From an uncultured Dehalococcoidia bacterium (GTDB lineage Bacteria > Chloroflexota > Dehalococcoidia > SZUA-161): a stretch of DNA of 64,000 bases. Location of the stretch: assembly GCA_964574685.1 (NCBI GenBank), contig CAZNOI010000005.1:1493-65492 (forward strand). Reading direction: 5' to 3'. How positions within the stretch are numbered: the first letter of the stretch is position 1; each line of letters begins with the position of its first letter. A program made the position numbers and the translations under genes. Positions 1 to 64,000 of the stretch are shown piece after piece. The notes beneath the pieces were generated by a model that did no database searches, was not told where the DNA came from, and saw only the letters and a list, made by a program, of their open reading frames with translations.

Positions 1-479
1 TTGAGTCGCGGCGGTGGCCCGAAGTCCACGTCCAGGTTCTCGACAGCCTGCTGCCGCAGAGCGCGGAGAAGCTTCTGGAGGCTCTCGTAGTCGCCGTCCG
101 CGAGTGAGGACATCGCTTCCTGGACGACGCTCTTCATGACTGCGACGCCCTTGCTGCAGTACTCCTGCCCCTTGCTGGTGAGCTTGATTTCGGTGAACGG
201 CCGACCTTTCCTCTTGGGTATCCGGGTTACCAGACCGTCTTGCTCCATTCTGTTTATGAGTCCTGTGACGCTCTGGCTCTCCCGTGAGAGGAATCTGGCG
301 ATCTCGGCGGGGATGAGAGGACCGGGGTGCTCCCTGCACGTCCATAGAACGGCAACCTTCTCGGGAGTTAGACCTACTCTGGCTAGCCTGGTCTCGGCCA
401 CCCTGTCCAGGAGAGACCACGTCTGTCGCAGGAGCGCCCAGCTTGTCAACGCTGCATCGTTGAACATCAAATCATACAT
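1..479 (-). CDS. MarR-family transcriptional regulator (3' end runs off the window)
   Basis: Not in the ORF track; translated by hand. ATG at 479 has a GGAGG RBS. Sequence MYDLMFNDAALTSWALLRQTWSLLDRVAETRLARVGLTPEKVAVLW...PAEIARFLSRESQSVTGLINRMEQDGLVTR...IKLTSKG matches the MarR winged-helix pattern. Frame is open to position 1. Confidence 0.85.
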   Translation of the reverse strand, partial: MYDLMFNDAALTSWALLRQTWSLLDRVAETRLARVGLTPEKVAVLWTCREHPGPLIPAEIARFLSRESQSVTGLINRMEQDGLVTRIPKRKGRPFTEIKLTSKGQEYCSKGVAVMKSVVQEAMSSLADGDYESLQKLLRALRQQAVENLDVDFGPPPRL

Positions 480-609
480 TGGTATACCTCCCGGCTGACT
501 GCTTCTCCGAAGTGACTCTTCTGCGATACGCTTCGCGGCAAATCAACAGTAATATGCAACTGTATACACGAGTGTGATTAAGGAATCGCTTAAGAACATG
601 AAGGGCCAG

Positions 610-636
610 TTACAAGAAGCTTACAATCGGATTACA
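610..636. promoter_or_regulatory. Three TTACA direct repeats with 11-bp period; candidate OmpR/PhoB-type operator
   Basis: TTACA at 610, 621 and 632, upstream of the marR-like gene and just past the stop of an OmpR-family regulator. Confidence 0.4.
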
Positions 637-663
637 GAGACGGATTGCCGGAACGATTCCGGT

Positions 664-1371
664 TCAACATGCCTTGGAGTGACCGCTGCGCGTCGGTCTC
701 GCGAGGAAGTAGCCCGTGCCCGCCTTGGTGAGGATGATCTGTGGGTGGCTGGGGTTTGACTCCAGCTTCTCACGAAGACGCCTTATGTGTACTCTCAGGC
801 TCTCGATAGAGCCAGGGTAGTCTTCCCCCCATACCTCTTCTGCAAGAGCAGAGTGCGTGGCGACACGGCCCGCGTTTCTGATCAGGCGCTGGACTATGTG
901 TGCCTCGATAGCTGTGAGATTGACTTCCCTGTCCTCCAAGGTCAGTTGCCGTGTGGACGGATTGAAGCGAAGAGGGCCAAACTCCAGAGGCGTCTCCTCG
1001 GCGTACCCGGTCCTGTCCCGCATGCGTACGTTGATGCGTGCCAGCAGTTCCAGTTGGCCGCAGGGCTTGACAATGTAGTCGTCGGCGCCCCATTCAAGGC
1101 CCTTGACTATGTCGGCCTCGTCAGCCTTGACCGTCAGTATGATGATGGGGACTGAGGAGAACCGCCTTACTTCCTTTAGCACCTGGAACCCGCTTATGTC
1201 TGGCAGGCCGAGGTCGAGTACCATCATGTCCATATCCTCGGTGCTGGCCAGTTCGACACCCTTCTTGCCGAGATGGGTAGTAGTGATCTGGGCCTTGGGC
1301 CACCGGATCTGGATAGCAAGCGAGATGGACTCCACAATCTCGGGATCGTCTTCGACGATGAGTACCTTCAA
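664..1371 (-). CDS. OmpR/PhoB-family response regulator
   Basis: Receiver domain (VLIVEDD, VLDLGLPD, GADDYIVKP) plus winged-helix output (SLRVHIRRLREKLE...IILTKAGTGY). Confidence 0.95.
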   Translation of the reverse strand: MKVLIVEDDPEIVESISLAIQIRWPKAQITTTHLGKKGVELASTEDMDMMVLDLGLPDISGFQVLKEVRRFSSVPIIILTVKADEADIVKGLEWGADDYIVKPCGQLELLARINVRMRDRTGYAEETPLEFGPLRFNPSTRQLTLEDREVNLTAIEAHIVQRLIRNAGRVATHSALAEEVWGEDYPGSIESLRVHIRRLREKLESNPSHPQIILTKAGTGYFLARPTRSGHSKAC

Positions 1372-1616
1372 TGTGCCTCCGGATGCCGACCACTTTGACT
1401 GGTAGTTCAGATTAAGGGGGCGGCCACTTCAGATGGAGGCCGCCTCAGTCTGTCGCCTGGGGGCGTGTGGGGAAACACTGCAAGGGATGCTCTGGTTCTG
1501 GACAGAGTGCTGCCGGTCCGGCGACCGACACTTGCGGCATACTGCAGCAGCGCAGATACCAGCAGCGCTCGCGCACTCCCTCGCCGATGCCCGGTCCTCA
1601 GCCATGGCGCAACTCC

Positions 1617-1901
1617 TCAGTTGCTATGGAAGGTCTGTCGATGGCCGGAACGGACGGTGTGTCTCTCCTCGGCGGTGCCGGTACGTAGCTGAAAAGTCGA
1701 CTTCTGGAGGAAATGCAGTACATCCTGTCGGCGGTACCTGCGGTCCCCTCTGGAGCCGATATGATAGCAGCGAAGCAGCCCCTTATCACTCCATCGCCTG
1801 ACTGTGGAGATACTGACATGAAGAAAGGCTGCTACCTGCCTGACGGTGAGCATAGCTTCTAGCTTTGTCTTCTCCATGGTCTGAGGCTGCGGCGGGGTCA
1901 C
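1617..1901 (-). CDS. Small helix-turn-helix DNA-binding protein (excisionase-like HTH_17/MerR-type)
   Basis: MLTVRQVAAFLHVSISTVRRWSDKG...GSRGDRRY pattern. Start may be the ATG at 1877. Confidence 0.8.
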   Translation of the reverse strand: MTPPQPQTMEKTKLEAMLTVRQVAAFLHVSISTVRRWSDKGLLRCYHIGSRGDRRYRRQDVLHFLQKSTFQLRTGTAEERHTVRSGHRQTFHSN

Positions 1902-1996
1902 GAAGACGCTGGTTTGTCATATCATAACACATAAGGGCAAGAGAAGCCTTCGTGGGAGTCAGCTCAGGCGTGTTCGTGGAAGCCCTAGGCTGGTGC

Positions 1997-3724
1997 CTAT
2001 CGTTCGCTTCCGCCTTCGGATGAGGAACGTCCTGCTGTGCGGCTCAGTTCTTCTTCCATCAATACGCGGCGCAGTATCTTGCCTATCGGTGATTTCGGCA
2101 GTTCCTCCCTGAACTCGACCAGCTTTGGTACCTTGTACTTGGCCAGTAGGGGTCTGCAGTACTCGGTGATTTCTTCGGGAGTGCACGTCTGTCCCTCATT
2201 GAGAACAACGCATACCTTGACGTTCTGGCCCCGATACTCATCCGGCACCGAGTAGCAGACGGCCTCCTTCACCTTTGGGTGTTCGTACAATACCTCTTCT
2301 ATCTCCCGGGGGTAGATGTTGAAGCCGCCTGCGATTATCATCTCCTTCTTGCGGTCGACGATGCTGAAGAACCCGTCCTCGTCCATGACGGCCAGGTCGC
2401 CGGTATGCAGCCATCCGTCTCGCAGCACGAGGGCGGTCTCATCCGGCCTGTTCCAGTACTCCCGCATTAGCTGCGGTCCTCTGATACACAGCTCGCCGAC
2501 CTCACCCTGCAACACCTCCCTGTCTCCGCTCTCGATATCCACCAGCTTCGCCTCGGTGTCGGGGAATGGAACACCTATACTGCCGATCTTCCTCTTGCCA
2601 AGAAGAGGCGTTGCCAGATTGACAACCGGAGCCTCGCTCAGGCCGTATCCTTCGACCAGCCGCCCGCCGGAAAGGGTCTCGAACTGCTCCTGTACCTCCG
2701 CGGGCAAAGGTGCAGCGCCGCTCACACAGGCCCGGACGGACCTGAAGTCATAGTTGTGCCTGTCGGGACGGCTGTTGATTGCCACATACATGGTCGGTAC
2801 GCCGGGGAAGAACGTGGGCTTGTACCTGTCTATCGTCTTCATCACCTGACGCGTCTCGAAGCGCGGGAGCAGGACCATAGTTGCGCCGGCGAGCATCGAC
2901 AGGTGCATCACCGTTACCATTCCATAGACGTGGAACAGGGGCATTACCCCCATGATGACGGCATCGCCCTCCCGCAGTCCCAGAGGGGTAGCCCAGGCGC
3001 GCATCTGATAGACGTTGGTGACTACACCGTAGTGCTCCGCCACCGCACCCTTGCTGGTACCGGTAGTGCCACCCGTGTATTGCAGCATGGCGATATCGCG
3101 AGGGCTGACGTCAACGCTCGGGTGCGCGGCGATTGATTTCTGCAAGAGTTCCTGAAATCGATAGAACCCGGGGACGCCGGCGGTCTCTACCCTGTGCCCT
3201 TCCTGGCGCTCCCTCAGCAGCGTGAAGAGGAGTCTCGTGACCGGAGGCAGGAACTCCTTGACATTGGTTACGACCACGTTCTTGAGCTTCGTTCGCTCCC
3301 GGACGCTCATTATCAGGTTGTAGAAGACGCTCAGGGTGACTACGGTCTCGGCGCCACAGTCATACAACTGCTCTTCGAGTTCTCGCGCCGAGTACAGGGG
3401 ATTGGTGGCCACCACTATGCCGCCGGCCTTGAGTACGGCGAAGTAGGCGATCACGAACTGGGGGCAGTTCGGGAGCAGCAGCGCCACCCTGTCGCCCTTC
3501 TTGACACCGAGCTGAATAAGGGCGTTAGCGAACTTGTTCGCGAGTTGATCCATCTCCTGGAAGCTGATGCGGTTGGCGTCCCCGAGGACGCCGGGGAACA
3601 AAGTTGAGGTCACATCAGGGAAGCGCCGGGAAGCCTCTTCCAGCAAATGGTGGAGAGTGATTTCGGGATAGTTCATGCTGTGGGCGACGCCGGGGTCGTA
3701 GTTCTTCAGCCAGATCCTCTCCAT
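1997..3724 (-). CDS. Long-chain fatty acid-CoA ligase
   Basis: AMP-binding motifs YTGGTTGTSKG, EGYGLSE, GWLHTGD, RKKEMII, KSPIGKILR. Confidence 0.93.
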   Translation of the reverse strand: MERIWLKNYDPGVAHSMNYPEITLHHLLEEASRRFPDVTSTLFPGVLGDANRISFQEMDQLANKFANALIQLGVKKGDRVALLLPNCPQFVIAYFAVLKAGGIVVATNPLYSARELEEQLYDCGAETVVTLSVFYNLIMSVRERTKLKNVVVTNVKEFLPPVTRLLFTLLRERQEGHRVETAGVPGFYRFQELLQKSIAAHPSVDVSPRDIAMLQYTGGTTGTSKGAVAEHYGVVTNVYQMRAWATPLGLREGDAVIMGVMPLFHVYGMVTVMHLSMLAGATMVLLPRFETRQVMKTIDRYKPTFFPGVPTMYVAINSRPDRHNYDFRSVRACVSGAAPLPAEVQEQFETLSGGRLVEGYGLSEAPVVNLATPLLGKRKIGSIGVPFPDTEAKLVDIESGDREVLQGEVGELCIRGPQLMREYWNRPDETALVLRDGWLHTGDLAVMDEDGFFSIVDRKKEMIIAGGFNIYPREIEEVLYEHPKVKEAVCYSVPDEYRGQNVKVCVVLNEGQTCTPEEITEYCRPLLAKYKVPKLVEFREELPKSPIGKILRRVLMEEELSRTAGRSSSEGGSER

Positions 3725-3748
3725 GTCGACCTCCCCACAGGTCCAGCC

Positions 3749-4243
3749 TCAGACTCCCAGTCTTTGCCTGAACTCCTTGATCTGGGCCCGGTACTGCTCG
3801 AGCCGCTCGGCTGTCATCTCATCGGGCCACTCGGTCTCGACCTGGTAGAAGCAGTCTATCACCGCCCCGCTCTTGGGGGCCAGAGCTATGATTCTGGCCG
3901 GGTTGCCCTTGGCCAGCTTGATCTTCTTCGTCATGAAAGCTGATATGAAACCCTCGCCTTTCCTGATGACCTTCTTCCAGATTTCGGGCGTTGCGCTGAG
4001 AATGAAGTCGGCTTTCTGCTCTGCAGTGGACGCGGTGATATGGGTGCTGTCGTCCTGGAGCGCGCCGTCCTCCAGATGGAGCGCGAAGTCGATATCCTCG
4101 TCTATGCCGAGCCTGGGTTCGGCCAGGACTCGAAACACGAGGAAGATGGTCATGCCCTTGAAGGCCTTATTCTGGTTGTCCGGGTTGCTCCGATAGACCT
4201 CGGCGACCTCTTCAAGCCATTCGGGAGTCACGTAGCTGACCAT
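3749..4243 (-). CDS. SCP2 sterol/lipid-binding domain protein
   Basis: ADFILSATPEIWKKVIRKGEGFISAFMTKKIKL resembles the SCP2 core; lies between two CoA ligases. Confidence 0.7.
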   Translation of the reverse strand: MVSYVTPEWLEEVAEVYRSNPDNQNKAFKGMTIFLVFRVLAEPRLGIDEDIDFALHLEDGALQDDSTHITASTAEQKADFILSATPEIWKKVIRKGEGFISAFMTKKIKLAKGNPARIIALAPKSGAVIDCFYQVETEWPDEMTAERLEQYRAQIKEFRQRLGV

Positions 4244-4261
4244 GTGCTCCTCCAGTGGCGT

Positions 4262-5956
4262 TCACTTGAGAACGCCTTCCGCCTTCATTCGCTCGACTTC
4301 CTCTTCCCTCAGAGCCCTCTTGAATATCTTGCCGGTCCGAGTGAGGGGGAGCTCGCTTCTGAACTCCACCTGTCTGGGGACGGACACAGGTGGCAGGTTC
4401 TCCTTGCAGTACTCGATCACGGCCTCCGCGGTCAGCTTTTCTTCATATTCAGCCGCTGGCTTGACGAATACCTTGATTCTCTCGCTGCCCGGTCGCTCGG
4501 GGTCAGGGATGCCCACGCTTGCCGCCATCTCGATGCCAGGGTGTTTGAACAGCACCTCGTCAACCTCGGTCGTGTAGACCTTGAATCCGGATATGTTGGC
4601 CATGTCCTTGATCCGGTCGAGAAGCATGAAGTAGCCGTTCTCGTCCATCCTGCCTATGTCTCCCGTATGCAGCCAGCCGTTGTCCAGGCCGCTGCCGGGC
4701 GTGGGCCAGTAGCCCTTCATCGTCTGGGGTCCCCTGACCAGTATCTCGCCGATATCTCCGGCCCCGAGTTCCTCTCCGCTGTTGGGATCGACTATCATCG
4801 CCTCCGTATCCGGCACGGGCAGTCCAATGCCGAGCGTCTCCCTCGAAATGAACCCCGTGATCTTCGAGAAGCACGACAGGTTCGCGTGCGTCATCGGGCC
4901 GCACTCGGTAAGCCCGTAGCCCTCCGTCACGGGCATCATGATCTCGTCCTTGATGCTCTGGAACAGCCCCTCGGGAAGGGGAGCCGCACCCGACATGAAC
5001 ATGACAGGCAGCCTCCCGACCTTCTTCTGCGCAATCGCCATCAGGTGCGTAGGTACGACGTAGATGAGGAGCGGCCGGTTCTCCTGCATCAGCCTGACCG
5101 CCTGTTCTATGTCGCGTGGGTCTGACACGAGCAGCAGGCGCAGTCCGAGCGCGATGCTGGCCTGCATTGCCATGTGTCCGTATGAGTGGAAGAGCGGCAC
5201 GACCACCTCGGCGCCGGCCTTGCCCTTTATGCCAGGCCAGAGCGGTTCCAGCGCCCACGTGACCTGCCTGACATTTGTTACCCTGTTGAAATGCGTTATC
5301 ATTACGCCCTTGGGAACACCTGTGGCTCCACCCGTGAACGAGAGGTAGGCGAGGTCTTCTACAGGGTCGATCTCGACCTCCGGTGGTTCCGGCGGATGAT
5401 CGGCCAGCAGGTCCTTGAAGCGGATGGCGCCGGGCGACTGTGGTATCTCAACCGCCTCCGCGGCGTACTCGAGTGGCGACGTGACGATCACATTCCGCAG
5501 ACTGGTCTTCGGCCTGATGGTCTCAACCAGGCTGAGGGCTTCGTCCGAGCAGACCACTGTCTCGGCGCCGGACTCACCGACCTCGTGTTCAAGGTCATGG
5601 ACCCGGTGCAGGGTGCTGCATGGAATGAGGACAGCCCCGCATTCCGATACTGCAAAATCAGTCATGACGAACTGTGGGCAGTTGGGAAGGATGGCCGCGA
5701 CCTTGTCCCCCTTACGAACCCCCATTGTCGCCAGCGCGTTGGCCAGCCTGTCGACATGACCCTTGAGATCGCGGTAGCTGATTCTCCTGCCCAGGTACTC
5801 GACAGACGTCTGGTTGGGGTATGCCTCCGCAGAGTCATCGAGAAGCTTGCAAACAGGAATCCTTGGGTGCGGCTCCAGGCTCTTCTTCAATGGGTACGGG
5901 CCCAGCTTGTAGCTCTTGAGCCAGGGTTTATCGCTGCCCTTCACTTTGTCGCTCAA
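4262..5956 (-). CDS. Acyl-CoA synthetase (AMP-forming)
   Basis: FTGGATGVPKG, EGYGLTE, GWLHTGD, LTRTGKIFK motifs. Confidence 0.93.
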   Translation of the reverse strand: MSDKVKGSDKPWLKSYKLGPYPLKKSLEPHPRIPVCKLLDDSAEAYPNQTSVEYLGRRISYRDLKGHVDRLANALATMGVRKGDKVAAILPNCPQFVMTDFAVSECGAVLIPCSTLHRVHDLEHEVGESGAETVVCSDEALSLVETIRPKTSLRNVIVTSPLEYAAEAVEIPQSPGAIRFKDLLADHPPEPPEVEIDPVEDLAYLSFTGGATGVPKGVMITHFNRVTNVRQVTWALEPLWPGIKGKAGAEVVVPLFHSYGHMAMQASIALGLRLLLVSDPRDIEQAVRLMQENRPLLIYVVPTHLMAIAQKKVGRLPVMFMSGAAPLPEGLFQSIKDEIMMPVTEGYGLTECGPMTHANLSCFSKITGFISRETLGIGLPVPDTEAMIVDPNSGEELGAGDIGEILVRGPQTMKGYWPTPGSGLDNGWLHTGDIGRMDENGYFMLLDRIKDMANISGFKVYTTEVDEVLFKHPGIEMAASVGIPDPERPGSERIKVFVKPAAEYEEKLTAEAVIEYCKENLPPVSVPRQVEFRSELPLTRTGKIFKRALREEEVERMKAEGVLK

Positions 5957-5968
5957 CCGACTCCCTCG

Positions 5969-7840
5969 CTACTCGCCCCAGATATCGGCGATGTATTCCT
6001 CCAGGCCAAGCCCCCGCAGCTTGTCGGGCGTGGGCTTGCCTGTCTCCCTGTCCCAGCCTCGTAGCTCATAGTACTTGTTAAGCATCGCGGGCAGATTCTC
6101 GTTGACCTTGCCGGCGGCCGGCCCCTCTGTCAAGGGCTCCTCCAGTAGCCGCGGCGGGAGCGTATCGTCAGACCTGGTCAGTCCTTCCCGGACATTGAAC
6201 ACTCTCGCGAGATTGTATGCCCTCTCGCCTATCTCGGCAAGGTCTTTGAAGGTGAAACCTTGTCCCAGGCAGTGCTCCACAAGCTTCACCCATTCCCCGG
6301 AATCGAGGCAGAACCCCATGAACTTGCAGGCTCCCAGCGTATCGAGTGCCGTCATGACGTTCTCCAGATCGACCAGTACATGCACCTCTTCGGGGTCGGC
6401 CACGAGGGGGTCTCTGATCTGGCTGTCGGGAATCACGAGGAACGGGATATCGAGGAACGTCGGACCCTGGATGTAGGCCGTTATGTGGTCGCCGCCCCGG
6501 TTGGCGACTGCATACGCCAGGCCGGTAATCTGGACCGCCCTTGAATCGTACGCGGGCAGCTCCAGACCCTTGACATTCATCGCGAATCTGTCACTGCCCT
6601 TGTCCAGCTTCTGCGCCATCCTGCGCGTTCCTTCTGCGAGCAGGTCCCCGATCCCATCGCGCCTGGCTATCCTGTGGATAAGCTCGATGACAACGTCGGG
6701 ATCGCCGAATCTGAGTTCCAGGCCATCCGTGTCCTGCGCGGTCAGAATCCCCTTCTCATAGCACTCGATGGCAAAGGCGATCGTGCTGCCGGTGGATATC
6801 GTGTCCATGCCGTAGTCATCGCAGAGATAGTGCCCCCAGGTGATGGCCTCCATGTCGGTGATGTGGCACTGGCCTCCGAGAGTCCCGACGGTCTCGTATT
6901 CTGGGCCTTCGCCACTCTTGCCGGAGTACTTCCCCTCCCTGATTGTCGTGCGTCTGCCGCACCTGAGAGGGCACGCGAAGCAGCCCATGGGCTCCTCGAG
7001 GACCTTTTCACTGAGGGCCTGCGCGTTTATCTCCTCGATTTCGGGGTAGACGCTTGTCTGCCAGTTCTTCGTCGGGAAACCGCCGCGCACGTTGACGAGG
7101 TCGATGACGGCGTTTGTCCCGAAGGTCTCCAGTGTGACCTTGAACATGGACTGGTCGAGAAGCTCGAACTGCTTCTTCGCAGTCGCCGAGAAGGCTTCCG
7201 GGTCGGCAATCCGCACCTGCTTCTTGCCCAGCACGGCGATTGCCTTGAGCTTCTTCGAGCCCATCACTGCCCCGCCGCCGCATCGGCCCGCAGCCCTGTG
7301 CAGGTCGTTCATTATGCTTGCGTATCTGACCAGGTTCTCACCGGCGATGCCTATGCAGTCCACATTGAACTTGTTTCCCAGCTCCTCCCTGATGAGCCGC
7401 GTCGTCTCGGACACGCTCTTTCCCCACAGGTGGGATGCGTCCCGAATCTCGGCTCCCTCTTCTGTGATCACGAGGTAGACGGGCCTATCGGCTGCTCCAC
7501 GGAAGATAATTCCGTCGTATCCGGTCTTCTTGAAATCGACTCCCCAGAACCCGGCCGAGTTCGATTGAGCCCACAGGTTGGTAAGGGGTGACTTGAATAC
7601 CCAATTGAACCGGCCTGTGCTCGGCGCCACGGTACCCGTGAGTGCACCGGTCATGAGGATGAGTTCGTTGTCCGGGCCAAGCGGCTCGGCGCCCTTTGGC
7701 ACGTCTCGATAAAGGTAGTGCGTCGCCAGGCCCGCTCCAGTGAGGTACTTGTCGAACAGTTCCTGGCGTATCTCTTCCTCCGCGACGCTTCCCCGAGAGA
7801 GATCGACTCTCAGGAGCTTTCCGTGTCCTCCGTACATCAT
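5969..7840 (-). CDS. aor: Aldehyde:ferredoxin oxidoreductase (tungsten/molybdopterin family)
   Basis: GKLLRVDLS, KSPLT, AAGRCGGGAVMGSKKLKAI, CFACPLRC, GPEYET, DTLGACKF, YYELRGW. Confidence 0.93.
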   Translation of the reverse strand: MMYGGHGKLLRVDLSRGSVAEEEIRQELFDKYLTGAGLATHYLYRDVPKGAEPLGPDNELILMTGALTGTVAPSTGRFNWVFKSPLTNLWAQSNSAGFWGVDFKKTGYDGIIFRGAADRPVYLVITEEGAEIRDASHLWGKSVSETTRLIREELGNKFNVDCIGIAGENLVRYASIMNDLHRAAGRCGGGAVMGSKKLKAIAVLGKKQVRIADPEAFSATAKKQFELLDQSMFKVTLETFGTNAVIDLVNVRGGFPTKNWQTSVYPEIEEINAQALSEKVLEEPMGCFACPLRCGRRTTIREGKYSGKSGEGPEYETVGTLGGQCHITDMEAITWGHYLCDDYGMDTISTGSTIAFAIECYEKGILTAQDTDGLELRFGDPDVVIELIHRIARRDGIGDLLAEGTRRMAQKLDKGSDRFAMNVKGLELPAYDSRAVQITGLAYAVANRGGDHITAYIQGPTFLDIPFLVIPDSQIRDPLVADPEEVHVLVDLENVMTALDTLGACKFMGFCLDSGEWVKLVEHCLGQGFTFKDLAEIGERAYNLARVFNVREGLTRSDDTLPPRLLEEPLTEGPAAGKVNENLPAMLNKYYELRGWDRETGKPTPDKLRGLGLEEYIADIWGE

Positions 7841-7863
7841 TCCGCCTTTCCGTCAGGCTGTTG

Positions 7864-7947
7864 GCAGTGCTCGGGAGCTGGTGCCGATGGGCGAAACGCT
7901 ACAGCTCGGATGCGCCTTCGCCCATCACCAGAGCTTCAGAGTGCTGC
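7864..7947. other. Long intercistronic stem-loop
   Basis: GATGGGCGAA pairs with TTCGCCCATC; the outer arms GCAGTGCTC...GAGCT and AGCT...GAGTGCTGC pair imperfectly. Confidence 0.55.
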
Positions 7948-7956
7948 TTCATGCGC

Positions 7957-9738
7957 TCAGCAGGTGTACTTGCCGGACTCGATTATGTTGTCGGCAACGG
8001 CTCTCCTGAGCTGCATGCTGTTCAATGGAACGTACTGCATCGCCTTGCTCACAATGGCAAGCTGGCCCTGCAGCGCCTGTCCTTCTTCCATGGTTGCGAC
8101 GAGGCTGCGGGCGTAAGCCGCCACCCGCGCCATAGCCTCATTCACATATAGCTGGACCATCTGCACCTTGGGTGCGGTCTTCTGCTCGCCCGAGGAGTCG
8201 ACGGCCTTTAGTGACCTCAGGAGTCCGCTTTCCATTGCATAGACCTCCTGGGCCATATCGGACAGCAGACCGAGCACCTCCTGCTCGTCCTCGATGCCCA
8301 TGCCGTACTTCTGGGCCGCCGTGCCGCACAGCGCCAGGAACACCAGCTTGGCCCGCTTGACCAGCCTGCTCTGATACCCGAGGGGACCGTCGTCGGCTTT
8401 CGGGGCCAGGGGTTCGGACGTTTGCATCTCGTTTTTCGCCTTATCTGCCTCCGCAAACAGAGGAATCGTACCCTTCAGGGCGCTTCGGAGCAGCATGCCG
8501 ATACTCAGCACCCTGTTAATCTCGTTGGTCCCCTCGAAGATGCGGAATACCCTGTTGTCACGGTATATCTCCTCAGCGGGGTAGTCTTCCGAGAACCCGT
8601 AGCCGCCGTATATCTGCAATCCCTCGTCTGCTACGAAGTCCAGCACCTCGGAGCAATACACCTTGTTGATTGAGCATTCGACCGCATACTCGCCGATGGA
8701 CTTCGCGAACTCGCGTCCCTGGTCCTCGGCGGTGCGATCGACGCTGGCCAGGCTTCCGTCAATGAGACCGCCCGTACGGTAGACCATGCTCTCGGCCATG
8801 TAGGTCCGCGCGCCCATCTCAGCTACCTTCTGCTTGATGAGGCCGAACTGGCATATGGGTTTGCCGAACTGCACCCGCTCCTTGGAGTAGCCGACGCTGC
8901 CCTCCATGGCCAGCTTAGCGACTCCGACACAACCGGCTGCCAGCTTGAACCTGCCGAGGTTGAGGACGTTGAATGCCACTATGTGTCCTCTCCCTGTCTC
9001 AAACATCGCGTTCTCGACGGGAACCATGGCACCGTCGAGGAATATGCTGCAGGTGGAGGAACCGTGCAGGCCCATCTTCTTCTCTTCGGCGCCCGCTGAC
9101 ACACCTTCGAAGCCCTTCTCGACTATGAAGGCGGTCATCTTGTCGTCGACCTTGGCGTACGTGAAGATGAGGTCTGCGAAGCCGCCGTTCGTAACATACT
9201 GCTTCTGGCCGTCGATCTTGTAGTACTTGCCGTCCGGGGTCAGCTTCGCGGTGGCCTGGATAGACATCGCGTCGGTCCCCGAGCCGGGCTCAGTCAGCGC
9301 ATAGCAGCCGATCAGCTCCCCGCTCGCGAGACCCGGCAGGTACTTCTTCTTCTGGTCCGTGTTACCGAAGAATACCAGCGGCATGGAGCCGATTCCTGTG
9401 TGGTCGTTCAAGGTCAGCCCGAATGAGCCCGCCATCGCCGAGTGCTCGCAGATGAGCAGCGAAGTGATACTGTCCATGTGCGAGCCGCCGTACTCCTCTT
9501 CGATGTCTACCCCGAGAAGGCCCAACTCTCCCGCCATCAGCATCAGCTTGCGGCTGAGGTCCCAGTCCTTCTGCTCGAGTTCCTTGGCATGAGGCATCAC
9601 CTCGTTCCTGACGAACCGCTCGGTCGTCTTGATTATCATCTCGTGCTCTTCGCGGAAGTCCTCCGGAGTGAATACCTCGTCCGGGGGCACATCCTCATAT
9701 AGGAACGAACCACCCTTCCTGACAACCTTCTCCTGCAT
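7957..9738 (-). CDS. fadE: Acyl-CoA dehydrogenase, long FadE type
   Basis: YALTEPGSGTD, KMGLHGSST, QFGKPI, IFEGTNEINR; 593 aa, third gene of a fadN-fadA-fadE-like order. Confidence 0.92.
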   Translation of the reverse strand: MQEKVVRKGGSFLYEDVPPDEVFTPEDFREEHEMIIKTTERFVRNEVMPHAKELEQKDWDLSRKLMLMAGELGLLGVDIEEEYGGSHMDSITSLLICEHSAMAGSFGLTLNDHTGIGSMPLVFFGNTDQKKKYLPGLASGELIGCYALTEPGSGTDAMSIQATAKLTPDGKYYKIDGQKQYVTNGGFADLIFTYAKVDDKMTAFIVEKGFEGVSAGAEEKKMGLHGSSTCSIFLDGAMVPVENAMFETGRGHIVAFNVLNLGRFKLAAGCVGVAKLAMEGSVGYSKERVQFGKPICQFGLIKQKVAEMGARTYMAESMVYRTGGLIDGSLASVDRTAEDQGREFAKSIGEYAVECSINKVYCSEVLDFVADEGLQIYGGYGFSEDYPAEEIYRDNRVFRIFEGTNEINRVLSIGMLLRSALKGTIPLFAEADKAKNEMQTSEPLAPKADDGPLGYQSRLVKRAKLVFLALCGTAAQKYGMGIEDEQEVLGLLSDMAQEVYAMESGLLRSLKAVDSSGEQKTAPKVQMVQLYVNEAMARVAAYARSLVATMEEGQALQGQLAIVSKAMQYVPLNSMQLRRAVADNIIESGKYTC

Positions 9739-9752
9739 GGCAACCCCCTTCG

Positions 9753-10931
9753 TTATTGGTCTCGCTCAAATATGCCCGCAGCGCCCATGCCGCCGCCCGT
9801 GCACATTGTCACCATACCGTATCTGGCTTTCCGCCGCTGCATCTCGTGCATCAGCTTGACGGTAAGATAGACGCCGGTGCATCCCAGCGGATGCCCGAGG
9901 GCGATGGAACCCCCGTTGACATTGAGCCTGCTCATCTCGATCCCGAGTTCCCTCACCACGTACAACGATTGTGAGGCGAAGGCCTCGTTCAGCTCAATCA
10001 GGTCCACCTCGTCGATGCCGAGACCCGCGTTCTTCAGAGCCTTGGGCACCGCGACCACGGGCCCTATGCCCATGATATCGGGGTCGACCCCGCCGACACC
10101 GAACGCCCTGAAAGCGGCCATCGGCCTGAGCCCTATTTCGTGCGCTTTCTCGCGCGACATGACCACCACGGCGGCCGCGCCGTCGTTCATGGGACAGGAG
10201 TTGCCCGCCGTCACGCTTCCGCCCGCGCGGAACAGCGGCCTGAGCTTCGCCAGCCTCTCCAGAGACGTGTCTCGGCGCACACACTCGTCGGCGTCGAAGA
10301 CCTTCTCGTGTGCCGCCGGCTTCCCGTTCTCAAACGTCCGGTCCACGACCTTGATCGGCAGTATCTGCCTCTTGTACACTCCCTCGTCGTAGGCCCTTAT
10401 GGCCTTCTGGTGACTCTCGAAGGCGAATGCGTCCTGGTCCTCCCGGCTGATGCCGAAACGCTGCGCCACGTTTTCCGCCGTAAGGCCCATCGTGATGTAG
10501 GTCTCCGGCATCACCTCCATCAGCTCAGGGTCGGGCATCGGCTTGTTGCCGCCCATCGGCACGCACGTCATGTGCTCGACACCGGCTGCCACTATGATGT
10601 CGGCGAAGCCGCACATGACCCTCTGGCAGGCGATGGCGACGGCATCCAGACCAGATGCGCAGTACCTGTTCACGGTCATGCCCGGTACCTGAGCGGAGAG
10701 GCCCGCCTTGAGGGCGATGACTCTGCCTATGTTCATGCCCATCTCCGCTTCAGGAAAGGAGCAGCCCATCACCAGGTCATCTACCTGCTCGGGCTTGAGA
10801 CCTTCAGCGCGCTTCACCGCTTCTTTGACCATTTCTGCCGCGGTGTGCTCGGGCCTCGTGTTTCGGAGGCTACCGTTTATGGCGCGGCCCAGGGCCGTCC
10901 TTACCGCCGATACAATAACTGCGTCTGTCAT
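9753..10931 (-). CDS. fadA: Thiolase (acetyl-CoA C-acyltransferase)
   Basis: NRYCASG (catalytic Cys), NEAF, GHPLG, MCTGGGMG. Confidence 0.95.
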   Translation of the reverse strand: MTDAVIVSAVRTALGRAINGSLRNTRPEHTAAEMVKEAVKRAEGLKPEQVDDLVMGCSFPEAEMGMNIGRVIALKAGLSAQVPGMTVNRYCASGLDAVAIACQRVMCGFADIIVAAGVEHMTCVPMGGNKPMPDPELMEVMPETYITMGLTAENVAQRFGISREDQDAFAFESHQKAIRAYDEGVYKRQILPIKVVDRTFENGKPAAHEKVFDADECVRRDTSLERLAKLRPLFRAGGSVTAGNSCPMNDGAAAVVVMSREKAHEIGLRPMAAFRAFGVGGVDPDIMGIGPVVAVPKALKNAGLGIDEVDLIELNEAFASQSLYVVRELGIEMSRLNVNGGSIALGHPLGCTGVYLTVKLMHEMQRRKARYGMVTMCTGGGMGAAGIFERDQ

Positions 10932-10955
10932 TGCCGTATCTCCTTGACGCCAGGG

Positions 10956-13388
10956 CTAGTTCCTGAGCGGCTTGTTTGTCTCCATCATGTGCTTCATGCG
11001 TTCCTGCGACTTCGGCTCGCCGCAAAGGGACAGGAAGGCCTCCCTCTCCAGATCCAGCAGGTACTGCTCGGTTACCAGTGTGTTCTCATCCACGTCACCG
11101 CCTGTCACCACATAGGCCAGCTTCTTCGCGATCACGGCGTCGTGCTCGCTGATGTACAGGCCTTCCTTCAACAGATAGACGAGCAACTCCAGCAGTCCTC
11201 TGCCCGACCTGCCCGTCACCCTGATCTCATCTCTGGGCCTCGGCCTGTGATAGCCCTCCCGCACCATGTCGAGCACCACCTGCTTGGCGTCGTGCAGCAC
11301 GTGGTCCGGGTTCATCGTGAAGCTGTCGAAGCGGGTGATGTACGCCAGCTCCTGCGCCTCACGCGCGCAGCTCGATACCTTGGCCATGGCTATGGTCTCG
11401 AATGCCTTGGAAACGTAGGGAAGCAGGTCGGGCTTGCCTCCGCCGGGTACAGCACTCGGTATCTCCTTGGGTACCCAGTCGGTGCTTCTGAGCAGCAGCT
11501 CCTTGGTGCCGCCGCCGCTGGGTATGAGCCCTACTCCCATCTCGACAAGTCCGATGTAGGCTTCGGCGCTTGCCCTCACCCTCGCCGCCGCCATGACGAC
11601 CTCGCAACCTCCGCCGAGCGCCATCCTGTGGGGCGTAGCTACAACGGGCCGCTCGCAGTATTTGAGCTTCATGCAGGCTTGCTGAAGGTTTTTGGCAACC
11701 TGCTCGAGGGCATCCCATTGCCCTGAGGCCGCCGCCGGGTACATCTGTCTGAGGTCCGCACCGACGCAGAAGTTGGTGCCCTGGTTGCCGATTACCAGAC
11801 CCTCGAAGCTCTCCTCGACCGCGTCTACACTGTCGCTCATCATCTGTATGATGTCGGGGTCGATGGCGTTGCTGCGCGAGTGGAACTCCAGACAGGCGAC
11901 CCCATCTCCAATATCGATGAGGCTGGCCCCGGCATTCGTCTTGACGACCCTGGCCCTGTCCTTCAGCGAAGGCAGGATTATAACCTTGGGCTTCTCTTTG
12001 ATCTCGACGTAGTCGGCTCTGGAGAAATCATAGAAGTACTGCCTGCCGTTGCTCTCCCGGTAGAAGCTGTCGTGGCCGGATTCGAGCATCTTGCTGACAT
12101 TGGCCGGAAGACTCTCGCCCTCTCTCTCCATCCTTTCCACGGACTTCCTCAGTCCTATGGCGTCCCAGGTCTCGAACGGCCCCAGTTCCCAGTTGTAACC
12201 CCAGCTCATGGCCCTGTCGACGCTGACCACGTCGTCGGCGATCTCCGGTACCTTGTCCGCGCAGTACAGAAGCATGCGCCTGGTGACCTTCCACGCGAAC
12301 GCACCGGCCCTGTCGTCCGAATAGACGACTGTCGCGACCCTCTCGGCGGGGTCGGGCTCCTTCGCCACCTTGTCCAGCACCGGGAAGGAGGGCTTGCGTT
12401 GAGCCACGTACTCCATCGACTTGTAGTCGAGGGCCTGGATCTGTGACCCGCCCGGTCCCGGCACCTTCTTGTAGAACCCTTGCTGGGCCTTATCGCCCAG
12501 CAGCCCCTTCTCCACCATCTGCTTCACGAAATCCGGGACGGCGAACATGCTCTTCTCGGCGTCGCTTCGGACGTTCTCCGCCACGTTCTGTGCCACCTTG
12601 ACGATGGTGTCTATTCCCACCATGTCGGACGTCCTGAAGGACGCGCTTCGCGGCCTGCCCATCGGGGGCCCGGTGACGGCGTCCGCCTCCTCGATTGTAT
12701 AGCCGTCCTCTACCATGGTCTGCATGACGGCAATCATAGCCTGCGCGCCTATCCTGTTCGCAATGAAGTTGGGCGTGTCCTTGGCGAAGACTATGCTCTT
12801 GCCCAGCCTGTTCTCGCAGAAATCGGACATGAAGGAGACGACTTCCGGATCTGTCCTGCCGCCCGGTATGATCTCGAGCAGCTTCATGTGCCTCGGCGGA
12901 TTGAAGAAGTGGGTGCCCAGGAAGCACTTCTTCGTGGCTTCAGACAGCCCTTCTGATATCCGCTCTATCGAGATGCCGGAGGTATTGGTGCTCAGTATTG
13001 CATCGGCCTTGAGATTGGGCTCCACCCTGCTCAGAAGGCTCTTCTTGATTTCAAGGTCCTCAGCCACTGCCTCAATCACCCAGTCGGCGTCGACCAGCCA
13101 TTCCAGATGGTCCTCGAAGTTCCCCGGCTTGACCAGCCTGGCGTCGTCCGGGACGAACATGGCCGGCGGGCTGGTGCCTATGGTGCCCTGAATGCCCTGG
13201 GTGGCCAGCTTGTTCCTGAAAGTGGGCGACTCCTTCGTGAATCCCTTCTTCTGGTCCTGCGCGTCCAGTTCAGGCGGGACTATGTCCAGGAGGTAGACTG
13301 GTATGTCCACGCCTGCGAGGAGAGCGGCGATCCTGCTGCCCATGACGCCTGCTCCGAGTACGGCTGCCTTCCTGATAGTCCTTCTCAT
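10956..13388 (-). CDS. fadN: 3-hydroxyacyl-CoA dehydrogenase / enoyl-CoA hydratase fusion
   Basis: GAGVMG Rossmann motif, NTSG, HFFNP, then a crotonase domain (NFCVGADL, GGGCE, GLVEMGVGLIP). Confidence 0.93.
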   Translation of the reverse strand: MRRTIRKAAVLGAGVMGSRIAALLAGVDIPVYLLDIVPPELDAQDQKKGFTKESPTFRNKLATQGIQGTIGTSPPAMFVPDDARLVKPGNFEDHLEWLVDADWVIEAVAEDLEIKKSLLSRVEPNLKADAILSTNTSGISIERISEGLSEATKKCFLGTHFFNPPRHMKLLEIIPGGRTDPEVVSFMSDFCENRLGKSIVFAKDTPNFIANRIGAQAMIAVMQTMVEDGYTIEEADAVTGPPMGRPRSASFRTSDMVGIDTIVKVAQNVAENVRSDAEKSMFAVPDFVKQMVEKGLLGDKAQQGFYKKVPGPGGSQIQALDYKSMEYVAQRKPSFPVLDKVAKEPDPAERVATVVYSDDRAGAFAWKVTRRMLLYCADKVPEIADDVVSVDRAMSWGYNWELGPFETWDAIGLRKSVERMEREGESLPANVSKMLESGHDSFYRESNGRQYFYDFSRADYVEIKEKPKVIILPSLKDRARVVKTNAGASLIDIGDGVACLEFHSRSNAIDPDIIQMMSDSVDAVEESFEGLVIGNQGTNFCVGADLRQMYPAAASGQWDALEQVAKNLQQACMKLKYCERPVVATPHRMALGGGCEVVMAAARVRASAEAYIGLVEMGVGLIPSGGGTKELLLRSTDWVPKEIPSAVPGGGKPDLLPYVSKAFETIAMAKVSSCAREAQELAYITRFDSFTMNPDHVLHDAKQVVLDMVREGYHRPRPRDEIRVTGRSGRGLLELLVYLLKEGLYISEHDAVIAKKLAYVVTGGDVDENTLVTEQYLLDLEREAFLSLCGEPKSQERMKHMMETNKPLRN

Positions 13389-13442
13389 TGTCGGTCTCCC
13401 TGTAGTATGAAGATAGGGCGGGACTGCTGCTGTCTGTGGTAT

Positions 13443-15119
13443 TCAGGCGTCAGGGCGCCCCGAGGTCACCTGGCTTTGCCGAGCGCCCTCCTCATCTCTG
13501 GGCGGCACGCAGCTCATGGCGTATTCGGCCAGCGCGGTAATGGTCAGGCTCGGGTTGACTCCCGGGTTGGCGGGTACGATCGAGCCGTCGACTACGTAGA
13601 GGCCGGGATAGTTGTGCACGTGGCAGTCGAGGCCGATGACGCCCTCGTCGGCCGTTCGACCGAACGGACAGCCGCCGAGTATGTGCGCCGTCGTTTCCAT
13701 GTCGACCAGGCTCTCGCTGATGGAAGCTCCAGCGAAGCCGTTGGTCTTGGCGGCGAAGTCCTTCGTGACCCTGTGAGCCATATCGACCCTGGGCGGGACC
13801 ATCTCCTCAGCATCCGGCTCCGATACCAGGCCGCGCCGGAAAAAGGTGAAGATGCTCCGCCCTCGCCTGAGCCGAAGCCTGTTGTCGACCGTCTGCATTA
13901 CCAGCAATATCGTGGTGCGGCGGGCCCAGCCGGGCAGTACCCAGGCCCGAATGTAGTCGATCGGATGTGTCACCATGTCTATGGCCGACCGGAGCAGGCG
14001 GACGAAGGTGTTGGACTGCCGGGGAATCAACGGCCCTACGAGTATGCGCATGAGCGACGAGCCGTCTGGGTATCTGACAGGTTCGATTCGAGTCACTTCG
14101 TCGCCCCGGAAGATGGAGGTGATGGCTATGCCCTTCGAGTAGTTGACCACCTTCTCCTTTGCCATCACACCGAGGAGGGCCTCGCTGTTCGTTCTCACCA
14201 TGTCTCCGAGGCGGGGGGAGATATCGCGCAGGGAGCCGGTCTCGTCTCTCGCATGGAAGAGCAGCTTCAGCGTGCCCAGGACGCCAGCAGACAGGATGAC
14301 ATTGCGCGCCCTGACCCGGCGCTCTCTCTTCAGAAGCCAGGCGGTGCTGCTTCGCGTGACCAGTTCGTAGAGGGCGCCGTCCGGTTGTCCCGCTGCCAGC
14401 GTTCGGATGTCCGCTACCTGTGTTTCGGGCACGATCCGGGCGCCCCATTTCTCCGCGAAGTACAGGTAGTTCTTCACCAGCGTGTTCTTGCCGTTGTACT
14501 TGCACCCTACCATACAGCCGCCGCAGAAGTTGCATCCGGACCTTGGCGGCCCTTCGCCGCCGAAGTACGGGTCGGGCACCTCTTCGCCCTCAGGGCCGAA
14601 GAACACCCCCACCTGCGTTGGTCTGAAAGTGTCGCCCTGGCCCAGCTCGTCGGCTATCTCCTTCAGGACCTCGTCTGCCGGCGAGAGTCGCGGGTTCTGA
14701 GTGACTCCGAGCATGTGCTTCGCCGTCTCGTAATGGGGCTTGAGTATCGCCTTCCAGTCGGCGAAGTCCTGCCAGGACCTTGCCTCGAAGAGCCGATCGT
14801 CGGGCACTTCGAGCACGTTCGCGTAGCCCAGGCTTCCGCCGCCGACACCGGAGCCATGCAGGACGAGTCCGTGCTTGAGGGCGCTTATCTGTAGGATGCC
14901 GAAGCAGCGCAGGGCCGGAAGCCAGAGGTACTTCCAGACCTGCCAGTTGGGACCGAAGGTCTCCTCGCTCCAGCGCTTCCCCCGCTCGAGGAGGAGCACG
15001 CTGTAGCCCTTCTCGGCGAGGCGCATGGCGGACACGCTCCCGCCGAAGCCGGAGCCAATGACCACATAGTCATAGGTCTGGCCGAGTTTTGCGTCTGCTG
15101 AAGCGATGGTCCTGGGCAC
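13443..15119 (-). CDS. GMC-family FAD oxidoreductase, cholesterol oxidase (ChoD)-like
   Basis: YDYVVIGSGFGGSVSAMRL, GVGGGSL.YAN, C..CGGCMVGC, TAHILGG, GVNPSLTITALAE. Start moved to GTG 15119, which has a GAGGAGG RBS. Confidence 0.85.
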   Translation of the reverse strand: MPRTIASADAKLGQTYDYVVIGSGFGGSVSAMRLAEKGYSVLLLERGKRWSEETFGPNWQVWKYLWLPALRCFGILQISALKHGLVLHGSGVGGGSLGYANVLEVPDDRLFEARSWQDFADWKAILKPHYETAKHMLGVTQNPRLSPADEVLKEIADELGQGDTFRPTQVGVFFGPEGEEVPDPYFGGEGPPRSGCNFCGGCMVGCKYNGKNTLVKNYLYFAEKWGARIVPETQVADIRTLAAGQPDGALYELVTRSSTAWLLKRERRVRARNVILSAGVLGTLKLLFHARDETGSLRDISPRLGDMVRTNSEALLGVMAKEKVVNYSKGIAITSIFRGDEVTRIEPVRYPDGSSLMRILVGPLIPRQSNTFVRLLRSAIDMVTHPIDYIRAWVLPGWARRTTILLVMQTVDNRLRLRRGRSIFTFFRRGLVSEPDAEEMVPPRVDMAHRVTKDFAAKTNGFAGASISESLVDMETTAHILGGCPFGRTADEGVIGLDCHVHNYPGLYVVDGSIVPANPGVNPSLTITALAEYAMSCVPPRDEEGARQSQVTSGRPDA

Positions 15120-15240
15120 CGTCCCTCCTCTTGGCGGCGGAGGTATGACGGGCGGCTCGTTACATTCGTGGGGGGCGTAAGCTAATTCGTAGCATATGTC
15201 AGCTTTCATGTCAACTATCGTGCACGATGTCGGGCGTGAG

Positions 15241-15269
15241 TTGTAATCGTGAGCGTTGACCCCTATACT
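15241..15269 (+). promoter_or_regulatory. Sigma70-type promoter
   Basis: TTGTAA-17 bp-TATACT directly upstream of the DUF3786 gene. Confidence 0.55.
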
Positions 15270-15286
15270 GTCTGTGGAGAGGCAAC

Positions 15287-15886
15287 GTGGGTAACGAAGA
15301 GGCCCTGCAGAGGGCGCTGGAGGAAATGAAGGGCATTGTGCCTTACGCCGTCGCCTCCAAGAGCGGCTGCGATTTCGACGGCGGCAGGTTCAGAGTGCCT
15401 TTCTTCAACCGCGTGTTCTTGGTCAGTCACCCCGATATCAGGGTGGAGGAGGAGGGGACCGGCGCCAAGGTGCCGCAGTACATAGACATCATACTGCTGC
15501 ACTATCTGCTCCAGGCCGACGGAACGCCCCTCGCCGACCAGTGGATAGCCTACAGGCAGTTGCCGGGGGCGAACCTGTTTGAGCGCAGGTTCCAGCAGAT
15601 GGCGATGATTCCGCTGCAGCGCATCTTCGGCAACGACCTCGAAGGGTTCAGCAAGGCCGGAGAGGCAATAGGCGGAGATCCCATGAGCCGCACCGGGGAC
15701 GCCGCATTCAAGTTCATGGCACTGCCCAAGGTGCCGATTGGCTGCATATACTACGAGGGCGAGGAGGGCATCCCATCCTCGATCAACGTGCTGTTCGACG
15801 CCTCCGCGCCCAACTACCTGCCGACCGAGGACCTGTCGCTGCTTGGGGTCTACCTCGTGGGGGCGCTGAAGAAGGTGAAGCCCTAG
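15287..15886 (+). CDS. DUF3786 domain protein
   Basis: IILLHYLLQADG..L..QWIAYRQLPG...F and PSSINVLFD..A..YLPTED pattern typical of this anaerobe family. Confidence 0.75.
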   Translation: MGNEEALQRALEEMKGIVPYAVASKSGCDFDGGRFRVPFFNRVFLVSHPDIRVEEEGTGAKVPQYIDIILLHYLLQADGTPLADQWIAYRQLPGANLFERRFQQMAMIPLQRIFGNDLEGFSKAGEAIGGDPMSRTGDAAFKFMALPKVPIGCIYYEGEEGIPSSINVLFDASAPNYLPTEDLSLLGVYLVGALKKVKP

Positions 15887-17340
15887 CCCTCTCCTTCGTG
15901 CAGCCTGCGCAGGATGTCCCAGAAAGCCCCGCGAAACCCGTCCCTGATGGCGTTCACCAGCACCGTGTTGTCGTTGTAGTTGTAGTTCTGATCCTCGTCC
16001 GACGGAGACACGAAGAAGAAACGCTCGTCACTTCCGACGAGCTCGGCCACATACCCAGGAGCGTCTTCACCGAGTTGAGCCGAGAGGTAGAACACCGGCT
16101 CGAAGAGGGAACCGTCACCCGTGAAGGCGGCCTGAAGGTTTGGGTTATCCTTGAGCGGACCCGTCCGGCTCAGATCCGCGGCCAACTGCGTGCCGGGGTA
16201 CACGCGGACGCCAAGAGATATGCCGGCCCTGTCCGGAGATATCCGCTTCACCCGCTCGATCGTCTCCCGCAGCGACTCCCTGGTCTCGCCTGGGCCGCCG
16301 AGCAGCAGGTCATACATTGCGGCGATGCCCGTCTCCCGGCAAGCTGCCGCAGCACGCTCCACGTCCTCAACGCTGAAGTCGCGGCCAAGGCTGCTAAGCA
16401 TACGGTCGCACGCGCTGTCCACGCCGAAGTTGATGCCGGCGCAACCCGCCCTGCGGCACAGCCCGGCGAGTTCCCGGTCGAAGCCGGCAGGACTGGCGTA
16501 TGTGTACCACCTGACTCGGTCTCCCATGCCTCGTCCGGCCAGTGTCTTGCAGACTTGCACAGCGTGCTCTCGGGGCACATTGAACTCGCTGTCACACAGG
16601 TGCAGGTGATCAACGCCCGCCCTGAGGAGCGCCTCCATCTCATCGGCCACGCTCGTCGGCGACCGCATCCTGATCCGCCTGCCCTTGCCCACGGGATCGG
16701 CGCAGTAGATGCAACCCCGGTCGCAGCCGCGCTTCGTCTCGATGCAGCCCATCCCGCCCTCAATGAAGTAGCGCCGGTTGTCGACTGCACCCCTGGCCGG
16801 TGCAGGCATGTTCGCAAGATCGAGGAATGCCGGGCTGTTGGTTCGGAACCCGGTGCCCCGGAGAAGGACCAGGCCGGGTATGTCCTCATACTCCGCTCCG
16901 TTTGACAACCGCTGCAGCAGAAGGGGCAAGGCGTGTTCTCCCTCACCCCATATACCGAGGTCGAGCCCGCAGTAGCTCAGGATCGCTTCAGGCATGACCG
17001 AGAACCCGGCACCCCCCAGCACGACGGGAGCGCTGGTATAGCGGCGGACGAGGTCCAGCATGTTCCTGAGCTCGGGGATGAAGAAGTCGCGGCTGGCGAA
17101 ATACGCATCGTCGGTGTTGCGAATGGTGAAAGCGACCGCGAGCACATCTCTGCTTCCGAAGAAGTACTCGACGTCACGCTCAATATCCGTAGAGAAGCAC
17201 AGGTCCAGCAACTCCGGTGAGAAGCCGTCTTTACCGAGAGCGTCGGCGAGATAGTCAAGGGCAAGAGGGGCTACCGTCGGCTTCATCCGGTTGGGGTTGA
17301 CGAGGGCAACCGTGCCCCTGCTGTGGGGTGTGGGAGGCAT
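15883..17340 (-). CDS. Cobalamin-dependent radical SAM methyltransferase, TsrM-like
   Basis: B12-binding N-terminus (GTVALVNPN, TIRNTD, APVVLGGAGFS), CxxxCxxC (CDRGCIYC), CDSEFN, C-terminal NYNDN...GFRGAFW. Start is ATG 17340, overlapping the upstream TGA. Confidence 0.88.
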   Translation of the reverse strand: MPPTPHSRGTVALVNPNRMKPTVAPLALDYLADALGKDGFSPELLDLCFSTDIERDVEYFFGSRDVLAVAFTIRNTDDAYFASRDFFIPELRNMLDLVRRYTSAPVVLGGAGFSVMPEAILSYCGLDLGIWGEGEHALPLLLQRLSNGAEYEDIPGLVLLRGTGFRTNSPAFLDLANMPAPARGAVDNRRYFIEGGMGCIETKRGCDRGCIYCADPVGKGRRIRMRSPTSVADEMEALLRAGVDHLHLCDSEFNVPREHAVQVCKTLAGRGMGDRVRWYTYASPAGFDRELAGLCRRAGCAGINFGVDSACDRMLSSLGRDFSVEDVERAAAACRETGIAAMYDLLLGGPGETRESLRETIERVKRISPDRAGISLGVRVYPGTQLAADLSRTGPLKDNPNLQAAFTGDGSLFEPVFYLSAQLGEDAPGYVAELVGSDERFFFVSPSDEDQNYNYNDNTVLVNAIRDGFRGAFWDILRRLHEGEG

Positions 17341-18128
17341 CAGGGCTCCCCGGCGATCCCGTTCGCGCGCATTAGCCATTCCAGTGCAGCCGACATCGCG
17401 GGCTCGCAGAGGCGCAGCCGGTGGTCGCCGCCCTCGATGATGCAGATGTCCTTCGGCTCCCGCGCCTTCTCGTACAGCATGCGGGCGTGGCTCGGGTCGA
17501 CAGTCTCGTCGTTCGCGCCGTGAACGAACAGTATGGGTCGTGGCGAGATATCCTGCACGCAGTCTATGGGATTGACCTCTTCGAAGCCCCTGACCCACTC
17601 CTCGACCGACGGCGGGAAGTCTGGGTCGCGGATCGTGCCCACATTGCGGCAGTGCTGCAGGAACTCTTCAGCCCTTGCGAACTCAGCTATGCTGAAGAAC
17701 CGGTAAGGGCAGGCGCAGGCCACGACTGATTGTATCCTGCTGTCTTTCGCCGCGCGGTAGACCGTGACGGCCGCGCCGCCGCTGAAGCCCATGACGGACA
17801 GGCGCGACGCGTCGATGCCGTCCAACCGGCAAATGTAGTCCGTGGCGGCCTCCAGGTCGCGCGTCCAGCCGAGCAGGTCGAGGTTGCCCTCGCTCTCACC
17901 GGCACCCCGGAAGTTGAAGATCAGCACGGCGAAACCGTGACCGGAGAACCTCTCTGCCAGCAACGGATATCCGCGGTCGTTGGGGTCGGGGACGCGCTTC
18001 GCGGGAACACCGTGACAGAGGATCAGACCGGGGTGTGGCCCTTCCCCCTCGGGCAGGTGCAGCTCCGCGGCCAGCCTCAGCCCGTCGGCATGGAGGTCAA
18101 GTCTTCGCACTGACCCAGTACTCGCCAT
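17340..18128 (-). CDS. Alpha/beta hydrolase
   Basis: ILCHG, FNFRG.GES.G, nucleophile elbow GFSGG, VHGANDETV, GGDH. Confidence 0.9.
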   Translation of the reverse strand: MASTGSVRRLDLHADGLRLAAELHLPEGEGPHPGLILCHGVPAKRVPDPNDRGYPLLAERFSGHGFAVLIFNFRGAGESEGNLDLLGWTRDLEAATDYICRLDGIDASRLSVMGFSGGAAVTVYRAAKDSRIQSVVACACPYRFFSIAEFARAEEFLQHCRNVGTIRDPDFPPSVEEWVRGFEEVNPIDCVQDISPRPILFVHGANDETVDPSHARMLYEKAREPKDICIIEGGDHRLRLCEPAMSAALEWLMRANGIAGEP

Positions 18129-18516
18129 CCTCGCGCGACTCCCTGGCCGAGACCACCTGCTTGAAGCGGTCTATGATGAACTGGCAGGCGGCGAAACCCT
18201 CCGGACGATGGATGGTGGCCACGGCGATCACCAGGGTGACGTCGCCCGCGGGCACCTTGCCGGTGCGATAGCATACCACTGTTTCCCTGATGCCCCACTT
18301 CCGCCGTGCCTCCTTGAGTATGGCCGAGAACCGCTCCTTCGCGGCATCCGCGTCGGCATCGTGCTCGAGCGAATGCACGGCCTTGCCGCCGGAGGTACCG
18401 CGCACCTTGCCGATGAAGCTGGTTATGGCCCCGCACTCCTTTCCCTCGACGAGTGAGATCACCTCGGCGGGATCAATTGGCTGGTCCGTAGTCCGGATGG
18501 TGTCCTGCCCGTTCAC
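18097..18516 (-). CDS. moaE: MoaE-like molybdopterin synthase large subunit (divergent)
   Basis: CGAITSFIGKVRG, YRTGKVPAGD, HRPEGFAACQFIIDRFK; the PxWKxE motif is missing. GTG start at 18516 with a GGAGG RBS. Confidence 0.7.
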   Translation of the reverse strand: MNGQDTIRTTDQPIDPAEVISLVEGKECGAITSFIGKVRGTSGGKAVHSLEHDADADAAKERFSAILKEARRKWGIRETVVCYRTGKVPAGDVTLVIAVATIHRPEGFAACQFIIDRFKQVVSARESREDGEYWVSAKT

Positions 18517-18602
18517 TGCGCCTCCTTCCACCTGCTATCTACAATTGGATTATAAGTGGTGGCAAATGCGGAAGTCCACCCGTCGTCGCCTCGCCCGGCC
18601 GG

Positions 18603-18694
18603 GCCGGGAGCATCGGCTCCCGGCTGAAATGGTCGGTTTAGCTGCGCTGCACCCACCCTACAGCTTGGATAGGCCGGGAGCATCCGCTCCCGGC
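18603..18694. repeat. Two copies of a 22-bp palindrome flanking a GTAG-type REP
   Basis: GCCGGGAGC-ATC(G/C)-GCTCCCGGC at 18603-18624 and 18673-18694. The REP GTAGGGTGGGTGCAGCGCAGCTAAACC lies between them on the minus strand, starting at 18661. Confidence 0.8.
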
Positions 18695-18746
18695 GGGGGA
18701 ATCGAATGGGGCGGACACGCCCGTTGCCGGTATCCTCCCATGAGAT

Positions 18747-18775
18747 TTGACCCTGTAACCGCAGCGAAATAGAAT
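18747..18775 (+). promoter_or_regulatory. Sigma70-type promoter
   Basis: TTGACC-17 bp-TAGAAT upstream of the carboxyltransferase at 18802. Confidence 0.6.
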
Positions 18776-18801
18776 GAGATTTTGATGCTCGTGGAGGTGT
18801 A

Positions 18802-20343
18802 ATGGAAGGCGACCGCATGAAGCGCAGGCTGGCCGAGCTCGACGGCATGAGGCGCAGGCTGGCACAGGGCGGCCCCTCCGAGGAGGTGCAGGCCCATCAT
18901 GCCAAAGGTAAGCTGACTGCGCGCGAGCGGATTCACCGGCTGCTCGACCCCGGCACCTTCACCGAGCTGGACATCTGGGGCACTCCGATGGAGATCGGCG
19001 CGATCAGCGACTACCTCAGGGCCCCCGCCGACGCCGTGGCCGTAGGGTACGGCGAGGTGCAGGGCCGTCCCGTGTTCGTCTGGGCGCAGGACGCGACCGT
19101 CATGCACGGCACCGTCGGCACCATGCACGCCCGCAAGATCGCGATGGTGATGGAGAAGGCGCTGCAGGCCCGCGTGCCCATCGTGGGCATGATCGACTCC
19201 GAAGGGCCGCGCGCGGGCGACGCGGTGCAGTACTATCGCTTCTACTCGCCGGAGGCCTTTGCCCGCTTCCAGACAATGGCCTCGGGCGTGATACCGCAGC
19301 TCGCGCTGGTGATGGGGCCGTGCGTCGGCGAGATGGCCGTTGTGGCCCGGCTGTCGGATTTCGTATTCATGGTCGACGGGACGAGCCATATGCATATCGC
19401 CGAGCTTCCCGGCCACATCGTGCCCGGCGAGGTGGGAAGCCCCGGCGTCCACTCGACGGACACGGGCTGCTGCGACTACCTGGCCGGGGACGACGAGGAG
19501 TGCCTGCAGCAGTGCCGTATGCTGCTGGGGTACCTCCCGTCGAGCAACCGCGAGGGGCCGCCCGTGCTGGATACGGGCGATCCCCCGGACAGGAGAGAGA
19601 GGGAGCTGCTGACGCTCGTGCCTTTCGACGCGAAGCAGGCCTTCAGCATGCACCGCGTCATCTCACTGGTCGTGGACAACGGCAGGCTGTTCGAGGTGAA
19701 GAAGGACTGGGCGAGGAACCTGATAACAGGCTTCGCCCGGCTCGCGGGCCAGACCGTGGGCATCGTGGCCAACAACCCCGAGGTGATGGGCGGGTCGCTG
19801 ACGCTGGACGCCGCGGACAAGATGGCTGGGTTCGTCCGCTTCTGCGACGCGTTCAACAGCCCGCTGGTCTGGCTGGCCGACACCCCCGCGTTCCTGCCAG
19901 CGGTGGACGAGGAGACCAGGGGGCTGATCCGGCACGGGTGCAAGCTCGTGTTCTCCAACGTGGAGTGCACCGTGCCCCAGATCACGGTGGCGATCAGGAA
20001 GCTGTACGGCGGCGGTGGGGTGGCCATGCCCGGAACAACGCTCGGCGGCGACGTCGATGTTGCGTGGCCGACGGTGGAGAGGGGGCTGATGGGTGGGGAG
20101 GGGGCGGTCTCGATCATCTACAAGCGCGAGCTTGCGGCCATCGAGGACGAGAAGGCCAGGGCGGCGCAGAGGTCGAGGCGCGTTGTGCAGATGAAGGACA
20201 AGTTCAAGTCACTGGAGAGGGAATGGGCGCAGGACTTCATCGACCCGCGCGACACGAGGCCGTATTTGATACGGGCGTTGCGAAATCTGTCCCACAGGCA
20301 GGAGCCGAGGCCCCGCCGCAAGCACGAGAACATGAGGCTGTAG
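18802..20343 (+). CDS. Acyl-CoA carboxylase carboxyltransferase (beta) subunit, paralog 1
   Basis: GKLTARERI..LLDPGTF, NLITGFARLAG, FVRFCDAFN.P, IIDP/FIDPRDTR-type ending. Confidence 0.92.
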   Translation: MEGDRMKRRLAELDGMRRRLAQGGPSEEVQAHHAKGKLTARERIHRLLDPGTFTELDIWGTPMEIGAISDYLRAPADAVAVGYGEVQGRPVFVWAQDATVMHGTVGTMHARKIAMVMEKALQARVPIVGMIDSEGPRAGDAVQYYRFYSPEAFARFQTMASGVIPQLALVMGPCVGEMAVVARLSDFVFMVDGTSHMHIAELPGHIVPGEVGSPGVHSTDTGCCDYLAGDDEECLQQCRMLLGYLPSSNREGPPVLDTGDPPDRRERELLTLVPFDAKQAFSMHRVISLVVDNGRLFEVKKDWARNLITGFARLAGQTVGIVANNPEVMGGSLTLDAADKMAGFVRFCDAFNSPLVWLADTPAFLPAVDEETRGLIRHGCKLVFSNVECTVPQITVAIRKLYGGGGVAMPGTTLGGDVDVAWPTVERGLMGGEGAVSIIYKRELAAIEDEKARAAQRSRRVVQMKDKFKSLEREWAQDFIDPRDTRPYLIRALRNLSHRQEPRPRRKHENMRL

Positions 20344-20366
20344 GGGGTGGGCTTCGCCCACCCTAC
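20340..20366. repeat. GTAG-type REP palindrome shared by two convergent stop codons
   Basis: GTAGGGGGTGGGCTTCGCCCACCCTAC; both terminal GTAGs contain a gene's TAG stop. Confidence 0.85.
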
Positions 20367-20743
20367 TCCAGGTCGACGAGCGCGTCGATGAGAAAAACGA
20401 TACCAAAGATGATGCTAGCGGAACCGAGGAATCTTATGAACAGTACATTCGCCCATGATGGGATTAGTCGCAGACGTACCAGCTTCTTAGACCTGTCGTC
20501 GTAGAACCCCGACCACCTGTATACTCTGAACAACCAGTTCCTAGAGGCCATTGCCTCGACCTCCTTCACCTCCAGCCAGCGGAAGAACCTTGGGGCCAGG
20601 CACGCGAAGATTAGCCCACCCACGATCGCTACCACCCCAACCCACCACTCGCTTGGGTGGATGGAGCCGTCCACAGGTTGAGCAGGACCAACCGTCGCGA
20701 TGTCTGCTACCACCTTTCCTATTCCAAACGTGAGGCAAATCAC
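20363..20743 (-). CDS. Small hypothetical membrane protein (two TM segments)
   Basis: Hydrophobic WWVGVVAIVGGLIFACL and VLFIRFLGSASIIFGIVFL; fills the space between REP elements. Start codon uncertain. Confidence 0.6.
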   Translation of the reverse strand: MICLTFGIGKVVADIATVGPAQPVDGSIHPSEWWVGVVAIVGGLIFACLAPRFFRWLEVKEVEAMASRNWLFRVYRWSGFYDDRSKKLVRLRLIPSWANVLFIRFLGSASIIFGIVFLIDALVDLE

Positions 20744-20795
20744 AGGCCGCTCTCCACGACTGTGCTCCTTTCGCTCTTCTGCCTACCACAGCATA

Positions 20796-20850
20796 GTAGG
20801 GTGGGTGCAGCGAAGCGGAACCCACCGTCTTAGTGTTGCCCCAGGCCTAC
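20796..20850. repeat. REP doublet, internally deleted copy
   Basis: GTAGGGTGGGTGCAGCGAAGCGGAACCCACC followed by GTCTTAGTGTTGCCCCAGGCCTAC. Confidence 0.85.
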
Positions 20851-21215
20851 AAGAAGAACCAGAGCCATATGTGAAAGAACAGGAAAGCTGCAGCCGTGAG
20901 TACAGATGATACAATAGCGGCTCGCCTTCCTGATATACTCTTCGCCATCCACCAAGCAAGGTAACCAACCGGCAGCATAGACAGGAACAGTAAGATACGC
21001 CACGACAACTCCTCGGCCTCGGACCATCCCTCGGAGAGGAATGTCCCATAGAAGCCCCACGCGAAAAACAACGCTTGGTACAGCGCTTGGGCCAGCAAGA
21101 AGCTGGCACCGATCGCAAGCAGTAATCGCAGTTTGCGCGGTATGCTGAGTCTAGGGAGGATGTGCCCTGGCCGGCGCATGTTTAGACCTCTGCTCCTCAT
21201 CCATCGCGCTTGCAT
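20847..21215 (-). CDS. Small hypothetical membrane protein (three TM segments)
   Basis: Three hydrophobic stretches; bounded by REP elements. Confidence 0.65.
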   Translation of the reverse strand: MQARWMRSRGLNMRRPGHILPRLSIPRKLRLLLAIGASFLLAQALYQALFFAWGFYGTFLSEGWSEAEELSWRILLFLSMLPVGYLAWWMAKSISGRRAAIVSSVLTAAAFLFFHIWLWFFL

Positions 21216-21218
21216 CCC

Positions 21219-21294
21219 GGTGGGGTAGGTGGAGCGGAGCGGAACCCACCACCGCCGCCTTGCCCCACGCCGTGGTGGGCTTCGCCCACCCTAC
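21219..21294. repeat. REP doublet (REPIN-like, about 75 bp)
   Basis: GGTGGGGTAGGTGGAGCGGAGCGGAACCCACC-ACCGCCGCCTTGCCCCACGCCGT-GGTGGGCTTCGCCCACCCTAC; near-identical to 21875-21949. Confidence 0.9.
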
Positions 21295-21309
21295 AATTCT
21301 TGCGCCCAT

Positions 21310-21873
21310 CTACGGGAAAGCTAGCATCTTGTCGGCGGCAGCCCTGAACGCCCGGTAATACCACCACAGGCCGGGAAACAACGGCATCATGGGGGTCTTC
21401 CGCGAGTAGTGGAGGGTGCGCGATGACACGTCGCTGACCACCGGGAACTCAGAACCTCGAAGCCAGTGCCACGGAGGACTGGTCGTGCGCATGTGCCGCT
21501 CGATTGCTGGGTCTATGCCGTTGACCACGATTGTGGGAAAACATACAAAGTTCTGGTAATGGCCCAGGAGTATGTCACGCATGGGAGAGTGGCGGGTGAA
21601 CCGGGCATACCTGAAGCTGATCCAGCCCAGATACTCCAGAACGCCTGTGGTCTCCCAGGGAACCGTCTGCCTTCGCGGAGTTGTGAACACGAAGAACGTG
21701 TTGACCCAGGTGAGCAGCTTCGGATGGAACCTGTCAGCGCGTGCGACTAGCGGGAAGACCTCACCATCGAACTCAACGTAGCTCTGAAGCAGGAAGCCGT
21801 TGGCCTCCAGTCTCCCGGCTACCGCCGATATGTACTCGTCTATCTTCTTGTCTTCATCCATGATGATCAGCAT
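21310..21873 (-). CDS. Hypothetical protein
   Basis: 187-aa ORF with globular-looking composition, between REP doublets; no family recognised. Confidence 0.7.
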   Translation of the reverse strand: MLIIMDEDKKIDEYISAVAGRLEANGFLLQSYVEFDGEVFPLVARADRFHPKLLTWVNTFFVFTTPRRQTVPWETTGVLEYLGWISFRYARFTRHSPMRDILLGHYQNFVCFPTIVVNGIDPAIERHMRTTSPPWHWLRGSEFPVVSDVSSRTLHYSRKTPMMPLFPGLWWYYRAFRAAADKMLAFP

Positions 21874-21874
21874 G

Positions 21875-21949
21875 GTAGGGTGGGTGAAGCGAAGCGGAAC
21901 CCACCACCTCCGCCTTGCCCCACGCCGTGGTGGGCTTCGCCCACCCTAC
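21875..21949. repeat. REP doublet (REPIN-like, 75 bp, most complete copy)
   Basis: GTAGGGTGGGTGAAGCGAAGCGGAACCCACC + 23-nt spacer + GGTGGGCTTCGCCCACCCTAC, with GTAG facing outward at both ends. Confidence 0.92.
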
Positions 21950-22698
21950 TCACAATCTATCTTATGAGCAATTAATCTCCCCTCTGTAACCCTGAAACTC
22001 AAGGTCATTCTTACCAAAGATGTAGGTGGATCAGCAACAGCAGTTAAATCAAATCGCCATCCTTCGGTTTGGCGAATAGCATCTGAAATGACTGTATTAT
22101 CATCTTCATTTAGCATCCATTCAGGCCCTAATTGGCTAGATTCATCGCCGTCAGCACGATAAAGATAGAACATGTCTGGATCAGTCTGCCCACAGGCAAA
22201 CAAATCAAATGTTATTGGCTCACCATACCTTACATTATGTGTTTGCTGAAATGGCCTGTTATTATCATGCAGACGATGCAAAACAATAGGGAAAGCCGTT
22301 GAAATCAATGGTGTGGGATTGGTGATTTGAACACATACATTTTTCGCACATGTATTCTGTTTTGTATTCTCAACGGTGACATACCATCTAGGCAACTCAT
22401 TGGTATCAACATCATCCAATCGCTGAAATGGGCCATTTATTTTCAATACCGTCGTTTGTTTCTCATAATTATTGACTCTCCTCTGCAACTTAATTCCAGC
22501 TATGAGAAATAATATAGCTGGTATAGCAATGAACCATATTAAGTCTGCTTTTGACAGCCACTTCGATAAGTCCAGGAATTGGGGAGTAGTAGGGTAGGCT
22601 GCTATTATCAACAAGTGCAGCACATCCCACCACCCAACGGCAGATTCCAACTTGCTCGCTGGTCGAATTGCCAACCAAATAAATTTGAGGATTGCCAT
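21946..22698 (-). CDS. Hypothetical low-GC protein with N-terminal membrane anchor
   Basis: 250-aa ORF; about 40 percent GC in a hand-counted 60-nt line, against a GC-rich background; two N-terminal hydrophobic helices. Confidence 0.75.
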   Translation of the reverse strand: MAILKFIWLAIRPASKLESAVGWWDVLHLLIIAAYPTTPQFLDLSKWLSKADLIWFIAIPAILFLIAGIKLQRRVNNYEKQTTVLKINGPFQRLDDVDTNELPRWYVTVENTKQNTCAKNVCVQITNPTPLISTAFPIVLHRLHDNNRPFQQTHNVRYGEPITFDLFACGQTDPDMFYLYRADGDESSQLGPEWMLNEDDNTVISDAIRQTEGWRFDLTAVADPPTSLVRMTLSFRVTEGRLIAHKIDCE

Positions 22699-22798
22699 GC
22701 AAGTACTCTATCAGGCTTTAGCCTTGCATCAAGTAGATAACCTCGCAATAATCCATAGAAAGCTAATGACCATTGTCGTCGACTCCCAACCACAAGAC

Positions 22799-22914
22799 GG
22801 TGGGTCGAGCGGAGCTCACCACCCCAGGTTGATCATCTGGTGAGAATGTCTCAGTATCGTATCAGAATCGCTGGGGCTTCTCAAGGGGTGGGTAGTTGGA
22901 GCTGCGCTGCCTAC
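22799..22914. repeat. Degenerate REP pair
   Basis: GGTGGGTCGAGCGGAGCTCACCACC at 22799 and GGTGGGTAGTTGGAGCTGCGCTGCCTAC ending at 22914. Confidence 0.65.
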
Positions 22915-24161
22915 GCGAAGTACTGCATGGTGGCGTCGGGCACCAGCGCCACCCTCGCGCGGTCGCCGTGCCGCCTGGTCAGCCTGTCCAGGACCTCGGG
23001 CCAGGTCTTGGCCCACACGATGGACTCGGGGGTCGCCAGCCAGTCGGCCCCGGCTATGTCGATGTGCGGGGTCAGGACTATGAAGTTATTGATATCACTG
23101 GGCGGCGGCGACGGCGGGCTCCACAGCCTGCCGCCCATCCCTTTCCCGGAGCTCCTCACCAGGTAGTGCGTCACCTGCCCCTCGGGGGCGTTGGCGATGA
23201 ACACGACGTCTACCCCGTTCTTGCTCAGCAGCGGCCCCAGCGTGGGCACCGCCAGCACAACCTCGCTGGCCTTGCTGTACGCGTTCAGGATGACGATGTC
23301 CGAGCCCTCGACGGCTTTCGTGGCGTAGACCTCCCTGGCGAGCCTGACGCCCCCGGCGTGGGCCTGCTCGTGAGCCCCCGCGAACAGCGCGGCAGTCTGA
23401 CCCCTGCCGTTCACCACTGTGTCGACCTTGAAGTCCAGCCCCGCCATGCGGGCCGCCTCCTCGATGTCCCGCCGCATGTAGTTGCTCTCGAATGTGGCCA
23501 GGCCGATTCCTGGGTCCCTGCCCTCGGTGAGCAGCCTCATCACCAGGTCCCTGTGGTGGGCGGCCATGCTGTCGATGGAGGCGACGCCGGGCAGGATGAT
23601 CTTGCCGCCGCCGCCGAACCCGGTCAGGGGGTGGGGCAGGATCGAGCCGAACCCGATCTTGAGGTCGCACGCCATGACCTCGCTGTTGATCGAGACAGGG
23701 GTGCCCAGGCTGGTCTCCCCGAGGTAGGTGCAGTTCTCGTAAGGGTTGTGGTTGTAGACGGGGAACCTGTCGAGCACCGCCTCGCCCAGCTTCTTGACGA
23801 AGTCGTGCCGCGTCAGCGCGCCGTGGGCCCCGACGGCGGCGATGAAGCGGACGCCCTCGTCCCTGACCCCGGCAGCCTCAAGCTCCTCCAGGACGTAAGG
23901 CAGTATGTCCGCGACGCGGGTGGGCCTGGTCATGTCGTCGAAGATGATGGCGATCTCGCGTTTGCCTCTGGCCAGCTCGCGGATCGGGCGCGTGCCGATG
24001 GGGTTGGCTACGGCCTGCCTGATCTCGTCCGGCGACAGCGGCGGCCTGTCGTGGCCCGCCATGCGGCAGACGCTCACCTCCCACGCGGCCGGGAACTGCA
24101 GATCGAGCTCGTCGTCCTGGTACCACGCCAGTTGAGGAACTCGAACGCTGATCGTGCTCAT
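22911..24161 (-). CDS. LarA-family nickel-pincer racemase/epimerase (DUF2088)
   Basis: IIFDDMTRPT, GAHG, NHNP, ILPHPLTGFGGGGKIILPGVA. Confidence 0.85.
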   Translation of the reverse strand: MSTISVRVPQLAWYQDDELDLQFPAAWEVSVCRMAGHDRPPLSPDEIRQAVANPIGTRPIRELARGKREIAIIFDDMTRPTRVADILPYVLEELEAAGVRDEGVRFIAAVGAHGALTRHDFVKKLGEAVLDRFPVYNHNPYENCTYLGETSLGTPVSINSEVMACDLKIGFGSILPHPLTGFGGGGKIILPGVASIDSMAAHHRDLVMRLLTEGRDPGIGLATFESNYMRRDIEEAARMAGLDFKVDTVVNGRGQTAALFAGAHEQAHAGGVRLAREVYATKAVEGSDIVILNAYSKASEVVLAVPTLGPLLSKNGVDVVFIANAPEGQVTHYLVRSSGKGMGGRLWSPPSPPPSDINNFIVLTPHIDIAGADWLATPESIVWAKTWPEVLDRLTRRHGDRARVALVPDATMQYFA

Positions 24162-24251
24162 GGGGGTCAGCTCTGTGGCCGTGCGTTCCGGGTGCGAGGA
24201 TTATGAGGCAACGTTGGGTTGGCGTCAACGCCCGCCCGGGGGGAGCAGAAT

Positions 24252-24282
24252 GGTGGGTTCCGCTGCGCTTCACCCACCTTAC
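24252..24282 (-). repeat. Single REP copy
   Basis: Minus strand reads GTAAGGTGGGTGAAGCGCAGCGGAACCCACC. Confidence 0.85.
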
Positions 24283-24390
24283 GCCTGGTGTTGGAGGGAG
24301 TCCCGGGGCAAGGGCACTTCGCCGAATCGTTCCTACAACGTTCGGGGCTGCGGGGGGCTAAGCCCTCGGAACGCACGCGGACGGGAGATT

Positions 24391-24427
24391 GGGGGCGCAT
24401 GGCCATGCACCCCTGCAGTTATCCTAC
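24391..24427 (-). repeat. Second-family REP-like palindrome
   Basis: GGGGCGCATGG/CCATGCACCCC hairpin with a GTAG 5' of it on the minus strand. Confidence 0.45.
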
Positions 24428-24467
24428 CCTGGGCCGGACCCTTTTTCGATCGATTCGGGACAGTGCT

Positions 24468-26063
24468 CTAGAGAGGCACCAGCGAGTGCTTCCGCCAGGG
24501 AGTGGTAGGCTCCAGCTTCTTGGACAGCCGCTCGAAGGTGTTGATCAGGACGGGCCGCGTCTTGCGCGGGTCGATGATGTCGTCAGCCCCCTGGACACCG
24601 GCCAGGTGGTAGGCCGTAGCGAACTGGTCATGGACCACCTGCATCTTGTCCTGGCGCACCTGCTCGGGGTTGTCGACGGCCGCGATCTCCGAGCCGTACA
24701 GTGCATCCGCTGAGCGCTCGTAGCCCTCGACCCGCATATCGGCGGTCGGCCAGGCATACACGGCGTCCACACCCATTCTCTCGGTCCCCATGAGCAGGCG
24801 GGCCGCTCCCCAGCACCGCCTTATGTATACGGTGATCATCGGGGTTGTCGCCTCACAGATGGCGAACACCGGCTTGGCGGCGTTGCGCTCCAGGCCGTCC
24901 CTGTTCTGCTCCTGCTCGACGTCGGGCAGGAAGCCGGGGCTGTCCACCAGGAAGACGATGGGTATGTTGTAGCAGTCGCAGAACCGGACAAACCTCGCCT
25001 GCTTGTCGCAGCTATACACAGTCAGGGCGCCCTCCTGCACCGCCGGGTTGTTGGCGACAATGCCGACCGGCTGCCCTGCGAGCCTGGCGAAGCCTATCAG
25101 CATGCTCGGCGCGTACAGTGCCTGAAGCTCGAAGAAATGGCCGTTGTCCACTACGGAGGCGATGACCTCGTGCATGTCGTACGGCTTCGATACGTCGGGC
25201 GGCACGATGTCCAGCAGCTTGTCGTCGGCGCGTCTCGGGTCGTCGCCCGTGTCCGCAAGGGGCGCCTTCTCCTTCCAGTTGGAAGGAAGGAAGCTCAGCA
25301 GCTCGCGGCACTTCTCGATGGCCTCCTCGTCGCTGTCCACCAGGATATCGTTGGAGCCGGTGGTCTCCGAATGGAGCAGCGCGCCGCCGATCTCCTCCTC
25401 GGTCACATCGACGAACGTGACAGCCTTGAGGATTGGCGGTGACGCCACCGACATGAAGGCGATGTTGCGGCGCATGATGACGAAGTCGGCCATAATCGGC
25501 GAGTACGCCGACCCCGCGTAGCAGGGGCCGAGCATCAGGCTGATGTGGGGCACGACTCCTGACATCAGCGGTGGGTAGTACATGAAGCCGCCGCCCCCGC
25601 CGACCGGGCTCCCCCTTACCGGGACCTTGAACCCGCCCGTGCCGAACAGGTCATGGATTCGAATCGCGCCGGAATCTACCATACCCACGAGGGGTATGCC
25701 TTCCTCCATCGCCTGCTCCATGGCGCGGGCAACTTTGGAGTTCTGGATGGTGGACTGCGTGCCGGCCAGCACTGTGAAGTCGTGGGCGTAGGAGTAGACC
25801 AGCCGCCCGTTGACCTCGCCGTAGCCTACTATGACCGAGTCCCTGGGCAACTCCCTCTGGTCGATGTCGAATCCGGTCTTCATCGGCTGCGTCCAGATGC
25901 CGATCTCTTGGAATGTGCCCGGATCGTACAGCTTCTGAATCCGCTCCCAGGCGGTGAGCTTCCCCTTGCCGTGCTGCTTCTCCGTTTCCGCAGGCCCGCC
26001 GCCTGGCTCCAGGCGCTTTCTGTTCTCCTCCAGCTTCTTGAGAAGGTCTCGCATATCAGCCAT
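24468..26063 (-). CDS. Acyl-CoA carboxylase carboxyltransferase subunit, paralog 2
   Basis: GKLTAWERI, GPCYAGSAYSP, FVRFCDCYNIP, IIDPRKTR. Confidence 0.92.
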   Translation of the reverse strand: MADMRDLLKKLEENRKRLEPGGGPAETEKQHGKGKLTAWERIQKLYDPGTFQEIGIWTQPMKTGFDIDQRELPRDSVIVGYGEVNGRLVYSYAHDFTVLAGTQSTIQNSKVARAMEQAMEEGIPLVGMVDSGAIRIHDLFGTGGFKVPVRGSPVGGGGGFMYYPPLMSGVVPHISLMLGPCYAGSAYSPIMADFVIMRRNIAFMSVASPPILKAVTFVDVTEEEIGGALLHSETTGSNDILVDSDEEAIEKCRELLSFLPSNWKEKAPLADTGDDPRRADDKLLDIVPPDVSKPYDMHEVIASVVDNGHFFELQALYAPSMLIGFARLAGQPVGIVANNPAVQEGALTVYSCDKQARFVRFCDCYNIPIVFLVDSPGFLPDVEQEQNRDGLERNAAKPVFAICEATTPMITVYIRRCWGAARLLMGTERMGVDAVYAWPTADMRVEGYERSADALYGSEIAAVDNPEQVRQDKMQVVHDQFATAYHLAGVQGADDIIDPRKTRPVLINTFERLSKKLEPTTPWRKHSLVPL

Positions 26064-26078
26064 CTGTTTCCTCCTGGA

Positions 26079-27626
26079 CTACAGCCGGATGTTCTCGTGC
26101 TTTCTCTTGGGCCTGCCCTCGTCTCTGTGCTCCAGCGCCTTCAGCGCCTTGATAAGGAACGAGCGCGTATCTCTCGGATCGAGGAAGTCCTGCGCCCACT
26201 CGCGCTCCAGCGACTTGAACTTCTCCTGCATCTCGGCGACCCGTTTGGCCTGCTGCTCCTCTTTCTTCTTCGGGTCCTCGATCGCCGCGAACTCGCGCTT
26301 ATAGATGATCGAGACGGCGCCCTCCGCGCCCATCAGGCCTCGCTCGACTGTCGGCCAGGCCACGTCGAGGTCGCCGCCGAGGGTGGTACCGGGCATGCCG
26401 AGCTGGCCGCCGCCGTAAAGCTTGCGTATAGCGATGGTGATCTGCGGCACCGTGGCCTCGACGTTGGAGAATACCAGCTTGCAGCCGTGCCGGATCAGCC
26501 CCCTGGTCTCCTCGTCCACCGCGGGCAGGAACGCGGGCGTATCGGCGAGCCAGATGAGGGGGATGTTGAACGCGTCGCAGAAGCGGGCAAACCAGGCCAT
26601 CTTGTCCGCCGCGTCCAGCGTCAGCGAGCCGCCCATAGCCTTGGGATTGTTCGCGATGATGCCAGCCGTCTTGCCGTCCAGCCGGACGAAGCCTGTAATC
26701 AGGTTGTTCGCCCACTGCTTCTTGAGTTCGAGGAACTCGCCATTATCCGCGACGAGAGATATCAGCTTCTGCATATCGTAGGGCTTCATGGCGTCGAACG
26801 GAACGAGGCTCAGAAGCTCCTCTTCCCTGCGGTCAGGGTCGTCGCCGGTGTCCACGACAGGCAGGGTTTTCTTGTCGTTGCTGAGGGGCAGGTAGCTGAG
26901 CAACTGCCTGCAGGTCTCGATGCACTCCTCGTCACCCTTCGCCAGGAGGTCACAACATCCGGTCTTCTTGGAGTGAACCGAGGAGTCCCCGACCTCCATG
27001 GGGGTCTTGTCTTCAGGCGGCGGTGCAACGTGCATGAAGCTGGTCTTCCTGGTCATGAAGACGAAGTCTGACAACTGCGCCGTGATCGCGAGTTCGCCCG
27101 AGCAGGGGCCCATAATCATCGCGATCTGCGGAATGACGCCCGACGCCATGGTCTGGAAGTGGGCGAAGGACTCGGGAGAGTAGAAGCGATAGTACTGAAG
27201 GGCGTCCTCCACCCTGGCGCCCTGCGAGTCGATGATGCCCACGATGGGCACGCGCGCGTGAACGGCCTTCTCCATGACCATAGCGATCTTGCGGGAATGC
27301 ATGTTCGCCAGGGTACCGCCCATAACGGTCGCATCCTGAGCCCAGAGGAACACGGGCCGACCGTGGACTTCGCCGTATCCCACAGCCACGCCGTCCGCCG
27401 AGCCCTCCTGGTTGTCGATGGCGAAGCCTGTGGCCAGGGGAGTGCCCCATATGTCCAGTTCCGCGAAGGTGCCGGGGTCGAGCAGCCTGTCGATCCTCTC
27501 GCGGGCGGTGAGCTTGCCCTCCTCATGCTGCTTCTCGATGGCCTCGGGGCCGCCGCCCTGCCTCAGCATATTGCGAAGCTCATCGATCTCGGCGAGACGC
27601 TTCTGCATCAGCTCCAGGTCGTCCAT
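26079..27626 (-). CDS. Acyl-CoA carboxylase carboxyltransferase subunit, paralog 3 (close paralog of 18802..20343)
   Basis: Long shared stretches with paralog 1, e.g. ADTPAFLPAVDEETRGLIRHGCKLVFSNVE and FKSLEREWAQDF. Confidence 0.92.
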   Translation of the reverse strand: MDDLELMQKRLAEIDELRNMLRQGGGPEAIEKQHEEGKLTARERIDRLLDPGTFAELDIWGTPLATGFAIDNQEGSADGVAVGYGEVHGRPVFLWAQDATVMGGTLANMHSRKIAMVMEKAVHARVPIVGIIDSQGARVEDALQYYRFYSPESFAHFQTMASGVIPQIAMIMGPCSGELAITAQLSDFVFMTRKTSFMHVAPPPEDKTPMEVGDSSVHSKKTGCCDLLAKGDEECIETCRQLLSYLPLSNDKKTLPVVDTGDDPDRREEELLSLVPFDAMKPYDMQKLISLVADNGEFLELKKQWANNLITGFVRLDGKTAGIIANNPKAMGGSLTLDAADKMAWFARFCDAFNIPLIWLADTPAFLPAVDEETRGLIRHGCKLVFSNVEATVPQITIAIRKLYGGGQLGMPGTTLGGDLDVAWPTVERGLMGAEGAVSIIYKREFAAIEDPKKKEEQQAKRVAEMQEKFKSLEREWAQDFLDPRDTRSFLIKALKALEHRDEGRPKRKHENIRL

Positions 27627-27710
27627 AGTGCCTCCTTAAAGACGCGTAGAAAGCATTCTACCGGCTGGTGGGGGGTATCGTCAACTCCGCTGCGAGTGAT
27701 GAGTCTCGCC

Positions 27711-27813
27711 GACGACCCCTGCGCGCACGCGCGCTGGTTTGACGCAATGCCCGCGACAGGTCACCTGGCCAGCCGGGACGACCCCTGCGCGCACGCGCGC
27801 TGGTTTGACGCAA
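27711..27813. repeat. Two identical 37-bp direct repeats separated by 29 bp
   Basis: GACGACCCCTGCGCGCACGCGCGCTGGTTTGACGCAA at 27711-27747 and 27777-27813. Confidence 0.95.
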
Positions 27814-27834
27814 AACTGAGGCAAATGGTATACT
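27805..27834 (+). promoter_or_regulatory. Sigma70-type promoter with extended -10
   Basis: TTGACG-18 bp-TATACT with TG at the extended -10 position; the -35 lies inside the second 37-bp repeat. Confidence 0.6.
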
Positions 27835-27897
27835 GATGCTCGATTCCGCCCGATTCCCCGTCATCGAAAGGCACAGGCAAGAAAGGAGCAGTCTATA

Positions 27898-29058
27898 ATG
27901 TCCGGTTTCGGCTTCTCCGAGGAACAGGAGAGACTACAGGAGGAAGTGAAGCGGTTCGCGCAGAGGGAGCTTGCACCCGGTGCACTGGCCAGAAGCAAGA
28001 TGGGCCCCGAAGAGCTGCACGAGAACCTGAAGGACATCGACAAGAAGATAGTCGAGCTTGGATGGACGAAGATTAACGTGCCCGAGAAGTATGGAGGGTA
28101 TCCACTCGGCCACGTGGAGATAGGTATCATTCACGAGGAAGTGCACAAAGTGGATCCGACGGTCGAGGCTGTTGGGGGTATGGAGGCTACCAGCGCCCTG
28201 CTACAGACGCTGCCCCAAGATGTGCAGGATGAATGGTTCCCGGCCCTCATCAATCGCGACCAACGGCATTCATTCGGCTTCACTGAATCGGCGGCCGGTT
28301 CGGATGCGGCAGGCATCGTGACCAAAGCCGTCAGGGATGGGGATGAATACGTCATCAACGGCGAGAAGACACCTCTTCCGGGCGCGACCGTAGCTGATGT
28401 CGTCAGCATATCCACCAAGACAGACCCGAACGCGGGATTCAAGGGCGTCAGCCTGTTCTGGATTCCCACCAACTTTCCCGGCGTGACTATCCAGCATCTC
28501 CCCTGGATGGGCAACACCAGCCTGTATCCCAGCTTCGTCACATTTGACGACGTGCGCGTACCTGCCAAGTACCGCGAGGGCGAAGAGGGTATGGGCTTCT
28601 ACACGGTCATGGGCACGCTTGACTGGCTGCGAATCATAGTGGCTCTGACCTGTCTCGCCAGGGCGCAGGCCTCGATCCAGGACGCAATGGAGTGGTCGAA
28701 GGAGCGCAAGACCTTCGGCAGGGCGATAGCGAGCTACCAAGGGGTATCCTTCGACATCGCGGAGCACTACACCGCGGTCGAGGCGGCGAGGCTGCTTTGC
28801 TATCGGACTCTCTGGCTGAAGGATCAGGGCAAGCCGCACACCGTCGAGTCCTCGATGGCGAAGTGGTTCAGTGTCGAGGTCTCGCTGCAGTGCATCAAGG
28901 ATATGATGGTCCTCATCGGCCATCCGGGGTACAGCACGGAACACCCGATCTCTCAGCGGCTCAGGGACGTGATCGGCTATCAGCTCGGTGACGGCCCTCC
29001 GCAGATCCAGAAGATGATCATTGCCAGGCTACTCATCGGCAAGGCTGTGGTCGGCTAG
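27898..29058 (+). CDS. Acyl-CoA dehydrogenase
   Basis: FGFTESAAGSDAA, INGEK, RKTFGR.I..YQG, SSMAK, GHPGYS; ends QLGDGPPQIQ. Confidence 0.92.
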   Translation: MSGFGFSEEQERLQEEVKRFAQRELAPGALARSKMGPEELHENLKDIDKKIVELGWTKINVPEKYGGYPLGHVEIGIIHEEVHKVDPTVEAVGGMEATSALLQTLPQDVQDEWFPALINRDQRHSFGFTESAAGSDAAGIVTKAVRDGDEYVINGEKTPLPGATVADVVSISTKTDPNAGFKGVSLFWIPTNFPGVTIQHLPWMGNTSLYPSFVTFDDVRVPAKYREGEEGMGFYTVMGTLDWLRIIVALTCLARAQASIQDAMEWSKERKTFGRAIASYQGVSFDIAEHYTAVEAARLLCYRTLWLKDQGKPHTVESSMAKWFSVEVSLQCIKDMMVLIGHPGYSTEHPISQRLRDVIGYQLGDGPPQIQKMIIARLLIGKAVVG

Positions 29059-29090
29059 CGGGCAAGACTGCTGCAGATTACTGAAGTAAT

Positions 29091-29123
29091 GCGGAGCCCC
29101 GTGCCAGCGGCACGGGGCTCCGC
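29091..29123. terminator. Perfect 14-bp hairpin between convergent genes; probable bidirectional terminator
   Basis: GCGGAGCCCCGTGC-CAGCG-GCACGGGGCTCCGC. Confidence 0.65.
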
Positions 29124-29145
29124 TCTATCTCAGGGCCTTCTTGGA

Positions 29146-29886
29146 CTAATGGCCGAGGTCTCCCGCCTCGTAGAGAACCGCAGTAGCTGCTATCAGGCCG
29201 GCGGTCTCGGCGCGGAGAATGCGGTTTCCCATGGTCACCGGCACTATGCCGGAAGCGGTCGCCCTCTCAATTTCCTCAAGCGTGAAGCCGCCCTCCGGAC
29301 CCACGAACAGACCGACCTCGCCAGCTTCCCGGATTGCGGCAGCACTGAGCGCCCGCTTCAGCGAAGTGGCTGTCTCGCCCTCCCACAGGATGAATGCGGG
29401 ATGGGGGGCCATACTGCAGCCCTCGGTGAACGACACTGCCTCTTGAATTGGGGGCAACACGGCCCTTCTGGACTGCTGGGCCGCCTCCAGCACTATACTT
29501 GACCAGCGCTGCAGGCGATTCGCGCTCGGCCTCCGGGCCACGCATCTCTCCGATATCAGCGGCGCGAACGCGTATATACCAAGCTCGGTGCATTTCTGCA
29601 GCACGAGTTCTAGGCTGTCGCCTTTGAGAAGCGCCTGATAGAGGACGATCCTGAGATTCGGCTCATTCGGGCAGGGCGACCTGCCCAGGACCGTTCCTTC
29701 TCCCTCGTGCCGTCGCAGCGAATCCAATCGTACCGTGTATTCCAGTCCGCTGCCGTCAAGCAGGACAATGCTATCTCCGGGACCGAGGCGAAGTACGTTT
29801 CTGAGGCGATGGACGAGCTCAGGGCCCATGCTGACCCTGTTTTCCACGATGCTGTCCGGTGGAACGAAGAAACGGTGCCGGCTCAC
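29146..29886 (-). CDS. rsmE: 16S rRNA m3U1498 methyltransferase
   Basis: HRLRNVLRL, LQKCTELG, EAAQQSRR, FVGPEGGF, RILRAETA; next to dnaJ. Confidence 0.95.
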   Translation of the reverse strand: MSRHRFFVPPDSIVENRVSMGPELVHRLRNVLRLGPGDSIVLLDGSGLEYTVRLDSLRRHEGEGTVLGRSPCPNEPNLRIVLYQALLKGDSLELVLQKCTELGIYAFAPLISERCVARRPSANRLQRWSSIVLEAAQQSRRAVLPPIQEAVSFTEGCSMAPHPAFILWEGETATSLKRALSAAAIREAGEVGLFVGPEGGFTLEEIERATASGIVPVTMGNRILRAETAGLIAATAVLYEAGDLGH

Positions 29887-29909
29887 GGTGAAGCTCCGGC
29901 CGATTGGGA

Positions 29910-31031
29910 CTAGCCGGCGAACGAGTCCCTGATCTTGTCGAAGAGACCTTTGTCTTCTCCCGGCATGTTGGCCTCACCCAGGCTCCCTGCGAGTTCGCGG
30001 AACAGCTTCTTCTGCTTGGGATCGAGCGACTCAGGGGTAACGACGTGCAGCCTGACCAGTTGGTCGCCCCTTCCTTCCCTGCGGAGGTGCGGCACGCCCT
30101 TCTCCTTCAGGCGGAAGACCTTGCCGTGCTGAGTGCCTGCCGGTATCTTCAGCTTTTCCTTCCCGTCGACCGTGGGCACTTCCAACTCGTCCCCCAGGGC
30201 CGCCTGAGCGAAGTTGATGGGCAGGTCGTAGAGTATGTCGTCGCCTTCCCGTTTGAAGGACTTGTGCTTCTTGACGGACAAGGTTACATAGAGGTTGCCG
30301 GGACCGCCGCCCCTCGTCCCCGCGTCCCCCTCGCCCGAAAGCCTGATCTGGGTGTTGCTGTCTACGCCGGGGGGCATCTTGACGGATATCTTGCGGGAGG
30401 CACGCTCCCTGCCCTTGCCGCCGCAATGCTTGCAGGGATCGGTCACAAGCTTGCCTTCCCCTCTGCAGGTGGCGCAGGTGGCGAGATTGACGAACTGCCC
30501 GAAGATGCTCCTCTGTGCCCGGCGTACCTGGCCCGACCCCTTGCACTCGGGACACTGCTCCGGCTGGCTTCCAAGCTCACATCGGGTACCGTGACAGGCC
30601 GAGCAACGCTCGCTGCGCACGATCTCCATTTCCTTGTCGCAGCCGAACACGGCTTCTTCGAAAGTGATCTCCAGGCCGTAGTTGAGGTCGGCTCCGCGCT
30701 GGGGTCCGGCCCGTCTCGCAGTACCACCGGCGCCGCCGAAGAACGCGTCGAATATGTCACCGATTCCTCCGAAGTCGAAGCCGTCGAATCCCCTGGCGCC
30801 GAAGCCGTGGGCACCCGCGTGGCCGAAGCGGTCATAGGCGGCGCGCTTCTGGGAGTCCTTAAGGGTCTCGTAGGCCTCGGTAACCTCCTTGAAGGACTCA
30901 GCCGCGCCGTGATTCCTGTTGTGATCGGGGTGGTACTTGAAGGCCAGCTTCCGATAGGCCCTCTTGATGTCCTCCTCGGAGGCATTCCTGTCGACGCCGA
31001 GAACTTCGTAATAGTCTCTCTTGGTTGCCAT
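29910..31031 (-). CDS. dnaJ: Molecular chaperone DnaJ
   Basis: J domain with HPD, G/F region, four CxxCxGxG-type repeats, C-terminal domain. Confidence 0.98.
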
Positions 31032-31193
31032 GGCCTGACCCTGGAGTCGTCGCTAAACCTCAATTATAGAGCAGGCATGTGGATGACACAATACGTGCAG
31101 CACCATATTCCTATCGCAAGTGTCGCTGTATGCTCGAGGGGCGGAGCGCTCGATCCGCGGACGATGCTCCGCTCGGGGGTGTCCGAGGAAATG

Positions 31194-31224
31194 TGGAACA
31201 CCCCGAGGTTCTCGGGGTGTTCCA
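31194..31224. terminator. Perfect 14-bp hairpin downstream of the RiPP cluster
   Basis: TGGAACACCCCGAG-GTT-CTCGGGGTGTTCCA; a second weaker hairpin lies at about 31141-31173. Confidence 0.5.
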
Positions 31225-31396
31225 TCTGAGGTCTGTTCCAGCTACGAAGCCGCTTCCCAGCGCCTGACTCAGCAGCCAGTTGCACCATCAGTTCTGGGTA
31301 TGGTGTAGGAGGCGAGAAGTTGTCGTCTTCAGGCCTCCGGCGGATTGCCAATGCTTCTGGCCCTCCGCTGGTTCTTCACCGGGTTCTAAGGTTCTC

Positions 31397-31540
31397 CTAT
31401 CTGCAGCATAAGCCGAAGAACGGCTGCAAGACGTGGATAGGCCCCTGATCGTCACCACCGGCTGGACTGCCGGAGGCGACCAGAGTCTGCGGCTGCACCG
31501 TCTCGGTCACCATCTTCGGCTTCTCGTACGTCTTCCTCAT
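31397..31540 (-). CDS. Putative RiPP precursor peptide, 47 aa
   Basis: Hand translation MRKTYEKPKMVTETVQPQTLVASGSPAGGDDQGPIHVLQPFFGLCCR. Strong RBS GGAGGGAGGTG, YxxP leader motif, directly downstream of RRE and rSAM genes. Below the ORF-track size cut-off. Confidence 0.85.
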   Translation of the reverse strand: MRKTYEKPKMVTETVQPQTLVASGSPAGGDDQGPIHVLQPFFGLCCR

Positions 31541-32582
31541 GTCTCACCTCCCTCCGGGCGAGGATTTCGCTCCTTATGGCTGCGTTTTGGCAGGCGCTGG
31601 GAGCCGGCTTCGTCAGTTCTCCTGTTTCGGTGAGGTTTCGCCCTGTACACCGATTGCAGTTCTCCCTCAGGTCGCAGTCATTGCATTGATGGAAATCGCT
31701 CTCCTCCAGTCGTCTCAGAAGGGTAAGCTCGGGTATAGACGAACCGGACCAGATGTCCGCGAAGGACTGCTGTCTCAAGTTGCCCAATTTGAGCGGCATC
31801 ATGATGCAGGGGAAGACATCGCCGTTGGGCGCGACGGAGCATGTGGCGCGTCCCGCTTTGCAGATGCCGGTGCTCTCAGGACTGTCATCCTTCGGGACCA
31901 TCCAGTCAGCGTCATAGTACTCGTGTAGCTGTGCCGGGGTTAGTCTGTGGTCCCTCGGGTGCGACTCCCCGCTCTTCGTGGGGGCCAGATCGTAGCTGAA
32001 TTCGACCGCGATGTTCATGGTGTCCGCCAGCTTCTGGATCTCGGACGCTTCATGCACGTTGTCGGACATAAGCACAGCCTGCAGCTTCACCGGTATACGG
32101 CGCTGCTGGAGCAGGTCTATGCCGCGCAGAGTCTCCAGGAGAGAGCCGGGACGACCGGTGATATGGTCGTGTGTCCGGCTCGTGACACCGTAGACACTCA
32201 TGCCCACGAAGAGGGGCCTGAGCCAGGATATCTCCTCAGCAATCCTGGGTGTTATGAGGGTTCCGTTGGTCAGAAGCATGAGTATGAAACCCTGCCGGCG
32301 TGCGTAATGGGCAATGTCCAGGAAGTCCTTCCGTACCAGCGGCTCTCCTCCTGTGATCAGCAGATAAAGGCAGCCAGCGGACCTGAGCTGGTCGATGACG
32401 TTGTGCCACTCCTGAAGTGACAGCTCGTCCCCGTACGGAGCGTCCACATAGCAGTGCCTGCACCTGAGGTTGCACCTGTATGTGATCTCCAGTGCCGCCT
32501 GAAGAGGCACCAGGTTCTCCGCCGCCCTGGACATAACCTGATGCAGCAGCGGCTGCATCTCCGAATCGCAATAGGGGTCCAT
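31452..32582 (-). CDS. Radical SAM protein with SPASM domain (peptide maturase type)
   Basis: CNLRCRHC, ITGGEPL, SPASM cysteines CKAG...FPC...CNDC...CNRC...C. Confidence 0.93.
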   Translation of the reverse strand: MDPYCDSEMQPLLHQVMSRAAENLVPLQAALEITYRCNLRCRHCYVDAPYGDELSLQEWHNVIDQLRSAGCLYLLITGGEPLVRKDFLDIAHYARRQGFILMLLTNGTLITPRIAEEISWLRPLFVGMSVYGVTSRTHDHITGRPGSLLETLRGIDLLQQRRIPVKLQAVLMSDNVHEASEIQKLADTMNIAVEFSYDLAPTKSGESHPRDHRLTPAQLHEYYDADWMVPKDDSPESTGICKAGRATCSVAPNGDVFPCIMMPLKLGNLRQQSFADIWSGSSIPELTLLRRLEESDFHQCNDCDLRENCNRCTGRNLTETGELTKPAPSACQNAAIRSEILARREVRHEEDVREAEDGDRDGAAADSGRLRQSSRW

Positions 32583-32585
32583 ACG

Positions 32586-32870
32586 CTAATGCTCCCTTGG
32601 GGACGTGCTCGCGGTGGCCAGGTTGGCTTCGAGAAGCTCGGAGCAGAACTGGTCTACGTCAGCCTGCGCCTCTTCCGGTGCGACCTCGAAGCGCTGCGAG
32701 AGAGCGGCCGCTATCTCGTCCGACAACCGGGTACCGTCAGCCAGCAGCCAAATGTAGCTGGCGGTCTCGTTGAGCATACGGATAGTGCAGTCGTTTTCTC
32801 CTACTATCACCACTTCGCCCGCGATATCCCGCCAGATCACTTCATCGCTTCTGGATACGTAGCAGCCCAT
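32586..32870 (-). CDS. PqqD-family RiPP recognition element
   Basis: LNETASYIWLLADG..L..IAAALSQRFEV..E.A..DV..F..EL. Confidence 0.9.
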   Translation of the reverse strand: MGCYVSRSDEVIWRDIAGEVVIVGENDCTIRMLNETASYIWLLADGTRLSDEIAAALSQRFEVAPEEAQADVDQFCSELLEANLATASTSPREH

Positions 32871-32872
32871 AC

Positions 32873-33793
32873 TCAGCCCACCTCCATATCGAAACAGTTC
32901 TCTACAGCTTCCCAGAACGTGGTGTCCGGCCTGAAGCTGAGCTCATATGCCGGCACGCCGGCGGCGATGGCCGCGCTCAGGTCGGCGCGCTCAGGCAGGT
33001 ATTCCAGTCGGCGAATGTCGAACAGGGGGGATGAATCCAGCACCTGTGCCAGAAGGCCGCGGTAGGCTTCCCCGCCGTTGAGCCGTCTGAGTTCCACTCT
33101 GTCTGCCTGTCTGAGCAGGAACGCAGCCGACAGCGTCTCGGAATCGGGAGAGCGCTCTGCGACGCCGCCGTCGAAAGGCGTCCCCACTATGCGGATGCCG
33201 GAACCGTTCCTGCCGACGAGCACCGTCTCGTCGTTCAATACCTTTCGGCCACCGGCCAGGGATGCCACCGTTGTCTTGCCAATGCCCGATGGGCCGGTGA
33301 ACAGGTACGCCCGCCCATCGGAGATGACTCCGCAGCCGTGCATCAGGTAGGCGTCAGGCGGCTCGTCTCTCAGCCACTTGAATATCGAATAGTAAAGTCC
33401 GCGCAACAGGTGGTTCATCAGCTTGTAGTTTGCCTGCGCGGCGAACAGCTCTCTCTCCGTCTCGACGCGTACCTGCCGCATCTTCCTGTCGAGATAGCAG
33501 TCGATGAGCCAGGGATGAGTAAAGAATCTGCTCCCGTCGCAGTGCGCTTCGATATTGCGTATGACTTCGCTGACCTCGCCGGCGGTGAGGTAATCGTGGA
33601 GATTGAGGTCGATAGTATACTCCGGTGGTCTCTCCACCAGAAAGGACCTGTAGGATGCGGCCATACGGTCCTGTATGCCCGGGTCGCTGCAGCGCACACC
33701 TACGCATGCGTCGCCGACAGCCAGGCTGAGATAGCCGTCTGAACGCACGTCGCTGTAGCCCGGTGATTGCGAAGGGTGACTCATTGGGACCAT
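32873..33793 (-). CDS. HPr-kinase-related P-loop protein
   Basis: MHGCGV, LFTGPSGIGKTT, VLNDE, GTPF; motif order typical of the HprK-related kinases found in RiPP loci. Confidence 0.8.
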   Translation of the reverse strand: MVPMSHPSQSPGYSDVRSDGYLSLAVGDACVGVRCSDPGIQDRMAASYRSFLVERPPEYTIDLNLHDYLTAGEVSEVIRNIEAHCDGSRFFTHPWLIDCYLDRKMRQVRVETERELFAAQANYKLMNHLLRGLYYSIFKWLRDEPPDAYLMHGCGVISDGRAYLFTGPSGIGKTTVASLAGGRKVLNDETVLVGRNGSGIRIVGTPFDGGVAERSPDSETLSAAFLLRQADRVELRRLNGGEAYRGLLAQVLDSSPLFDIRRLEYLPERADLSAAIAAGVPAYELSFRPDTTFWEAVENCFDMEVG

Positions 33794-33946
33794 GTCAGGG
33801 CCGGTGGGAGGTCGGAATGGGGCCGTCTCTGTCCTGCAAGTCTGATTCTATGTCGACTGTGTTAGCAGCCGGTATGAACAGGGTTAGAGTCCGGTTCAAG
33901 CGGCCTCCCAATCGTCGCCGGCGTTTCCCTGTGATATACTGCAGTC

Positions 33947-35029
33947 GTGGCCGCGAAAGAGAAGGACGCCTACTCTGTACTTGCCGAGAGGCACGGCTTC
34001 GAGTCATCGGAGCCCTATCTCCGGGTGCTCCAATTCCTCATGACGCCGGAACAGGCTGACCTCGTGACGCTCCTGCCCGGCTCACCGGAGGATGTCGCCG
34101 ACAAGGCCGGGATGGGAGTAGCAGCGGCGAGAGAGACCATCGAGCTCCTGGTCAGGAAAGGCGTGGTGGTGCCGGTCGACTTCAGGATGGGCGACCGGTA
34201 CCAGTTCTGCAAGTACGCGGAGCGATTGTGGGAGGTGAGCGAGTCCCTGATGGGGCTGGACATATACACGGAGGACGAATACCGGGAGCTGTTCCGCCTC
34301 TGGGAGGAGTGGAAGAAGACCGACTACGCCGACATGACAGCTGAGAGGTGGCTCAACCTCAAGGCGATGGGCATACACGGCCTGAGAATCATTCCCGCTT
34401 ACCGCGCAATACTGGACATGCCGGACCTACTGCCACAGGAAGACGTCCGGGAGATGGTCAGAGTGCAGCCGCTCATCACAGTTGTCTCGTGTTCATGCCG
34501 GAAGCACAAGAAGATGATCGGGAGCCCCTGCAGGAAGTCCGACGCCGATGCCAATTGCCTTCAGTTCGCGAAGTCGGCAGAGTATTCTCTGAGCCGGGGT
34601 CATGGACGTCGGATATCGACCGATGAGGCTGTGTCAATACTCGAGATGAACGAGGAGGACGGGCTGGTACATCAGTGGATGAACCACAGCAAGGTGGAGG
34701 CAGCACCGCCCTATGCCCTGTGCAGTTGCTGCCGGTGCTGCTGCACTGTGTGGCATGCCGCCGATATCAGGAGCGTGCCCAACGATGCGGTCTTCGCCAG
34801 GAGCCGCTACGAGGCGAGGGTCGACGCTTGTGAGTGCATCGGCTGCGGGCTCTGCATGGACCGCTGCCAGTTCGACGCCATAAACATGGTGCCGGTCGAG
34901 GGTTCCACCGAAACGAGAGCTGTGGTCGACCCGGAGAAGTGCTGGGGCTGCGGGGTGTGCACGCTTGTCTGCGAACCCGGGGCGCTCGGGATGCACCTTG
35001 TCAGGCCGCCGGAGCACATCCCCGCCTGA
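33947..35029 (+). CDS. 4Fe-4S dicluster protein with N-terminal HTH-like region
   Basis: CSCR, CSCCRCCC, CIGCGLCMDRCQF, CWGCGVCTLVC. Confidence 0.85.
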   Translation: MAAKEKDAYSVLAERHGFESSEPYLRVLQFLMTPEQADLVTLLPGSPEDVADKAGMGVAAARETIELLVRKGVVVPVDFRMGDRYQFCKYAERLWEVSESLMGLDIYTEDEYRELFRLWEEWKKTDYADMTAERWLNLKAMGIHGLRIIPAYRAILDMPDLLPQEDVREMVRVQPLITVVSCSCRKHKKMIGSPCRKSDADANCLQFAKSAEYSLSRGHGRRISTDEAVSILEMNEEDGLVHQWMNHSKVEAAPPYALCSCCRCCCTVWHAADIRSVPNDAVFARSRYEARVDACECIGCGLCMDRCQFDAINMVPVEGSTETRAVVDPEKCWGCGVCTLVCEPGALGMHLVRPPEHIPA

Positions 35030-35060
35030 AAAACGACGCCCGTCCTAGGAGGTGGGCATC

Positions 35061-35675
35061 ATGAGTGAAGCTGCGTTTGATTACCCGGCCAATCTCACGG
35101 TGGACTACCCGGACAGAGACCTTGACAGGGTGAGCACCCTGTTCAGGATCTTCACAATCATTCCTATCGCGATAGTCATCGGTTTCCTTATGTGGGGCAT
35201 TGCGGACGACGACGGACGCTACTTCGGTGCTTTCGTCGTGGCGCCGACGGCGCTGATGATACTGTTCCGTCAGAAGTACCCGATGTGGTGGTTCGACTGG
35301 AACCTGGGGCTTGCGCGTTTCGGGGGGCGCGTGGCATCGTATCTGGCCTGCATGACTGATGTCTATCCCTCCACGGACGAAGAGCAGGCGGTTCACATCG
35401 ACATCGTGTATCCCGATGTCCAGGCCGAACTGAAGCGATGGCTGCCGTTGGTGAAATGGCTTCTGGCCATCCCGCACTATGTAGCCCTCTTCTTCCTCAC
35501 TGTCGCAGCCGTAGTCATCGTGATAATCTGCTGGTTCGTGATACTCTTCACGAGACGCTATCCGAGGGATATGTTCGACTTCGTTGTCGGTGTCCTGAGG
35601 TGGCACCTGCGGGTATGGGCCTACGCCTTCCTGCTGACGACCGACAAGTATCCGCCGTTCAGGCTCGTCAGCTAG
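35061..35675 (+). CDS. DUF4389-like membrane protein
   Basis: Duplicated unit F...YP...FD...G..R...RV..Y.....TD.YP. Confidence 0.75.
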   Translation: MSEAAFDYPANLTVDYPDRDLDRVSTLFRIFTIIPIAIVIGFLMWGIADDDGRYFGAFVVAPTALMILFRQKYPMWWFDWNLGLARFGGRVASYLACMTDVYPSTDEEQAVHIDIVYPDVQAELKRWLPLVKWLLAIPHYVALFFLTVAAVVIVIICWFVILFTRRYPRDMFDFVVGVLRWHLRVWAYAFLLTTDKYPPFRLVS

Positions 35676-35711
35676 GGGGGCCGGGGAATCGGAGGTGTCT
35701 GCCGGATCTGG

Positions 35712-35939
35712 TCAGTCCGTATCGGCCTCTTCGTCGAGTTGCTGCATGATGGACAGGATGTCCGGTGAGGTGTCGAGAAAGCGGTTGAGCCGGACCGGCT
35801 GCAACCGCTGACCGCATTCCGGGCAGACGAAAGTCTCCTCGTCAGCCTCGTCTGCCACCACATGAGTCCGGTAGCAGTACACCTCGCGGCAGCCCTCGCA
35901 GTACAGGCCGCCGTATGTGAATTCGATCTCGTCGGTCAT
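35712..35939 (-). CDS. Small zinc-ribbon protein
   Basis: CEGC...CPECG pairs and an acidic tail; 75 aa. Confidence 0.65.
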   Translation of the reverse strand: MTDEIEFTYGGLYCEGCREVYCYRTHVVADEADEETFVCPECGQRLQPVRLNRFLDTSPDILSIMQQLDEEADTD

Positions 35940-36126
35940 CCGTCAACCGGCTGGCTCGGGTTGCTCCAGCATCAGGGATGCTATCACAGGCGCGCCTCTG
36001 CGGGCAACTTCGCCCGTGAACTGACCGATGTCACGGGTTTTCAATCTTTTCTGTTGAGGCGTTATGACTTCTTCATTCGTGGCGGAGTATGATTGAGATG
36101 GCGCGGGACGTGCGCGGGGAACGAGT

Positions 36127-37248
36127 ATGCCTGGACGTGGCATCCCGGTAGGCAGGTACTTCGGAATCTCGGTGAACCTCCACTACTCGTGGTTCATTGT
36201 CTTCCTGCTCGTTACTGTCCTCCTGGCAACTGCGTATTTCCCGCAGGGCTATCCCGACTGGTCGACAGCTACCTACTGGGGCATCGGCGTCGTTACCAGC
36301 ATTCTCTTCTTCATTTCGGTGCTGGCACACGAACTGGCGCATAGCGTGGTAGCCCGCTCCGCAGGGATACCGGTGAGGGTCATTACGCTGTTCATATTCG
36401 GGGGTGTGTCGCGTATCGAGAAGGAGCCCGATGAGCCGGGCGTCGAGTTGAGAGTAGCCCTGGCTGGTCCGCTTACCAGCCTTGCTATCAGCGGTGTCTT
36501 CTGGGCCATATGGGCCGGGGTCGCGGGCATCAATGAGCCGGTGGGCGCTCTGGCGTTCTGGCTGGGCTTCATCAATGCCGTTTTGGCGGCGTTCAACCTG
36601 ATACCAGGTTTTCCTCTGGACGGGGGCAGAGTCCTGCGGGCCGTGCTCTGGTGGCGTTCGCGCAGCCTGCTTAACGCCACGAAGACCGCCTCGAACGTTG
36701 GAAGAGGAGTCGGGTACCTGTTCATATTCGCCGGTATAGGTCTCATCTTCTGGGGCTATCTCCTCAACGGCGTGTGGATTGCCTTCATAGGCTGGTTCCT
36801 GCAGAACGCAGCGGGAGCAAGCTACCGACAGATGGCTCTGCAGAGCGTGCTTCGCGGTCATAAGGTCAGCGAGGTCATGACGCGCGACTGTCCGTCGATC
36901 AGCGCGGACATGTCGCTGGAGCAACTGATAAACGAATACGTGCTGGGTAAAGGCCGCCGTTGCTTCCCGGTCGTTGATGACGGGCGGGTGCTCGGCCTGG
37001 CAACCGTAAATGATCTGCGCAAGGCCCCTCGTGAGTCATGGCACTCGCGGAGCGTATCGGAGGTTATGACACCATATGACCATCTTCGATGGGTTGGGCC
37101 CGGTGATGAATTGACCAGCGCCTTGCAGACAATGACGTCGGAAGACGTGAATCAGCTTCCGGTAATGGAGAACGGCAGAATCGTGGGCATGGTAGGGCGC
37201 GACAGTCTCCTGTCGTTCATACAGCTTCGCAGTGCTCTCGGAGTCTGA
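36127..37248 (+). CDS. Site-2 protease (M50) with CBS pair
   Basis: HELAH, NLIPGFPLDGGR, two C-terminal CBS domains. Confidence 0.95.
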   Translation: MPGRGIPVGRYFGISVNLHYSWFIVFLLVTVLLATAYFPQGYPDWSTATYWGIGVVTSILFFISVLAHELAHSVVARSAGIPVRVITLFIFGGVSRIEKEPDEPGVELRVALAGPLTSLAISGVFWAIWAGVAGINEPVGALAFWLGFINAVLAAFNLIPGFPLDGGRVLRAVLWWRSRSLLNATKTASNVGRGVGYLFIFAGIGLIFWGYLLNGVWIAFIGWFLQNAAGASYRQMALQSVLRGHKVSEVMTRDCPSISADMSLEQLINEYVLGKGRRCFPVVDDGRVLGLATVNDLRKAPRESWHSRSVSEVMTPYDHLRWVGPGDELTSALQTMTSEDVNQLPVMENGRIVGMVGRDSLLSFIQLRSALGV

Positions 37249-37260
37249 GAATCGAGGTAT

Positions 37261-38190
37261 ATGGCGGGTACGCAGCAACTGACCCCCAACGCTGGTCCCT
37301 TCCCACCGGTCTCGGCATGGATCAGGCTGACAAGGCCGATGTTCCTGCTGGGTTCGATCCTGCTGGCTGTTGCCGGGACTGCGCTGGCGTGGTGGGACGG
37401 TTTCTTCGATCTTCGGCTCGCCGCACTCGCGTTCGTCGGCCTCCTCCTGTGGCACTTGAGTGTAAACGTGCTCAACGAGTACTTCGACTACAGAAGCGGG
37501 GTCGACTTCCATGCTGAAAGGACTGCGTTTAGCGGGGGCAGCGGCCTGTTGCCCGGAGGGGTACTCCGCGCCCGGTCGGCGCTAGCGCTCGGCGCGGTCT
37601 GCTTCGTGCTCGCCCTTCCTGCTTGGGGCTACCTGGCCGTCGAGAAGGGGTTCCTGCTGGTGGCATTGCTCGTACCCGCCGCCGGATGCGTGTTGCTCTA
37701 CACTCCCCTGCTGACCAAGCTGGGACTCGGCGAGCTGTCCTCGGCATATGGTGTGGGGGTCTTCCCTATACTCGCGTTCTACTTCATACAGACGGGCTTC
37801 TTGAGCCTGGAGGCGCTGGCACTCGCGCTTGTCGCTGCGGCTCTGGTGGGAAGCCTGCATCTGTTGAACGAATTCCCGGACGTTGAAGCTGATCGGGTGG
37901 GCGGCAGGCGCACTCTGGCCATTGTCCTCGGCAGGCGCGGCGCGAGCTGGGTGAATCTAGGTGTTGCACTCGTCGGGTACGGGCTGCTGGTAGGCTGGGT
38001 GGTCGCGGGACTCATGCCCAGGGAAATGCTTATGGCCCTGGTCACGCTCCCAATAGCCGGTTGGGTGGCGATCAGGGCCTTCCGGTACCGAAGCCCGGCG
38101 TCCTTCTCCCCCGTACTGTGGGCCAGCGGCGCGGCATACACCCTGACCCTGTTGCTGCTGGCGGGAGGTTATATAGCTGATGGAATATAG
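37261..38190 (+). CDS. UbiA-family prenyltransferase, MenA-like
   Basis: NEYFDYRSGVD and NEFPDVEADRVGGRRTL Asp-rich motifs; multiple TM helices. Confidence 0.88.
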   Translation: MAGTQQLTPNAGPFPPVSAWIRLTRPMFLLGSILLAVAGTALAWWDGFFDLRLAALAFVGLLLWHLSVNVLNEYFDYRSGVDFHAERTAFSGGSGLLPGGVLRARSALALGAVCFVLALPAWGYLAVEKGFLLVALLVPAAGCVLLYTPLLTKLGLGELSSAYGVGVFPILAFYFIQTGFLSLEALALALVAAALVGSLHLLNEFPDVEADRVGGRRTLAIVLGRRGASWVNLGVALVGYGLLVGWVVAGLMPREMLMALVTLPIAGWVAIRAFRYRSPASFSPVLWASGAAYTLTLLLLAGGYIADGI

Positions 38191-38623
38191 AAGCCGAGTT
38201 CGTATAACGGTAGTAGGAGTACTCTGCGCGGCGCTTGTTGCCCTATGTGGACTGGGATCGCTCTCGTGCGGTGAATCGGAGCCCGAGTTGAACGGCGGCA
38301 TTCTGGCTACCTTCGACGTCCAGGGGGAGACCTACAGCGTCTTCATAACCAACGAGGATACGATCGAAGATGTCTTCGCACTGCAGGAAGGGGAGAGTTC
38401 AGCCAATATACCGAGCGGTCGCCTGCTGGCGGGCTCGGTGTGGTACAACGAGCCCTGGAGTTGGCACATCGACAGTGAGGACATACACATGGCTGAGATC
38501 ACGATCGAGGTCTGCGACGGCCTGCCGTCGCACGTGGAGGATAGCCTCGACTACTGGCTGAACACGGTCGGACGGTTCTGCCCGTGGAGCGCCGAGCTTA
38601 TCGAGGTGCAGGACTACCGGTAG
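38180..38623 (+). CDS. Putative lipoprotein with BP74-like domain
   Basis: Lipobox-like LSC after a signal peptide; YNEPWSWH...IEVCDG.P..VE...FCPWS motif. Confidence 0.6.
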   Translation: MEYRSRVRITVVGVLCAALVALCGLGSLSCGESEPELNGGILATFDVQGETYSVFITNEDTIEDVFALQEGESSANIPSGRLLAGSVWYNEPWSWHIDSEDIHMAEITIEVCDGLPSHVEDSLDYWLNTVGRFCPWSAELIEVQDYR

Positions 38624-38703
38624 CTCCCCCGCAGGGCTTGCTTGCCTCCGGCTGCTGACTGTAATAGGCTATTGCGGTCAGCATCTCGGGCCGGAGGCAG
38701 AGA

Positions 38704-39849
38704 ATGCAGGCGTCGCAGGACTCCATCGCCCGGTTCCTCGAAGCGTTTCTGAAGCCGTGGCATGCTGCTGTAGCGGAGCCGGCGGAGGCGCAGCGCACGG
38801 TGTTGCAGCGCCTTCTTGAAGGGTACGCCAGGACCGGCTATGGAGCGCAGCACGGCGCCGCTCAAGTAGAAAGCATAGAGGACTACAGGCGCGCCTTCCC
38901 CGTTGTCACCTACGACGACTGCAAACCGCTGATCGAGCAGGTCATGGAAGGCGACACCAGCATCCTGCTCTTCGAAGAGCCCTCCGGCTGGGCCATCACC
39001 CGGGGCACGACCAGAGGCGAATCCAAGTTCATACCCATGACTCCAACCGACATCGCGATCAGGTCCAGCGCCGGGCGGGCGGTCATCAACTACGTTGCGT
39101 CCACCGGTCAGCCTGCGTTGCTGAACGGGGCCAATCTGAACCTGAACTTCCCGTCCGTCGTAGGTACGGTTCAAGCGGGAGACAGGCAACTCGAATACGG
39201 CTACAGCTCGGGCATCTACCTGCGACACGTCTCAGACCTCACTCCTGTGCGTTCTGTCCCAACGCAGGATGAGATCGATGCCGTCGGCGGTACGACGTCG
39301 ATACGGGACTGGGAAGCACGCTTTGAACTCGCCTATCGCAAGTGCCAGGACGAGGATGTGACCATAGTAGGCGGTGTTGTGCAGACGGCCCTCACCTTTG
39401 GTCGCTACCTCAAGCGCGCGCACGGGGTATATCCAAGGGACCTCTGGCGGGTCCGGGTCATGACGCTGGGCAGTCTGCCCGGAATCAACACTCGCTGTGT
39501 CTCGGCGCTGCGTGCTCTGTACGGGCCGGTTTCAGTCCGCGAGATATACGGGGCAACCGAGGGTATGTTCGGACAGCAGCGCGATGACAGGAGGGCCTGG
39601 GTGCCGAACTATGATCAGTGCGTGTTCGAGGTGCAGACGAGGTCGGGAATCAAGATGCTCCACGAGATGAGGCCCGGAGAGATGGGCAGCCTCGTGGTGT
39701 CGACGTCCGTCTTGCCTCGCTACATGATAGGCGACCTGATAAGAGCATTCAGGGCGCCGTACTTCCGATGCATCGGGCGCGACCGCTGGTGGGTGCCCCT
39801 GGACTACTTCTGGGGCGAGTTCATGACGCTCAACCTGGATCGGCTGTAG
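38704..39849 (+). CDS. GH3-family (auxin-responsive-like) acyl-adenylate protein
   Basis: ITRGTTRGESKFIP, EIYGATEG, GSLVVSTSVLPRYMIGD. Confidence 0.8.
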   Translation: MQASQDSIARFLEAFLKPWHAAVAEPAEAQRTVLQRLLEGYARTGYGAQHGAAQVESIEDYRRAFPVVTYDDCKPLIEQVMEGDTSILLFEEPSGWAITRGTTRGESKFIPMTPTDIAIRSSAGRAVINYVASTGQPALLNGANLNLNFPSVVGTVQAGDRQLEYGYSSGIYLRHVSDLTPVRSVPTQDEIDAVGGTTSIRDWEARFELAYRKCQDEDVTIVGGVVQTALTFGRYLKRAHGVYPRDLWRVRVMTLGSLPGINTRCVSALRALYGPVSVREIYGATEGMFGQQRDDRRAWVPNYDQCVFEVQTRSGIKMLHEMRPGEMGSLVVSTSVLPRYMIGDLIRAFRAPYFRCIGRDRWWVPLDYFWGEFMTLNLDRL

Positions 39850-39852
39850 GCA

Positions 39853-40293
39853 TCACGTACGGCGGACAAAGGCGTGAAACAGGATAATCAACGCTATGAC
39901 GACCAGTATGGCTACCCACACGTAGGCCCATGAATCGAGGATCTCGCCCAGCCCGACTCCCAGCAGCACGAAGCTGAGAATCAACGCGCCTGCCACCGGC
40001 CTGCGGTGTTCCGGCACGACGATGCGATACAGGGTGCTGAGCAGGATTATCATGCCGAACCCGGCCAGGAAAACGGACCAGGCCTCCCACCAGTCGCCGA
40101 ACTGGTCACCGGCGAAGCCCGTAGTCTCGGCCAGTATTATGAGTGCGGCCCAGATGAGAACCGACGCCCAAGTAAGTGCGTTCACACGGTCACGTCGCCA
40201 CTTCTCCGTCCAGCCCCTGTTCTTCTCTTCTTCCTTCTCCTCCTTTTCCCGCTTCTTCTCCTCGTCTTTCTCCTCACGCCTGCGTTCGGACAT
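39853..40293 (-). CDS. Hypothetical membrane protein (four TM segments)
   Basis: Charged N-terminal tail followed by four hydrophobic helices. Confidence 0.7.
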   Translation of the reverse strand: MSERRREEKDEEKKREKEEKEEEKNRGWTEKWRRDRVNALTWASVLIWAALIILAETTGFAGDQFGDWWEAWSVFLAGFGMIILLSTLYRIVVPEHRRPVAGALILSFVLLGVGLGEILDSWAYVWVAILVVIALIILFHAFVRRT

Positions 40294-40454
40294 GTCCCCC
40301 CCTCTCCGCCTGCTCCGGCACCGACCTGTCGAACCGCCTCGAATCTACAGCATTTCACAGTGCCGTGCAAGTGGCCTTCTCTCCCGGGAGGGGACAGCAG
40401 CGCAGTGTAGCGGACCGGAATACTCGTGGGCCGGGAAGCGAGTATCAGGCCATC

Positions 40455-41090
40455 TCACCGTCCACGTTCACGATCTGCGCGATGGGCGAAGCCGGACAGG
40501 CCGCAAACTAGACCTGTGCACAGCCACAGCACCGTACCGTCCCACAGGGCCACTATGTGAAGTCCAAGGCCCATGTAGTCGCCATTGTAGTGGGCCGGTG
40601 GTACAGGGAGCGCGTAGTGGTACGCCACTTGAGCAAAGGGTATCTGGCCAACGGTAACGACTGTCGAGAAGACGAGCAGTCCAATGCAGCCGGTTGTCGA
40701 TGGGGGGCCCCCAACCTCCGGGCGGGCGCGGGCCCGCCCGATCCAGAACATAGAGACTTCCGCAAACATGAAGCTGGACAACCAGAGGAGCGGGAAGATC
40801 GGCCTCCAGTACCAAACGTGATAGTCATGGAAGATGAGCGCGACCGGCGTTGAGATCGCCAGGAGGCATAGTAGAATGCCGGGTGCTACGTTTGATCTGG
40901 TACTGGTGAGCCAGCCCATGCCGATGGCGGCAATGACACCGCCAACTACGATCCAAATCGCGGGAAGTCCCAGCCCCCAAGGTTCCTCCCAAGGCCACAC
41001 CGAAGCAGTCCTCGGAACAACCAGCGACGTTACGCCGATCGCCACAGCTGTGACTCCCATGAGGAATACGAACCAGCTATTCTGTTTCAT
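40455..41090 (-). CDS. Hypothetical multi-pass membrane protein
   Basis: Six hydrophobic segments; start placed at ATG 41090. Confidence 0.6.
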   Translation of the reverse strand: MKQNSWFVFLMGVTAVAIGVTSLVVPRTASVWPWEEPWGLGLPAIWIVVGGVIAAIGMGWLTSTRSNVAPGILLCLLAISTPVALIFHDYHVWYWRPIFPLLWLSSFMFAEVSMFWIGRARARPEVGGPPSTTGCIGLLVFSTVVTVGQIPFAQVAYHYALPVPPAHYNGDYMGLGLHIVALWDGTVLWLCTGLVCGLSGFAHRADRERGR

Positions 41091-41907
41091 TGTCCCACCG
41101 TAGAAGAGTGGCGCTGGCAAGGGACTCGCGACGTTTGCTGTGAGTGCATCCCCCTGAGGTGGCTATGCGCCGGTATGCCTTCCTGTCAGCCAACGCCGGT
41201 GCCGGCGTTGTACCATACCACACACGGGTCAAGATGTCGCTGGTCGGCACCCAGGAGGCATCGTGGTCCCAGTAAGCCCTCCACGACCTCGCACGTGGTC
41301 CAGCCGGCCGCGCAGACCAGCGCCAGGGTGAGTATGACCACGGCGCGTCACCCACACCTAGCCCAAGGGCGATCAACCACCGCAAAGAAGCAGCGGAGAA
41401 CACCGCAAGAACACAGGACAACGATATCATTAGGCATCGCGCTGCCGTCATGAACGTTCTCCAACCAATCTCGACTTCCCCCCTTCGTCTTGGTCGGGTC
41501 AATCAGACAGTGTTGTGGGAGTTGTGCTGCTCCTCGAAGATCAACACTCTGATCGCATTGGAATACATGTGATGAAAGAGCCCGCTGGTTACAACACACG
41601 CAGGCCAGCAGACGGGAGAGCTGCTACACGGAAGTGATGAGGACCTTGATGGCCCCTGCAACTGTGGCTCCGGTCGCTCACGGGCGTCATTCCCGAAGAG
41701 CCTTCAGGGATGCCCTTGCCTGCCATCGGGACAGCCATCGGGTGCTCTCCTCCCTTTCTTCTGTCTTCACCACCAGTGTGCAGTTTCGAGACGCCACTCG
41801 TCTTGAGACCCTAGTCCCCACTTGCTTCGCCCATCCTCTGGCTGGCCGGCACTTTACAATGGTGTAAAATAGCCCCAGCCCACAAGGATGGTCGCGGGCG
41901 TCATTCC

Positions 41908-43125
41908 GTGACCGTAGACGTCGATGTTGGTGGGAGGAGAGCGTTGTCGCTAGCCCGTGGTCGCAGCCTGGATGAGCAGAAGGACCTCGAGTGGATATTC
42001 ATCGGGATTCACTCGCTCGGCGTGCCCATAGCGATCGTGATGGGCGTGATGCACGACCCGGCGTCCTTCACCTGGGTTGCTACGCTGGCTGGCCTGCTCG
42101 GGGTGTGGAACGTCTCCGCTGCCGTGTGGAACCACCGGATCGCGAGCGTCGGGGCGCAGATCGGCCTGGGCGTAGCCACCCAGATGTTGCTTGCGGTGGT
42201 CGCATGGGCGTTCATCTTCCAGTTCGTCGCCGACGAGAGCACCGCAGCCTACGCCGGGTTCGCCGTGGTTATCATCGAGGGTGCTGTCCGCTTCGGCCTG
42301 CCCGGTAGCATGGTAATGGGGGTCGTATTCGCGCTTGGCCTCGGTGCCGCCATGTCGTTCAGGGACTGGGAGTATGCAATTCCTTTTAGCCCCGCCGGCT
42401 ACACGTTCTGGACCGTTCTATTGTTGCTGATCGCGCTCGCCGTAGGCCTGGTGACGGAGGAGACCAGGAGGGAGCGCCACAGGCGCGAGGCTCTGGTAAG
42501 GGAACGCACGTTGCTGGAAGAGCGTCAGCGGATCTCTAGGGACTTGCACGATACGGTGTTGAAAACACTTCAGGGGCTCGCATTCGAAGTACACGCTCTG
42601 AAGAGAAGCGTGGACTCCGCGCCGGCGCTGGAGAGAGCCGAGCACATCCAGGCCGTCTGCCAGCGGTCGAGCCAGGAGATTCGAGAGATAGTCTCAGAAC
42701 TGCGAAGCGAGGCGGTATCTGAGGGTATAGCATCAATGCTGTCAAGGCTGGTCGAGGTCTGGGGGAGGGAGAGTGGTATCGAGACCGAGTTTGTCGTCGA
42801 CGGTGAGGACCGGCCTCTGCCACTGCTGGCCAGCTACAATCTCAGGAACGTTTTGTCCGAGGCGCTGGTCAATGTTCGTAAGCATGCCTCAGCCTCCCGT
42901 GTCAGCGTGCTGCTGGAGTTGCAGGCCGGCGAGCTGAGGCTTGAGATCGCCGACGACGGGAAGGGGATGGAACATGCCAGGGCGGATATCTACGGGTTGG
43001 GAAGAGGCGAGTACGGGCTCCTGGGAATGAAGGAGCGAGTCGAGCAGATGAACGGCCAGTTCTCGATTGAGAGCGCGGGCGGGACTCGCATAGCTGTATC
43101 GGTCCCGCTCGCCGCCGCCGAGTGA
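41908..43125 (+). CDS. Membrane sensor histidine kinase (HisKA_3, NarX/DesK type)
   Basis: About six TM helices, RISRDLHDT H-box, EALVNVRKHA, DDGKG, GLLGMKER. Confidence 0.93.
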   Translation: MTVDVDVGGRRALSLARGRSLDEQKDLEWIFIGIHSLGVPIAIVMGVMHDPASFTWVATLAGLLGVWNVSAAVWNHRIASVGAQIGLGVATQMLLAVVAWAFIFQFVADESTAAYAGFAVVIIEGAVRFGLPGSMVMGVVFALGLGAAMSFRDWEYAIPFSPAGYTFWTVLLLLIALAVGLVTEETRRERHRREALVRERTLLEERQRISRDLHDTVLKTLQGLAFEVHALKRSVDSAPALERAEHIQAVCQRSSQEIREIVSELRSEAVSEGIASMLSRLVEVWGRESGIETEFVVDGEDRPLPLLASYNLRNVLSEALVNVRKHASASRVSVLLELQAGELRLEIADDGKGMEHARADIYGLGRGEYGLLGMKERVEQMNGQFSIESAGGTRIAVSVPLAAAE

Positions 43126-43131
43126 GCCGGC

Positions 43132-43791
43132 ATGGATGGGGTCACGATACTCATTGTCGATGACAACGTGGTCATCCGTCAGGGGCTGAGGGCTCTCCTC
43201 GACCCTGAAGAGTGGATCGAGGTTGCCGGTGAGGCTTCGACCGGAGCTGAGGCCATCCAATGGTTGCGGAGGCACTCTGCGGATGTTGTGCTGATGGACA
43301 TCCGGATGCCGGTCATAGACGGCGTAGAGGCGACGGCTGAGATCATGCGCCTGAGACCGGAGACCATAGTGCTGGTGCTCACGGTGAGCGAGGAGCCAAC
43401 AGTTCTGGCGCGCTCCATTCGCGCCGGGGCCAAGGGCTACCTGGTCTACGGCCGTTTCGCGCCCGACGAGTTGCTCGGGGCTCTCTCGGCGATTACAGCG
43501 GGTCAGGCGATGCCTCTGTCACCGGCGGTATCGCTCGCCCTGGATGGCCTTCCCGAAGGCCCGGCGAGGTCACGGTCGTTCGACGAAGAACACCCTCATG
43601 AACCCTTGACCGCCAGGGAAGCCGAGATTCTGGAGATGATCGCCGACGGCAGAAGCAACGCGGAAATCGCCCGTGCCCTCGTGGTTGAGGAGAAGACCGT
43701 CAAGAACCACATCACGAGGCTCTACTCTAAGCTTAATGTGAGCAGCCGCTATCAGGCAATCCGGATGAGGCTGGCGAACCCATCTCCATAG
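43132..43791 (+). CDS. NarL/LuxR-family response regulator
   Basis: VLMDIRMP receiver; LTAREAEIL...SNAEIA...TVKNH LuxR HTH. Confidence 0.95.
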   Translation: MDGVTILIVDDNVVIRQGLRALLDPEEWIEVAGEASTGAEAIQWLRRHSADVVLMDIRMPVIDGVEATAEIMRLRPETIVLVLTVSEEPTVLARSIRAGAKGYLVYGRFAPDELLGALSAITAGQAMPLSPAVSLALDGLPEGPARSRSFDEEHPHEPLTAREAEILEMIADGRSNAEIARALVVEEKTVKNHITRLYSKLNVSSRYQAIRMRLANPSP

Positions 43792-43849
43792 TTCCTTGCA
43801 AGACGTCTTGTCTCCCGAAAGGGCGGCGAGAACTCCCCGATAGACGGGT

Positions 43850-43878
43850 TTGACCCGCATCAGGCGCACTTGTAGAAT
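43850..43878 (+). promoter_or_regulatory. Sigma70-type promoter
   Basis: TTGACC-17 bp-TAGAAT; supports a TTG start at 43904 (RBS GAGGGGAG). Confidence 0.6.
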
Positions 43879-43903
43879 GCGGCAAAGAGGGGAGAAGCAG
43901 CAG

Positions 43904-45820
43904 TTGTCGGGTAGCGGGTACGCGGGCAGGATACTGAAGGTCAACCTCACATCGAGAAGGACGGCCGAGGTCGACACCGCTCAGTACGCGAAGGACTTCA
44001 TCGGAGGCCGAGGTATAGCAGCCCGGCTGTACTGGGACGGGGTACCGCCCTCTTGCAGTCCGTTCGATGCGGAGAACCAGCTCATCTTCATGACCGGTCC
44101 GGCCTGCGACGTGCCTGGATTCGGCAGCCGGTTCCAGGTATGCGGGAAGTCCGCCATCAGCGGCACCTTCTCCTACTGCAACCTCGGTGGCTCGTGGGGC
44201 GCTCATCTGAAGCGCGCCGGGTACGACGGGGCCCTGATCAGCGGCGCATCGGAGACGCCCGTCTACCTGTTGATCGACAACGGCAAGGTCGAGATCAGGG
44301 ACGCGAGCCATCTGGCGGGCACTCCGGGATTCACCTGCGAGTCGATGCTCAAGAAGGAGCTCGGCGAGGCTGTTAGCGTGCTGACGATCGGTCCCGCCGG
44401 GGAGAATGGAGTCGTTTTCGCCACGCTCCTGGCTGCCGACAACTCGTGCGGCACCGGTGGTCTCGCAGCGGTCATGGGTTCCAAGAACCTCAAGGCGATG
44501 GCTGTAAGGGGCGAGGGCAAGGTCGGAGTAGCCGACAGAGACAGGCTGGTTCGCATCAGGGCCAGGTTGAACGAAATACGCGCCGGTCTCCCCGAGTCCA
44601 TGAAGACCCTGGGGTGGCTTCTCCCGATAGAGGGCCTGAAGCCCAGCATCTGTCATGCGTGTCCCACCGGATGCGTCCGCGTGAGCTATCGCAAGGAGGA
44701 TGGTTCTGAAAGGAAGTTCATGTGTCAGGCCGCTCTCTTCTATCAGACCCGCGCCGAGCGATTCTACGGCGGGCCTACGAGAGCACCGTTGCGCGCCACG
44801 GAAGTCTGCGATGACTACGGCCTGGATACGCGGGCTACCGAGACCATGATCATGTGGTTGAGCAGGTGTCACAAGTCGGGCCTGTTGAGCGACGAGCAAA
44901 CAGGCATTCCGCTCTCGAAAATGGGGAGCACGGAGTTCATCGAGAGCCTGGTATCACGCGTTGCCCGTCGAGAGGGTTTCGGAGACCTGCTGGCCGGAGG
45001 CACCAGCAAGGCGGCAGAGGCCCTCGGCTCGGAGGCGCAGAAGCATATCAAGGACTACATGACCGCTACCGGCGACAACGACATATACGGGCCGAGGCTG
45101 TACATGACTACCGGCATCTTCTACGCAATGGAGCCCAGAATGCCGATCCACCAGCTTCACGAGGTGAGCGTGCCCGTCATGATGTGGGCGGCGAACGCCA
45201 TGGGAATGGAGGATGTGTTCGTGACTTCGCCTGTGTTGCGGGCGATGGCGGGTCGGATGATGGGGAGCGAGGAAGCGATGGACTTCTCGACCTGTGCCGG
45301 AAAGGCCGTGGCCGCAGTTAGGATTCAGGATAGGGAGTTTGCCAAGGAGAGCCTGATACTCTGTGACCTGACCTGGCCGGTCTTCTTCGACCGCGGCTCG
45401 GGCAATTCAGTGGGCGACCCGAGCATTGAGAGTCAGGTCTACTCGGCGATATCCGGCAACGAGACCGACGAGGAAGGGCTCTACGCTGTGGGCGAGAGAG
45501 TATTCAACCTTCAGCGGGCGATACTGGCAAGAGAAGGGCACGCCGGTCGAGCCCATGACACCATAGACGAGTTCAACTTCACGAGCCCTCTGAAGGGCGA
45601 TTTCGGCAACCCGGAGTGCATAGTCCCCGGCGCCGGCGGTGCACCAACATCGAGAAAGGGCGCATTCCTCGACCGCGACGAGTTTGAGGCGCTGAAGAGC
45701 GAGTTCTATGGCTTGAGGGGATGGGATATCTCGACTGGACTGCAGTCGGTCCAGAAGCTGGGCGATATCGGCCTGAGTGAAATGGCCGTCGAACTGGAGA
45801 GGCTCGGACTCGCCGCCTGA
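43904..45820 (+). CDS. Aldehyde:ferredoxin oxidoreductase family protein (divergent paralog)
   Basis: GYAGRILKVNLT, IGPAGEN, AVMGSKNLKA, CHACPTGC, FYGLRGWD; the GPEYE motif is not conserved. Confidence 0.88.
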   Translation: MSGSGYAGRILKVNLTSRRTAEVDTAQYAKDFIGGRGIAARLYWDGVPPSCSPFDAENQLIFMTGPACDVPGFGSRFQVCGKSAISGTFSYCNLGGSWGAHLKRAGYDGALISGASETPVYLLIDNGKVEIRDASHLAGTPGFTCESMLKKELGEAVSVLTIGPAGENGVVFATLLAADNSCGTGGLAAVMGSKNLKAMAVRGEGKVGVADRDRLVRIRARLNEIRAGLPESMKTLGWLLPIEGLKPSICHACPTGCVRVSYRKEDGSERKFMCQAALFYQTRAERFYGGPTRAPLRATEVCDDYGLDTRATETMIMWLSRCHKSGLLSDEQTGIPLSKMGSTEFIESLVSRVARREGFGDLLAGGTSKAAEALGSEAQKHIKDYMTATGDNDIYGPRLYMTTGIFYAMEPRMPIHQLHEVSVPVMMWAANAMGMEDVFVTSPVLRAMAGRMMGSEEAMDFSTCAGKAVAAVRIQDREFAKESLILCDLTWPVFFDRGSGNSVGDPSIESQVYSAISGNETDEEGLYAVGERVFNLQRAILAREGHAGRAHDTIDEFNFTSPLKGDFGNPECIVPGAGGAPTSRKGAFLDRDEFEALKSEFYGLRGWDISTGLQSVQKLGDIGLSEMAVELERLGLAA

Positions 45821-45859
45821 CATCCTCGGCAGGCAAGGGAGCCTCGTGCTCTATTGTGA

Positions 45860-46045
45860 CTACCTCTTGACGAGCTTGAGCTTCTTGACTTCGCCTCGGA
45901 AGCCCAGACTTGTGCTCAGCCTGTCCCTGAGGTAGCTAAGGACTTCTTCCTCGGTCTGGTTGCTGGCCCACTGTTCGTTGAGCGACAGAGTGACCTTCAG
46001 TGAGACCTCTTTGTTTGCCAAGCGATCACCTCCATCAACCATCAT
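45860..46045 (-). CDS. Small hypothetical protein
   Basis: 61-aa ORF with GC3-rich codons; probable TTG start at about 46021 after a GGAGGTG RBS. Confidence 0.55.
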   Translation of the reverse strand: MMVDGGDRLANKEVSLKVTLSLNEQWASNQTEEEVLSYLRDRLSTSLGFRGEVKKLKLVKR

Positions 46046-46106
46046 TATACATCAGGTGAAGGCATCGTGCCGAGAGAAATCTGAGACGCCGGAAGTTTCC
46101 CCGTGT

Positions 46107-46304
46107 TCACTGCCCGTCGTCGGCGAAGGCATCCAAGAAGGCCTGGGGCACTTCGGGGCTGCGGGTCACATACCCACGGCAGACCTCAACGAAACGAGCG
46201 AAAGCGTCGATATCCGTGAAGGCGAGATTCCCGACCCCGTCACCCCGCAGCACGACGTGAACGTGATCGTTGCCACACTGGAAGATATCGACCTGCATTT
46301 CCAT
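46107..46304 (-). CDS. Small hypothetical protein
   Basis: 65-aa ORF with gene-like codon usage, co-oriented with 45860..46045. Confidence 0.55.
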   Translation of the reverse strand: MEMQVDIFQCGNDHVHVVLRGDGVGNLAFTDIDAFARFVEVCRGYVTRSPEVPQAFLDAFADDGQ

Positions 46305-46426
46305 CCTGTCGGTCCGCCGGAACCCCTTTTTCGTCTTCCTCTTGCTCGAACCCTAGCACATCTTGCCTCGAGGACACCATAGTCCAATTCTCTCTATTGT
46401 CTTGGGAAAATAGTACCAGCAAGTGC

Positions 46427-46580
46427 TTGACGTTTACATTACAGAGCTTAACATATCGTTGCGTTGGCGTTACAATTGCATGGGCAATCGACTTCACCAG
46501 TGTTCCCTCGACTGGGGGAAGGCTCGTCGGTTCGGCGAACCAACGCGTGGGGTTGACAATGAGATCGAAAAGCCGATAAT
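46427..46580 (+). promoter_or_regulatory. Two candidate tandem sigma70 promoters for the tubulin-like operon
   Basis: TTGACG-16 bp-TAACAT at 46427-46454 and TTGACA-16 bp-GATAAT at 46553-46580. Confidence 0.4.
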
Positions 46581-47085
46581 GGTTGGGCAGTCCGTAGCAG
46601 TCCGCTGCGGACTGAGAATATGAGTCACGAGTAGCTGTCAGTCCGTGCGGTTGTTTCGGCACTGCCTGTCGAACTTGGGCCGGGCCTGAGACAGCGGGTC
46701 TGTCATTTTGCGCCAGCAACCAAGAGGGTGGCTTCGGTGAACTGCTATGCAGCGCTTGTGTATGACTGCGGGGGCACCGGCGCTCGGACAAGGATTCGAG
46801 GCTGCACAGGGAATAGTACTTCCGAACCCAGTACCATCTCCCCATAGGTACCCACCCGAAAGGGCTATTGCTGGTAACTGACAGGTTTGCTAAGGTCTGA
46901 CCGGGAGAAGCGCATTGCCTGCCGGTGCGCACAGGTACGCACAGGGACCCAGCCCGTTCGGTGCCGGAGACCTCTTTCGGGAAAAGGCGATTCAGGGGGC
47001 GCCACAGGGGAGTGAACGGTCAGAGGGCAACAACCGCAGGCCTGATACTGACGGCTCGATGTGATCCCAGCGAGAAGGAGTGTCA

Positions 47086-48261
47086 GTGATGTCCTGCTTA
47101 CGTCTTTCCCGACTTGCCAGACTCGTCCTGGTGGCCATGTTCCTGCTCACGGCGCTGTACGCTGTTCCGCTTGCCAGCGCCCAGGAACCCGCGCTCTCGG
47201 TGGACCTCAAGTCTTACACTATCCGTGACGTCAGCAACACGGATGTCACCGGCGAGCTTCTCCTCGCGGGAGATACCTATACAGTCTACTTCGACGTCGA
47301 GGTGAGCACCGAGTTGCCGGACACCAGGCTGGCGCTGTCCACCTCGCTGGAGAAAGCGGAGGATGTTTACTGGTCTCTTGAGAATGAGGACGAGTACACC
47401 GGAGTCGATACCGGAAGCTGGCAGCCCGGCCAGTCCTCGATCGAGTTCAATGCCGCTAAGGGCGTTGCCAACTTCGTCCTGACAGGAACGGTGCCGATCA
47501 ACTACACAACCGAAGTGCTCGCGAATGGCGACAGCGAGGTCACGCTGCATCGCGTCAAGACCATACCCATGGTCACCCTCTCCCTGGGCACCGAAGGTGA
47601 GCTGCTCGACCAGCGGACATCCGAAGTCGTCGACCAGAATATCCTTGCCTATCGGCAGATACTTACGGAGAAGAAGAGCCTTCTGCAGGGCGCTTCAGCC
47701 GATCCCACGTACTCCGACCTGGCGCAGGACATACTGGACATAGCCGAGACCCAGGGGGATCAGGGCTTTGTCGCGACTGCTCGCGCCCTGCTCAACACGT
47801 TGCCGGGCAGCCCGTCGGAGTTCCCCGGCGTCCAAGAATACGAGCAGGCGAAGTCCGCGAAGCTGAACGTTCTCCAGTCAACAGAGACCCAGCCTGAGTA
47901 CGAACAGCTCGTTTCTGAAATGATCGCACTGGCGGACGACCTCAATGCGGCAGGGTATTCGAACAACGCTATCGACGTGCTCGAAGCGCTGCCCGGCTCG
48001 GCTTTGGAGTACCCCGAGCCAATCGCCGGCGACTCATCTTTCATTTACATAATCGTCATCGTGATAGTGGTAATACTGCTGATTGCCGTGCTGGCGCTGC
48101 TGCTGAGGGCTCGGTCCAATGTCAGTTTTGTGAAACAACAGGTCGATGAGGAAATCGGGAGACTCGATGTACTCCTGGTCAGAATAGGCAGAGTAGACAA
48201 GCAGCTTGCACGTGATGTCGAGCAGGTTAAGGAGCAGCTCGAGAGGCTCAGCGGGAGGTGA
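47086..48261 (+). CDS. Secreted protein with C-terminal TM anchor and short cytoplasmic coiled coil
   Basis: Signal peptide ending LASA-QEP, internal tandem helical repeat, TM IYIIVIVIVVILLIAVLALLL, heptad-like tail. GTG/ATG start at 47086/47089 after GAAGGAG. Confidence 0.8.
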   Translation: MMSCLRLSRLARLVLVAMFLLTALYAVPLASAQEPALSVDLKSYTIRDVSNTDVTGELLLAGDTYTVYFDVEVSTELPDTRLALSTSLEKAEDVYWSLENEDEYTGVDTGSWQPGQSSIEFNAAKGVANFVLTGTVPINYTTEVLANGDSEVTLHRVKTIPMVTLSLGTEGELLDQRTSEVVDQNILAYRQILTEKKSLLQGASADPTYSDLAQDILDIAETQGDQGFVATARALLNTLPGSPSEFPGVQEYEQAKSAKLNVLQSTETQPEYEQLVSEMIALADDLNAAGYSNNAIDVLEALPGSALEYPEPIAGDSSFIYIIVIVIVVILLIAVLALLLRARSNVSFVKQQVDEEIGRLDVLLVRIGRVDKQLARDVEQVKEQLERLSGR

Positions 48262-48265
48262 AGCA

Positions 48266-50956
48266 ATGGCTCGCTCTGTGACCTACAATTCTTCCCTGCA
48301 ACTGGTTGGCTTGGGTGGAACGGGCGTCAACATAATCGAAGCCTTCATCAATAATCGCAAGGCCCTGTTGCCGATCCTGAAGAAGGAGGGCATCAGGGTG
48401 TCGTGTCTGGCCATAGACGTCGCGGACCACGACATCCAGAGTCTCGAGGAGTCGGGCCGGGACCTCGCAGACCAGCTCAGGGAAGAGGGCATCCCGTCGG
48501 ACAAGCTGTGGCTTACTGCGAAGTCAGTCAAGTTCCCCACTCCGGAAAGCATGTTCGATTTCATAAACAAATACCCCGAGTACCTGAGTCGGGAAGGCGT
48601 GGAGATAGTCGGGGAATACCAACCCTGGCTGTCGTCATCAATGGATATACCGCCTCTCGCAGGGGGCGTGGGCAGGAGACGGGCGCTCTCCAAGGCGATC
48701 TACGGCCTGAACTACCATCATCTCAGACTGCTCGACAGCTACATGGATGGGTTCAAGGAGCACCTCTTCACTTCGACGGTTCAGCCTGTTGTCTTCGTCA
48801 TCTATGGTCTCGGCGGCGGCAGCGGGAGCGGCATGGTACTGGACTTCACCCGGCACTTGAGGAAGAAGATAGGCAGCGGCGTGCCCATAATCGGGATCTG
48901 CGTGCTGCCATGTGCGGGCGACGACCCACCCGCAAAGGGCACATCAGCGTACGGTTCGCTCGTAGAGGCCGGAACGATGATCGACCGGCAGAGCAACCTG
49001 AAGACCATGCAGCAATTCGGAGGGCCGTACGAGAACCCGTTCAGCGCCTTCCTGGTGATGCCGCTGGGCCCTGCCTACAGCAAGACGGCGAGTCTCATCG
49101 ACGCCAAGCGAATCATCGATGACGCCATAGTCGACGTTCTGACGAACTCGATGAACTTCGACCTCGCTGACCTGCTCAGCAACATCGGCTCGAACATCGA
49201 CATGGAAGGCAACTGGCTCCATCTGCTCTCCACTCTGAGGATAAGCTTCCCGGTCACGGAGTTCATAGAGGTGACCAAGGTGTATCTTGAGCGGCTGGAC
49301 AAGGTCCGGGCGCTTCGCCGCGAGAAGCGGGAGGTTTTCGGCGGCACACATCCTACGGAGACGGGTGGTGTCAACAAGGTACTCAGCATCTGCAACCACG
49401 ACCTCAAGGAGATCTACAGGCAGGTGCTCATCGAGTCGGGCAAGTACAACGCGGAGACATTCGACGACGCCGTCGAGAGTATGGTGAACGCGGACCGGTC
49501 GGTCGAGGCCGAGTACATTATGCACTTGAAGGGCGTCGACGATTCGATCAAGACCCAGGTGAACGAACTGGGCCGACCTGTCATGGCCATTGGACTGGAT
49601 GCGCCCGATGGCACTGTCGAATCGATGATTCGCAAGCAGGCGTCCCGGCTTATCGAACTGGGTGCGTGCATCTCCAAGAGCTATGGCGAGTTCCTCGACG
49701 AGGTGGACGACATCCTCGAAGGCCTGAGGGATACGCTTCCCAGCGCTCAGCAGTTGACAGCGAAGGAAGTCCAGCTGGTCAACGACGTCTCCGAGCTTGC
49801 GGCAATGATACGGGACTACCTCGGCAGTCTCCGGTTGTACCTGGAGACCAAGAAGCTCGCCGACAAGCTGCAGAAGCAGTTGCAGAAGGCCGAGGAGACG
49901 GAATCCCGGCAGATGCAACTGGGCAGGGTCGAGCAGATTATCAACCCTGAACTGGTTGTCCTCTTCTCGCTGCTTTCTTCCATGTTCACGCCCGTGAGCA
50001 CTCAGCTCAAGAGCATGGACTCGCTGATGGTCAACTGTCGCAGGGTCCGGCGTGTTCTCGAGGACGAAGCTTCGCGCATCAACACGGAGGTCGACAATCT
50101 TGAGTTGAATCGCAAGGCGAAGCAGGTGGAGCGGAACAGGGCCAACAAGGAGATGAGGGGTATCAGGGTCGGGTTCCTGGCCCGGGGAAAGAGGCAGCTC
50201 TGGGAGGAAAGGAGCAAGAAGCTGGGGAGAGCTCTCTCCTCAGTCGACGAGAGCCTCCGGCTGCTTGAAGACGATCAGGCCAAGGTGCATGACAAGATAG
50301 CCGTCTATTCGGGAATTGAGCGAAGGTTCGAGGTGAACTCCGAGTACCGGAAGTTGCTCACCAGCATAGCGGAGCTGTCGAATCGGCACTACGAGAAGAT
50401 GAACGAGATGGTTAGGGACAAGGGCTTCTACGACCGGACAGCCGAACTGACGGAAGACGTGCAGCTCCGGCTGATGCAGAAGATCCTGATGGAGGACGAG
50501 GCCTCTCTGTCCAGCGAGAACATACTGAATGAGATCATGGACAAGGACTACCTGAAGGAGTACCTGTCCAGCGTGCTGGGCATATTCAGGGTCCCGGGCA
50601 TCCTGGGAGTAACACCGGAGTACAAGACAGACTACATATGGTTCGCCGTAGTGTCACCGCGAGGAATCTGGGACCATGACCTTACGGCCGATGTGCGGGC
50701 CACATTCTCGGGATACGTGAAGTCCGATGCGTCCAGGAGCATAGCGATACGGGAGATAGACTCCGCCGACCCATGGACGGTGCGTTTCATGGTTATCGCC
50801 GCAAAGGGAGTCCCCCGGATGCTCGAGTGCTTCGCCGAGATGAAGCACATATACGACCAGTCCACGGAGGAGGAGAGACTGCTCGCTCACTCCTTCCTTC
50901 TTGAGCAAGGCGTACACCCGTCGCGCGAGAAGGAACCCGCCGAGAACGCCACGTAG
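48266..50956 (+). CDS. Tubulin/FtsZ-superfamily GTPase with long coiled-coil region (Tubulin_2/FtsZ-like), 896 aa
   Basis: T1 LVGLGGTG, T3 GGVGRRR, signature GLGGGSGSG, T7-like NFDLAD. Start at ATG 48266 after GGGAGGTG. Confidence 0.85.
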   Translation: MARSVTYNSSLQLVGLGGTGVNIIEAFINNRKALLPILKKEGIRVSCLAIDVADHDIQSLEESGRDLADQLREEGIPSDKLWLTAKSVKFPTPESMFDFINKYPEYLSREGVEIVGEYQPWLSSSMDIPPLAGGVGRRRALSKAIYGLNYHHLRLLDSYMDGFKEHLFTSTVQPVVFVIYGLGGGSGSGMVLDFTRHLRKKIGSGVPIIGICVLPCAGDDPPAKGTSAYGSLVEAGTMIDRQSNLKTMQQFGGPYENPFSAFLVMPLGPAYSKTASLIDAKRIIDDAIVDVLTNSMNFDLADLLSNIGSNIDMEGNWLHLLSTLRISFPVTEFIEVTKVYLERLDKVRALRREKREVFGGTHPTETGGVNKVLSICNHDLKEIYRQVLIESGKYNAETFDDAVESMVNADRSVEAEYIMHLKGVDDSIKTQVNELGRPVMAIGLDAPDGTVESMIRKQASRLIELGACISKSYGEFLDEVDDILEGLRDTLPSAQQLTAKEVQLVNDVSELAAMIRDYLGSLRLYLETKKLADKLQKQLQKAEETESRQMQLGRVEQIINPELVVLFSLLSSMFTPVSTQLKSMDSLMVNCRRVRRVLEDEASRINTEVDNLELNRKAKQVERNRANKEMRGIRVGFLARGKRQLWEERSKKLGRALSSVDESLRLLEDDQAKVHDKIAVYSGIERRFEVNSEYRKLLTSIAELSNRHYEKMNEMVRDKGFYDRTAELTEDVQLRLMQKILMEDEASLSSENILNEIMDKDYLKEYLSSVLGIFRVPGILGVTPEYKTDYIWFAVVSPRGIWDHDLTADVRATFSGYVKSDASRSIAIREIDSADPWTVRFMVIAAKGVPRMLECFAEMKHIYDQSTEEERLLAHSFLLEQGVHPSREKEPAENAT

Positions 50957-51018
50957 CGCCACGGGGAATCGGCTGCGCAAACCTCCTGGTCGCAGCGCCG
51001 GACGCGGGCTGCAGTGCA

Positions 51019-53352
51019 ATGGAAGACACTCTGCCTCAATTGAAGACAGAGCAGCAGTCCGAGGAGGAGCTGCTCCAGCGTCAGTGCCCGGTCGCGAAGA
51101 GCGAGGAGAGGTTCAGAGAGTTGCTTCTCAGGGCAACCATGTCTCTCTCCTTCCTGACCGCCGGTCTCATCGTCTACTACCTGTTGCCCTTCTATCCCTC
51201 GTCAATGTCCGTGTTCTTCGCCATCATGCTGGCGGTCATCGCCTTCCGCTGGCCGTCGGCGGCCCTCGCGGTCTTGCTGGTGTTGGCCGCGCCCGCGTAC
51301 GCCTATCAACTCGGTGGCGCGATGTGGGCGCTGGGCGTGATGCTGGCTCTCGCAGCGGTGCTGCCCTTCTGCGTGAGCAGACTGCCAGGAGCCATAATCG
51401 GATGCGTAGCGGGCACGGCGGCAGGGGTGTTGGTCCTCAGTCCGTACTTTCTGCTCTCGCTGCCACTACTGGTGGGGGCGACCCTGTTTCGACTTAAGGG
51501 TTCGTCCATGGCGGGCCTGTGGGCGGTACTGATGTTCCTGGCATTCCACCTGCCGTTTCTGAGCGTTGCGCAATCGACCGGTACGCAGGCCGGAGTGGTG
51601 CCCCTGTTGACGTCGGTGGACTACGCGCAGAGGCCCTCACTGGAGTACCTGGGGCTGGAGCCGCTCAAGGCTGCCTTCGGAGAAGCGCCCGCAGGCTTCG
51701 GTGACCTCTCGGGCTTCTCGGCCTATTTCGTTGAGGGCTGGGGCGGCATTGCACTGGTCCTGACACTGGTGCTGGCGGTCATCGGCGTCCCGACGTTGCT
51801 CAACCTGTCGCGGAGGGTGAGGCACAGGGGCATGCTGACGAGAGGCATGATGCCGGTCCTGACGCTGCTGGCCGTTGAGTTGGTCTTCCTGGTTCCGCTC
51901 CAGTTGCTGGACAGGCCGCTTCGGTACTACACCGGATTCAACCAATGGGACAACATAGCTGTACTCACGGCGATAGTGCTGTTCATGGGCGGTATGGGCT
52001 TCGCCGTCGAGTTCTGGCTGAGCCGGCGGGACCTGCGAGTGAACCTGGCGGGGCAGGTCTCAGCACTCACGGACGAGCTGGAGATACTGCTTGAAGACGC
52101 AAGGCAGGGCCTGCAGCAGGTGGCCTACGTATGTCGGGGCAGGGACCTCAGCGACGAGAAGGCCGCTGTTTCTCAGAGTGAGGAGAAGGTGGCGATGACT
52201 GTCGAGAGCCTGAGCGCCCTTTCGGTGCCCAGGCTCGAGGTGACTCTCAGCGAGTTCTCGAGTATGAGGAAGCAACTGCGCGATACCAAGGTGCAGCTAC
52301 AGTTGAAGCTACTAGGCCACCTTGACGATTGCCGGCGTTCGTACAAGGCGACTGTGGAGGGCGCGAGGCTGTTGGGCATGCCGGTCGCCCGTGACGCAAT
52401 CGGCCCCGACGTGTTCTCACCCGATGGGGATGACTACGAGAGCGTGCTCCTCGAGCAGGAAGAGCTGAACAAGGCCTTCTCGGACCTTGCGAGCGAGCTT
52501 GTAGCTGCAGGGGAGATGCTGGCCGAAATCGTCAAGGAGGAGATCGACCCCGAGTTTTCCCTCACCACGATAGACATCGGCCGTGGCTTCCTGGAACAGG
52601 GTAGATACGAGGAGGCCGCGCGGACGATCCTGGAGGACCTCCAGATTATCGACGGCAGAATCGAGAGCCCCATTGCTGAGCTGGCGACCAAAGTGGTAGT
52701 GATGGCAAGCGCCCTGCGCGACGTCACCTCCAGCCATATCATTCCGATGTTTGAGGCACTGGGAGACACGGATTCTGTCGAAAGGTATCGTCAAGTGATT
52801 GCCGACCTGGATGAGATCGCCAGATCCGTACAAGGATCTCGCACATTGGCCGACCTCATCGGCATCGTCGAGCAGAGCAGAAGACTGGCGGATACCGCCA
52901 TATTGACGGTCACGGAACTCAGACACAAATCGCGTTCCCTGGAGTCCGCAAACGACCGGCTGTGTCCGGTCAGATACAACTGGGGCAAGAACAGCCACAT
53001 GACCGGTGAGGTGCAGCAGTTGCTCCACACCATCGAATCCGAATCGGCGGGCCTGACCATCAGCAGCCGCTTCAGCGTGATCGAGAACGCTGTGCAGGCC
53101 GCCGAGCAGCAGGCCAGGATCATACGGAAGTACAGCCAGGCCAGCGAGTTCCTCATCAACTACCCCAATGTCGAATATGTCATCGAGGAGAAGCTGAAGG
53201 GCGACGGGGGAGTAGTCAGGTCTGATGTCCCGGTGAACGCCAAGTACGCCGCCGAGTACCTGAAGCTCTTCGCGGCGAAGCACTACGAGTACGTGGTGTT
53301 TGACCCACGTACGGCCACTCTCAAGCAGAAGTCCGGGAAGAAGACGGGCTAG
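51019..53352 (+). CDS. Multi-pass membrane protein with long cytoplasmic helical/coiled-coil domain
   Basis: About ten hydrophobic helices in the first 340 aa, then about 430 aa of amphipathic helices. Confidence 0.8.
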   Translation: MEDTLPQLKTEQQSEEELLQRQCPVAKSEERFRELLLRATMSLSFLTAGLIVYYLLPFYPSSMSVFFAIMLAVIAFRWPSAALAVLLVLAAPAYAYQLGGAMWALGVMLALAAVLPFCVSRLPGAIIGCVAGTAAGVLVLSPYFLLSLPLLVGATLFRLKGSSMAGLWAVLMFLAFHLPFLSVAQSTGTQAGVVPLLTSVDYAQRPSLEYLGLEPLKAAFGEAPAGFGDLSGFSAYFVEGWGGIALVLTLVLAVIGVPTLLNLSRRVRHRGMLTRGMMPVLTLLAVELVFLVPLQLLDRPLRYYTGFNQWDNIAVLTAIVLFMGGMGFAVEFWLSRRDLRVNLAGQVSALTDELEILLEDARQGLQQVAYVCRGRDLSDEKAAVSQSEEKVAMTVESLSALSVPRLEVTLSEFSSMRKQLRDTKVQLQLKLLGHLDDCRRSYKATVEGARLLGMPVARDAIGPDVFSPDGDDYESVLLEQEELNKAFSDLASELVAAGEMLAEIVKEEIDPEFSLTTIDIGRGFLEQGRYEEAARTILEDLQIIDGRIESPIAELATKVVVMASALRDVTSSHIIPMFEALGDTDSVERYRQVIADLDEIARSVQGSRTLADLIGIVEQSRRLADTAILTVTELRHKSRSLESANDRLCPVRYNWGKNSHMTGEVQQLLHTIESESAGLTISSRFSVIENAVQAAEQQARIIRKYSQASEFLINYPNVEYVIEEKLKGDGGVVRSDVPVNAKYAAEYLKLFAAKHYEYVVFDPRTATLKQKSGKKTG

Positions 53353-53360
53353 CTCTGGAT

Positions 53361-54317
53361 GTGAAGATGAGTGAAGAAGACCTGCAGTGCTCCGGGAACG
53401 CGGAGCGGACCCTGGCTGTGTTGAAGAACGTTGGTCTCGATGGCAAAGGGAAGGGGCGGCTCCTTCTCACCGGACAGACCATAGCCTATGAGGCGAGAAA
53501 TGGGCTCTTCTCACGCACGAAGACTGAGCTGACGATCGATCTAGCGGCGGTGTCTTCCGCTGTCAGGGATGAGGCTTCGAACGAGCTGGTGGTCGAGTGG
53601 CTGGACGACCAGGAATACTGCTCCGTCACGTTCAGATTGCCAAAAGGGCACGCGGCAGAATTCGGACAGGCGCTGAATGAGCTCCTTGAGCAAATGAGAG
53701 CGGACGAGGAGCTGGAGAGGCGGAAGGCTGAGTACGTAGATTTCCTGTGGGGAACCGCCTACGATGTCTGGGTTCTGACAGGTCTCTTGATCGAGACTGT
53801 TGAGCAACTCACGCTCGACGACTGGGCCGCGGTGGACGGACTCGCGGAACAGATCAATGAATCTGTGAGAAACGGACTCTCGCTCCCTCGGGTTTCTGTG
53901 CACTCGCTGGCCGACTCGCTGGCGAGCCGTGATGGGCCGCTAGTGCTCCGTGAGGTAAGCGACATCCTCAGGGCCATAGGCAGTACGCTGAACGACGAGC
54001 TGTGCCCTGCCGATGAGTGGGGTGAGCTGGTACTTGACGAAGGATTGGGAATCAAGTGGCGGGACATCCGCTTCATCTACCTGTTCGCGCTGAGCCACAG
54101 GCTTCTTCCTCTGGCGCGCAGGCTGTGCAACCGTGAGGAGCTTGAGAATACGATGCATCGGCTGCAGCGATTCGGGCTGGTGCTCAGCGAGACCCTAATG
54201 GAACAGGCAAACATATGTGATATGCAGGACGCCGAACTGGAGGACCTGGCAGCAGGCGTGGATGAGACGGCGTACGAGGTCGAACAGTCACTCAAGGAAA
54301 GGGCCGGGGTCGCCTAG
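53361..54317 (+). CDS. Hypothetical protein with PH/GRAM-like N-terminus and helical C-terminus
   Basis: GRLLLTGQTIAYE..GLFS...LTIDLAAVSS beta pattern followed by a coiled-coil stretch. Confidence 0.7.
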   Translation: MKMSEEDLQCSGNAERTLAVLKNVGLDGKGKGRLLLTGQTIAYEARNGLFSRTKTELTIDLAAVSSAVRDEASNELVVEWLDDQEYCSVTFRLPKGHAAEFGQALNELLEQMRADEELERRKAEYVDFLWGTAYDVWVLTGLLIETVEQLTLDDWAAVDGLAEQINESVRNGLSLPRVSVHSLADSLASRDGPLVLREVSDILRAIGSTLNDELCPADEWGELVLDEGLGIKWRDIRFIYLFALSHRLLPLARRLCNREELENTMHRLQRFGLVLSETLMEQANICDMQDAELEDLAAGVDETAYEVEQSLKERAGVA

Positions 54318-55751
54318 ATGGCATTGCAGCAGATAGGGAGCGAAGGCTTGTCCTGCCCCAGGGGCCACGAGAACAGAGGTGGCGCCGAATGGTGCACTGC
54401 GTGTGGGATGCCGGTCATTGACTTCGATGAGGAAATGGACCGGGTTCTCCGTCTGCTGGCTGGCTGGGAACGGCACACCAGGTTCGTCAAGGAGCGCGTG
54501 TTCATCGGCGTGGGAGGTCAGGGCACCCGTTTGGTCTCGTGCTTCTGCCGGTACTGGGCCGAGTACCTGAAATCCTCGGAGTACCTGCTCATCGATTCCT
54601 CCCCGGAAATCCACAGCTTCGCATCGTCCGTGGCCTCGACCAAGACCGGGGGAGATGAGCCCGCCAGGGTCCCAAGGCGTCACCAGATGCCCGGATCACA
54701 GAGCAGGCAACTTGGCTATTTCGGCCTCGGGGAGTTCCTGGCCCAGGCGGACGATACTCTCAACGATACCCTAATGAAGTGTGGGGTAAGGCCTGCGAGC
54801 AGCAAGCAGCTTGTGCTGACGGTATCAGCGCTCGGCGGAGGGACCGGCGCCGGTGTAAGTCCTAACGTCCTGCAGCGCGTCAGGAGCCTGAATCCAAACT
54901 GCCGAAACGTGATTATCGCAATAATGCCCGGTGACGACGAACCGGACAGCGCGCACTTCAATGCCTACTGCTCGCTGTCCAGGTTCATCAGGTCGGAGGC
55001 GGGTCCCCTCGCCGATATGGTGCTCTTGGTCGATCATGATAGGCTCATGAGACTCAGGGGCGTGGATTCCAGGGGCGAGGAGATGGCAAACGATTCCCTG
55101 GTGTCCCACATGATCGCCGTACTGACCGGCGGAGCGGCCGAGCTGGGGAAAGCCCAGACGGACCCGGGCTACCTTGCCAGGATGAGCAGATCGATGGGCA
55201 TACATGCCTTCGTTCCGTGCCTGGCTGTGGGCCGGAGTCTGGAGATATTCGGCAGTCTCACAAACATACTGGAGAGCGCTCTCGCCTGTCCACTGGCGCC
55301 GATCGACAGGGAGTCCATAGCACTGTCCTTCGTGCTTGTCCAGGTCCCGGAAAGACTTGTCCAGTCCATGCCGGAGGAAAGGCTTCGGGCAGAGCTGAAC
55401 AAGTGGAACAAGGAGAGATTCCCAAACCTGCGCGGCGGCGCCATTCAGTTCATGCACTCGAATCGCGGTTCGGACCGAATCGATGTATGCTTCCTGCTGG
55501 GCGGCACGAAGCTGGAGATCGCCGCCGGAAGGGCCAAAGAAGGCTTTGAGAGCTTCAAGTCAGTTGTGGAAAGTGATTCCTGGGCGGAGGAATACTCGTC
55601 GCCCGGAGCTGTCTTCGAAGTGGACCAGGCTGTCCGATGGTATGACGGCAGGCTCGACGACACTGGAACGCGCACCGAGGGCGTGTACGTCTGGACCAAC
55701 CAGAGTGAGAAGTCTGCTCATGGTCAGGAATCATCCTCTCCAGTAGACTAG
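54318..55751 (+). CDS. Zinc-ribbon plus tubulin/FtsZ (CetZ-like) GTPase
   Basis: CPRGH...CTACG ribbon, T1 FIGVGGQG, signature ALGGGTGAG, IAIMP, VLLVDHD, tubulin-type C-terminal domain. Confidence 0.85.
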   Translation: MALQQIGSEGLSCPRGHENRGGAEWCTACGMPVIDFDEEMDRVLRLLAGWERHTRFVKERVFIGVGGQGTRLVSCFCRYWAEYLKSSEYLLIDSSPEIHSFASSVASTKTGGDEPARVPRRHQMPGSQSRQLGYFGLGEFLAQADDTLNDTLMKCGVRPASSKQLVLTVSALGGGTGAGVSPNVLQRVRSLNPNCRNVIIAIMPGDDEPDSAHFNAYCSLSRFIRSEAGPLADMVLLVDHDRLMRLRGVDSRGEEMANDSLVSHMIAVLTGGAAELGKAQTDPGYLARMSRSMGIHAFVPCLAVGRSLEIFGSLTNILESALACPLAPIDRESIALSFVLVQVPERLVQSMPEERLRAELNKWNKERFPNLRGGAIQFMHSNRGSDRIDVCFLLGGTKLEIAAGRAKEGFESFKSVVESDSWAEEYSSPGAVFEVDQAVRWYDGRLDDTGTRTEGVYVWTNQSEKSAHGQESSSPVD

Positions 55752-55859
55752 CCACGTTACGCCCTCGTATCTCCCTGAGAACGGTTCTTTGTCGTCCTTC
55801 TGCTGTGCGTCGGTGCAGACGCAGTCCCCCAAATGCTATAATCGGCAGAAGGGGGTATC

Positions 55860-56570
55860 TTGTCTGCCAACAGGGTCCTGGTGGTTGAAGACGACCGGAC
55901 TCTCCTCGAAGTCCTTCGCTACAATCTCAGCAACGAAGGCTATGAAGTCATCGTTGCTACGGACGGCGCCGAGGCGCTGGAGTTGGCCCGCGCCCAGAAA
56001 CCAGACCTCATTATCCTCGACATAATGCTCCCGAAGCTTGATGGCTTCGACGTATGCCGCATCCTGAGATCTGAGACCAATATCCCCATCGTTATGCTGA
56101 CGGCGAAGACCGAGGAAGTGGACAGGGTTGTCGGCCTGGAACTCGGTGCCGACGACTACATAATCAAGCCCTTCAGCATGCGCGAGTTGCTCGCCCGGGC
56201 GAAGGCCGTTGTTCGCCGGTCAACCCTGGCCAGAGAGGAAGCCGAGAGCCCGGCGGTCGAGCCGGCGTCCGGACTGGTGACGATCGGAGAATTGCAGATC
56301 GACATCGACCGTCGTCGTGTCTACCTCGCGGGCGTCGACCTCGAAGTGAGCCCCAAGGAGTTCGAACTTCTGCACTATCTGATTGCCAACAGGGGACGTG
56401 TGTTCGACAGAGAGCACCTGCTTGAGAGGGTGTGGGGCTACAACTACGTTGGAGACCCGCGCACCGTCGACGTGCACGTCAGGTGGCTCAGGCAGAAGAT
56501 TGAGGCCGACCCGTCGCACCCGAGACACCTTGTCACGGTCAGGGGCGTCGGGTACAAGTACGAGGACTAG
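55860..56570 (+). CDS. OmpR/PhoB-family response regulator
   Basis: ILDIMLP, LELGADDYIIKPF, RTVDVHVRWLRQKIE, TVRGVGYK. Confidence 0.95.
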   Translation: MSANRVLVVEDDRTLLEVLRYNLSNEGYEVIVATDGAEALELARAQKPDLIILDIMLPKLDGFDVCRILRSETNIPIVMLTAKTEEVDRVVGLELGADDYIIKPFSMRELLARAKAVVRRSTLAREEAESPAVEPASGLVTIGELQIDIDRRRVYLAGVDLEVSPKEFELLHYLIANRGRVFDREHLLERVWGYNYVGDPRTVDVHVRWLRQKIEADPSHPRHLVTVRGVGYKYED

Positions 56571-56572
56571 CC

Positions 56573-58354
56573 TTGTTTCACAGCATCAAGTGGCGTACAG
56601 CTACAGCCTTCGCTCTCATCACGGTCATATGCGTCGGGGGGGTGAGCGGCTATCTGGCGCACTTCTTGAGGCAGAGTCATCTGGAGAGCCTCGAGACTCA
56701 ACTGACTGCTCAGGCGCAGATGCTTGGCTCCGCCTGCGCGGCCGGCCTCCGATCCGGTGATTCAGATACCCTGCAGGATGTGCTGTTGAGGATGGGGCAG
56801 TCGACCGACACCCGGATGGTGCTGCTTGACAATGCTGGAGCTGTGTTGGCGAATCCGGGAAGCCCCATCATGGATGAGGTCGACAGGAATGCCCCGGAGG
56901 TTGTGATGGCGCTCTACCGGGGTGAGGGGAGTGACATCCGGCGGAGCGAGGAGCTTGGTCAGGACGCGATGTACGTAGCAGTCCCGGTCGTATACGAGGG
57001 GCAGGACCTGGGTATCGCTGTGGTGTCCGCTTCTCTCGGCTTCGTCGGGAATTACCTTGGACAGGTAACCGGTGCGATAGTGGCCGGAGCAGCCATATCC
57101 GCCTTCGCTGTCGTCGCGCTTTCACTTCAGATAACCAAGGTAACCAGCGGCCCGGTGAACAAGCTTACTCGCCTGTCGCGGAAGGTTGCTGAGGGTGAGC
57201 TTGACCAGGAGATAGAAGTTGTCTCAGTCGACGAGGTGGGAGAGTTGGCCCAGGCATTCAACGCGATGGTCGGTCGCATCAGGGAGATGATGTCGATCGT
57301 GACCAAAGAACGCGACCGCATGGCCACCATCCTTTCCGAGATGGGTGACGGTATATTCGTGGTGGACGTGGACAGCAGGGTTGCTGTGATCAACCCGGCA
57401 GCCGAGCGCATGTTGCGCGTCACCAATGTCGAGGTGCTGGGGAAGCCGTTTGTCGAGGTCGTCAGGGACTACGAACTGGACGAGCTTATCAAGAATTGCC
57501 TCAAGACAGGTCGGCAGCTCAGTGCGAACGTCGAGACGAGTCCGCAGAAGCAGTTTCTGTGGGTCTTCGCCACGCCCCTCGAGCAGGAGTCGGGTTGCCT
57601 CGTATTGCTGCGTGACCTCACCGAGCTTCGGCGGCTGGAGCGGGTCAGGCAGGACTTCGTATCCAATATCTCGCACGAGTTGCGGACGCCCATAGCTTCG
57701 GTGAAGGCTCTGGCCGAAACACTTCAGCGCGGTGCGGTGGACGACCTCGCTGTCTCAAGGGACTTCCTCGCCAAGATCAACACCGAGGCGGACCGACTGG
57801 CACAGATGGTACAGGAGTTGGCCGACCTGGCGCGCATCGAGAGCGGCCAGGTGACTCTCGAGAGAAAAGCCTTCTCAATCAGTGACGCTATCGTGCAGGT
57901 CGTAGACAGATTGCAGCCTCAGGCGGACGCGGTGAATGTTCGCCTCAACGTCGATACGACCTCGGACATACCGCAGGCATGGGGCGATACGAGCCGGATA
58001 GAGCAGGTGCTCGTGAACATCGTCCACAATGCCATCAAGTTCACTCCGGCCGGTGGAGACATCACCGTTTCGGCCAGAGGCAACGGCCGGGAGGTCATGG
58101 TGTCGGTGGCGGATACCGGGGTAGGGATACCCTCAGACGACCTGCCAAGGATATTCGAACGCTTCTACAAGGCCGACCGTGCAAGGAGCGGTGGAGGGAC
58201 CGGGTTGGGATTGGCTATCGCCAAGCATATCGTCGAGGCCCACGACGGCCGCATATGGGCTGACTCACTGGAGGGCAAGGGTTCCACATTCAGCTTCGTT
58301 GTGCCCGCGGCTCCTCAGGAGGATGTCGACACGGGACAGGCGCTGTGGGACTAG
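56573..58354 (+). CDS. Sensor histidine kinase (HAMP-PAS-HisKA-HATPase; PhoR/WalK type)
   Basis: FVSNISHELRTP, NIVHNAIKF, DTGVGI, GGTGLGLAI. Confidence 0.95.
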   Translation: MFHSIKWRTATAFALITVICVGGVSGYLAHFLRQSHLESLETQLTAQAQMLGSACAAGLRSGDSDTLQDVLLRMGQSTDTRMVLLDNAGAVLANPGSPIMDEVDRNAPEVVMALYRGEGSDIRRSEELGQDAMYVAVPVVYEGQDLGIAVVSASLGFVGNYLGQVTGAIVAGAAISAFAVVALSLQITKVTSGPVNKLTRLSRKVAEGELDQEIEVVSVDEVGELAQAFNAMVGRIREMMSIVTKERDRMATILSEMGDGIFVVDVDSRVAVINPAAERMLRVTNVEVLGKPFVEVVRDYELDELIKNCLKTGRQLSANVETSPQKQFLWVFATPLEQESGCLVLLRDLTELRRLERVRQDFVSNISHELRTPIASVKALAETLQRGAVDDLAVSRDFLAKINTEADRLAQMVQELADLARIESGQVTLERKAFSISDAIVQVVDRLQPQADAVNVRLNVDTTSDIPQAWGDTSRIEQVLVNIVHNAIKFTPAGGDITVSARGNGREVMVSVADTGVGIPSDDLPRIFERFYKADRARSGGGTGLGLAIAKHIVEAHDGRIWADSLEGKGSTFSFVVPAAPQEDVDTGQALWD

Positions 58355-58380
58355 TCGGAAATGCCGACCCGGTCTGGTAG

Positions 58381-59421
58381 CTAGGCCCGGGACAGGACGA
58401 GCCGCCGTGACAGCACCATGAACGCGGCCCCAAGAAGTACCAGCGGCGCGGCGTAGAAAAGGACATGCGGCATGCCGACGTGCTGGTCGGCGGCGGCCAG
58501 CCGGGTCAGCAGCGCGAATGGAGAGGGTTCGAGAAAGTAGGCGGCACCGGCGGTCCCGACCAGCGCAATCGAGAATACGAACTGTGCCCTCTCTCGGTCC
58601 TTGAAGTAGAGCGCGATGATTGCCGCACCGAACGACACTGTGCCTGCGATCATGAGCGTTAGAAGCAATACCAGTCCGAGGTTCGATATCTCGAAGTTGT
58701 TGAACCGCAGGAGTATGGCCCAGAGCGCGCACTGGAGGACGGCGGCAAGGACAGCGGCACAGACCTTCGATCCGAATATCTGATTCAGCGAGACAGGTGC
58801 CGCCCACAGGGTATCCAGCGTCTTGTTCTCCGTCTCCTCGGACACGGTGTCGACAACAATGCTGCCGGCGATGAATGCAGGGAAGAGCATGAGTATCGGG
58901 ATTATTATCGAATAGAGGAACTCGTAGTTGGTGTGGGGCTTGCCTTCCAGCCCTTCGTACCGCAGCTCGACCCCGTTGATTCCCCTCAGGAAGTTCTCGT
59001 ACTGCTTTAGTGACTCGTCCAGAACCATCAGTGCAAGGGTCTTCTGTGTATCGGCCTCGGGCACGATCAGCTTCAGGTCTGACGGACCCAGCTTGACCTC
59101 CGGCACGTAGATGACCGTGTCGATGTGTCCCGCCTCGAAGGCGTCTTCGGCGATATCAAGGTCAGGGAACGGCGTGACGGGAAGCCCGCGCTGCTCAAGC
59201 ATTGTGACGAGCGGACCCGACGTGTCACCGACAACGCCGACATCCACGCGAACGTTGGTGTTCTGGCCTATAGAGGCGGGATCATAGAACGACATGACGC
59301 CGATCAGGATGACGGAAGAGAAGGAGGCTATGAGGAACTGTATCAGGATGGCCAGCAGGATGGTCTTCTCCCGCTTGATCGACTTCAATTCCCTCGTAAC
59401 GAGGGTCAGGAACTGCTTCAC
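58381..59421 (-). CDS. ABC-2 type exporter permease
   Basis: RELKSIKREK start, EETENKTLDTLWAAPVS...IFGSK motif, six TM helices. Confidence 0.85.
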   Translation of the reverse strand: MKQFLTLVTRELKSIKREKTILLAILIQFLIASFSSVILIGVMSFYDPASIGQNTNVRVDVGVVGDTSGPLVTMLEQRGLPVTPFPDLDIAEDAFEAGHIDTVIYVPEVKLGPSDLKLIVPEADTQKTLALMVLDESLKQYENFLRGINGVELRYEGLEGKPHTNYEFLYSIIIPILMLFPAFIAGSIVVDTVSEETENKTLDTLWAAPVSLNQIFGSKVCAAVLAAVLQCALWAILLRFNNFEISNLGLVLLLTLMIAGTVSFGAAIIALYFKDRERAQFVFSIALVGTAGAAYFLEPSPFALLTRLAAADQHVGMPHVLFYAAPLVLLGAAFMVLSRRLVLSRA

Positions 59422-61286
59422 AGTACCTCACCTATGATGTAAAGGTTGTACACGGCGTGCAGGATCCCGCCGGCGAGGATGGCCAGAGGATAGAATCGGA
59501 CCCCGAGTCGGGCCGTCGTCAGGCACACAACCGCCGTGGCGACGAAATGCATGAGCATGGGTGCAACGAGCAGACCCGCACTGAAAAGCGCCTCGATGAA
59601 GAGCGATTGCGACACGACACTCATGGCCAGATAGAGCAGCAGCTTCTCTCCCAGCAGGAACCCCAGAGCCGACACCAGTGAGAGCATGATCAATGCCCTT
59701 CGCGATCGGATAATTCCGTTCTTGATCAGCACTACGATCCCCGTCGACTTCGCCACTTCCTCGACCACGATAGATACGGCGAACAACGCCCAAAGGGAAG
59801 CCGGCATGGGCAGGTTCGAGGCCACGACGATGGATGCGAGCTGTACCATGAATACGAGGGGGATCGCGCACAGGCTCAGGAAGAAGATGGAAAGGCTGAG
59901 ATGGTCCTTGTTGACTGCCAGATAGACCGCCTCGCCTATCTTGCGATGGAGCGGCCTGAAGCCCATGAGGAATTCCTCATTGAACATCCGCGTCCCCAGA
60001 AACACGGCTACCGCGAAGATGAGGTACATGGGCGTCGTCGACAGCAGGTACTGGGTGATTCCGAATGACTCTCCCTGATACATCTGGACGGCGAGGGTAA
60101 GGGGGGATATGTAGCTGAGGTTGCTGACTCCCGAGAACATAGCCGGCGCAACCAGGTAGGCCGTAATCACCCAGACTGCCAGGACTGAGAAGAACGTCTG
60201 GTCCTTGAACGTCCTGTAAAGCAGCGCGACCATGAGATAGATGGCCATTATGAAGAGCATCACCGGGGTGAAGATAGCGAGTCCCGCGGGCACACTGCCC
60301 CCCAGAACCAGGGTGATGCCGATCACACAGAGTATGCCGTACACGAGGTACGGAAGCATCTTACCGATGATTACCTGCAGCGGTGTCACAGGTGCTGACA
60401 TCAGGATGATGAGCTTCCTGTTCGTCTTCTCCTCCATGAAGCTGCTGGTGAAGAACACGCTGACGAAGAACAGCGGCACAACATACAGGAATGCCAGTAT
60501 CACCTGAGCGAGGGGAGTCGGTGGAGTCATGAGCGACGGCACTATGATGTCCTGGTCGGAGACGAACTCGGCGTTGAACTCGGGTAGCCCTCGCGAGCCC
60601 TTCCGCTCTTCCAGTTGGTCACGTACCGCCTGATCGGTGTGGCTGGAATGGGCCGGTCCCTCGTCCGGCGGCTCTGTCAGGCTTCCGGGACCGTTCTGCC
60701 CGGCGCTCCCGGGGTCGGAGCTCTCGATGGAGGTGGCGGAGGAGTTCTCCGACTTCTCCCCCGTGTCGGAGACAACGGCAGGCTCGGTCGACTCCAGGAT
60801 GTCGGAGAGGGATGGGCCGTCCTCTGAACTGCCTGCGGATGCCATCTCGCGCACCTCGACGCGCAGAGGGAAGGCCTCGGCAAGGTCGTATTCCTGCGCT
60901 ATTCTGTCCAACTCCAGCCCGCCGAGATGCTGCTTCAGTGCACTGGTAGCGTACTGCGAGCGGGGAGCGCTGGTGATGAAGACCCGGTCTTCGTACATAT
61001 AGACATCTATGTCACCTGCCTCAAGTGCGGCCAGTCCGGCGTCGAAGTCCATCGTCAGTCGATTGAATCTGGCGTCGTCAAGCGGGGGCGCTCCTGCTCC
61101 TGCACCGATCACATACATGTCTCTGGCAATGACCATGTCCTGCTGATACACAGCGAGGCCGGTAACCAGCGATATGGCCAGGACGGCCAGCACGACAAGC
61201 CTGGACTTGCCGGGGAACCTCGATCTGAGGCGGGTTACCTCGCGTCTGGAGATGATGAGGATGTTTCTCATAGGCCCTGCTCGCAA
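59418..61286 (-). CDS. ABC-2 permease fused to a PrsW-family (M82) intramembrane protease domain
   Basis: EEKTNRKLIILMSAPV...GK permease motif; C-terminal EEVAK, GFLLGE, MHFVAT and LHAVYN motifs. Confidence 0.75.
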   Translation of the reverse strand: MRAGPMRNILIISRREVTRLRSRFPGKSRLVVLAVLAISLVTGLAVYQQDMVIARDMYVIGAGAGAPPLDDARFNRLTMDFDAGLAALEAGDIDVYMYEDRVFITSAPRSQYATSALKQHLGGLELDRIAQEYDLAEAFPLRVEVREMASAGSSEDGPSLSDILESTEPAVVSDTGEKSENSSATSIESSDPGSAGQNGPGSLTEPPDEGPAHSSHTDQAVRDQLEERKGSRGLPEFNAEFVSDQDIIVPSLMTPPTPLAQVILAFLYVVPLFFVSVFFTSSFMEEKTNRKLIILMSAPVTPLQVIIGKMLPYLVYGILCVIGITLVLGGSVPAGLAIFTPVMLFIMAIYLMVALLYRTFKDQTFFSVLAVWVITAYLVAPAMFSGVSNLSYISPLTLAVQMYQGESFGITQYLLSTTPMYLIFAVAVFLGTRMFNEEFLMGFRPLHRKIGEAVYLAVNKDHLSLSIFFLSLCAIPLVFMVQLASIVVASNLPMPASLWALFAVSIVVEEVAKSTGIVVLIKNGIIRSRRALIMLSLVSALGFLLGEKLLLYLAMSVVSQSLFIEALFSAGLLVAPMLMHFVATAVVCLTTARLGVRFYPLAILAGGILHAVYNLYIIGEVL

Positions 61287-61517
61287 GTTAGCATATGCTC
61301 CAATTCGCCAACAATGGTGATTTCCGGTACTTTCGGGTGGGAAAATGGTACCGCGTGAAGGTTCGGTTACTTCGGGTCAGGTGGGGGCAGGTACGAAATC
61401 GCCAGCGCTCCCGCGACTTATTCGTCATGTTCAGCCGTAGAGCGACGAGGTAGACTGATTCTCAGGGGTGGGCAGTCGGCTGCCCGCCAACTATCTGTTG
61501 CGGTGCCCGAGTAAGAG

Positions 61518-62420
61518 GTGAGCTCAATGGAGGCAATCGTCAGCTTGAATTCGGTTGTGAAGCGCTACGGCGATCTCGACGCTGTGAAGGGATTCGACCT
61601 GGAGGTCAGGAACGGCGAGATACTGGGCATCATCGGCCACAATGGTGCCGGCAAGAGCACCACGATCAAGATGATCACCGGCCTTCTGTCCCCCACTTCC
61701 GGCACCGTTGAGGTTATGGGCACCGACATGGGAAAGGACTGCACGGAGGTCAAGAGGTCGATAGGTTACCTGCCGGAGGAGAGCCCGCTTTACGAGAACA
61801 TGTCGGTGACAGAGTACCTGATGTTCTTCTCGCAGCTCTACGGCGTTCCGAAGGAACGCGCCAGAGAGCGCATAGGACTGCTTCTTGACTCCCTGAGACT
61901 GTCGAGCAGGGACAAGCTTGCCGGCGAACTCTCCAAGGGCATGAAGCGGAAGGTGGCCATAGCCCGCACGCTTCTGCACGACCCCAGGCTGCTGGTCCTC
62001 GATGAGCCCAGCTCAGGACTGGACCCGCTGACCTCCTTTTTCATCATCGACTACCTCAAATCGCTCAACAGGCAGGGAAAGACGATCATACTCAGCGCAC
62101 ACAACCTGTTCCACGTTGAGTACATATGTGACAGGGTCGCCATCATGAAGAACGGCGAGCTGGCGCTTTGCGACACTGTGGAGGCAATGCGGGAAAGCAT
62201 CGGCAAGCGTGAGTATGAGATAACCTTTGGAGCCGATGCCCAGCTTGACTACGAGCGGCGGGAGGACAACTACGTCTTCCGCGCGGCTGATGTCGGCAAG
62301 ATAGCTTCGGTGCTGCAGGCGATATCGGAGAACAACTGGGCGCTCATCGACCTCTCGGTCCGCCAGTCGGCCCTCGAGGACATGTATGTGGGGCTGATGT
62401 CCGAGGTAGCCAGCCGGTAA
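61518..62420 (+). CDS. ABC transporter ATP-binding protein
   Basis: GHNGAGKST, LSKGMKRK, LVLDEPSSGLD, SAHNL. Confidence 0.96.
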   Translation: MSSMEAIVSLNSVVKRYGDLDAVKGFDLEVRNGEILGIIGHNGAGKSTTIKMITGLLSPTSGTVEVMGTDMGKDCTEVKRSIGYLPEESPLYENMSVTEYLMFFSQLYGVPKERARERIGLLLDSLRLSSRDKLAGELSKGMKRKVAIARTLLHDPRLLVLDEPSSGLDPLTSFFIIDYLKSLNRQGKTIILSAHNLFHVEYICDRVAIMKNGELALCDTVEAMRESIGKREYEITFGADAQLDYERREDNYVFRAADVGKIASVLQAISENNWALIDLSVRQSALEDMYVGLMSEVASR

Positions 62421-62683
62421 AGACCCCCCGGTTCGGCCTGATCCTCGACATTCCTGTCGATCCAATTGCCGAAGCTCACGTTGAGCAGCCTGTGGCATTC
62501 CTCGACTGAGGTGTCCTCCATCATCTTGAAGGCCCTGCTCAGTGATTGTCTGGATGGCTCCTCCATGGGAAGACCGCTGCCAAAGGCGAAGAAGTTCTCT
62601 GCACCCCTGGTGGGGTCCATCTGGAAGTACTCGATGCCTCCCGCCGCGTCCCTGCTTACGAGGCTTATGTTCCAGGGCACCAC
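62270..62683 (-). CDS. Possible hypothetical protein overlapping the ABC ATPase 3' end
   Basis: GC3-rich codons over about 90 codons and a GGAG RBS before a GTG; the last 150 nt run antisense to the ATPase. Confidence 0.35.
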   Translation of the reverse strand: MVPWNISLVSRDAAGGIEYFQMDPTRGAENFFAFGSGLPMEEPSRQSLSRAFKMMEDTSVEECHRLLNVSFGNWIDRNVEDQAEPGGLYRLATSDISPTYMSSRADWRTERSMSAQLFSDIACSTEAILPTSAARKT

Positions 62684-62775
62684 TTTCGTTCTCCGCGGGT
62701 TTGGAGACAAGTCCCGTGGTCATTCTGACTCCGTTATCCGAGCGGCACCCATGGAAGTCGATCGACCGAGGCCAG

Positions 62776-63999
62776 TCACGGCACCGGTCTGAGACCCGGG
62801 CCCGAGTCTATGCCGGTACCGCCGAACGTAGACAGGTGGCCGAGTACCTCAACGAGAGCCCACTTGTCCATTTCCTCAAACTTGTACATTCTGCCGCCGC
62901 CAGCCTCGGCTATCTCCGAGTTATACCCCAGATGCAGCAGGTCATCGTCGGTGTCGATGACGACAAGGTGGAAGCCCCTTTTCTTCATCTCCCTTGACAG
63001 AGCAATCGCCTCCTTCCTGGCGTCGTTTGCGATGGGGACATTTCCCCTTCCGTCTGTCACGAGGACCATGATCGGGACCACGTTCCTGTTCTTCCATAGC
63101 TGAACCTGCAGCAGTTGAATACCCCTGTATATGCCGTCCGCGAGCGGTGTGCGGCCCTCGGTTGGTAGCTCACGAAGGTGCCTTGCCGCAAGCTCGACGC
63201 TGGATGTGGGCTGCAACAGCACGCCGGCCTTCTCTCCTGCAACGGCAACGAATGCGACCTTGTCTCTCTTGCGATACGCGTCCTCCAGGAGCACCAGCAC
63301 GCACTCTCGCGAGAGTTCCGCGGCTCGCAGAGTGGCCATCGATCCGGAGGCATCAACTACAAAAACGATTACGGAGGAGGCCTTCTTCGCCCTCACCTTC
63401 TCGCGTAGGTCCTGCTTCTCGATTCGGAGGCTTCCCGTTCTGAGGACAGCGGCCCTGACGGTGGCGTCGACGGCGATGTCCGTTGTGCGGTCTCCAGGGA
63501 GACAAGCCTTAACGTACTTGCCGCTGTGAGTGCTCAGCGTAGGGGCCCGCCTTCCCGAGCCGGTTCGACGCAGCTTGTCATTTTGGAGCCTCATTTCGGC
63601 GGGGCGCAAGACCTTCCCGGGGTTGATGGCATCGAATGCTCGCTCACCCTCTCCGCGACCTGTGTGAGGCTCCCCGTCATCAGATGACTCGCCGCCAGTG
63701 AGGCCAGACCTTGTTTCGCGGGATGCTCCCGCCCTTTCCCGCCCGCGTCGGATGACTCCATCCACTCTATCTGTTACCGGTTGCTGCTCCTCGAAGGGCA
63801 TCCTGCGCATCCTGTGCGGCAGCACGAGTTCTGCCGCTACTCTGAGGTCACCCTCCTCCACGTGTCGTCTCCCATCGAATGCGGCCATGGTCTTCGCGGC
63901 CCTGGCCATCAGGAAGTCGGCCCGGTGACCCTGAACCGCGAACTCGGAGCAGATGTCCGCCACTGTGTCGAGCAGGCTATCGGCGATCCCGACTTCGTT
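62776..63999 (-). CDS. Magnesium/cobalt chelatase ChlD/BchD-like subunit with VWA domain (5' part outside the window)
   Basis: GHRAD...AA.FDGR..V...D...A..LVLPHR AAA lid, then VWA MIDAS motif DASGSM and GRTPL, TDGRGN. Frame is open to the window edge. Confidence 0.9.
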   Translation of the reverse strand, partial: NEVGIADSLLDTVADICSEFAVQGHRADFLMARAAKTMAAFDGRRHVEEGDLRVAAELVLPHRMRRMPFEEQQPVTDRVDGVIRRGRERAGASRETRSGLTGGESSDDGEPHTGRGEGERAFDAINPGKVLRPAEMRLQNDKLRRTGSGRRAPTLSTHSGKYVKACLPGDRTTDIAVDATVRAAVLRTGSLRIEKQDLREKVRAKKASSVIVFVVDASGSMATLRAAELSRECVLVLLEDAYRKRDKVAFVAVAGEKAGVLLQPTSSVELAARHLRELPTEGRTPLADGIYRGIQLLQVQLWKNRNVVPIMVLVTDGRGNVPIANDARKEAIALSREMKKRGFHLVVIDTDDDLLHLGYNSEIAEAGGGRMYKFEEMDKWALVEVLGHLSTFGGTGIDSGPGLRPVP

Positions 64000-64000
64000 C

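Follow-up and report, generated by a model that had tools for sequence, protein, structure and literature searches.

A five-gene module shared by Dehalococcoidia and Archaea probably encodes a membrane-anchored cytoskeletal machine with two tubulin-superfamily proteins

Our analysis covered a window of 64,000 nucleotides (nt) of DNA from an uncultured Dehalococcoidia bacterium, which carries five codirectional plus-strand genes between positions 47086 and 55751, separated by gaps of 4, 62, 8, and 0 nt. The first gene (g1, 47086 to 48261) encodes a surface protein with a signal peptide and a transmembrane (TM) anchor. It is followed by g2 (48266 to 50956), encoding an 896-amino-acid (aa) protein of the FtsZl1/Tubulin_2 type; g3 (51019 to 53352), encoding a polytopic membrane protein of 777 aa; g4 (53361 to 54317), encoding a soluble PH-like protein of 318 aa; and g5 (54318 to 55751), encoding a 477-aa tubulin/FtsZ-superfamily protein with a predicted Zn ribbon. 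The open reading frames (ORFs) and gaps given in the first-pass annotation were confirmed, and the anatomy that it had read from the translations was borne out by hydropathy, Pfam, AF2/Foldseek, and PDB profile searches. Translation of g1 can start at a GTG at 47086 or an ATG at 47089, with AAGGAG 6 to 9 nt upstream of the start; the ribosome-binding site of g2 reads GGGAGG, and g4 and g5 are coupled by a TAG-ATG junction. Each of the five genes has tens to hundreds of homologues, and they therefore represent real genes and not chance ORFs. The 1.2-kb gap preceding g1 contains a plus-strand site at 46553 to 46580 (TTGACA-16-GATAAT, 11/12) that is a candidate operon promoter by consensus match only, and no terminator-like site that could plausibly act as a stop was found inside the operon. 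As the first-pass annotation had noted, no ftsA, mur, or dcw genes are present among the approximately 35 ORFs scanned in the window. A vWA gene lies 7 kb from the operon on the opposite strand and is not conserved with it.

The product of g2 matched the Pfam family Tubulin_2 (PF13809) over residues 13 to 222 with a score of 49.8 bits (cutoff of 27), and PF13809 is carried by every g2 homologue listed. This profile places g2 within the known FtsZl1/Tubulin_2 group and not in a new family. The AF2 model (pLDDT of 88) comprises a tubulin/FtsZ core (residues 8 to 330), a long-helix region (331 to 720), and an alpha/beta C-terminal domain (721 to 885), and its top Foldseek matches were CetZ1/2, TubZ, and FtsZ over approximately 335 columns (target-normalized TM of about 0.5; E values down to 4.5e-7). 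The core contains a T1 loop (GLGGTG, residues 15 to 20), a G-box/T4 loop (GLGGGSGSG, residues 181 to 189, plus strand, 48806 to 48832), and a T7-type loop (NFDLAD, residues 297 to 302, plus strand, 49154 to 49171) that shares the N-x-D-x-x-D spacing of the FtsZ motif NVDFAD (PMC3684127). Across 82 bacterial and archaeal sequences, conservation of these loops and of other family motifs, including G.GGG.GSG in T4 and FD.ADL in T7, reaches 90% or more. Furthermore, the core is 48 to 65% identical between Bacteria and Archaea, and g2 is under strong purifying selection. The clear T7 loop sets g2 apart from the FtsZl1 proteins of Makarova and Koonin (2010, PMC2875224), in which the authors could identify none and whose C-terminal domain is mostly alpha, whereas that of g2 is alpha/beta in the model.

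Downstream of the T7 loop and H8, the g2 model shows a single strand (residues 318 to 327) and then long helices, and a canonical FtsZ C-terminal subdomain, with its four-stranded sheet, was not demonstrable from the sequence. A noncanonical polymer interface is therefore possible. Canonical division FtsZ was considered for both g2 and g5 and ruled out: the ftsZ equivalog model TIGR00065 gave only 12.6 and 12.4 bits (cutoff of 295), and neither the window nor the 85 related loci described below showed an ftsA, mur, or dcw context. Neither protein showed an FtsZ_C domain or a tether peptide at the C terminus.

The g5 product is, judged by its profile matches, a very divergent member of the tubulin/FtsZ superfamily. 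It scored 31.1 bits against Pfam Tubulin, slightly below the cutoff of 33, so that among the profile searches suggested by the first-pass annotation Tubulin_2 succeeded for g2, Tubulin narrowly missed for g5, and ftsZ failed. Solved structures matched by the g5 profile included CetZ2 (1.7e-8), AtubB2 (7.8e-8), FtsZ, TubZ, and BtubB, with CetZ2, TubZ, and BtubB in the E range of 1e-6 to 1e-8. The first-pass annotation had called g5 CetZ-like, and sequences so named have been reported in Chloroflexota-Dehalococcoidia (Santana-Molina et al. 2023); the label was not specifically supported here. CetZ2 scored 36.6 bits versus 34.4, 31.5, and 30.5 bits for other branches (Asgard tubulin, FtsZ, TubZ, and BtubB), a lead of 2 to 6 bits, and a profile of residues 255 to 450 matched no PDB chain at E values up to 10, CetZ structures included. 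Nominally, CetZ2 and CetZ1 (PDB 4b45, 4b46, and 3zid) remain the best matches among solved structures, both for g5 by sequence and for g2 by fold. An exhaustive profile search returned only 214 relatives, indicating that g5 forms a small isolated family. Profile comparison of g2 with g5 by hhalign aligned the T4 region alone (probability of 66%), and the two proteins are not close paralogues; no profile similarity was found between the alpha/beta domain of g2 and the C-domain of g5.

At its N terminus, g5 carries conserved residues C13, H17, C26, and C29 (residues 13 to 30, plus strand, 54354 to 54407), a C-H-C-C pattern that fits a Zn ribbon and, like the absence of a second acidic T7 residue, distinguishes it from CetZ. 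Further plus-strand motifs are a T1 loop (GVGGQG, residues 64 to 69), a G-box (LGGGTGAG, residues 172 to 179, 54831 to 54854), and a family-specific GRSLEIFG (residues 305 to 312, 55230 to 55253). Outside Chloroflexota, the GGGTGxG signature survives in a single small archaeal clade and is gone from most archaeal copies; in thaumarchaeal proteins this position reads S(I/L)GE(T/G)LVSG. At the T7 position, D283 corresponds to the first acidic residue in CetZ2, and Y286 stands in place of the second. Neither position is conserved in other clades, and a full acidic pair is missing from every g5 group. The description of the operon as encoding two distinct tubulin/FtsZ GTPases thus holds for the bacterial versions and fails for most archaeal g5 proteins. 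Across clades, the C-domain of g5 is better conserved (29 to 44% identity) than the GTPase domain (18 to 31%). Assignment of g5 to the thaumarchaeal Nmar_1262-type "FtsZ" (G-box AGKAGSA) was ruled out, as the 150 best-ranked relatives from the exhaustive search all lack AG[KR]AGS.

Hydrophobic segments are absent from g2, g4, and g5, leaving g1 and g3 as the membrane proteins. The type I membrane protein g1, for which no Pfam family was found, consists of a signal peptide (residues 1 to 33), a beta-rich ectodomain with a helical stalk (34 to 310), a single TM segment (319 to 340), and a conserved, basic cytoplasmic helix of about 50 aa (341 to 391, plus strand, 48106 to 48258). Between Bacteria and Archaea, this tail is as conserved as the ectodomain or more so (30 to 42% versus 26 to 39% identity), and both are far better conserved than the TM segment. 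According to hydropathy, g3 has about 9 to 10 TM segments (residues 35 to 335), followed by a helical soluble domain of 440 aa (336 to 777) with a conserved C-terminal motif, EFLLNYPN. Positively charged residues following the last TM segment place this domain in the cytoplasm, as read from the sequence. Its residues 349 to 510 weakly resemble residues 335 to 485 of g2 (hhalign probability of 76%). The N-terminal domain of g4 (residues 15 to 125, 53403 to 53735; seven strands and a helix, pLDDT of 80 to 90) is, as modeled, a PH-like fold, with a seven-stranded beta-sandwich capped by a C-terminal helix. Foldseek matched it to the PH domains of TBC1D23, Sin1, and p62 and to the PTB domain of IRS-1 (E value of 3.6e-5 with a TM of 0.64; TM range of 0.6 to 0.67), and weak GRAM, bPH, and CheF-arch matches were obtained in its relatives. 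A helical domain with a near-invariant W155 completes g4, which evolves fast and yielded only 4 matches in a word-index search.

These features bear on whether the proteins form a filament at all. In a filament-free complex, g2 and g5 would act as nucleotide-dependent switches or dimers controlling g1 and g3, for example, in the assembly, sorting, adhesion, or turnover of surface or S-layer components. Such an arrangement would suit the surface ectodomain of g1, the large novel membrane protein g3, the atypical C-terminal subdomain of g2, and the tolerance of g5 for loss of its G-box, and it has a precedent in a CetZ-like protein within the "Halo_adaptin" sorting module (PMC10936438). Moreover, Makarova and Koonin doubted whether FtsZl1 forms canonical filaments (PMC2875224), which counts against a filament reading of our module. 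However, the strictly conserved T7 loop and pocket motifs of g2 are the hallmark of an active site that a neighboring subunit completes and imply at least head-to-tail oligomerization, and neither g1 nor g3 yielded a transporter, glycosyltransferase, or secretion domain. We therefore regard a complex of this kind as credible but unlikely.

The reading in the first-pass annotation would have fallen had the genes not been co-conserved, but they are. Of 85 related loci drawn from species-level genomes, 71 combine g1, g2, g3, and g5, and 47 have all five genes. Among the 14 incomplete loci, 11 are truncated at a contig end; a g1 homologue adjoins g2 in 81/85 loci. The module is common to Dehalococcoidia/Chloroflexota and three archaeal lineages and appears in three lineage-specific gene orders (Chloroflexota; Nitrososphaeria; Bathyarchaeia/Methanomethylicia). 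The trees of g1, g2, g3, and g5 are congruent and show the same clades. No sixth gene is shared among the related loci, whose neighbors are lineage-specific housekeeping genes. The distribution is patchy, with 255 relatives among 185,579 species genomes, and the module is not universal in its carrier phyla. A segregation system of the TubZ/PhuZ type was ruled out, as the flanks are chromosomal housekeeping genes, the partners are membrane proteins, and no relatives were found on viral contigs.

A comparison with published FtsZl1 operons (PMC2875224) revealed a membrane-protein-rich setting in both and, likewise in both, coexistence with the host's ordinary division genes, besides the Tubulin_2 match itself. 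In contrast, the vWA, Ser/Thr kinase, divergent P-loop GTPase, and OmpA-like partners of those operons were found neither in g1, g3, g4, or g5 nor in the 85 related loci, in agreement with the first-pass annotation as regards vWA and kinase genes. A second tubulin homologue, partners such as g1, g3, and the PH-like protein, and a spread over Chloroflexota, Nitrososphaeria, and Bathyarchaeia are not described there. No published description of the five-gene module was found in the searchable literature, so that the module, unlike the group of g2, is probably undescribed.

One or two genes for proteins that fuse a tubulin domain to a coiled coil, beside membrane or surface proteins, also occur in the GTPase-centric loci of Kaur et al. 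(2020, PMC7159879), who interpret them in terms of biological conflict. By analogy with GAP1/DO-GTPase-tubulin-vWA systems, g1 and g3 could sense a phage or other invader and trigger NTP-dependent multimerization of the tubulin-domain proteins. The fast evolution of g4 and the g1 ectodomain and the passage of the module across the boundary between Bacteria and Archaea are compatible with this idea. Nevertheless, the systems of Kaur et al. range over Firmicutes and Actinobacteria, and their GAP1/DO-GTPase, vWA, HSP70, FNIII, effector, and EAD domains are all absent from our module, which has no toxin-like or nuclease effector and occupies stable positions among housekeeping genes with clade-fixed gene order. 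PADLOC defense models gave one insignificant 20-residue match, in g4 (E value of 0.0026). Together with the purifying selection on g2, the congruent trees, and the lack of viral relatives, these observations make a conflict function very unlikely.

A further possibility is an alternative or auxiliary division apparatus for wall-less cells, in which a g2 ring would be anchored by g1 and g3. It could draw on the FtsZ-like catalytic motifs of g2 and on operon-encoded membrane anchors, whose logic recalls the recruitment of a cytosolic GTP-dependent FtsZ polymer by FtsA, ZipA, or SepF, and the hosts often lack peptidoglycan. Indeed, in line with the first-pass annotation, characterized Dehalococcoidales and SAR202 have no peptidoglycan, yet they retain ftsA-ftsZ (PMC10608941), and Nitrososphaeria divide by Cdv (PMC3684127). 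All the hosts are MAGs, with the envelope type deduced from relatives; some are labeled Chloroflexia or Limnocylindrales, and the statement on peptidoglycan does not rest on those. Unlike the FtsZ tethers, g1 and g3 belong to novel families, and no dcw, min, sepF, or cdv linkage was found in any locus. Since g2 and g5 scored about 12 bits against the TIGR00065 cutoff of 295 and the carriers, among them Nitrososphaeria with Cdv and Dehalococcoidia with ftsA/ftsZ, have other division systems, the module is not expected to be the divisome, and given its patchy occurrence we consider even an auxiliary division role highly improbable.

Collectively, the operon probably encodes an undescribed membrane-anchored cytoskeletal machine. 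Its more specific version, a membrane-anchored g2 filament with g5 as a noncatalytic partner, g1 and g3 as anchors, g4 as an adaptor, and a role in the envelope instead of the main divisome, is one that we hold to be about evenly balanced between right and wrong. As for polymerization, binding partners, and cellular role, we infer that g2 would be the engine, as it combines a complete nucleotide pocket with an FtsZ-type T7 loop, assembling head to tail and hydrolyzing GTP once polymerized. The long helices and the distal alpha/beta domain of g2 may serve as a spacer and docking surface. Because g5 conserves its C-domain more than its GTPase domain, most archaeal lineages can do without the G-box, and a full acidic T7 pair is missing, g5 would be a cap, nucleator, or copolymer subunit rather than a second motor. 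On the cytoplasmic side of the membrane, the assembly could be tethered by g3 and the g1 tail, with the g1 ectodomain exposed on the cell surface and g4 acting as a peripheral adaptor; contacts of g2 with g5, g3, and g1 are guesses. The module, with its putative trans-envelope coupling, would probably act in local shaping or remodeling of the envelope in single-membrane, often peptidoglycan-free hosts, alongside their main division machinery. In this respect it would resemble archaeal CetZ, which acts on cell shape and not on division.

Two tubulin-fold proteins encoded together, one of which has its catalytic or nucleotide site compromised, also characterize alpha/beta-tubulin, BtubA/BtubB, and Asgard AtubA/B, and by analogy this arrangement in g2 and g5 suggests a division of labor between a catalytic and a structural subunit. 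In contrast to those pairs, g2 and g5 are not close paralogues, differ twofold in size, and come with dedicated membrane proteins, and a heterodimer is only supposed. It is conceivable, if rather doubtful, that g2 and g5 form a heterotypic polymer or capped filament coupled mechanically via g3 and the g1 tail to the surface or S-layer, as a transmembrane, tubulin-driven envelope-patterning machine of peptidoglycan-free prokaryotes that has moved between Archaea and Chloroflexota. If so, it would represent an independent prokaryotic parallel to alpha/beta-tubulin.

Within the prokaryotic cytoskeleton, the FtsZl1/Tubulin_2 family is uncharted; to our knowledge, no activity or cellular role has been demonstrated for any of its proteins or for the five families of the module. 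As a constant set of four or five genes that brings together a highly conserved, motif-complete g2, a partly degenerate g5, and membrane anchors of its own, the module offers an unusually clean entry, and it documents the transfer of a whole putative cytoskeletal module between Archaea and Chloroflexota. Its carriers among the Dehalococcoidia, Nitrososphaeria, and Bathyarchaeia are abundant in sediments, aquifers, and oceans, and many are devoid of peptidoglycan. Should the module organize the envelope, it would have implications for the control of shape or surface growth in wall-less, S-layered cells and for the evolution of heterotypic tubulin pairs and pseudo-GTPase subunits.

Our analysis of the window bore out the five-gene co-directional operon claimed in the first-pass annotation, with open reading frames (ORFs) that match its description exactly. 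On the forward strand, these encode a membrane-anchored surface protein (g1, 47086-48261), an FtsZl1/Tubulin_2-type protein (g2, 48266-50956), a polytopic membrane protein (g3, 51019-53352), a PH-like protein (g4, 53361-54317) and a Zn-ribbon tubulin/FtsZ-like protein (g5, 54318-55751). The intergenic gaps are 4, 62, 8 and 0 nt, the start of g5 directly abutting the stop of g4. Shine-Dalgarno-like sequences were identified upstream of g1 and g2, a promoter-like site lies within the 1.2-kb gap upstream of g1, and no convincing terminator was found inside the operon. This gap (45836-47080) contains the best promoter-like sites of the region but no convincing gene and no Rfam match; 140-aa and 230-aa ORFs within it overlap each other on opposite strands. 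Across the window, the G+C content is even (about 0.58-0.62), and Rfam and tRNA scans gave no matches.

Downstream of g5, genes for an OmpR/PhoB-type response regulator (55860-56570) and an sCache/HAMP/PAS histidine kinase (56573-58354) follow on the forward strand. This two-component system was rejected as a member of the operon because it has its own extended −10-like element (TGCTATAAT, 55834-55842, forward strand) in the 108-nt spacer between g5 and the response regulator and, at other loci, is not conserved alongside the module. Past the two-component and ABC-2 genes, 7 kb downstream, the reverse strand carries a gene for an AAA_lid_2 and vWA protein of the Mg-chelatase/MoxR-partner type (62776-63963). 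Its AAA lid begins at residue 2, and the gene may therefore be truncated or split; vWA proteins are the usual partners of FtsZl1, and this gene lies outside the conserved module. The metabolic context in the window (1997-13388, 5969-7840, 18802-27626 and 43850-45820) includes a beta-oxidation cluster (two acyl-CoA ligases, acyl-CoA dehydrogenase, thiolase and a fused 3-hydroxyacyl-CoA dehydrogenase/enoyl-CoA hydratase), two aldehyde:ferredoxin oxidoreductase genes and three paralogous carboxyltransferase genes.

To place the operon among its relatives, one genome per species was scanned, which yielded 255 relatives of g2. The best 80 of these 255 loci were kept together with five from exact look-ups, and all ORFs of the 85 loci were searched by iterated HMMs. 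Within this set of the best 80 plus five, 71 of the 85 loci combine g1, g2, g3 and g5, and 47 have all five genes. A contig edge lies beside the missing gene in 11 of the 14 incomplete loci, and two others represent solo g2 paralogues. The five genes form a unit. Neither solo paralogue has g1, g3 or g5 nearby; one (L003, 10001-12865, 954 aa) adjoins an Orc1/Cdc6 gene, and the other (L039, 2162-4801, approximately 922 aa) belongs to the same MAG as a locus with the complete module (L038).

Three gene orders were found, each fixed within its lineage: g1-g2-g3-g4-g5 in Chloroflexota (mostly Dehalococcoidia), the same order with g4 inverted in Nitrososphaeria, and g1-g2-g5-g3, with g5 inverted and g4, where present, last, in Bathyarchaeia and Methanomethylicia. 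In roughly half of the Bathyarchaeia loci, the iterated HMMs did not pick up g4. The same clades were recovered when g1, g2, g3 and g5 were each placed in neighbour-joining trees, and in these midpoint-rooted trees the two Chloroflexota clades adjoin the Nitrososphaeria clade inside the wider archaeal diversity. This nesting implies that the whole module moved between the domains, and with midpoint rooting either direction would fit. All module carriers are MAGs. A contig labelled Candidatus Limnocylindrales bacterium (DATHCJ010000009.1, locus L051) carries a typical Bathyarchaeia-type module (gene order g1-g2-g5(-)-g3) that falls within the Bathyarchaeia clade in the trees; either the contig was misbinned as a bacterium or the module was recently transferred from archaea to bacteria.

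All-against-all clustering of flanking ORFs revealed no sixth conserved gene. The recurrent clusters were antisense ORFs within g2 or lineage-specific housekeeping neighbours (PRTase, hydrolase, RHH-AIRS and cellulase), and the module is flanked by ordinary housekeeping genes that differ by lineage. At 11 Nitrososphaeria loci, a very large protein (1061-1455 aa) with Big_1 and transglutaminase-core matches is encoded convergently just after g5 (for example, 17516-21883 in L001 and 15456-18641 in L016, both on the reverse strand); this synteny is lineage specific, and the protein may act as a substrate or partner at the surface. Kaur et al. (2020) proposed conflict systems for tubulin-plus-coiled-coil/vWA/GTPase operons, and the module could be read as a system of this type. 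However, the defining partners of those systems are all absent here and PADLOC gave no meaningful match, and a role in defence was therefore rejected. The lack of module relatives on viral contigs in IMG/VR also speaks against a conflict system, and on the same result we rejected a viral or plasmid-like origin.

The g2 protein (896 aa) scored 49.8 bits against Pfam Tubulin_2 (cut-off of 27). Santana-Molina et al. 2023 (PMC9871819) give Tubulin_2 as the model for the FtsZ-like proteins that Makarova and Koonin described in 2010 (PMC2875224), and g2 is thus a member of FtsZl1/Tubulin_2, a family already known but uncharacterised. An AF2 model from 32 homologues was confident (pLDDT of 88, pTM of 0.74), and its first approximately 335 residues superpose on whole chains of CetZ1/2, TubZ, FtsZ and BtubA. 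While T6-H7 was reported not to be findable in FtsZl1 (PMC2875224), the g2 family does have an invariant F298-D299...D302 within NFDLAD, which reproduces the N-x-D-x-x-D spacing of the FtsZ T7 (catalytic) loop. Among 82 sequences from both domains, conservation reaches at least 90% for T1, for G.GGG.GSG and for other motifs of the family. Of all module components g2 is the most conserved, the window protein sharing 48-65% identity with archaea in the tubulin core and 41-62% in the C-terminal alpha/beta domain. The latter, considered as a possible displaced FtsZ C-subdomain, has no profile similarity to the C-domain of g5.

The g5 protein (477 aa) contains a conserved C-x3-H...C-x2-C ribbon, the T1 loop GVGGQG, the G-box LGGGTGAG and a family-specific invariant motif, G-R-S-x-E-I-F-G. 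It had been called CetZ-like, and its family profile does match CetZ2 (1.7e-8), but also Asgard AtubB2, FtsZ, TubZ and BtubB, all with similar scores; the Pfam Tubulin score (31.1 bits) falls just under the cut-off of 33. An exhaustive HMM search of 1.84 billion representatives found only 214 relatives, 36 of them below 1e-30, which marks a small, isolated family. A CetZ-type C-terminal domain was rejected, as a profile of the C-terminal half found no PDB relative, CetZ included. Given these similar scores, this isolation and this C-terminal half, CetZ-like is a loose label for a tubulin/FtsZ relative rather than a demonstrated membership. The 'CetZ-like' sequences mentioned in Dehalococcoidia by Santana-Molina et al. 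(PMC9871819) may be g5. A link to the non-polymerising 'FtsZ' of N. maritimus (Nmar_1262) was not supported, since none of the 150 best g5 relatives has the AGKAGSA motif of that protein. We also rejected a recent paralogy of g2 and g5, the profile alignment of which covers the T4 region only.

The description of g2 and g5 as two GTPases held in part. Chloroflexota and one small archaeal clade retain an intact T1 and G-box in g5, but in the main Nitrososphaeria and Bathyarchaeia clades both are replaced (S-I-G-E-T-L-V-S-G, W-D-G-I-G-S-A and S-E-G-S-S-S-G). Two Dehalococcoidia relatives, P0164 (LGGGMASG) and P0165 (LNERIGNG), also have a degenerate G-box, so that the nucleotide signature has been lost in some bacteria as well as in archaea. 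In an alignment to CetZ2, the g5 of the window retains D283, the first acidic residue of T7, whereas the second is replaced by Tyr, and other clades conserve neither position. In this family, the C-domain is more conserved than the GTPase domain. Collectively, the two tubulin-fold proteins are not equivalent.

The remaining genes encode membrane proteins and a PH-like protein. No Pfam domain was found in g1 or g3 in scans that included about 40 and 41 relatives, respectively. g1 has a signal-peptide-like N-terminus, an approximately 280-residue ectodomain (a beta-rich part and then a helical stalk), one TM segment (residues 319-340) and a 50-residue cytosolic helix. Across bacteria and archaea, this cytosolic tail (30-42% identity) is at least as conserved as the ectodomain (26-39%), whereas the TM segment is far less so, which points to an intracellular partner. 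The stalk (residues ~199-310, 47680-48015) harbours an internal duplication (~199-247 versus 263-310; local score of 73 versus 23.5 ± 4.5 for shuffles), which appears as an insertion of 66 residues that the window shares with its closest relative (L006) alone. In g3 (777 aa), about 9-10 segments are hydrophobic, and the helical C-domain (440 residues) was placed in the cytoplasm on the basis of a strongly basic loop and of basic residues after the last TM segment; a weak resemblance links the first cytosolic stretch of g3 to the helices after the g2 tubulin core (hhalign probability of 76%). The fast-evolving g4 (318 aa) yielded only 4 proteins in a word-index search, and its family was recovered by iterated HMMs on the locus ORFs. 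Its N-terminal domain (seven strands and a helix) was modelled confidently by AF2 and matched PH/PTB domains in Foldseek, and its relatives gave weak GRAM/bPH/CheF-arch matches; the C-terminal helical half was modelled poorly.

The function of the module, its mechanism included, is entirely inferred. The complete pocket and conserved T7 loop of g2 suggest an active site completed across the subunit interface, and g2 would thus be expected to oligomerise head-to-tail and to hydrolyse GTP once assembled. g5 can do without its own nucleotide in archaea and without a catalytic T7, so its most plausible role would be structural partner, cap or nucleator. Membrane tethering would fall most obviously to g3 and the conserved g1 tail, g4 may serve as an adaptor to either lipid or protein, and g1 would provide the extracellular face of the complex. 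As a rival to such an assembly, the genes could encode a GTP-switch complex that forms no filaments and governs a membrane or surface process.

A role as the primary divisome is excluded, since the module fails the ftsZ equivalog model, is patchily distributed, and occurs in hosts that have ftsA-ftsZ, as in Dehalococcoidales/SAR202 (PMC10608941), or Cdv, as in the Nitrososphaeria hosts (PMC3684127). An auxiliary division apparatus is a further rival reading. The lack of peptidoglycan in characterised Dehalococcoidales, Nitrososphaeria and other archaea would fit an envelope-related role if these MAGs share it.

In the searchable literature, which covers few subscription journals, we found no description of this partner set, of a T7-bearing g2 subfamily, of a paired divergent tubulin-fold protein with lineage-specific G-box loss or of the conservation of the module across domains. 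The module constitutes a well-defined, testable unit in abundant uncultured lineages.

Follow-up and report, generated by a model that had tools for sequence, protein, structure and literature searches.

The window analyzed here, a 64,000-nucleotide stretch of DNA from an uncultured Dehalococcoidia bacterium, contains a cluster of five genes transcribed in the same direction:

47080..48261, plus strand: upstream gene, homologous to a gene of the thaumarchaeal locus L004; signal/anchor, outside domain, one transmembrane helix (residues 324-342), and a 51-aa cytoplasmic helical tail
48266..50956, plus strand: tubulin-like GTPase gene with an inserted stalk, called from its open reading frame and start, a Pfam match, and about 100 full-length homologs
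51019..53352, plus strand: downstream gene, 777 aa; about nine transmembrane helices (residues 35-330), followed by about 440 cytoplasmic residues
53361..54317, plus strand: 318-aa soluble protein with no known family
54318..55751, plus strand: second tubulin-like protein, 477 aa, with an N-terminal zinc-ribbon-like CxxxH...CxxC pattern; PF00091 at E 3.6e-7, below the cut-off

The gaps between the five genes are 4, 62, 8, and 0 nucleotides, the first of them separating the stop of the upstream gene from the tubulin-like gene. The open reading frame at 48266-50956 is a real gene that starts with an ATG at 48266, preceded by GGGAGGTG, ends at 50956, and encodes a product of 896 aa (P0002).

The 896-aa protein belongs to the FtsZl1 branch of the tubulin-FtsZ superfamily, which was described computationally by Makarova and Koonin in 2010, together with a prediction of a role in membrane remodeling, and corresponds to the Pfam family Tubulin_2, PF13809 (PMC2875224). 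The protein passes the PF13809 cut-off (E 3.9e-13; 49.8 bits vs. a cut-off of 27), the match covering only residues 13-222 on profile positions 2-214 of 356. About 100 full-length homologs of 870-950 aa, with 31-78% identity, keep the same domain layout, which therefore is not a product of chance. When 1.84 billion proteins were searched with a profile of the C-terminal piece, no more than 45 cluster representatives were retrieved, and thus the protein belongs to a small, distinct subfamily. The following features were assigned within the gene, all on the plus strand:

48290..49150, plus strand: GTPase domain up to the core helix H7, residues 9-295 (AlphaFold2 secondary structure; motifs in 35 homologs)
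49154..49171, plus strand: T7 loop NFDLAD, residues 297-302 (conservation in 35 sequences)
49217..49246, plus strand: strand at residues 318-327, immediately ahead of the insertion, read as the initial strand (S7) of the C-terminal domain (DSSP on the AlphaFold2 model)
49253..50605, plus strand: inserted all-helical stalk, residues 330-780, about 15 helices (AlphaFold2 model; missing in relatives of 561-588 aa)
49994..50326, plus strand: long stalk hairpin, helices 577-631 and 639-687 (full-length and stalk-only AlphaFold2 models)
50159..50194, plus strand: hairpin turn GIRVGFLARGKR, residues 632-643, basic, hydrophobic, and Gly/Pro-rich, between the two longest helices
50606..50917, plus strand: terminal alpha/beta piece, residues 781-884, predicted to complete the tubulin C-terminal domain (VIA-align, Atlas)

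Analysis of the GTPase head revealed the motifs that characterize the superfamily: (i) the glycine-rich T1 loop GLGGTG (residues 15-20), (ii) T3, AGGVGRRRA (residues 132-140), (iii) T4, GLGGGSGSG (residues 181-189), in which GGGSGSG (183-189) reads GGGTGSG in many homologs, in agreement with the superfamily signature GGGTG(S/T)G, and (iv) T7, the superfamily pattern NxDxxD/E after H7, here NFDLAD directly following a predicted helix at residues 277-295. All four motifs are conserved in 35 homologs, T1, T3, and T4 being invariant or nearly so. In the alignment of 35 sequences, G181, G183-185, G187, and S188 are invariant in T4; in T7, F298 and D299 are invariant and position 302 is either D or E in 35 of 35. 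The aligned sequences thus keep all nucleotide-binding loops and both acidic residues of T7. T1, T3, T4, and T7 are shared with CetZ, FtsZ, TubZ, and tubulin, whereas an insert between T2 and T3 (residues ~88-131) is specific for the present family. A search of PDB sequences with the single sequence gave no tubulin match, and the family profile matched CetZ1 at the T4 region only (E 0.0044). The first-pass annotation had proposed a tubulin-like GTPase, which is borne out both by these motifs and by the superposition of the predicted model on CetZ, FtsZ, and tubulin chains; it had the GTPase motifs ending near residue 350, about 50 residues above the actual position of NFDLAD.

The full-length AlphaFold2 model (pLDDT 86.2, pTM 0.75) was compared with solved structures using VIA-align. 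The best match was the CetZ chain 3zid_B (Z 26.6, rmsd 3.2 Å, 309 of 342 residues), with model residues 8..870 aligned to chain residues 1..343. The CetZ alignments stop at residues 868-870, those with FtsZ chains (Z ~22.5) at residue 848, which is the end of a predicted strand, and those with tubulin chains (Z ~23) at 887-888; whole CetZ, FtsZ, and tubulin chains are covered by model residues 8 to 848-888. In the Atlas, the FtsZ and CetZ clusters gave TM-by-row values of 0.71 (query 1-893) and 0.70 (query 13-873), respectively. Foldseek with the whole model aligned about 335 columns at a TM-by-target of 0.4-0.5 and rmsd of 6-9 Å; the participation of both ends of the model in the tubulin-fold match is visible with VIA-align and not with Foldseek. 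The model thus appears to contain the two-domain fold of the superfamily, that is, the Rossmann-like GTPase domain, H7, and the four-stranded C-terminal domain packed on it. This fold is shared with CetZ, FtsZ, TubZ, and tubulin (3zid, 4b45, 4b46, 6y1v, 4ei7, 5o09, and others; Z 22-27), from which the 896-aa protein differs by a sequence identity of 9-18%, by about 450 residues located inside the C-terminal domain, and, in the case of FtsZ, by the absence of an FtsZ-type C-terminal linker or peptide.

The C-terminal domain is predicted to be assembled from two distant parts. The strand at residues 318-327 probably represents S7, as suggested by the order of elements, and the terminal piece, with strands at 791-797, 826-832, and 838-848 and helices at 804-817, 856-864, and 868-873 in the AlphaFold2 model, can be read as S8, H10, S9, and S10 with the following helices. 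A sequence profile of residues 781-884 found nothing among PDB sequences even at E 10, and thus the relationship of the C-terminal domain is structural only. Stalk-less relatives of 561-588 aa are rare and align to residues 11-282 and 776-883 of the 896-aa protein: these two segments were matched at E 6e-36 and 2e-10 in P0146 (561 aa) and at E 4e-24 and 3e-12 in P0136 (588 aa), respectively. The spacing between the matched halves is about 90 residues in the short relatives vs. about 490 in the 896-aa protein; when the C-terminal profile was lengthened upstream to residue 700, the match of the stalk-less relatives did not extend beyond residue ~770. Since both ends superpose on the tubulin fold and the short relatives lack the stalk, the helical region represents an insertion in this fold. 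In the predicted architecture, one complete two-domain tubulin fold is interrupted, past the first strand of its C-terminal domain, by a helical module of about 450 residues; where the module enters with respect to S7, H9, and the M-loop was read from the order of secondary structure elements in the predicted model.

An older, sequence-based picture, in which an FtsZ-like N-terminal domain is followed first by a coiled-coil extension and then by an unrelated terminal domain, with no split tubulin domain, agrees with the 2010 description of the FtsZl1 C-terminus as lacking similarity to FtsZ and tubulin C-terminal domains (PMC2875224) and with the empty PDB search by the profile of residues 781-884. 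We consider it very improbable: structural coverage of whole FtsZ, CetZ, and tubulin chains needs the terminal piece, the stalk-less relatives join both halves directly, and the same start-plus-end match was reported for Borg and haloarchaeal relatives (bioRxiv 10.1101/2024.11.05.622173). The earlier suggestions that a hairpin stalk is inserted in the tubulin fold, and that the last 130 or so residues alternate strands and helices as a tubulin C-terminal domain, agree with these results; the outcome named in advance as speaking against them, a C-terminal domain unrelated to tubulin-C and not packed on the GTPase domain, is not what the predicted model indicates.

The split start-plus-end layout is already known from the 2024 Borg preprint, and the FtsZl1 family has been known since 2010. 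The Borg and haloarchaeal tubulin/FtsZ-like proteins of about 1050 aa match CetZ2 (4b45) partially at the start and at the end, with a long coiled coil between the two matched ends (bioRxiv 10.1101/2024.11.05.622173). They show the same split arrangement as the 896-aa protein, but are about 150 residues longer and have another host range. With the FtsZl1 proteins, the 896-aa protein shares the layout of an FtsZ-like N-terminus, a long helical or coiled-coil middle, and a terminal domain, as well as occurrence in both bacteria and archaea beside ordinary FtsZ, membrane-associated neighbors, and the lack of experimental characterization (no bench study of FtsZl1 was found in paper searches). In the 2010 description, T6-H7 was not identifiable and the C-terminal domain was mostly helical and unrelated to FtsZ_C (PMC2875224), whereas the 896-aa protein has a plain T7 and an alpha/beta terminal domain that is predicted to complete the tubulin fold. 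The Tubulin_2+GYF_2 cluster of the Atlas matched the model of the 896-aa protein with a TM of 0.46. Most FtsZl1 operons encode a vWA protein, often together with a P-loop GTPase, an OmpA-like protein, or a Ser/Thr kinase (PMC2875224). None of these four domains was detected by Pfam or NCBIfam in the four partners encoded in the window cluster, which has a second tubulin-like gene instead; the vWA gene is a feature of the majority of FtsZl1 operons rather than of all of them.

The stalk of about 450 residues was predicted as a multi-helix bundle with one long hairpin. The initial proposal of about 400 residues of coiled coil holds as to a long helical insert, and not as to a simple two-stranded coiled coil. 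Within the protein, conservation is lowest in the long hairpin, where the mean majority-residue fraction is 0.38 vs. 0.64 in the GTPase domain, whereas the segment that returns from the stalk to the head (residues 688-780) reaches 0.59. The proposed basic hydrophobic turn at the tip was recovered at residues 632-643 and coincides with a local dip in pLDDT. The turn is net basic and has exposed hydrophobic residues in 35 of 35 aligned homologs (K/R 31%, D/E 7%), whereas the arms are neutral (K/R 20%, D/E 21%); identity to the most distant member is 43% for the tip and 15% for the arms. This conserved turn and the two flanking membrane-protein genes are compatible with a membrane-binding tip, for which the turn is a candidate.

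For the stalk-only model (pLDDT 88.6, pTM 0.83), Foldseek retrieved nothing at E <= 0.001, and the solved structures listed by VIA-wide were generic helical hairpins only (best Z 11.4). ClyA-family toxins (AhlC, XaxA, YaxB), Snf7/Shrub/CHMP4B, PspA, and F-BAR proteins were considered as stalk relatives and rejected at Z 9.4-10.7. Helical models reach Z ~13 by chance, and we therefore claim no relationship for the stalk. The architecture had also been likened to that of dynamin-like proteins. As an analogy this may be useful: BDLP and EHD likewise combine a GTPase head with a long helical arm ending in basic and hydrophobic residues, and in EHD2 the tip of the helical domain carries a lipid-binding site that consists of a Phe and a lysine cluster. 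Kinship was not supported, since dynamin-like proteins have a P-loop GTPase (G1-G4), whereas the only GTPase domain of the 896-aa protein is of the tubulin type, and no dynamin or BDLP chain was among the 50 stalk matches listed. The 896-aa protein is not a member of the dynamin family, which serves here as a working analogy.

Comparison of eight loci from bacteria and archaea (the window, L004, L006, and L009-L013) revealed a single-TM gene upstream and a 7-9-TM gene downstream of the tubulin-like gene in all eight. The second tubulin-like gene was identified in two of them, the window and the thaumarchaeal L004, between which all five genes are homologous. In the upstream protein, the cytoplasmic tail of 51 aa is conserved between bacteria and archaea; a complex prediction of this tail with the full 896-aa protein, run without controls, scored 0.00 against a mark of 0.32, which speaks neither for nor against binding. 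The 777-aa protein belongs to no Pfam, NCBIfam, or PADLOC family, and an Atlas feature search retrieved only its own unnamed family. NCBIfam had no family for four of the five cluster proteins tested, and PADLOC gave a single marginal match for the five (E 0.0026, the 318-aa protein). In three loci, the neighbors are housekeeping genes: a his operon, CTP synthase, an AOR-family gene, and a two-component system.

The constant polytopic partner, which in every locus combines 7-9 TM helices with a large cytoplasmic domain, would also fit a nucleotide-dependent switch that forms no filament: the heads would only dimerize, with themselves or with the 477-aa paralog, and the stalk would signal to the polytopic protein, gating transport or secretion. 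The head-like conservation of the return segment is expected of such a coupling element, and the T4 signature, degraded in some members of the second tubulin-like family, recalls a catalytic/non-catalytic pair. We regard this as unlikely, as every characterized member of the tubulin/FtsZ superfamily polymerizes, to our knowledge, and the membrane partner matches no transporter family; the conserved acidic residues of T7 fit a filament and a switch alike.

The family was found in 7 of 150 other Dehalococcoidia genomes and in none of the six from the same order. The thaumarchaeal homolog, at 53% identity, is closer than most homologs from the same class (43-51%), which suggests transfer between bacteria and archaea. 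The membrane-protein gene cluster is common to some Dehalococcoidia and archaea. This patchy distribution and the apparent cross-domain exchange would be equally in keeping with an accessory role or a role in conflict, in which the GTPase acts as a sensor or scaffold coupled to membrane-damaging partners. Such a defense module seems improbable given the near silence of PADLOC, the housekeeping neighbors in three loci, and the absence of nuclease, protease, and NADase domains. TubZ-like plasmid segregation was also considered and dropped: the loci are chromosomal, have membrane-protein partners, and contain no gene for a DNA-binding adaptor.

The best explanation as a whole, to which we give a probability of roughly 60%, is that of an FtsZl1-type split-fold GTPase that polymerizes, is tied to the membrane by its stalks, and shapes the membrane or envelope. 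The head would assemble head-to-tail in a GTP-dependent manner, like FtsZ, CetZ, TubZ, and tubulin, with the T7 loop of one subunit completing the active site of the next, and the second tubulin-like protein may co-assemble with it. The stalks would project sideways from the polymer and anchor it to the membrane on the cytoplasmic side; the contact would be made by the tip, by the cytoplasmic portions of the two membrane proteins, or by both. The likely output would be shaping or remodeling of the membrane or envelope and not cell division, because the same genome also carries, elsewhere, two ordinary FtsZ-sized Tubulin_2/FtsZ-like frames. Counted against this explanation were the reliance on predicted models, a stalk without a relative of assigned function, the missing usual FtsZl1 operon partners, and the patchy distribution.

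A more far-reaching interpretation is advanced here only tentatively: a tubulin-fold GTPase would work like dynamin or EHD, as a GTP-driven polymer of two different tubulin-like subunits whose helical arms, at the position of the tubulin M-loop, grip the membrane via the basic-hydrophobic tip and the two membrane proteins, the whole forming a self-contained machine for membrane or envelope shaping that wall-less Dehalococcoidia and TACK archaea would have exchanged.

Within the tubulin/FtsZ superfamily, no branch is more divergent than FtsZl1. The tip of the stalk and the cytoplasmic tail of the upstream protein, both of them conserved, are defined targets for mutagenesis, and the stalk-less relatives are a natural control construct. 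In tubulin, the connection after S7 holds the M-loop, which makes lateral contacts. If the split fold is true, the head keeps everything needed for polymerization-coupled GTP hydrolysis, the arm exits the fold in this same connection, and the protein would represent a tubulin-type design for coupling a filament to the membrane without adaptors of the FtsA, ZipA, or SepF type.

P0002, the 896-aa tubulin-like GTPase, belongs to a known but unstudied kind of protein. Its residues 13-222 match the Pfam family Tubulin_2 (PF13809; E 3.9e-13, 49.8 bits with a cut-off of 27 bits), and residues 154-218 match Tubulin (PF00091) below threshold; neither NCBIfam nor PADLOC assigned P0002 to a family. Such proteins were defined in 2010 as FtsZl1, with an FtsZ-like N-domain joined through an extended coiled coil to a C-terminal domain; that study could identify neither T6-H7 nor any similarity in the C-domain, and it predicted a role in membrane remodelling on the basis of neighbouring vWA, GTPase, OmpA, and kinase genes (Makarova and Koonin, PMC2875224). 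A later survey identified FtsZl1 proteins with Tubulin_2 (PMC9871819). Our literature searches found no experimental study of the family.

About 100 full-length homologues (870-950 aa, 31-78% identity) were found in Dehalococcoidia and other Chloroflexota, as well as in Nitrososphaerales/Thaumarchaeota and Bathyarchaeia. In A1, an alignment of 35 of these homologues, the nucleotide and T7 motifs are conserved: little or no variation is seen in T1 (GLGGTG, 15-20), T3 (132-140), or the T4 signature (181-189), D299 of T7 (NFDLAD) is invariant, and position 302 is D or E in every row. The first-pass annotation, which described a GTPase core and a terminal alpha/beta domain separated by a long coiled coil, is confirmed with small corrections; for example, its GTPase motifs do end in NFDLAD, at residues 297-302 and not near residue 350.

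The AlphaFold2 model of full-length P0002, built on A1 (mean pLDDT 86.2, pTM 0.75), shows a complete tubulin fold carrying an internal helical insertion. Its N-terminal part is a six-stranded alpha/beta GTPase domain that runs through helix 277-295 to the T7 loop and is followed by a short helix (300-307), a single strand (318-327), and approximately 15 helices across residues 330-780. The terminal piece consists of strand 791-797, helix 804-817, strands 826-832 and 838-848, and helices 856-864 and 868-873. The entire model was compared with solved structures using VIA-align. The best-aligned CetZ chain, 3zid_B, covers model residues 8-870 with chain residues 1-343 (Z 26.6, 309 of 342 residues aligned, rmsd 3.2 A), CetZ1 and CetZ2 score Z 25.2-25.7, tubulins and BtubB reach Z of about 23 with the model end at 886-888, and FtsZ chains reach Z of about 22.5 with the model end at 847-849. 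These end points agree with the topology of the tubulin superfamily: the FtsZ core ends in S10, and its alignments stop exactly where the predicted strand 838-848 ends; CetZ has one extra helix, and its alignments stop past helices 856-873; tubulins have H11-H12, and their alignments extend slightly beyond. The ESM Atlas, searched by shape, agrees, with an FtsZ cluster (358 aa; TM-by-row 0.71, 321 residues aligned, query 1-893) and a CetZ cluster (391 aa; TM-by-row 0.70, query 13-873). Because both searches cover the start and the end of the model, the terminal alpha/beta piece (781-884) completes the tubulin C-terminal domain and is predicted to pack against the GTPase domain in the manner of solved relatives, as had been proposed from the sequence. 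This kinship is undetectable by sequence: a profile of residues 781-884 gave zero matches to PDB sequences at E 10. Borg and haloarchaeal proteins of approximately 1050 aa have a split arrangement like that of P0002, matching CetZ2 at both ends, with a long coiled coil in the middle (bioRxiv 10.1101/2024.11.05.622173); the arrangement had thus been noticed before, in passing only, in this 2024 preprint on Borg elements.

The proposal that the stalk is inserted into the tubulin fold is supported both by these superpositions and, independently, by the sequences of stalk-less relatives. Searched against 1.84 billion cluster representatives, the 781-884 profile matched no more than 45 proteins; almost all belong to the ~900-aa family or are fragments of it, and the set includes the stalk-less P0146 (561 aa) and P0136 (588 aa). 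BLASTP aligned P0002 residues 11-282 to P0146 19-305 (E 6e-36) and residues 776-883 to P0146 396-503 (E 2e-10), and P0136 shows the same two-part alignment. The matching halves are about 90 residues apart in the short proteins, whereas they are about 490 apart in P0002, and the surplus of approximately 400 residues is the stalk. With a longer C-terminal profile, homology to the stalk-less relatives restarts at about residue 770. In standard tubulin nomenclature (H7, T7, H8, S7, H9, S8, H10, S9, S10), the predicted order of elements would place the insertion site in the connection following S7. In tubulin, this connection contains the M-loop.

The stalk was also modeled separately (residues 328-790, stalk alignment A2), with confident packing (pLDDT 88.6, pTM 0.83). 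It is predicted to be a multi-helix bundle whose end is formed by a long hairpin of helices 577-631 and 639-687 (full-length numbering), which would measure roughly 7-8 nm at 50-55 residues per arm if the arms are straight. Foldseek found no solved structure at E <= 0.001 for this model (best AhlC, 0.04). Exhaustive VIA-align (top Z 11.4) listed generic hairpins and bundles (BBSome, Snf7/Shrub/CHMP4B, XaxA/YaxB/AhlC, F-BAR, PspA); no kinship to these is claimed, every Z being under the chance level of helical models. No dynamin-family chain is among the matches listed, and the stalk has no specific fold match, so that the suggested likeness to dynamins is limited to an analogy in layout.

Conservation, measured as the mean majority-residue fraction per region, is 0.64 in the GTPase head, 0.60 in the terminal piece, 0.59 in the return segment 688-780, and 0.38 in the hairpin arms. 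Against these variable arms, the turn at the tip (632-643) keeps its basic and hydrophobic character. In every one of the 35 sequences K/R are abundant there (31%) and D/E scarce (7%), whereas the arms are charge-neutral (20% and 21%); every turn has at least one large hydrophobic residue, usually Phe, plus Gly/Pro, often as ..GF...GKKK. Such conservation would be expected for a contact site on an acidic surface such as a membrane. In P0088 and P0089 (Bathyarchaeia clade of A1), ~45 residues are missing at ~600-660, with both arms shortened symmetrically and the basic/hydrophobic turn kept. Directly past the hairpin lies a nearly invariant EVNSxYRKLL motif (S692, Y694, R695; residues 689-700, window 50330-50365), which recalls YRKLLEGE, the helix-termination motif of intermediate filaments; with this motif aligned, the family profile matches the keratin 5 2B segment (E 0.021). 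This likeness is probably a coincidence.

The P0002 gene is an 896-codon open frame starting with ATG, with GGGAGGTG seven bases ahead, and is the second in a tight cluster of five genes on the same strand, separated by gaps of 4, 62, 8, and 0 nt in order:

47080-48261, + strand, gene 1, 393 aa
48266-50956, + strand, gene 2, P0002, 896 aa
51019-53352, + strand, gene 3, 777 aa
53361-54317, + strand, gene 4, 318 aa
54318-55751, + strand, gene 5, second tubulin-like protein, 477 aa

Promoter-like sites occur only 5' of gene 1, at 46427-46580. These are the only strong sigma-70-like matches of the region and lie ~500-650 nt before the first gene, so that the leader is long and contains a terminator-like hairpin (46681-46702). 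The 393-aa protein is predicted to begin with a signal/anchor sequence, followed by an outside domain, a single TM helix (324-342), and a cytoplasmic helix of 51 aa; the 777-aa protein is predicted to have approximately nine TM helices (35-330) and then ~440 cytoplasmic residues. In the family of the 477-aa protein, C13 and H17 are invariant and C26 and C29 are present in at least 90% of rows, a zinc-ribbon-like pattern; a GRSLEIFG..NILES block is strongly conserved, and the T4 signature is degraded in some members, such as P0194 and the thaumarchaeal copy.

The membrane-protein neighbours are constant, and the second tubulin-like gene is present in the window and in the thaumarchaeal locus. 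All five proteins have homologues in one cluster on the thaumarchaeal contig (L004), where the homologue of the 318-aa protein (L004:15145-16128), located between the genes for the polytopic membrane protein and the second tubulin-like protein, is encoded on the other strand. Another archaeal locus (L006), more distantly related, retains the first three genes. Five more genomes of the class (L009-L013) again have, upstream, a gene for a single-TM protein with the conserved tail and, downstream, one for a protein with 7-9 TM helices. At L014, the single readable locus of a stalk-less relative, the gene adjoins another Tubulin_2 gene and genes for small soluble proteins, and no membrane protein is predicted next to it, which hints weakly that the stalk occurs together with the membrane partners. 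The tandem Tubulin_2-type genes there (L014:4802-6334 and 6661-8346; 510 and 561 aa, both stalk-less) have a 99-aa ORF between them and adjoin cobW; a second stalk-less locus likewise has an adjacent Tubulin_2 gene, with CbtA/CbtB cobalt-transporter genes as neighbours.

Among 150 other sampled genomes of the class, the P0002 gene was detected in 7, and in none of the six that belong to the same order. The thaumarchaeal homologue P0035 is 53% identical to P0002, closer than most homologues from the class (43-51%), and in a quick tree the clades of archaea and of Chloroflexota are intermixed; both observations suggest that the module has been exchanged between bacteria and archaea.

P0002 is unlikely to be the division FtsZ, since the same genome has two FtsZ-sized frames elsewhere. 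By analogy, a dynamin-like function may be envisaged, with the tip as a putative membrane-binding site. The heads would assemble head-to-tail in a GTP-dependent manner, perhaps as a heteropolymer of P0002 and the 477-aa protein, and the stalks would project sideways as tethers that link the polymer to the membrane itself or to both membrane proteins. The output of such a system would be the shaping of the membrane or envelope.
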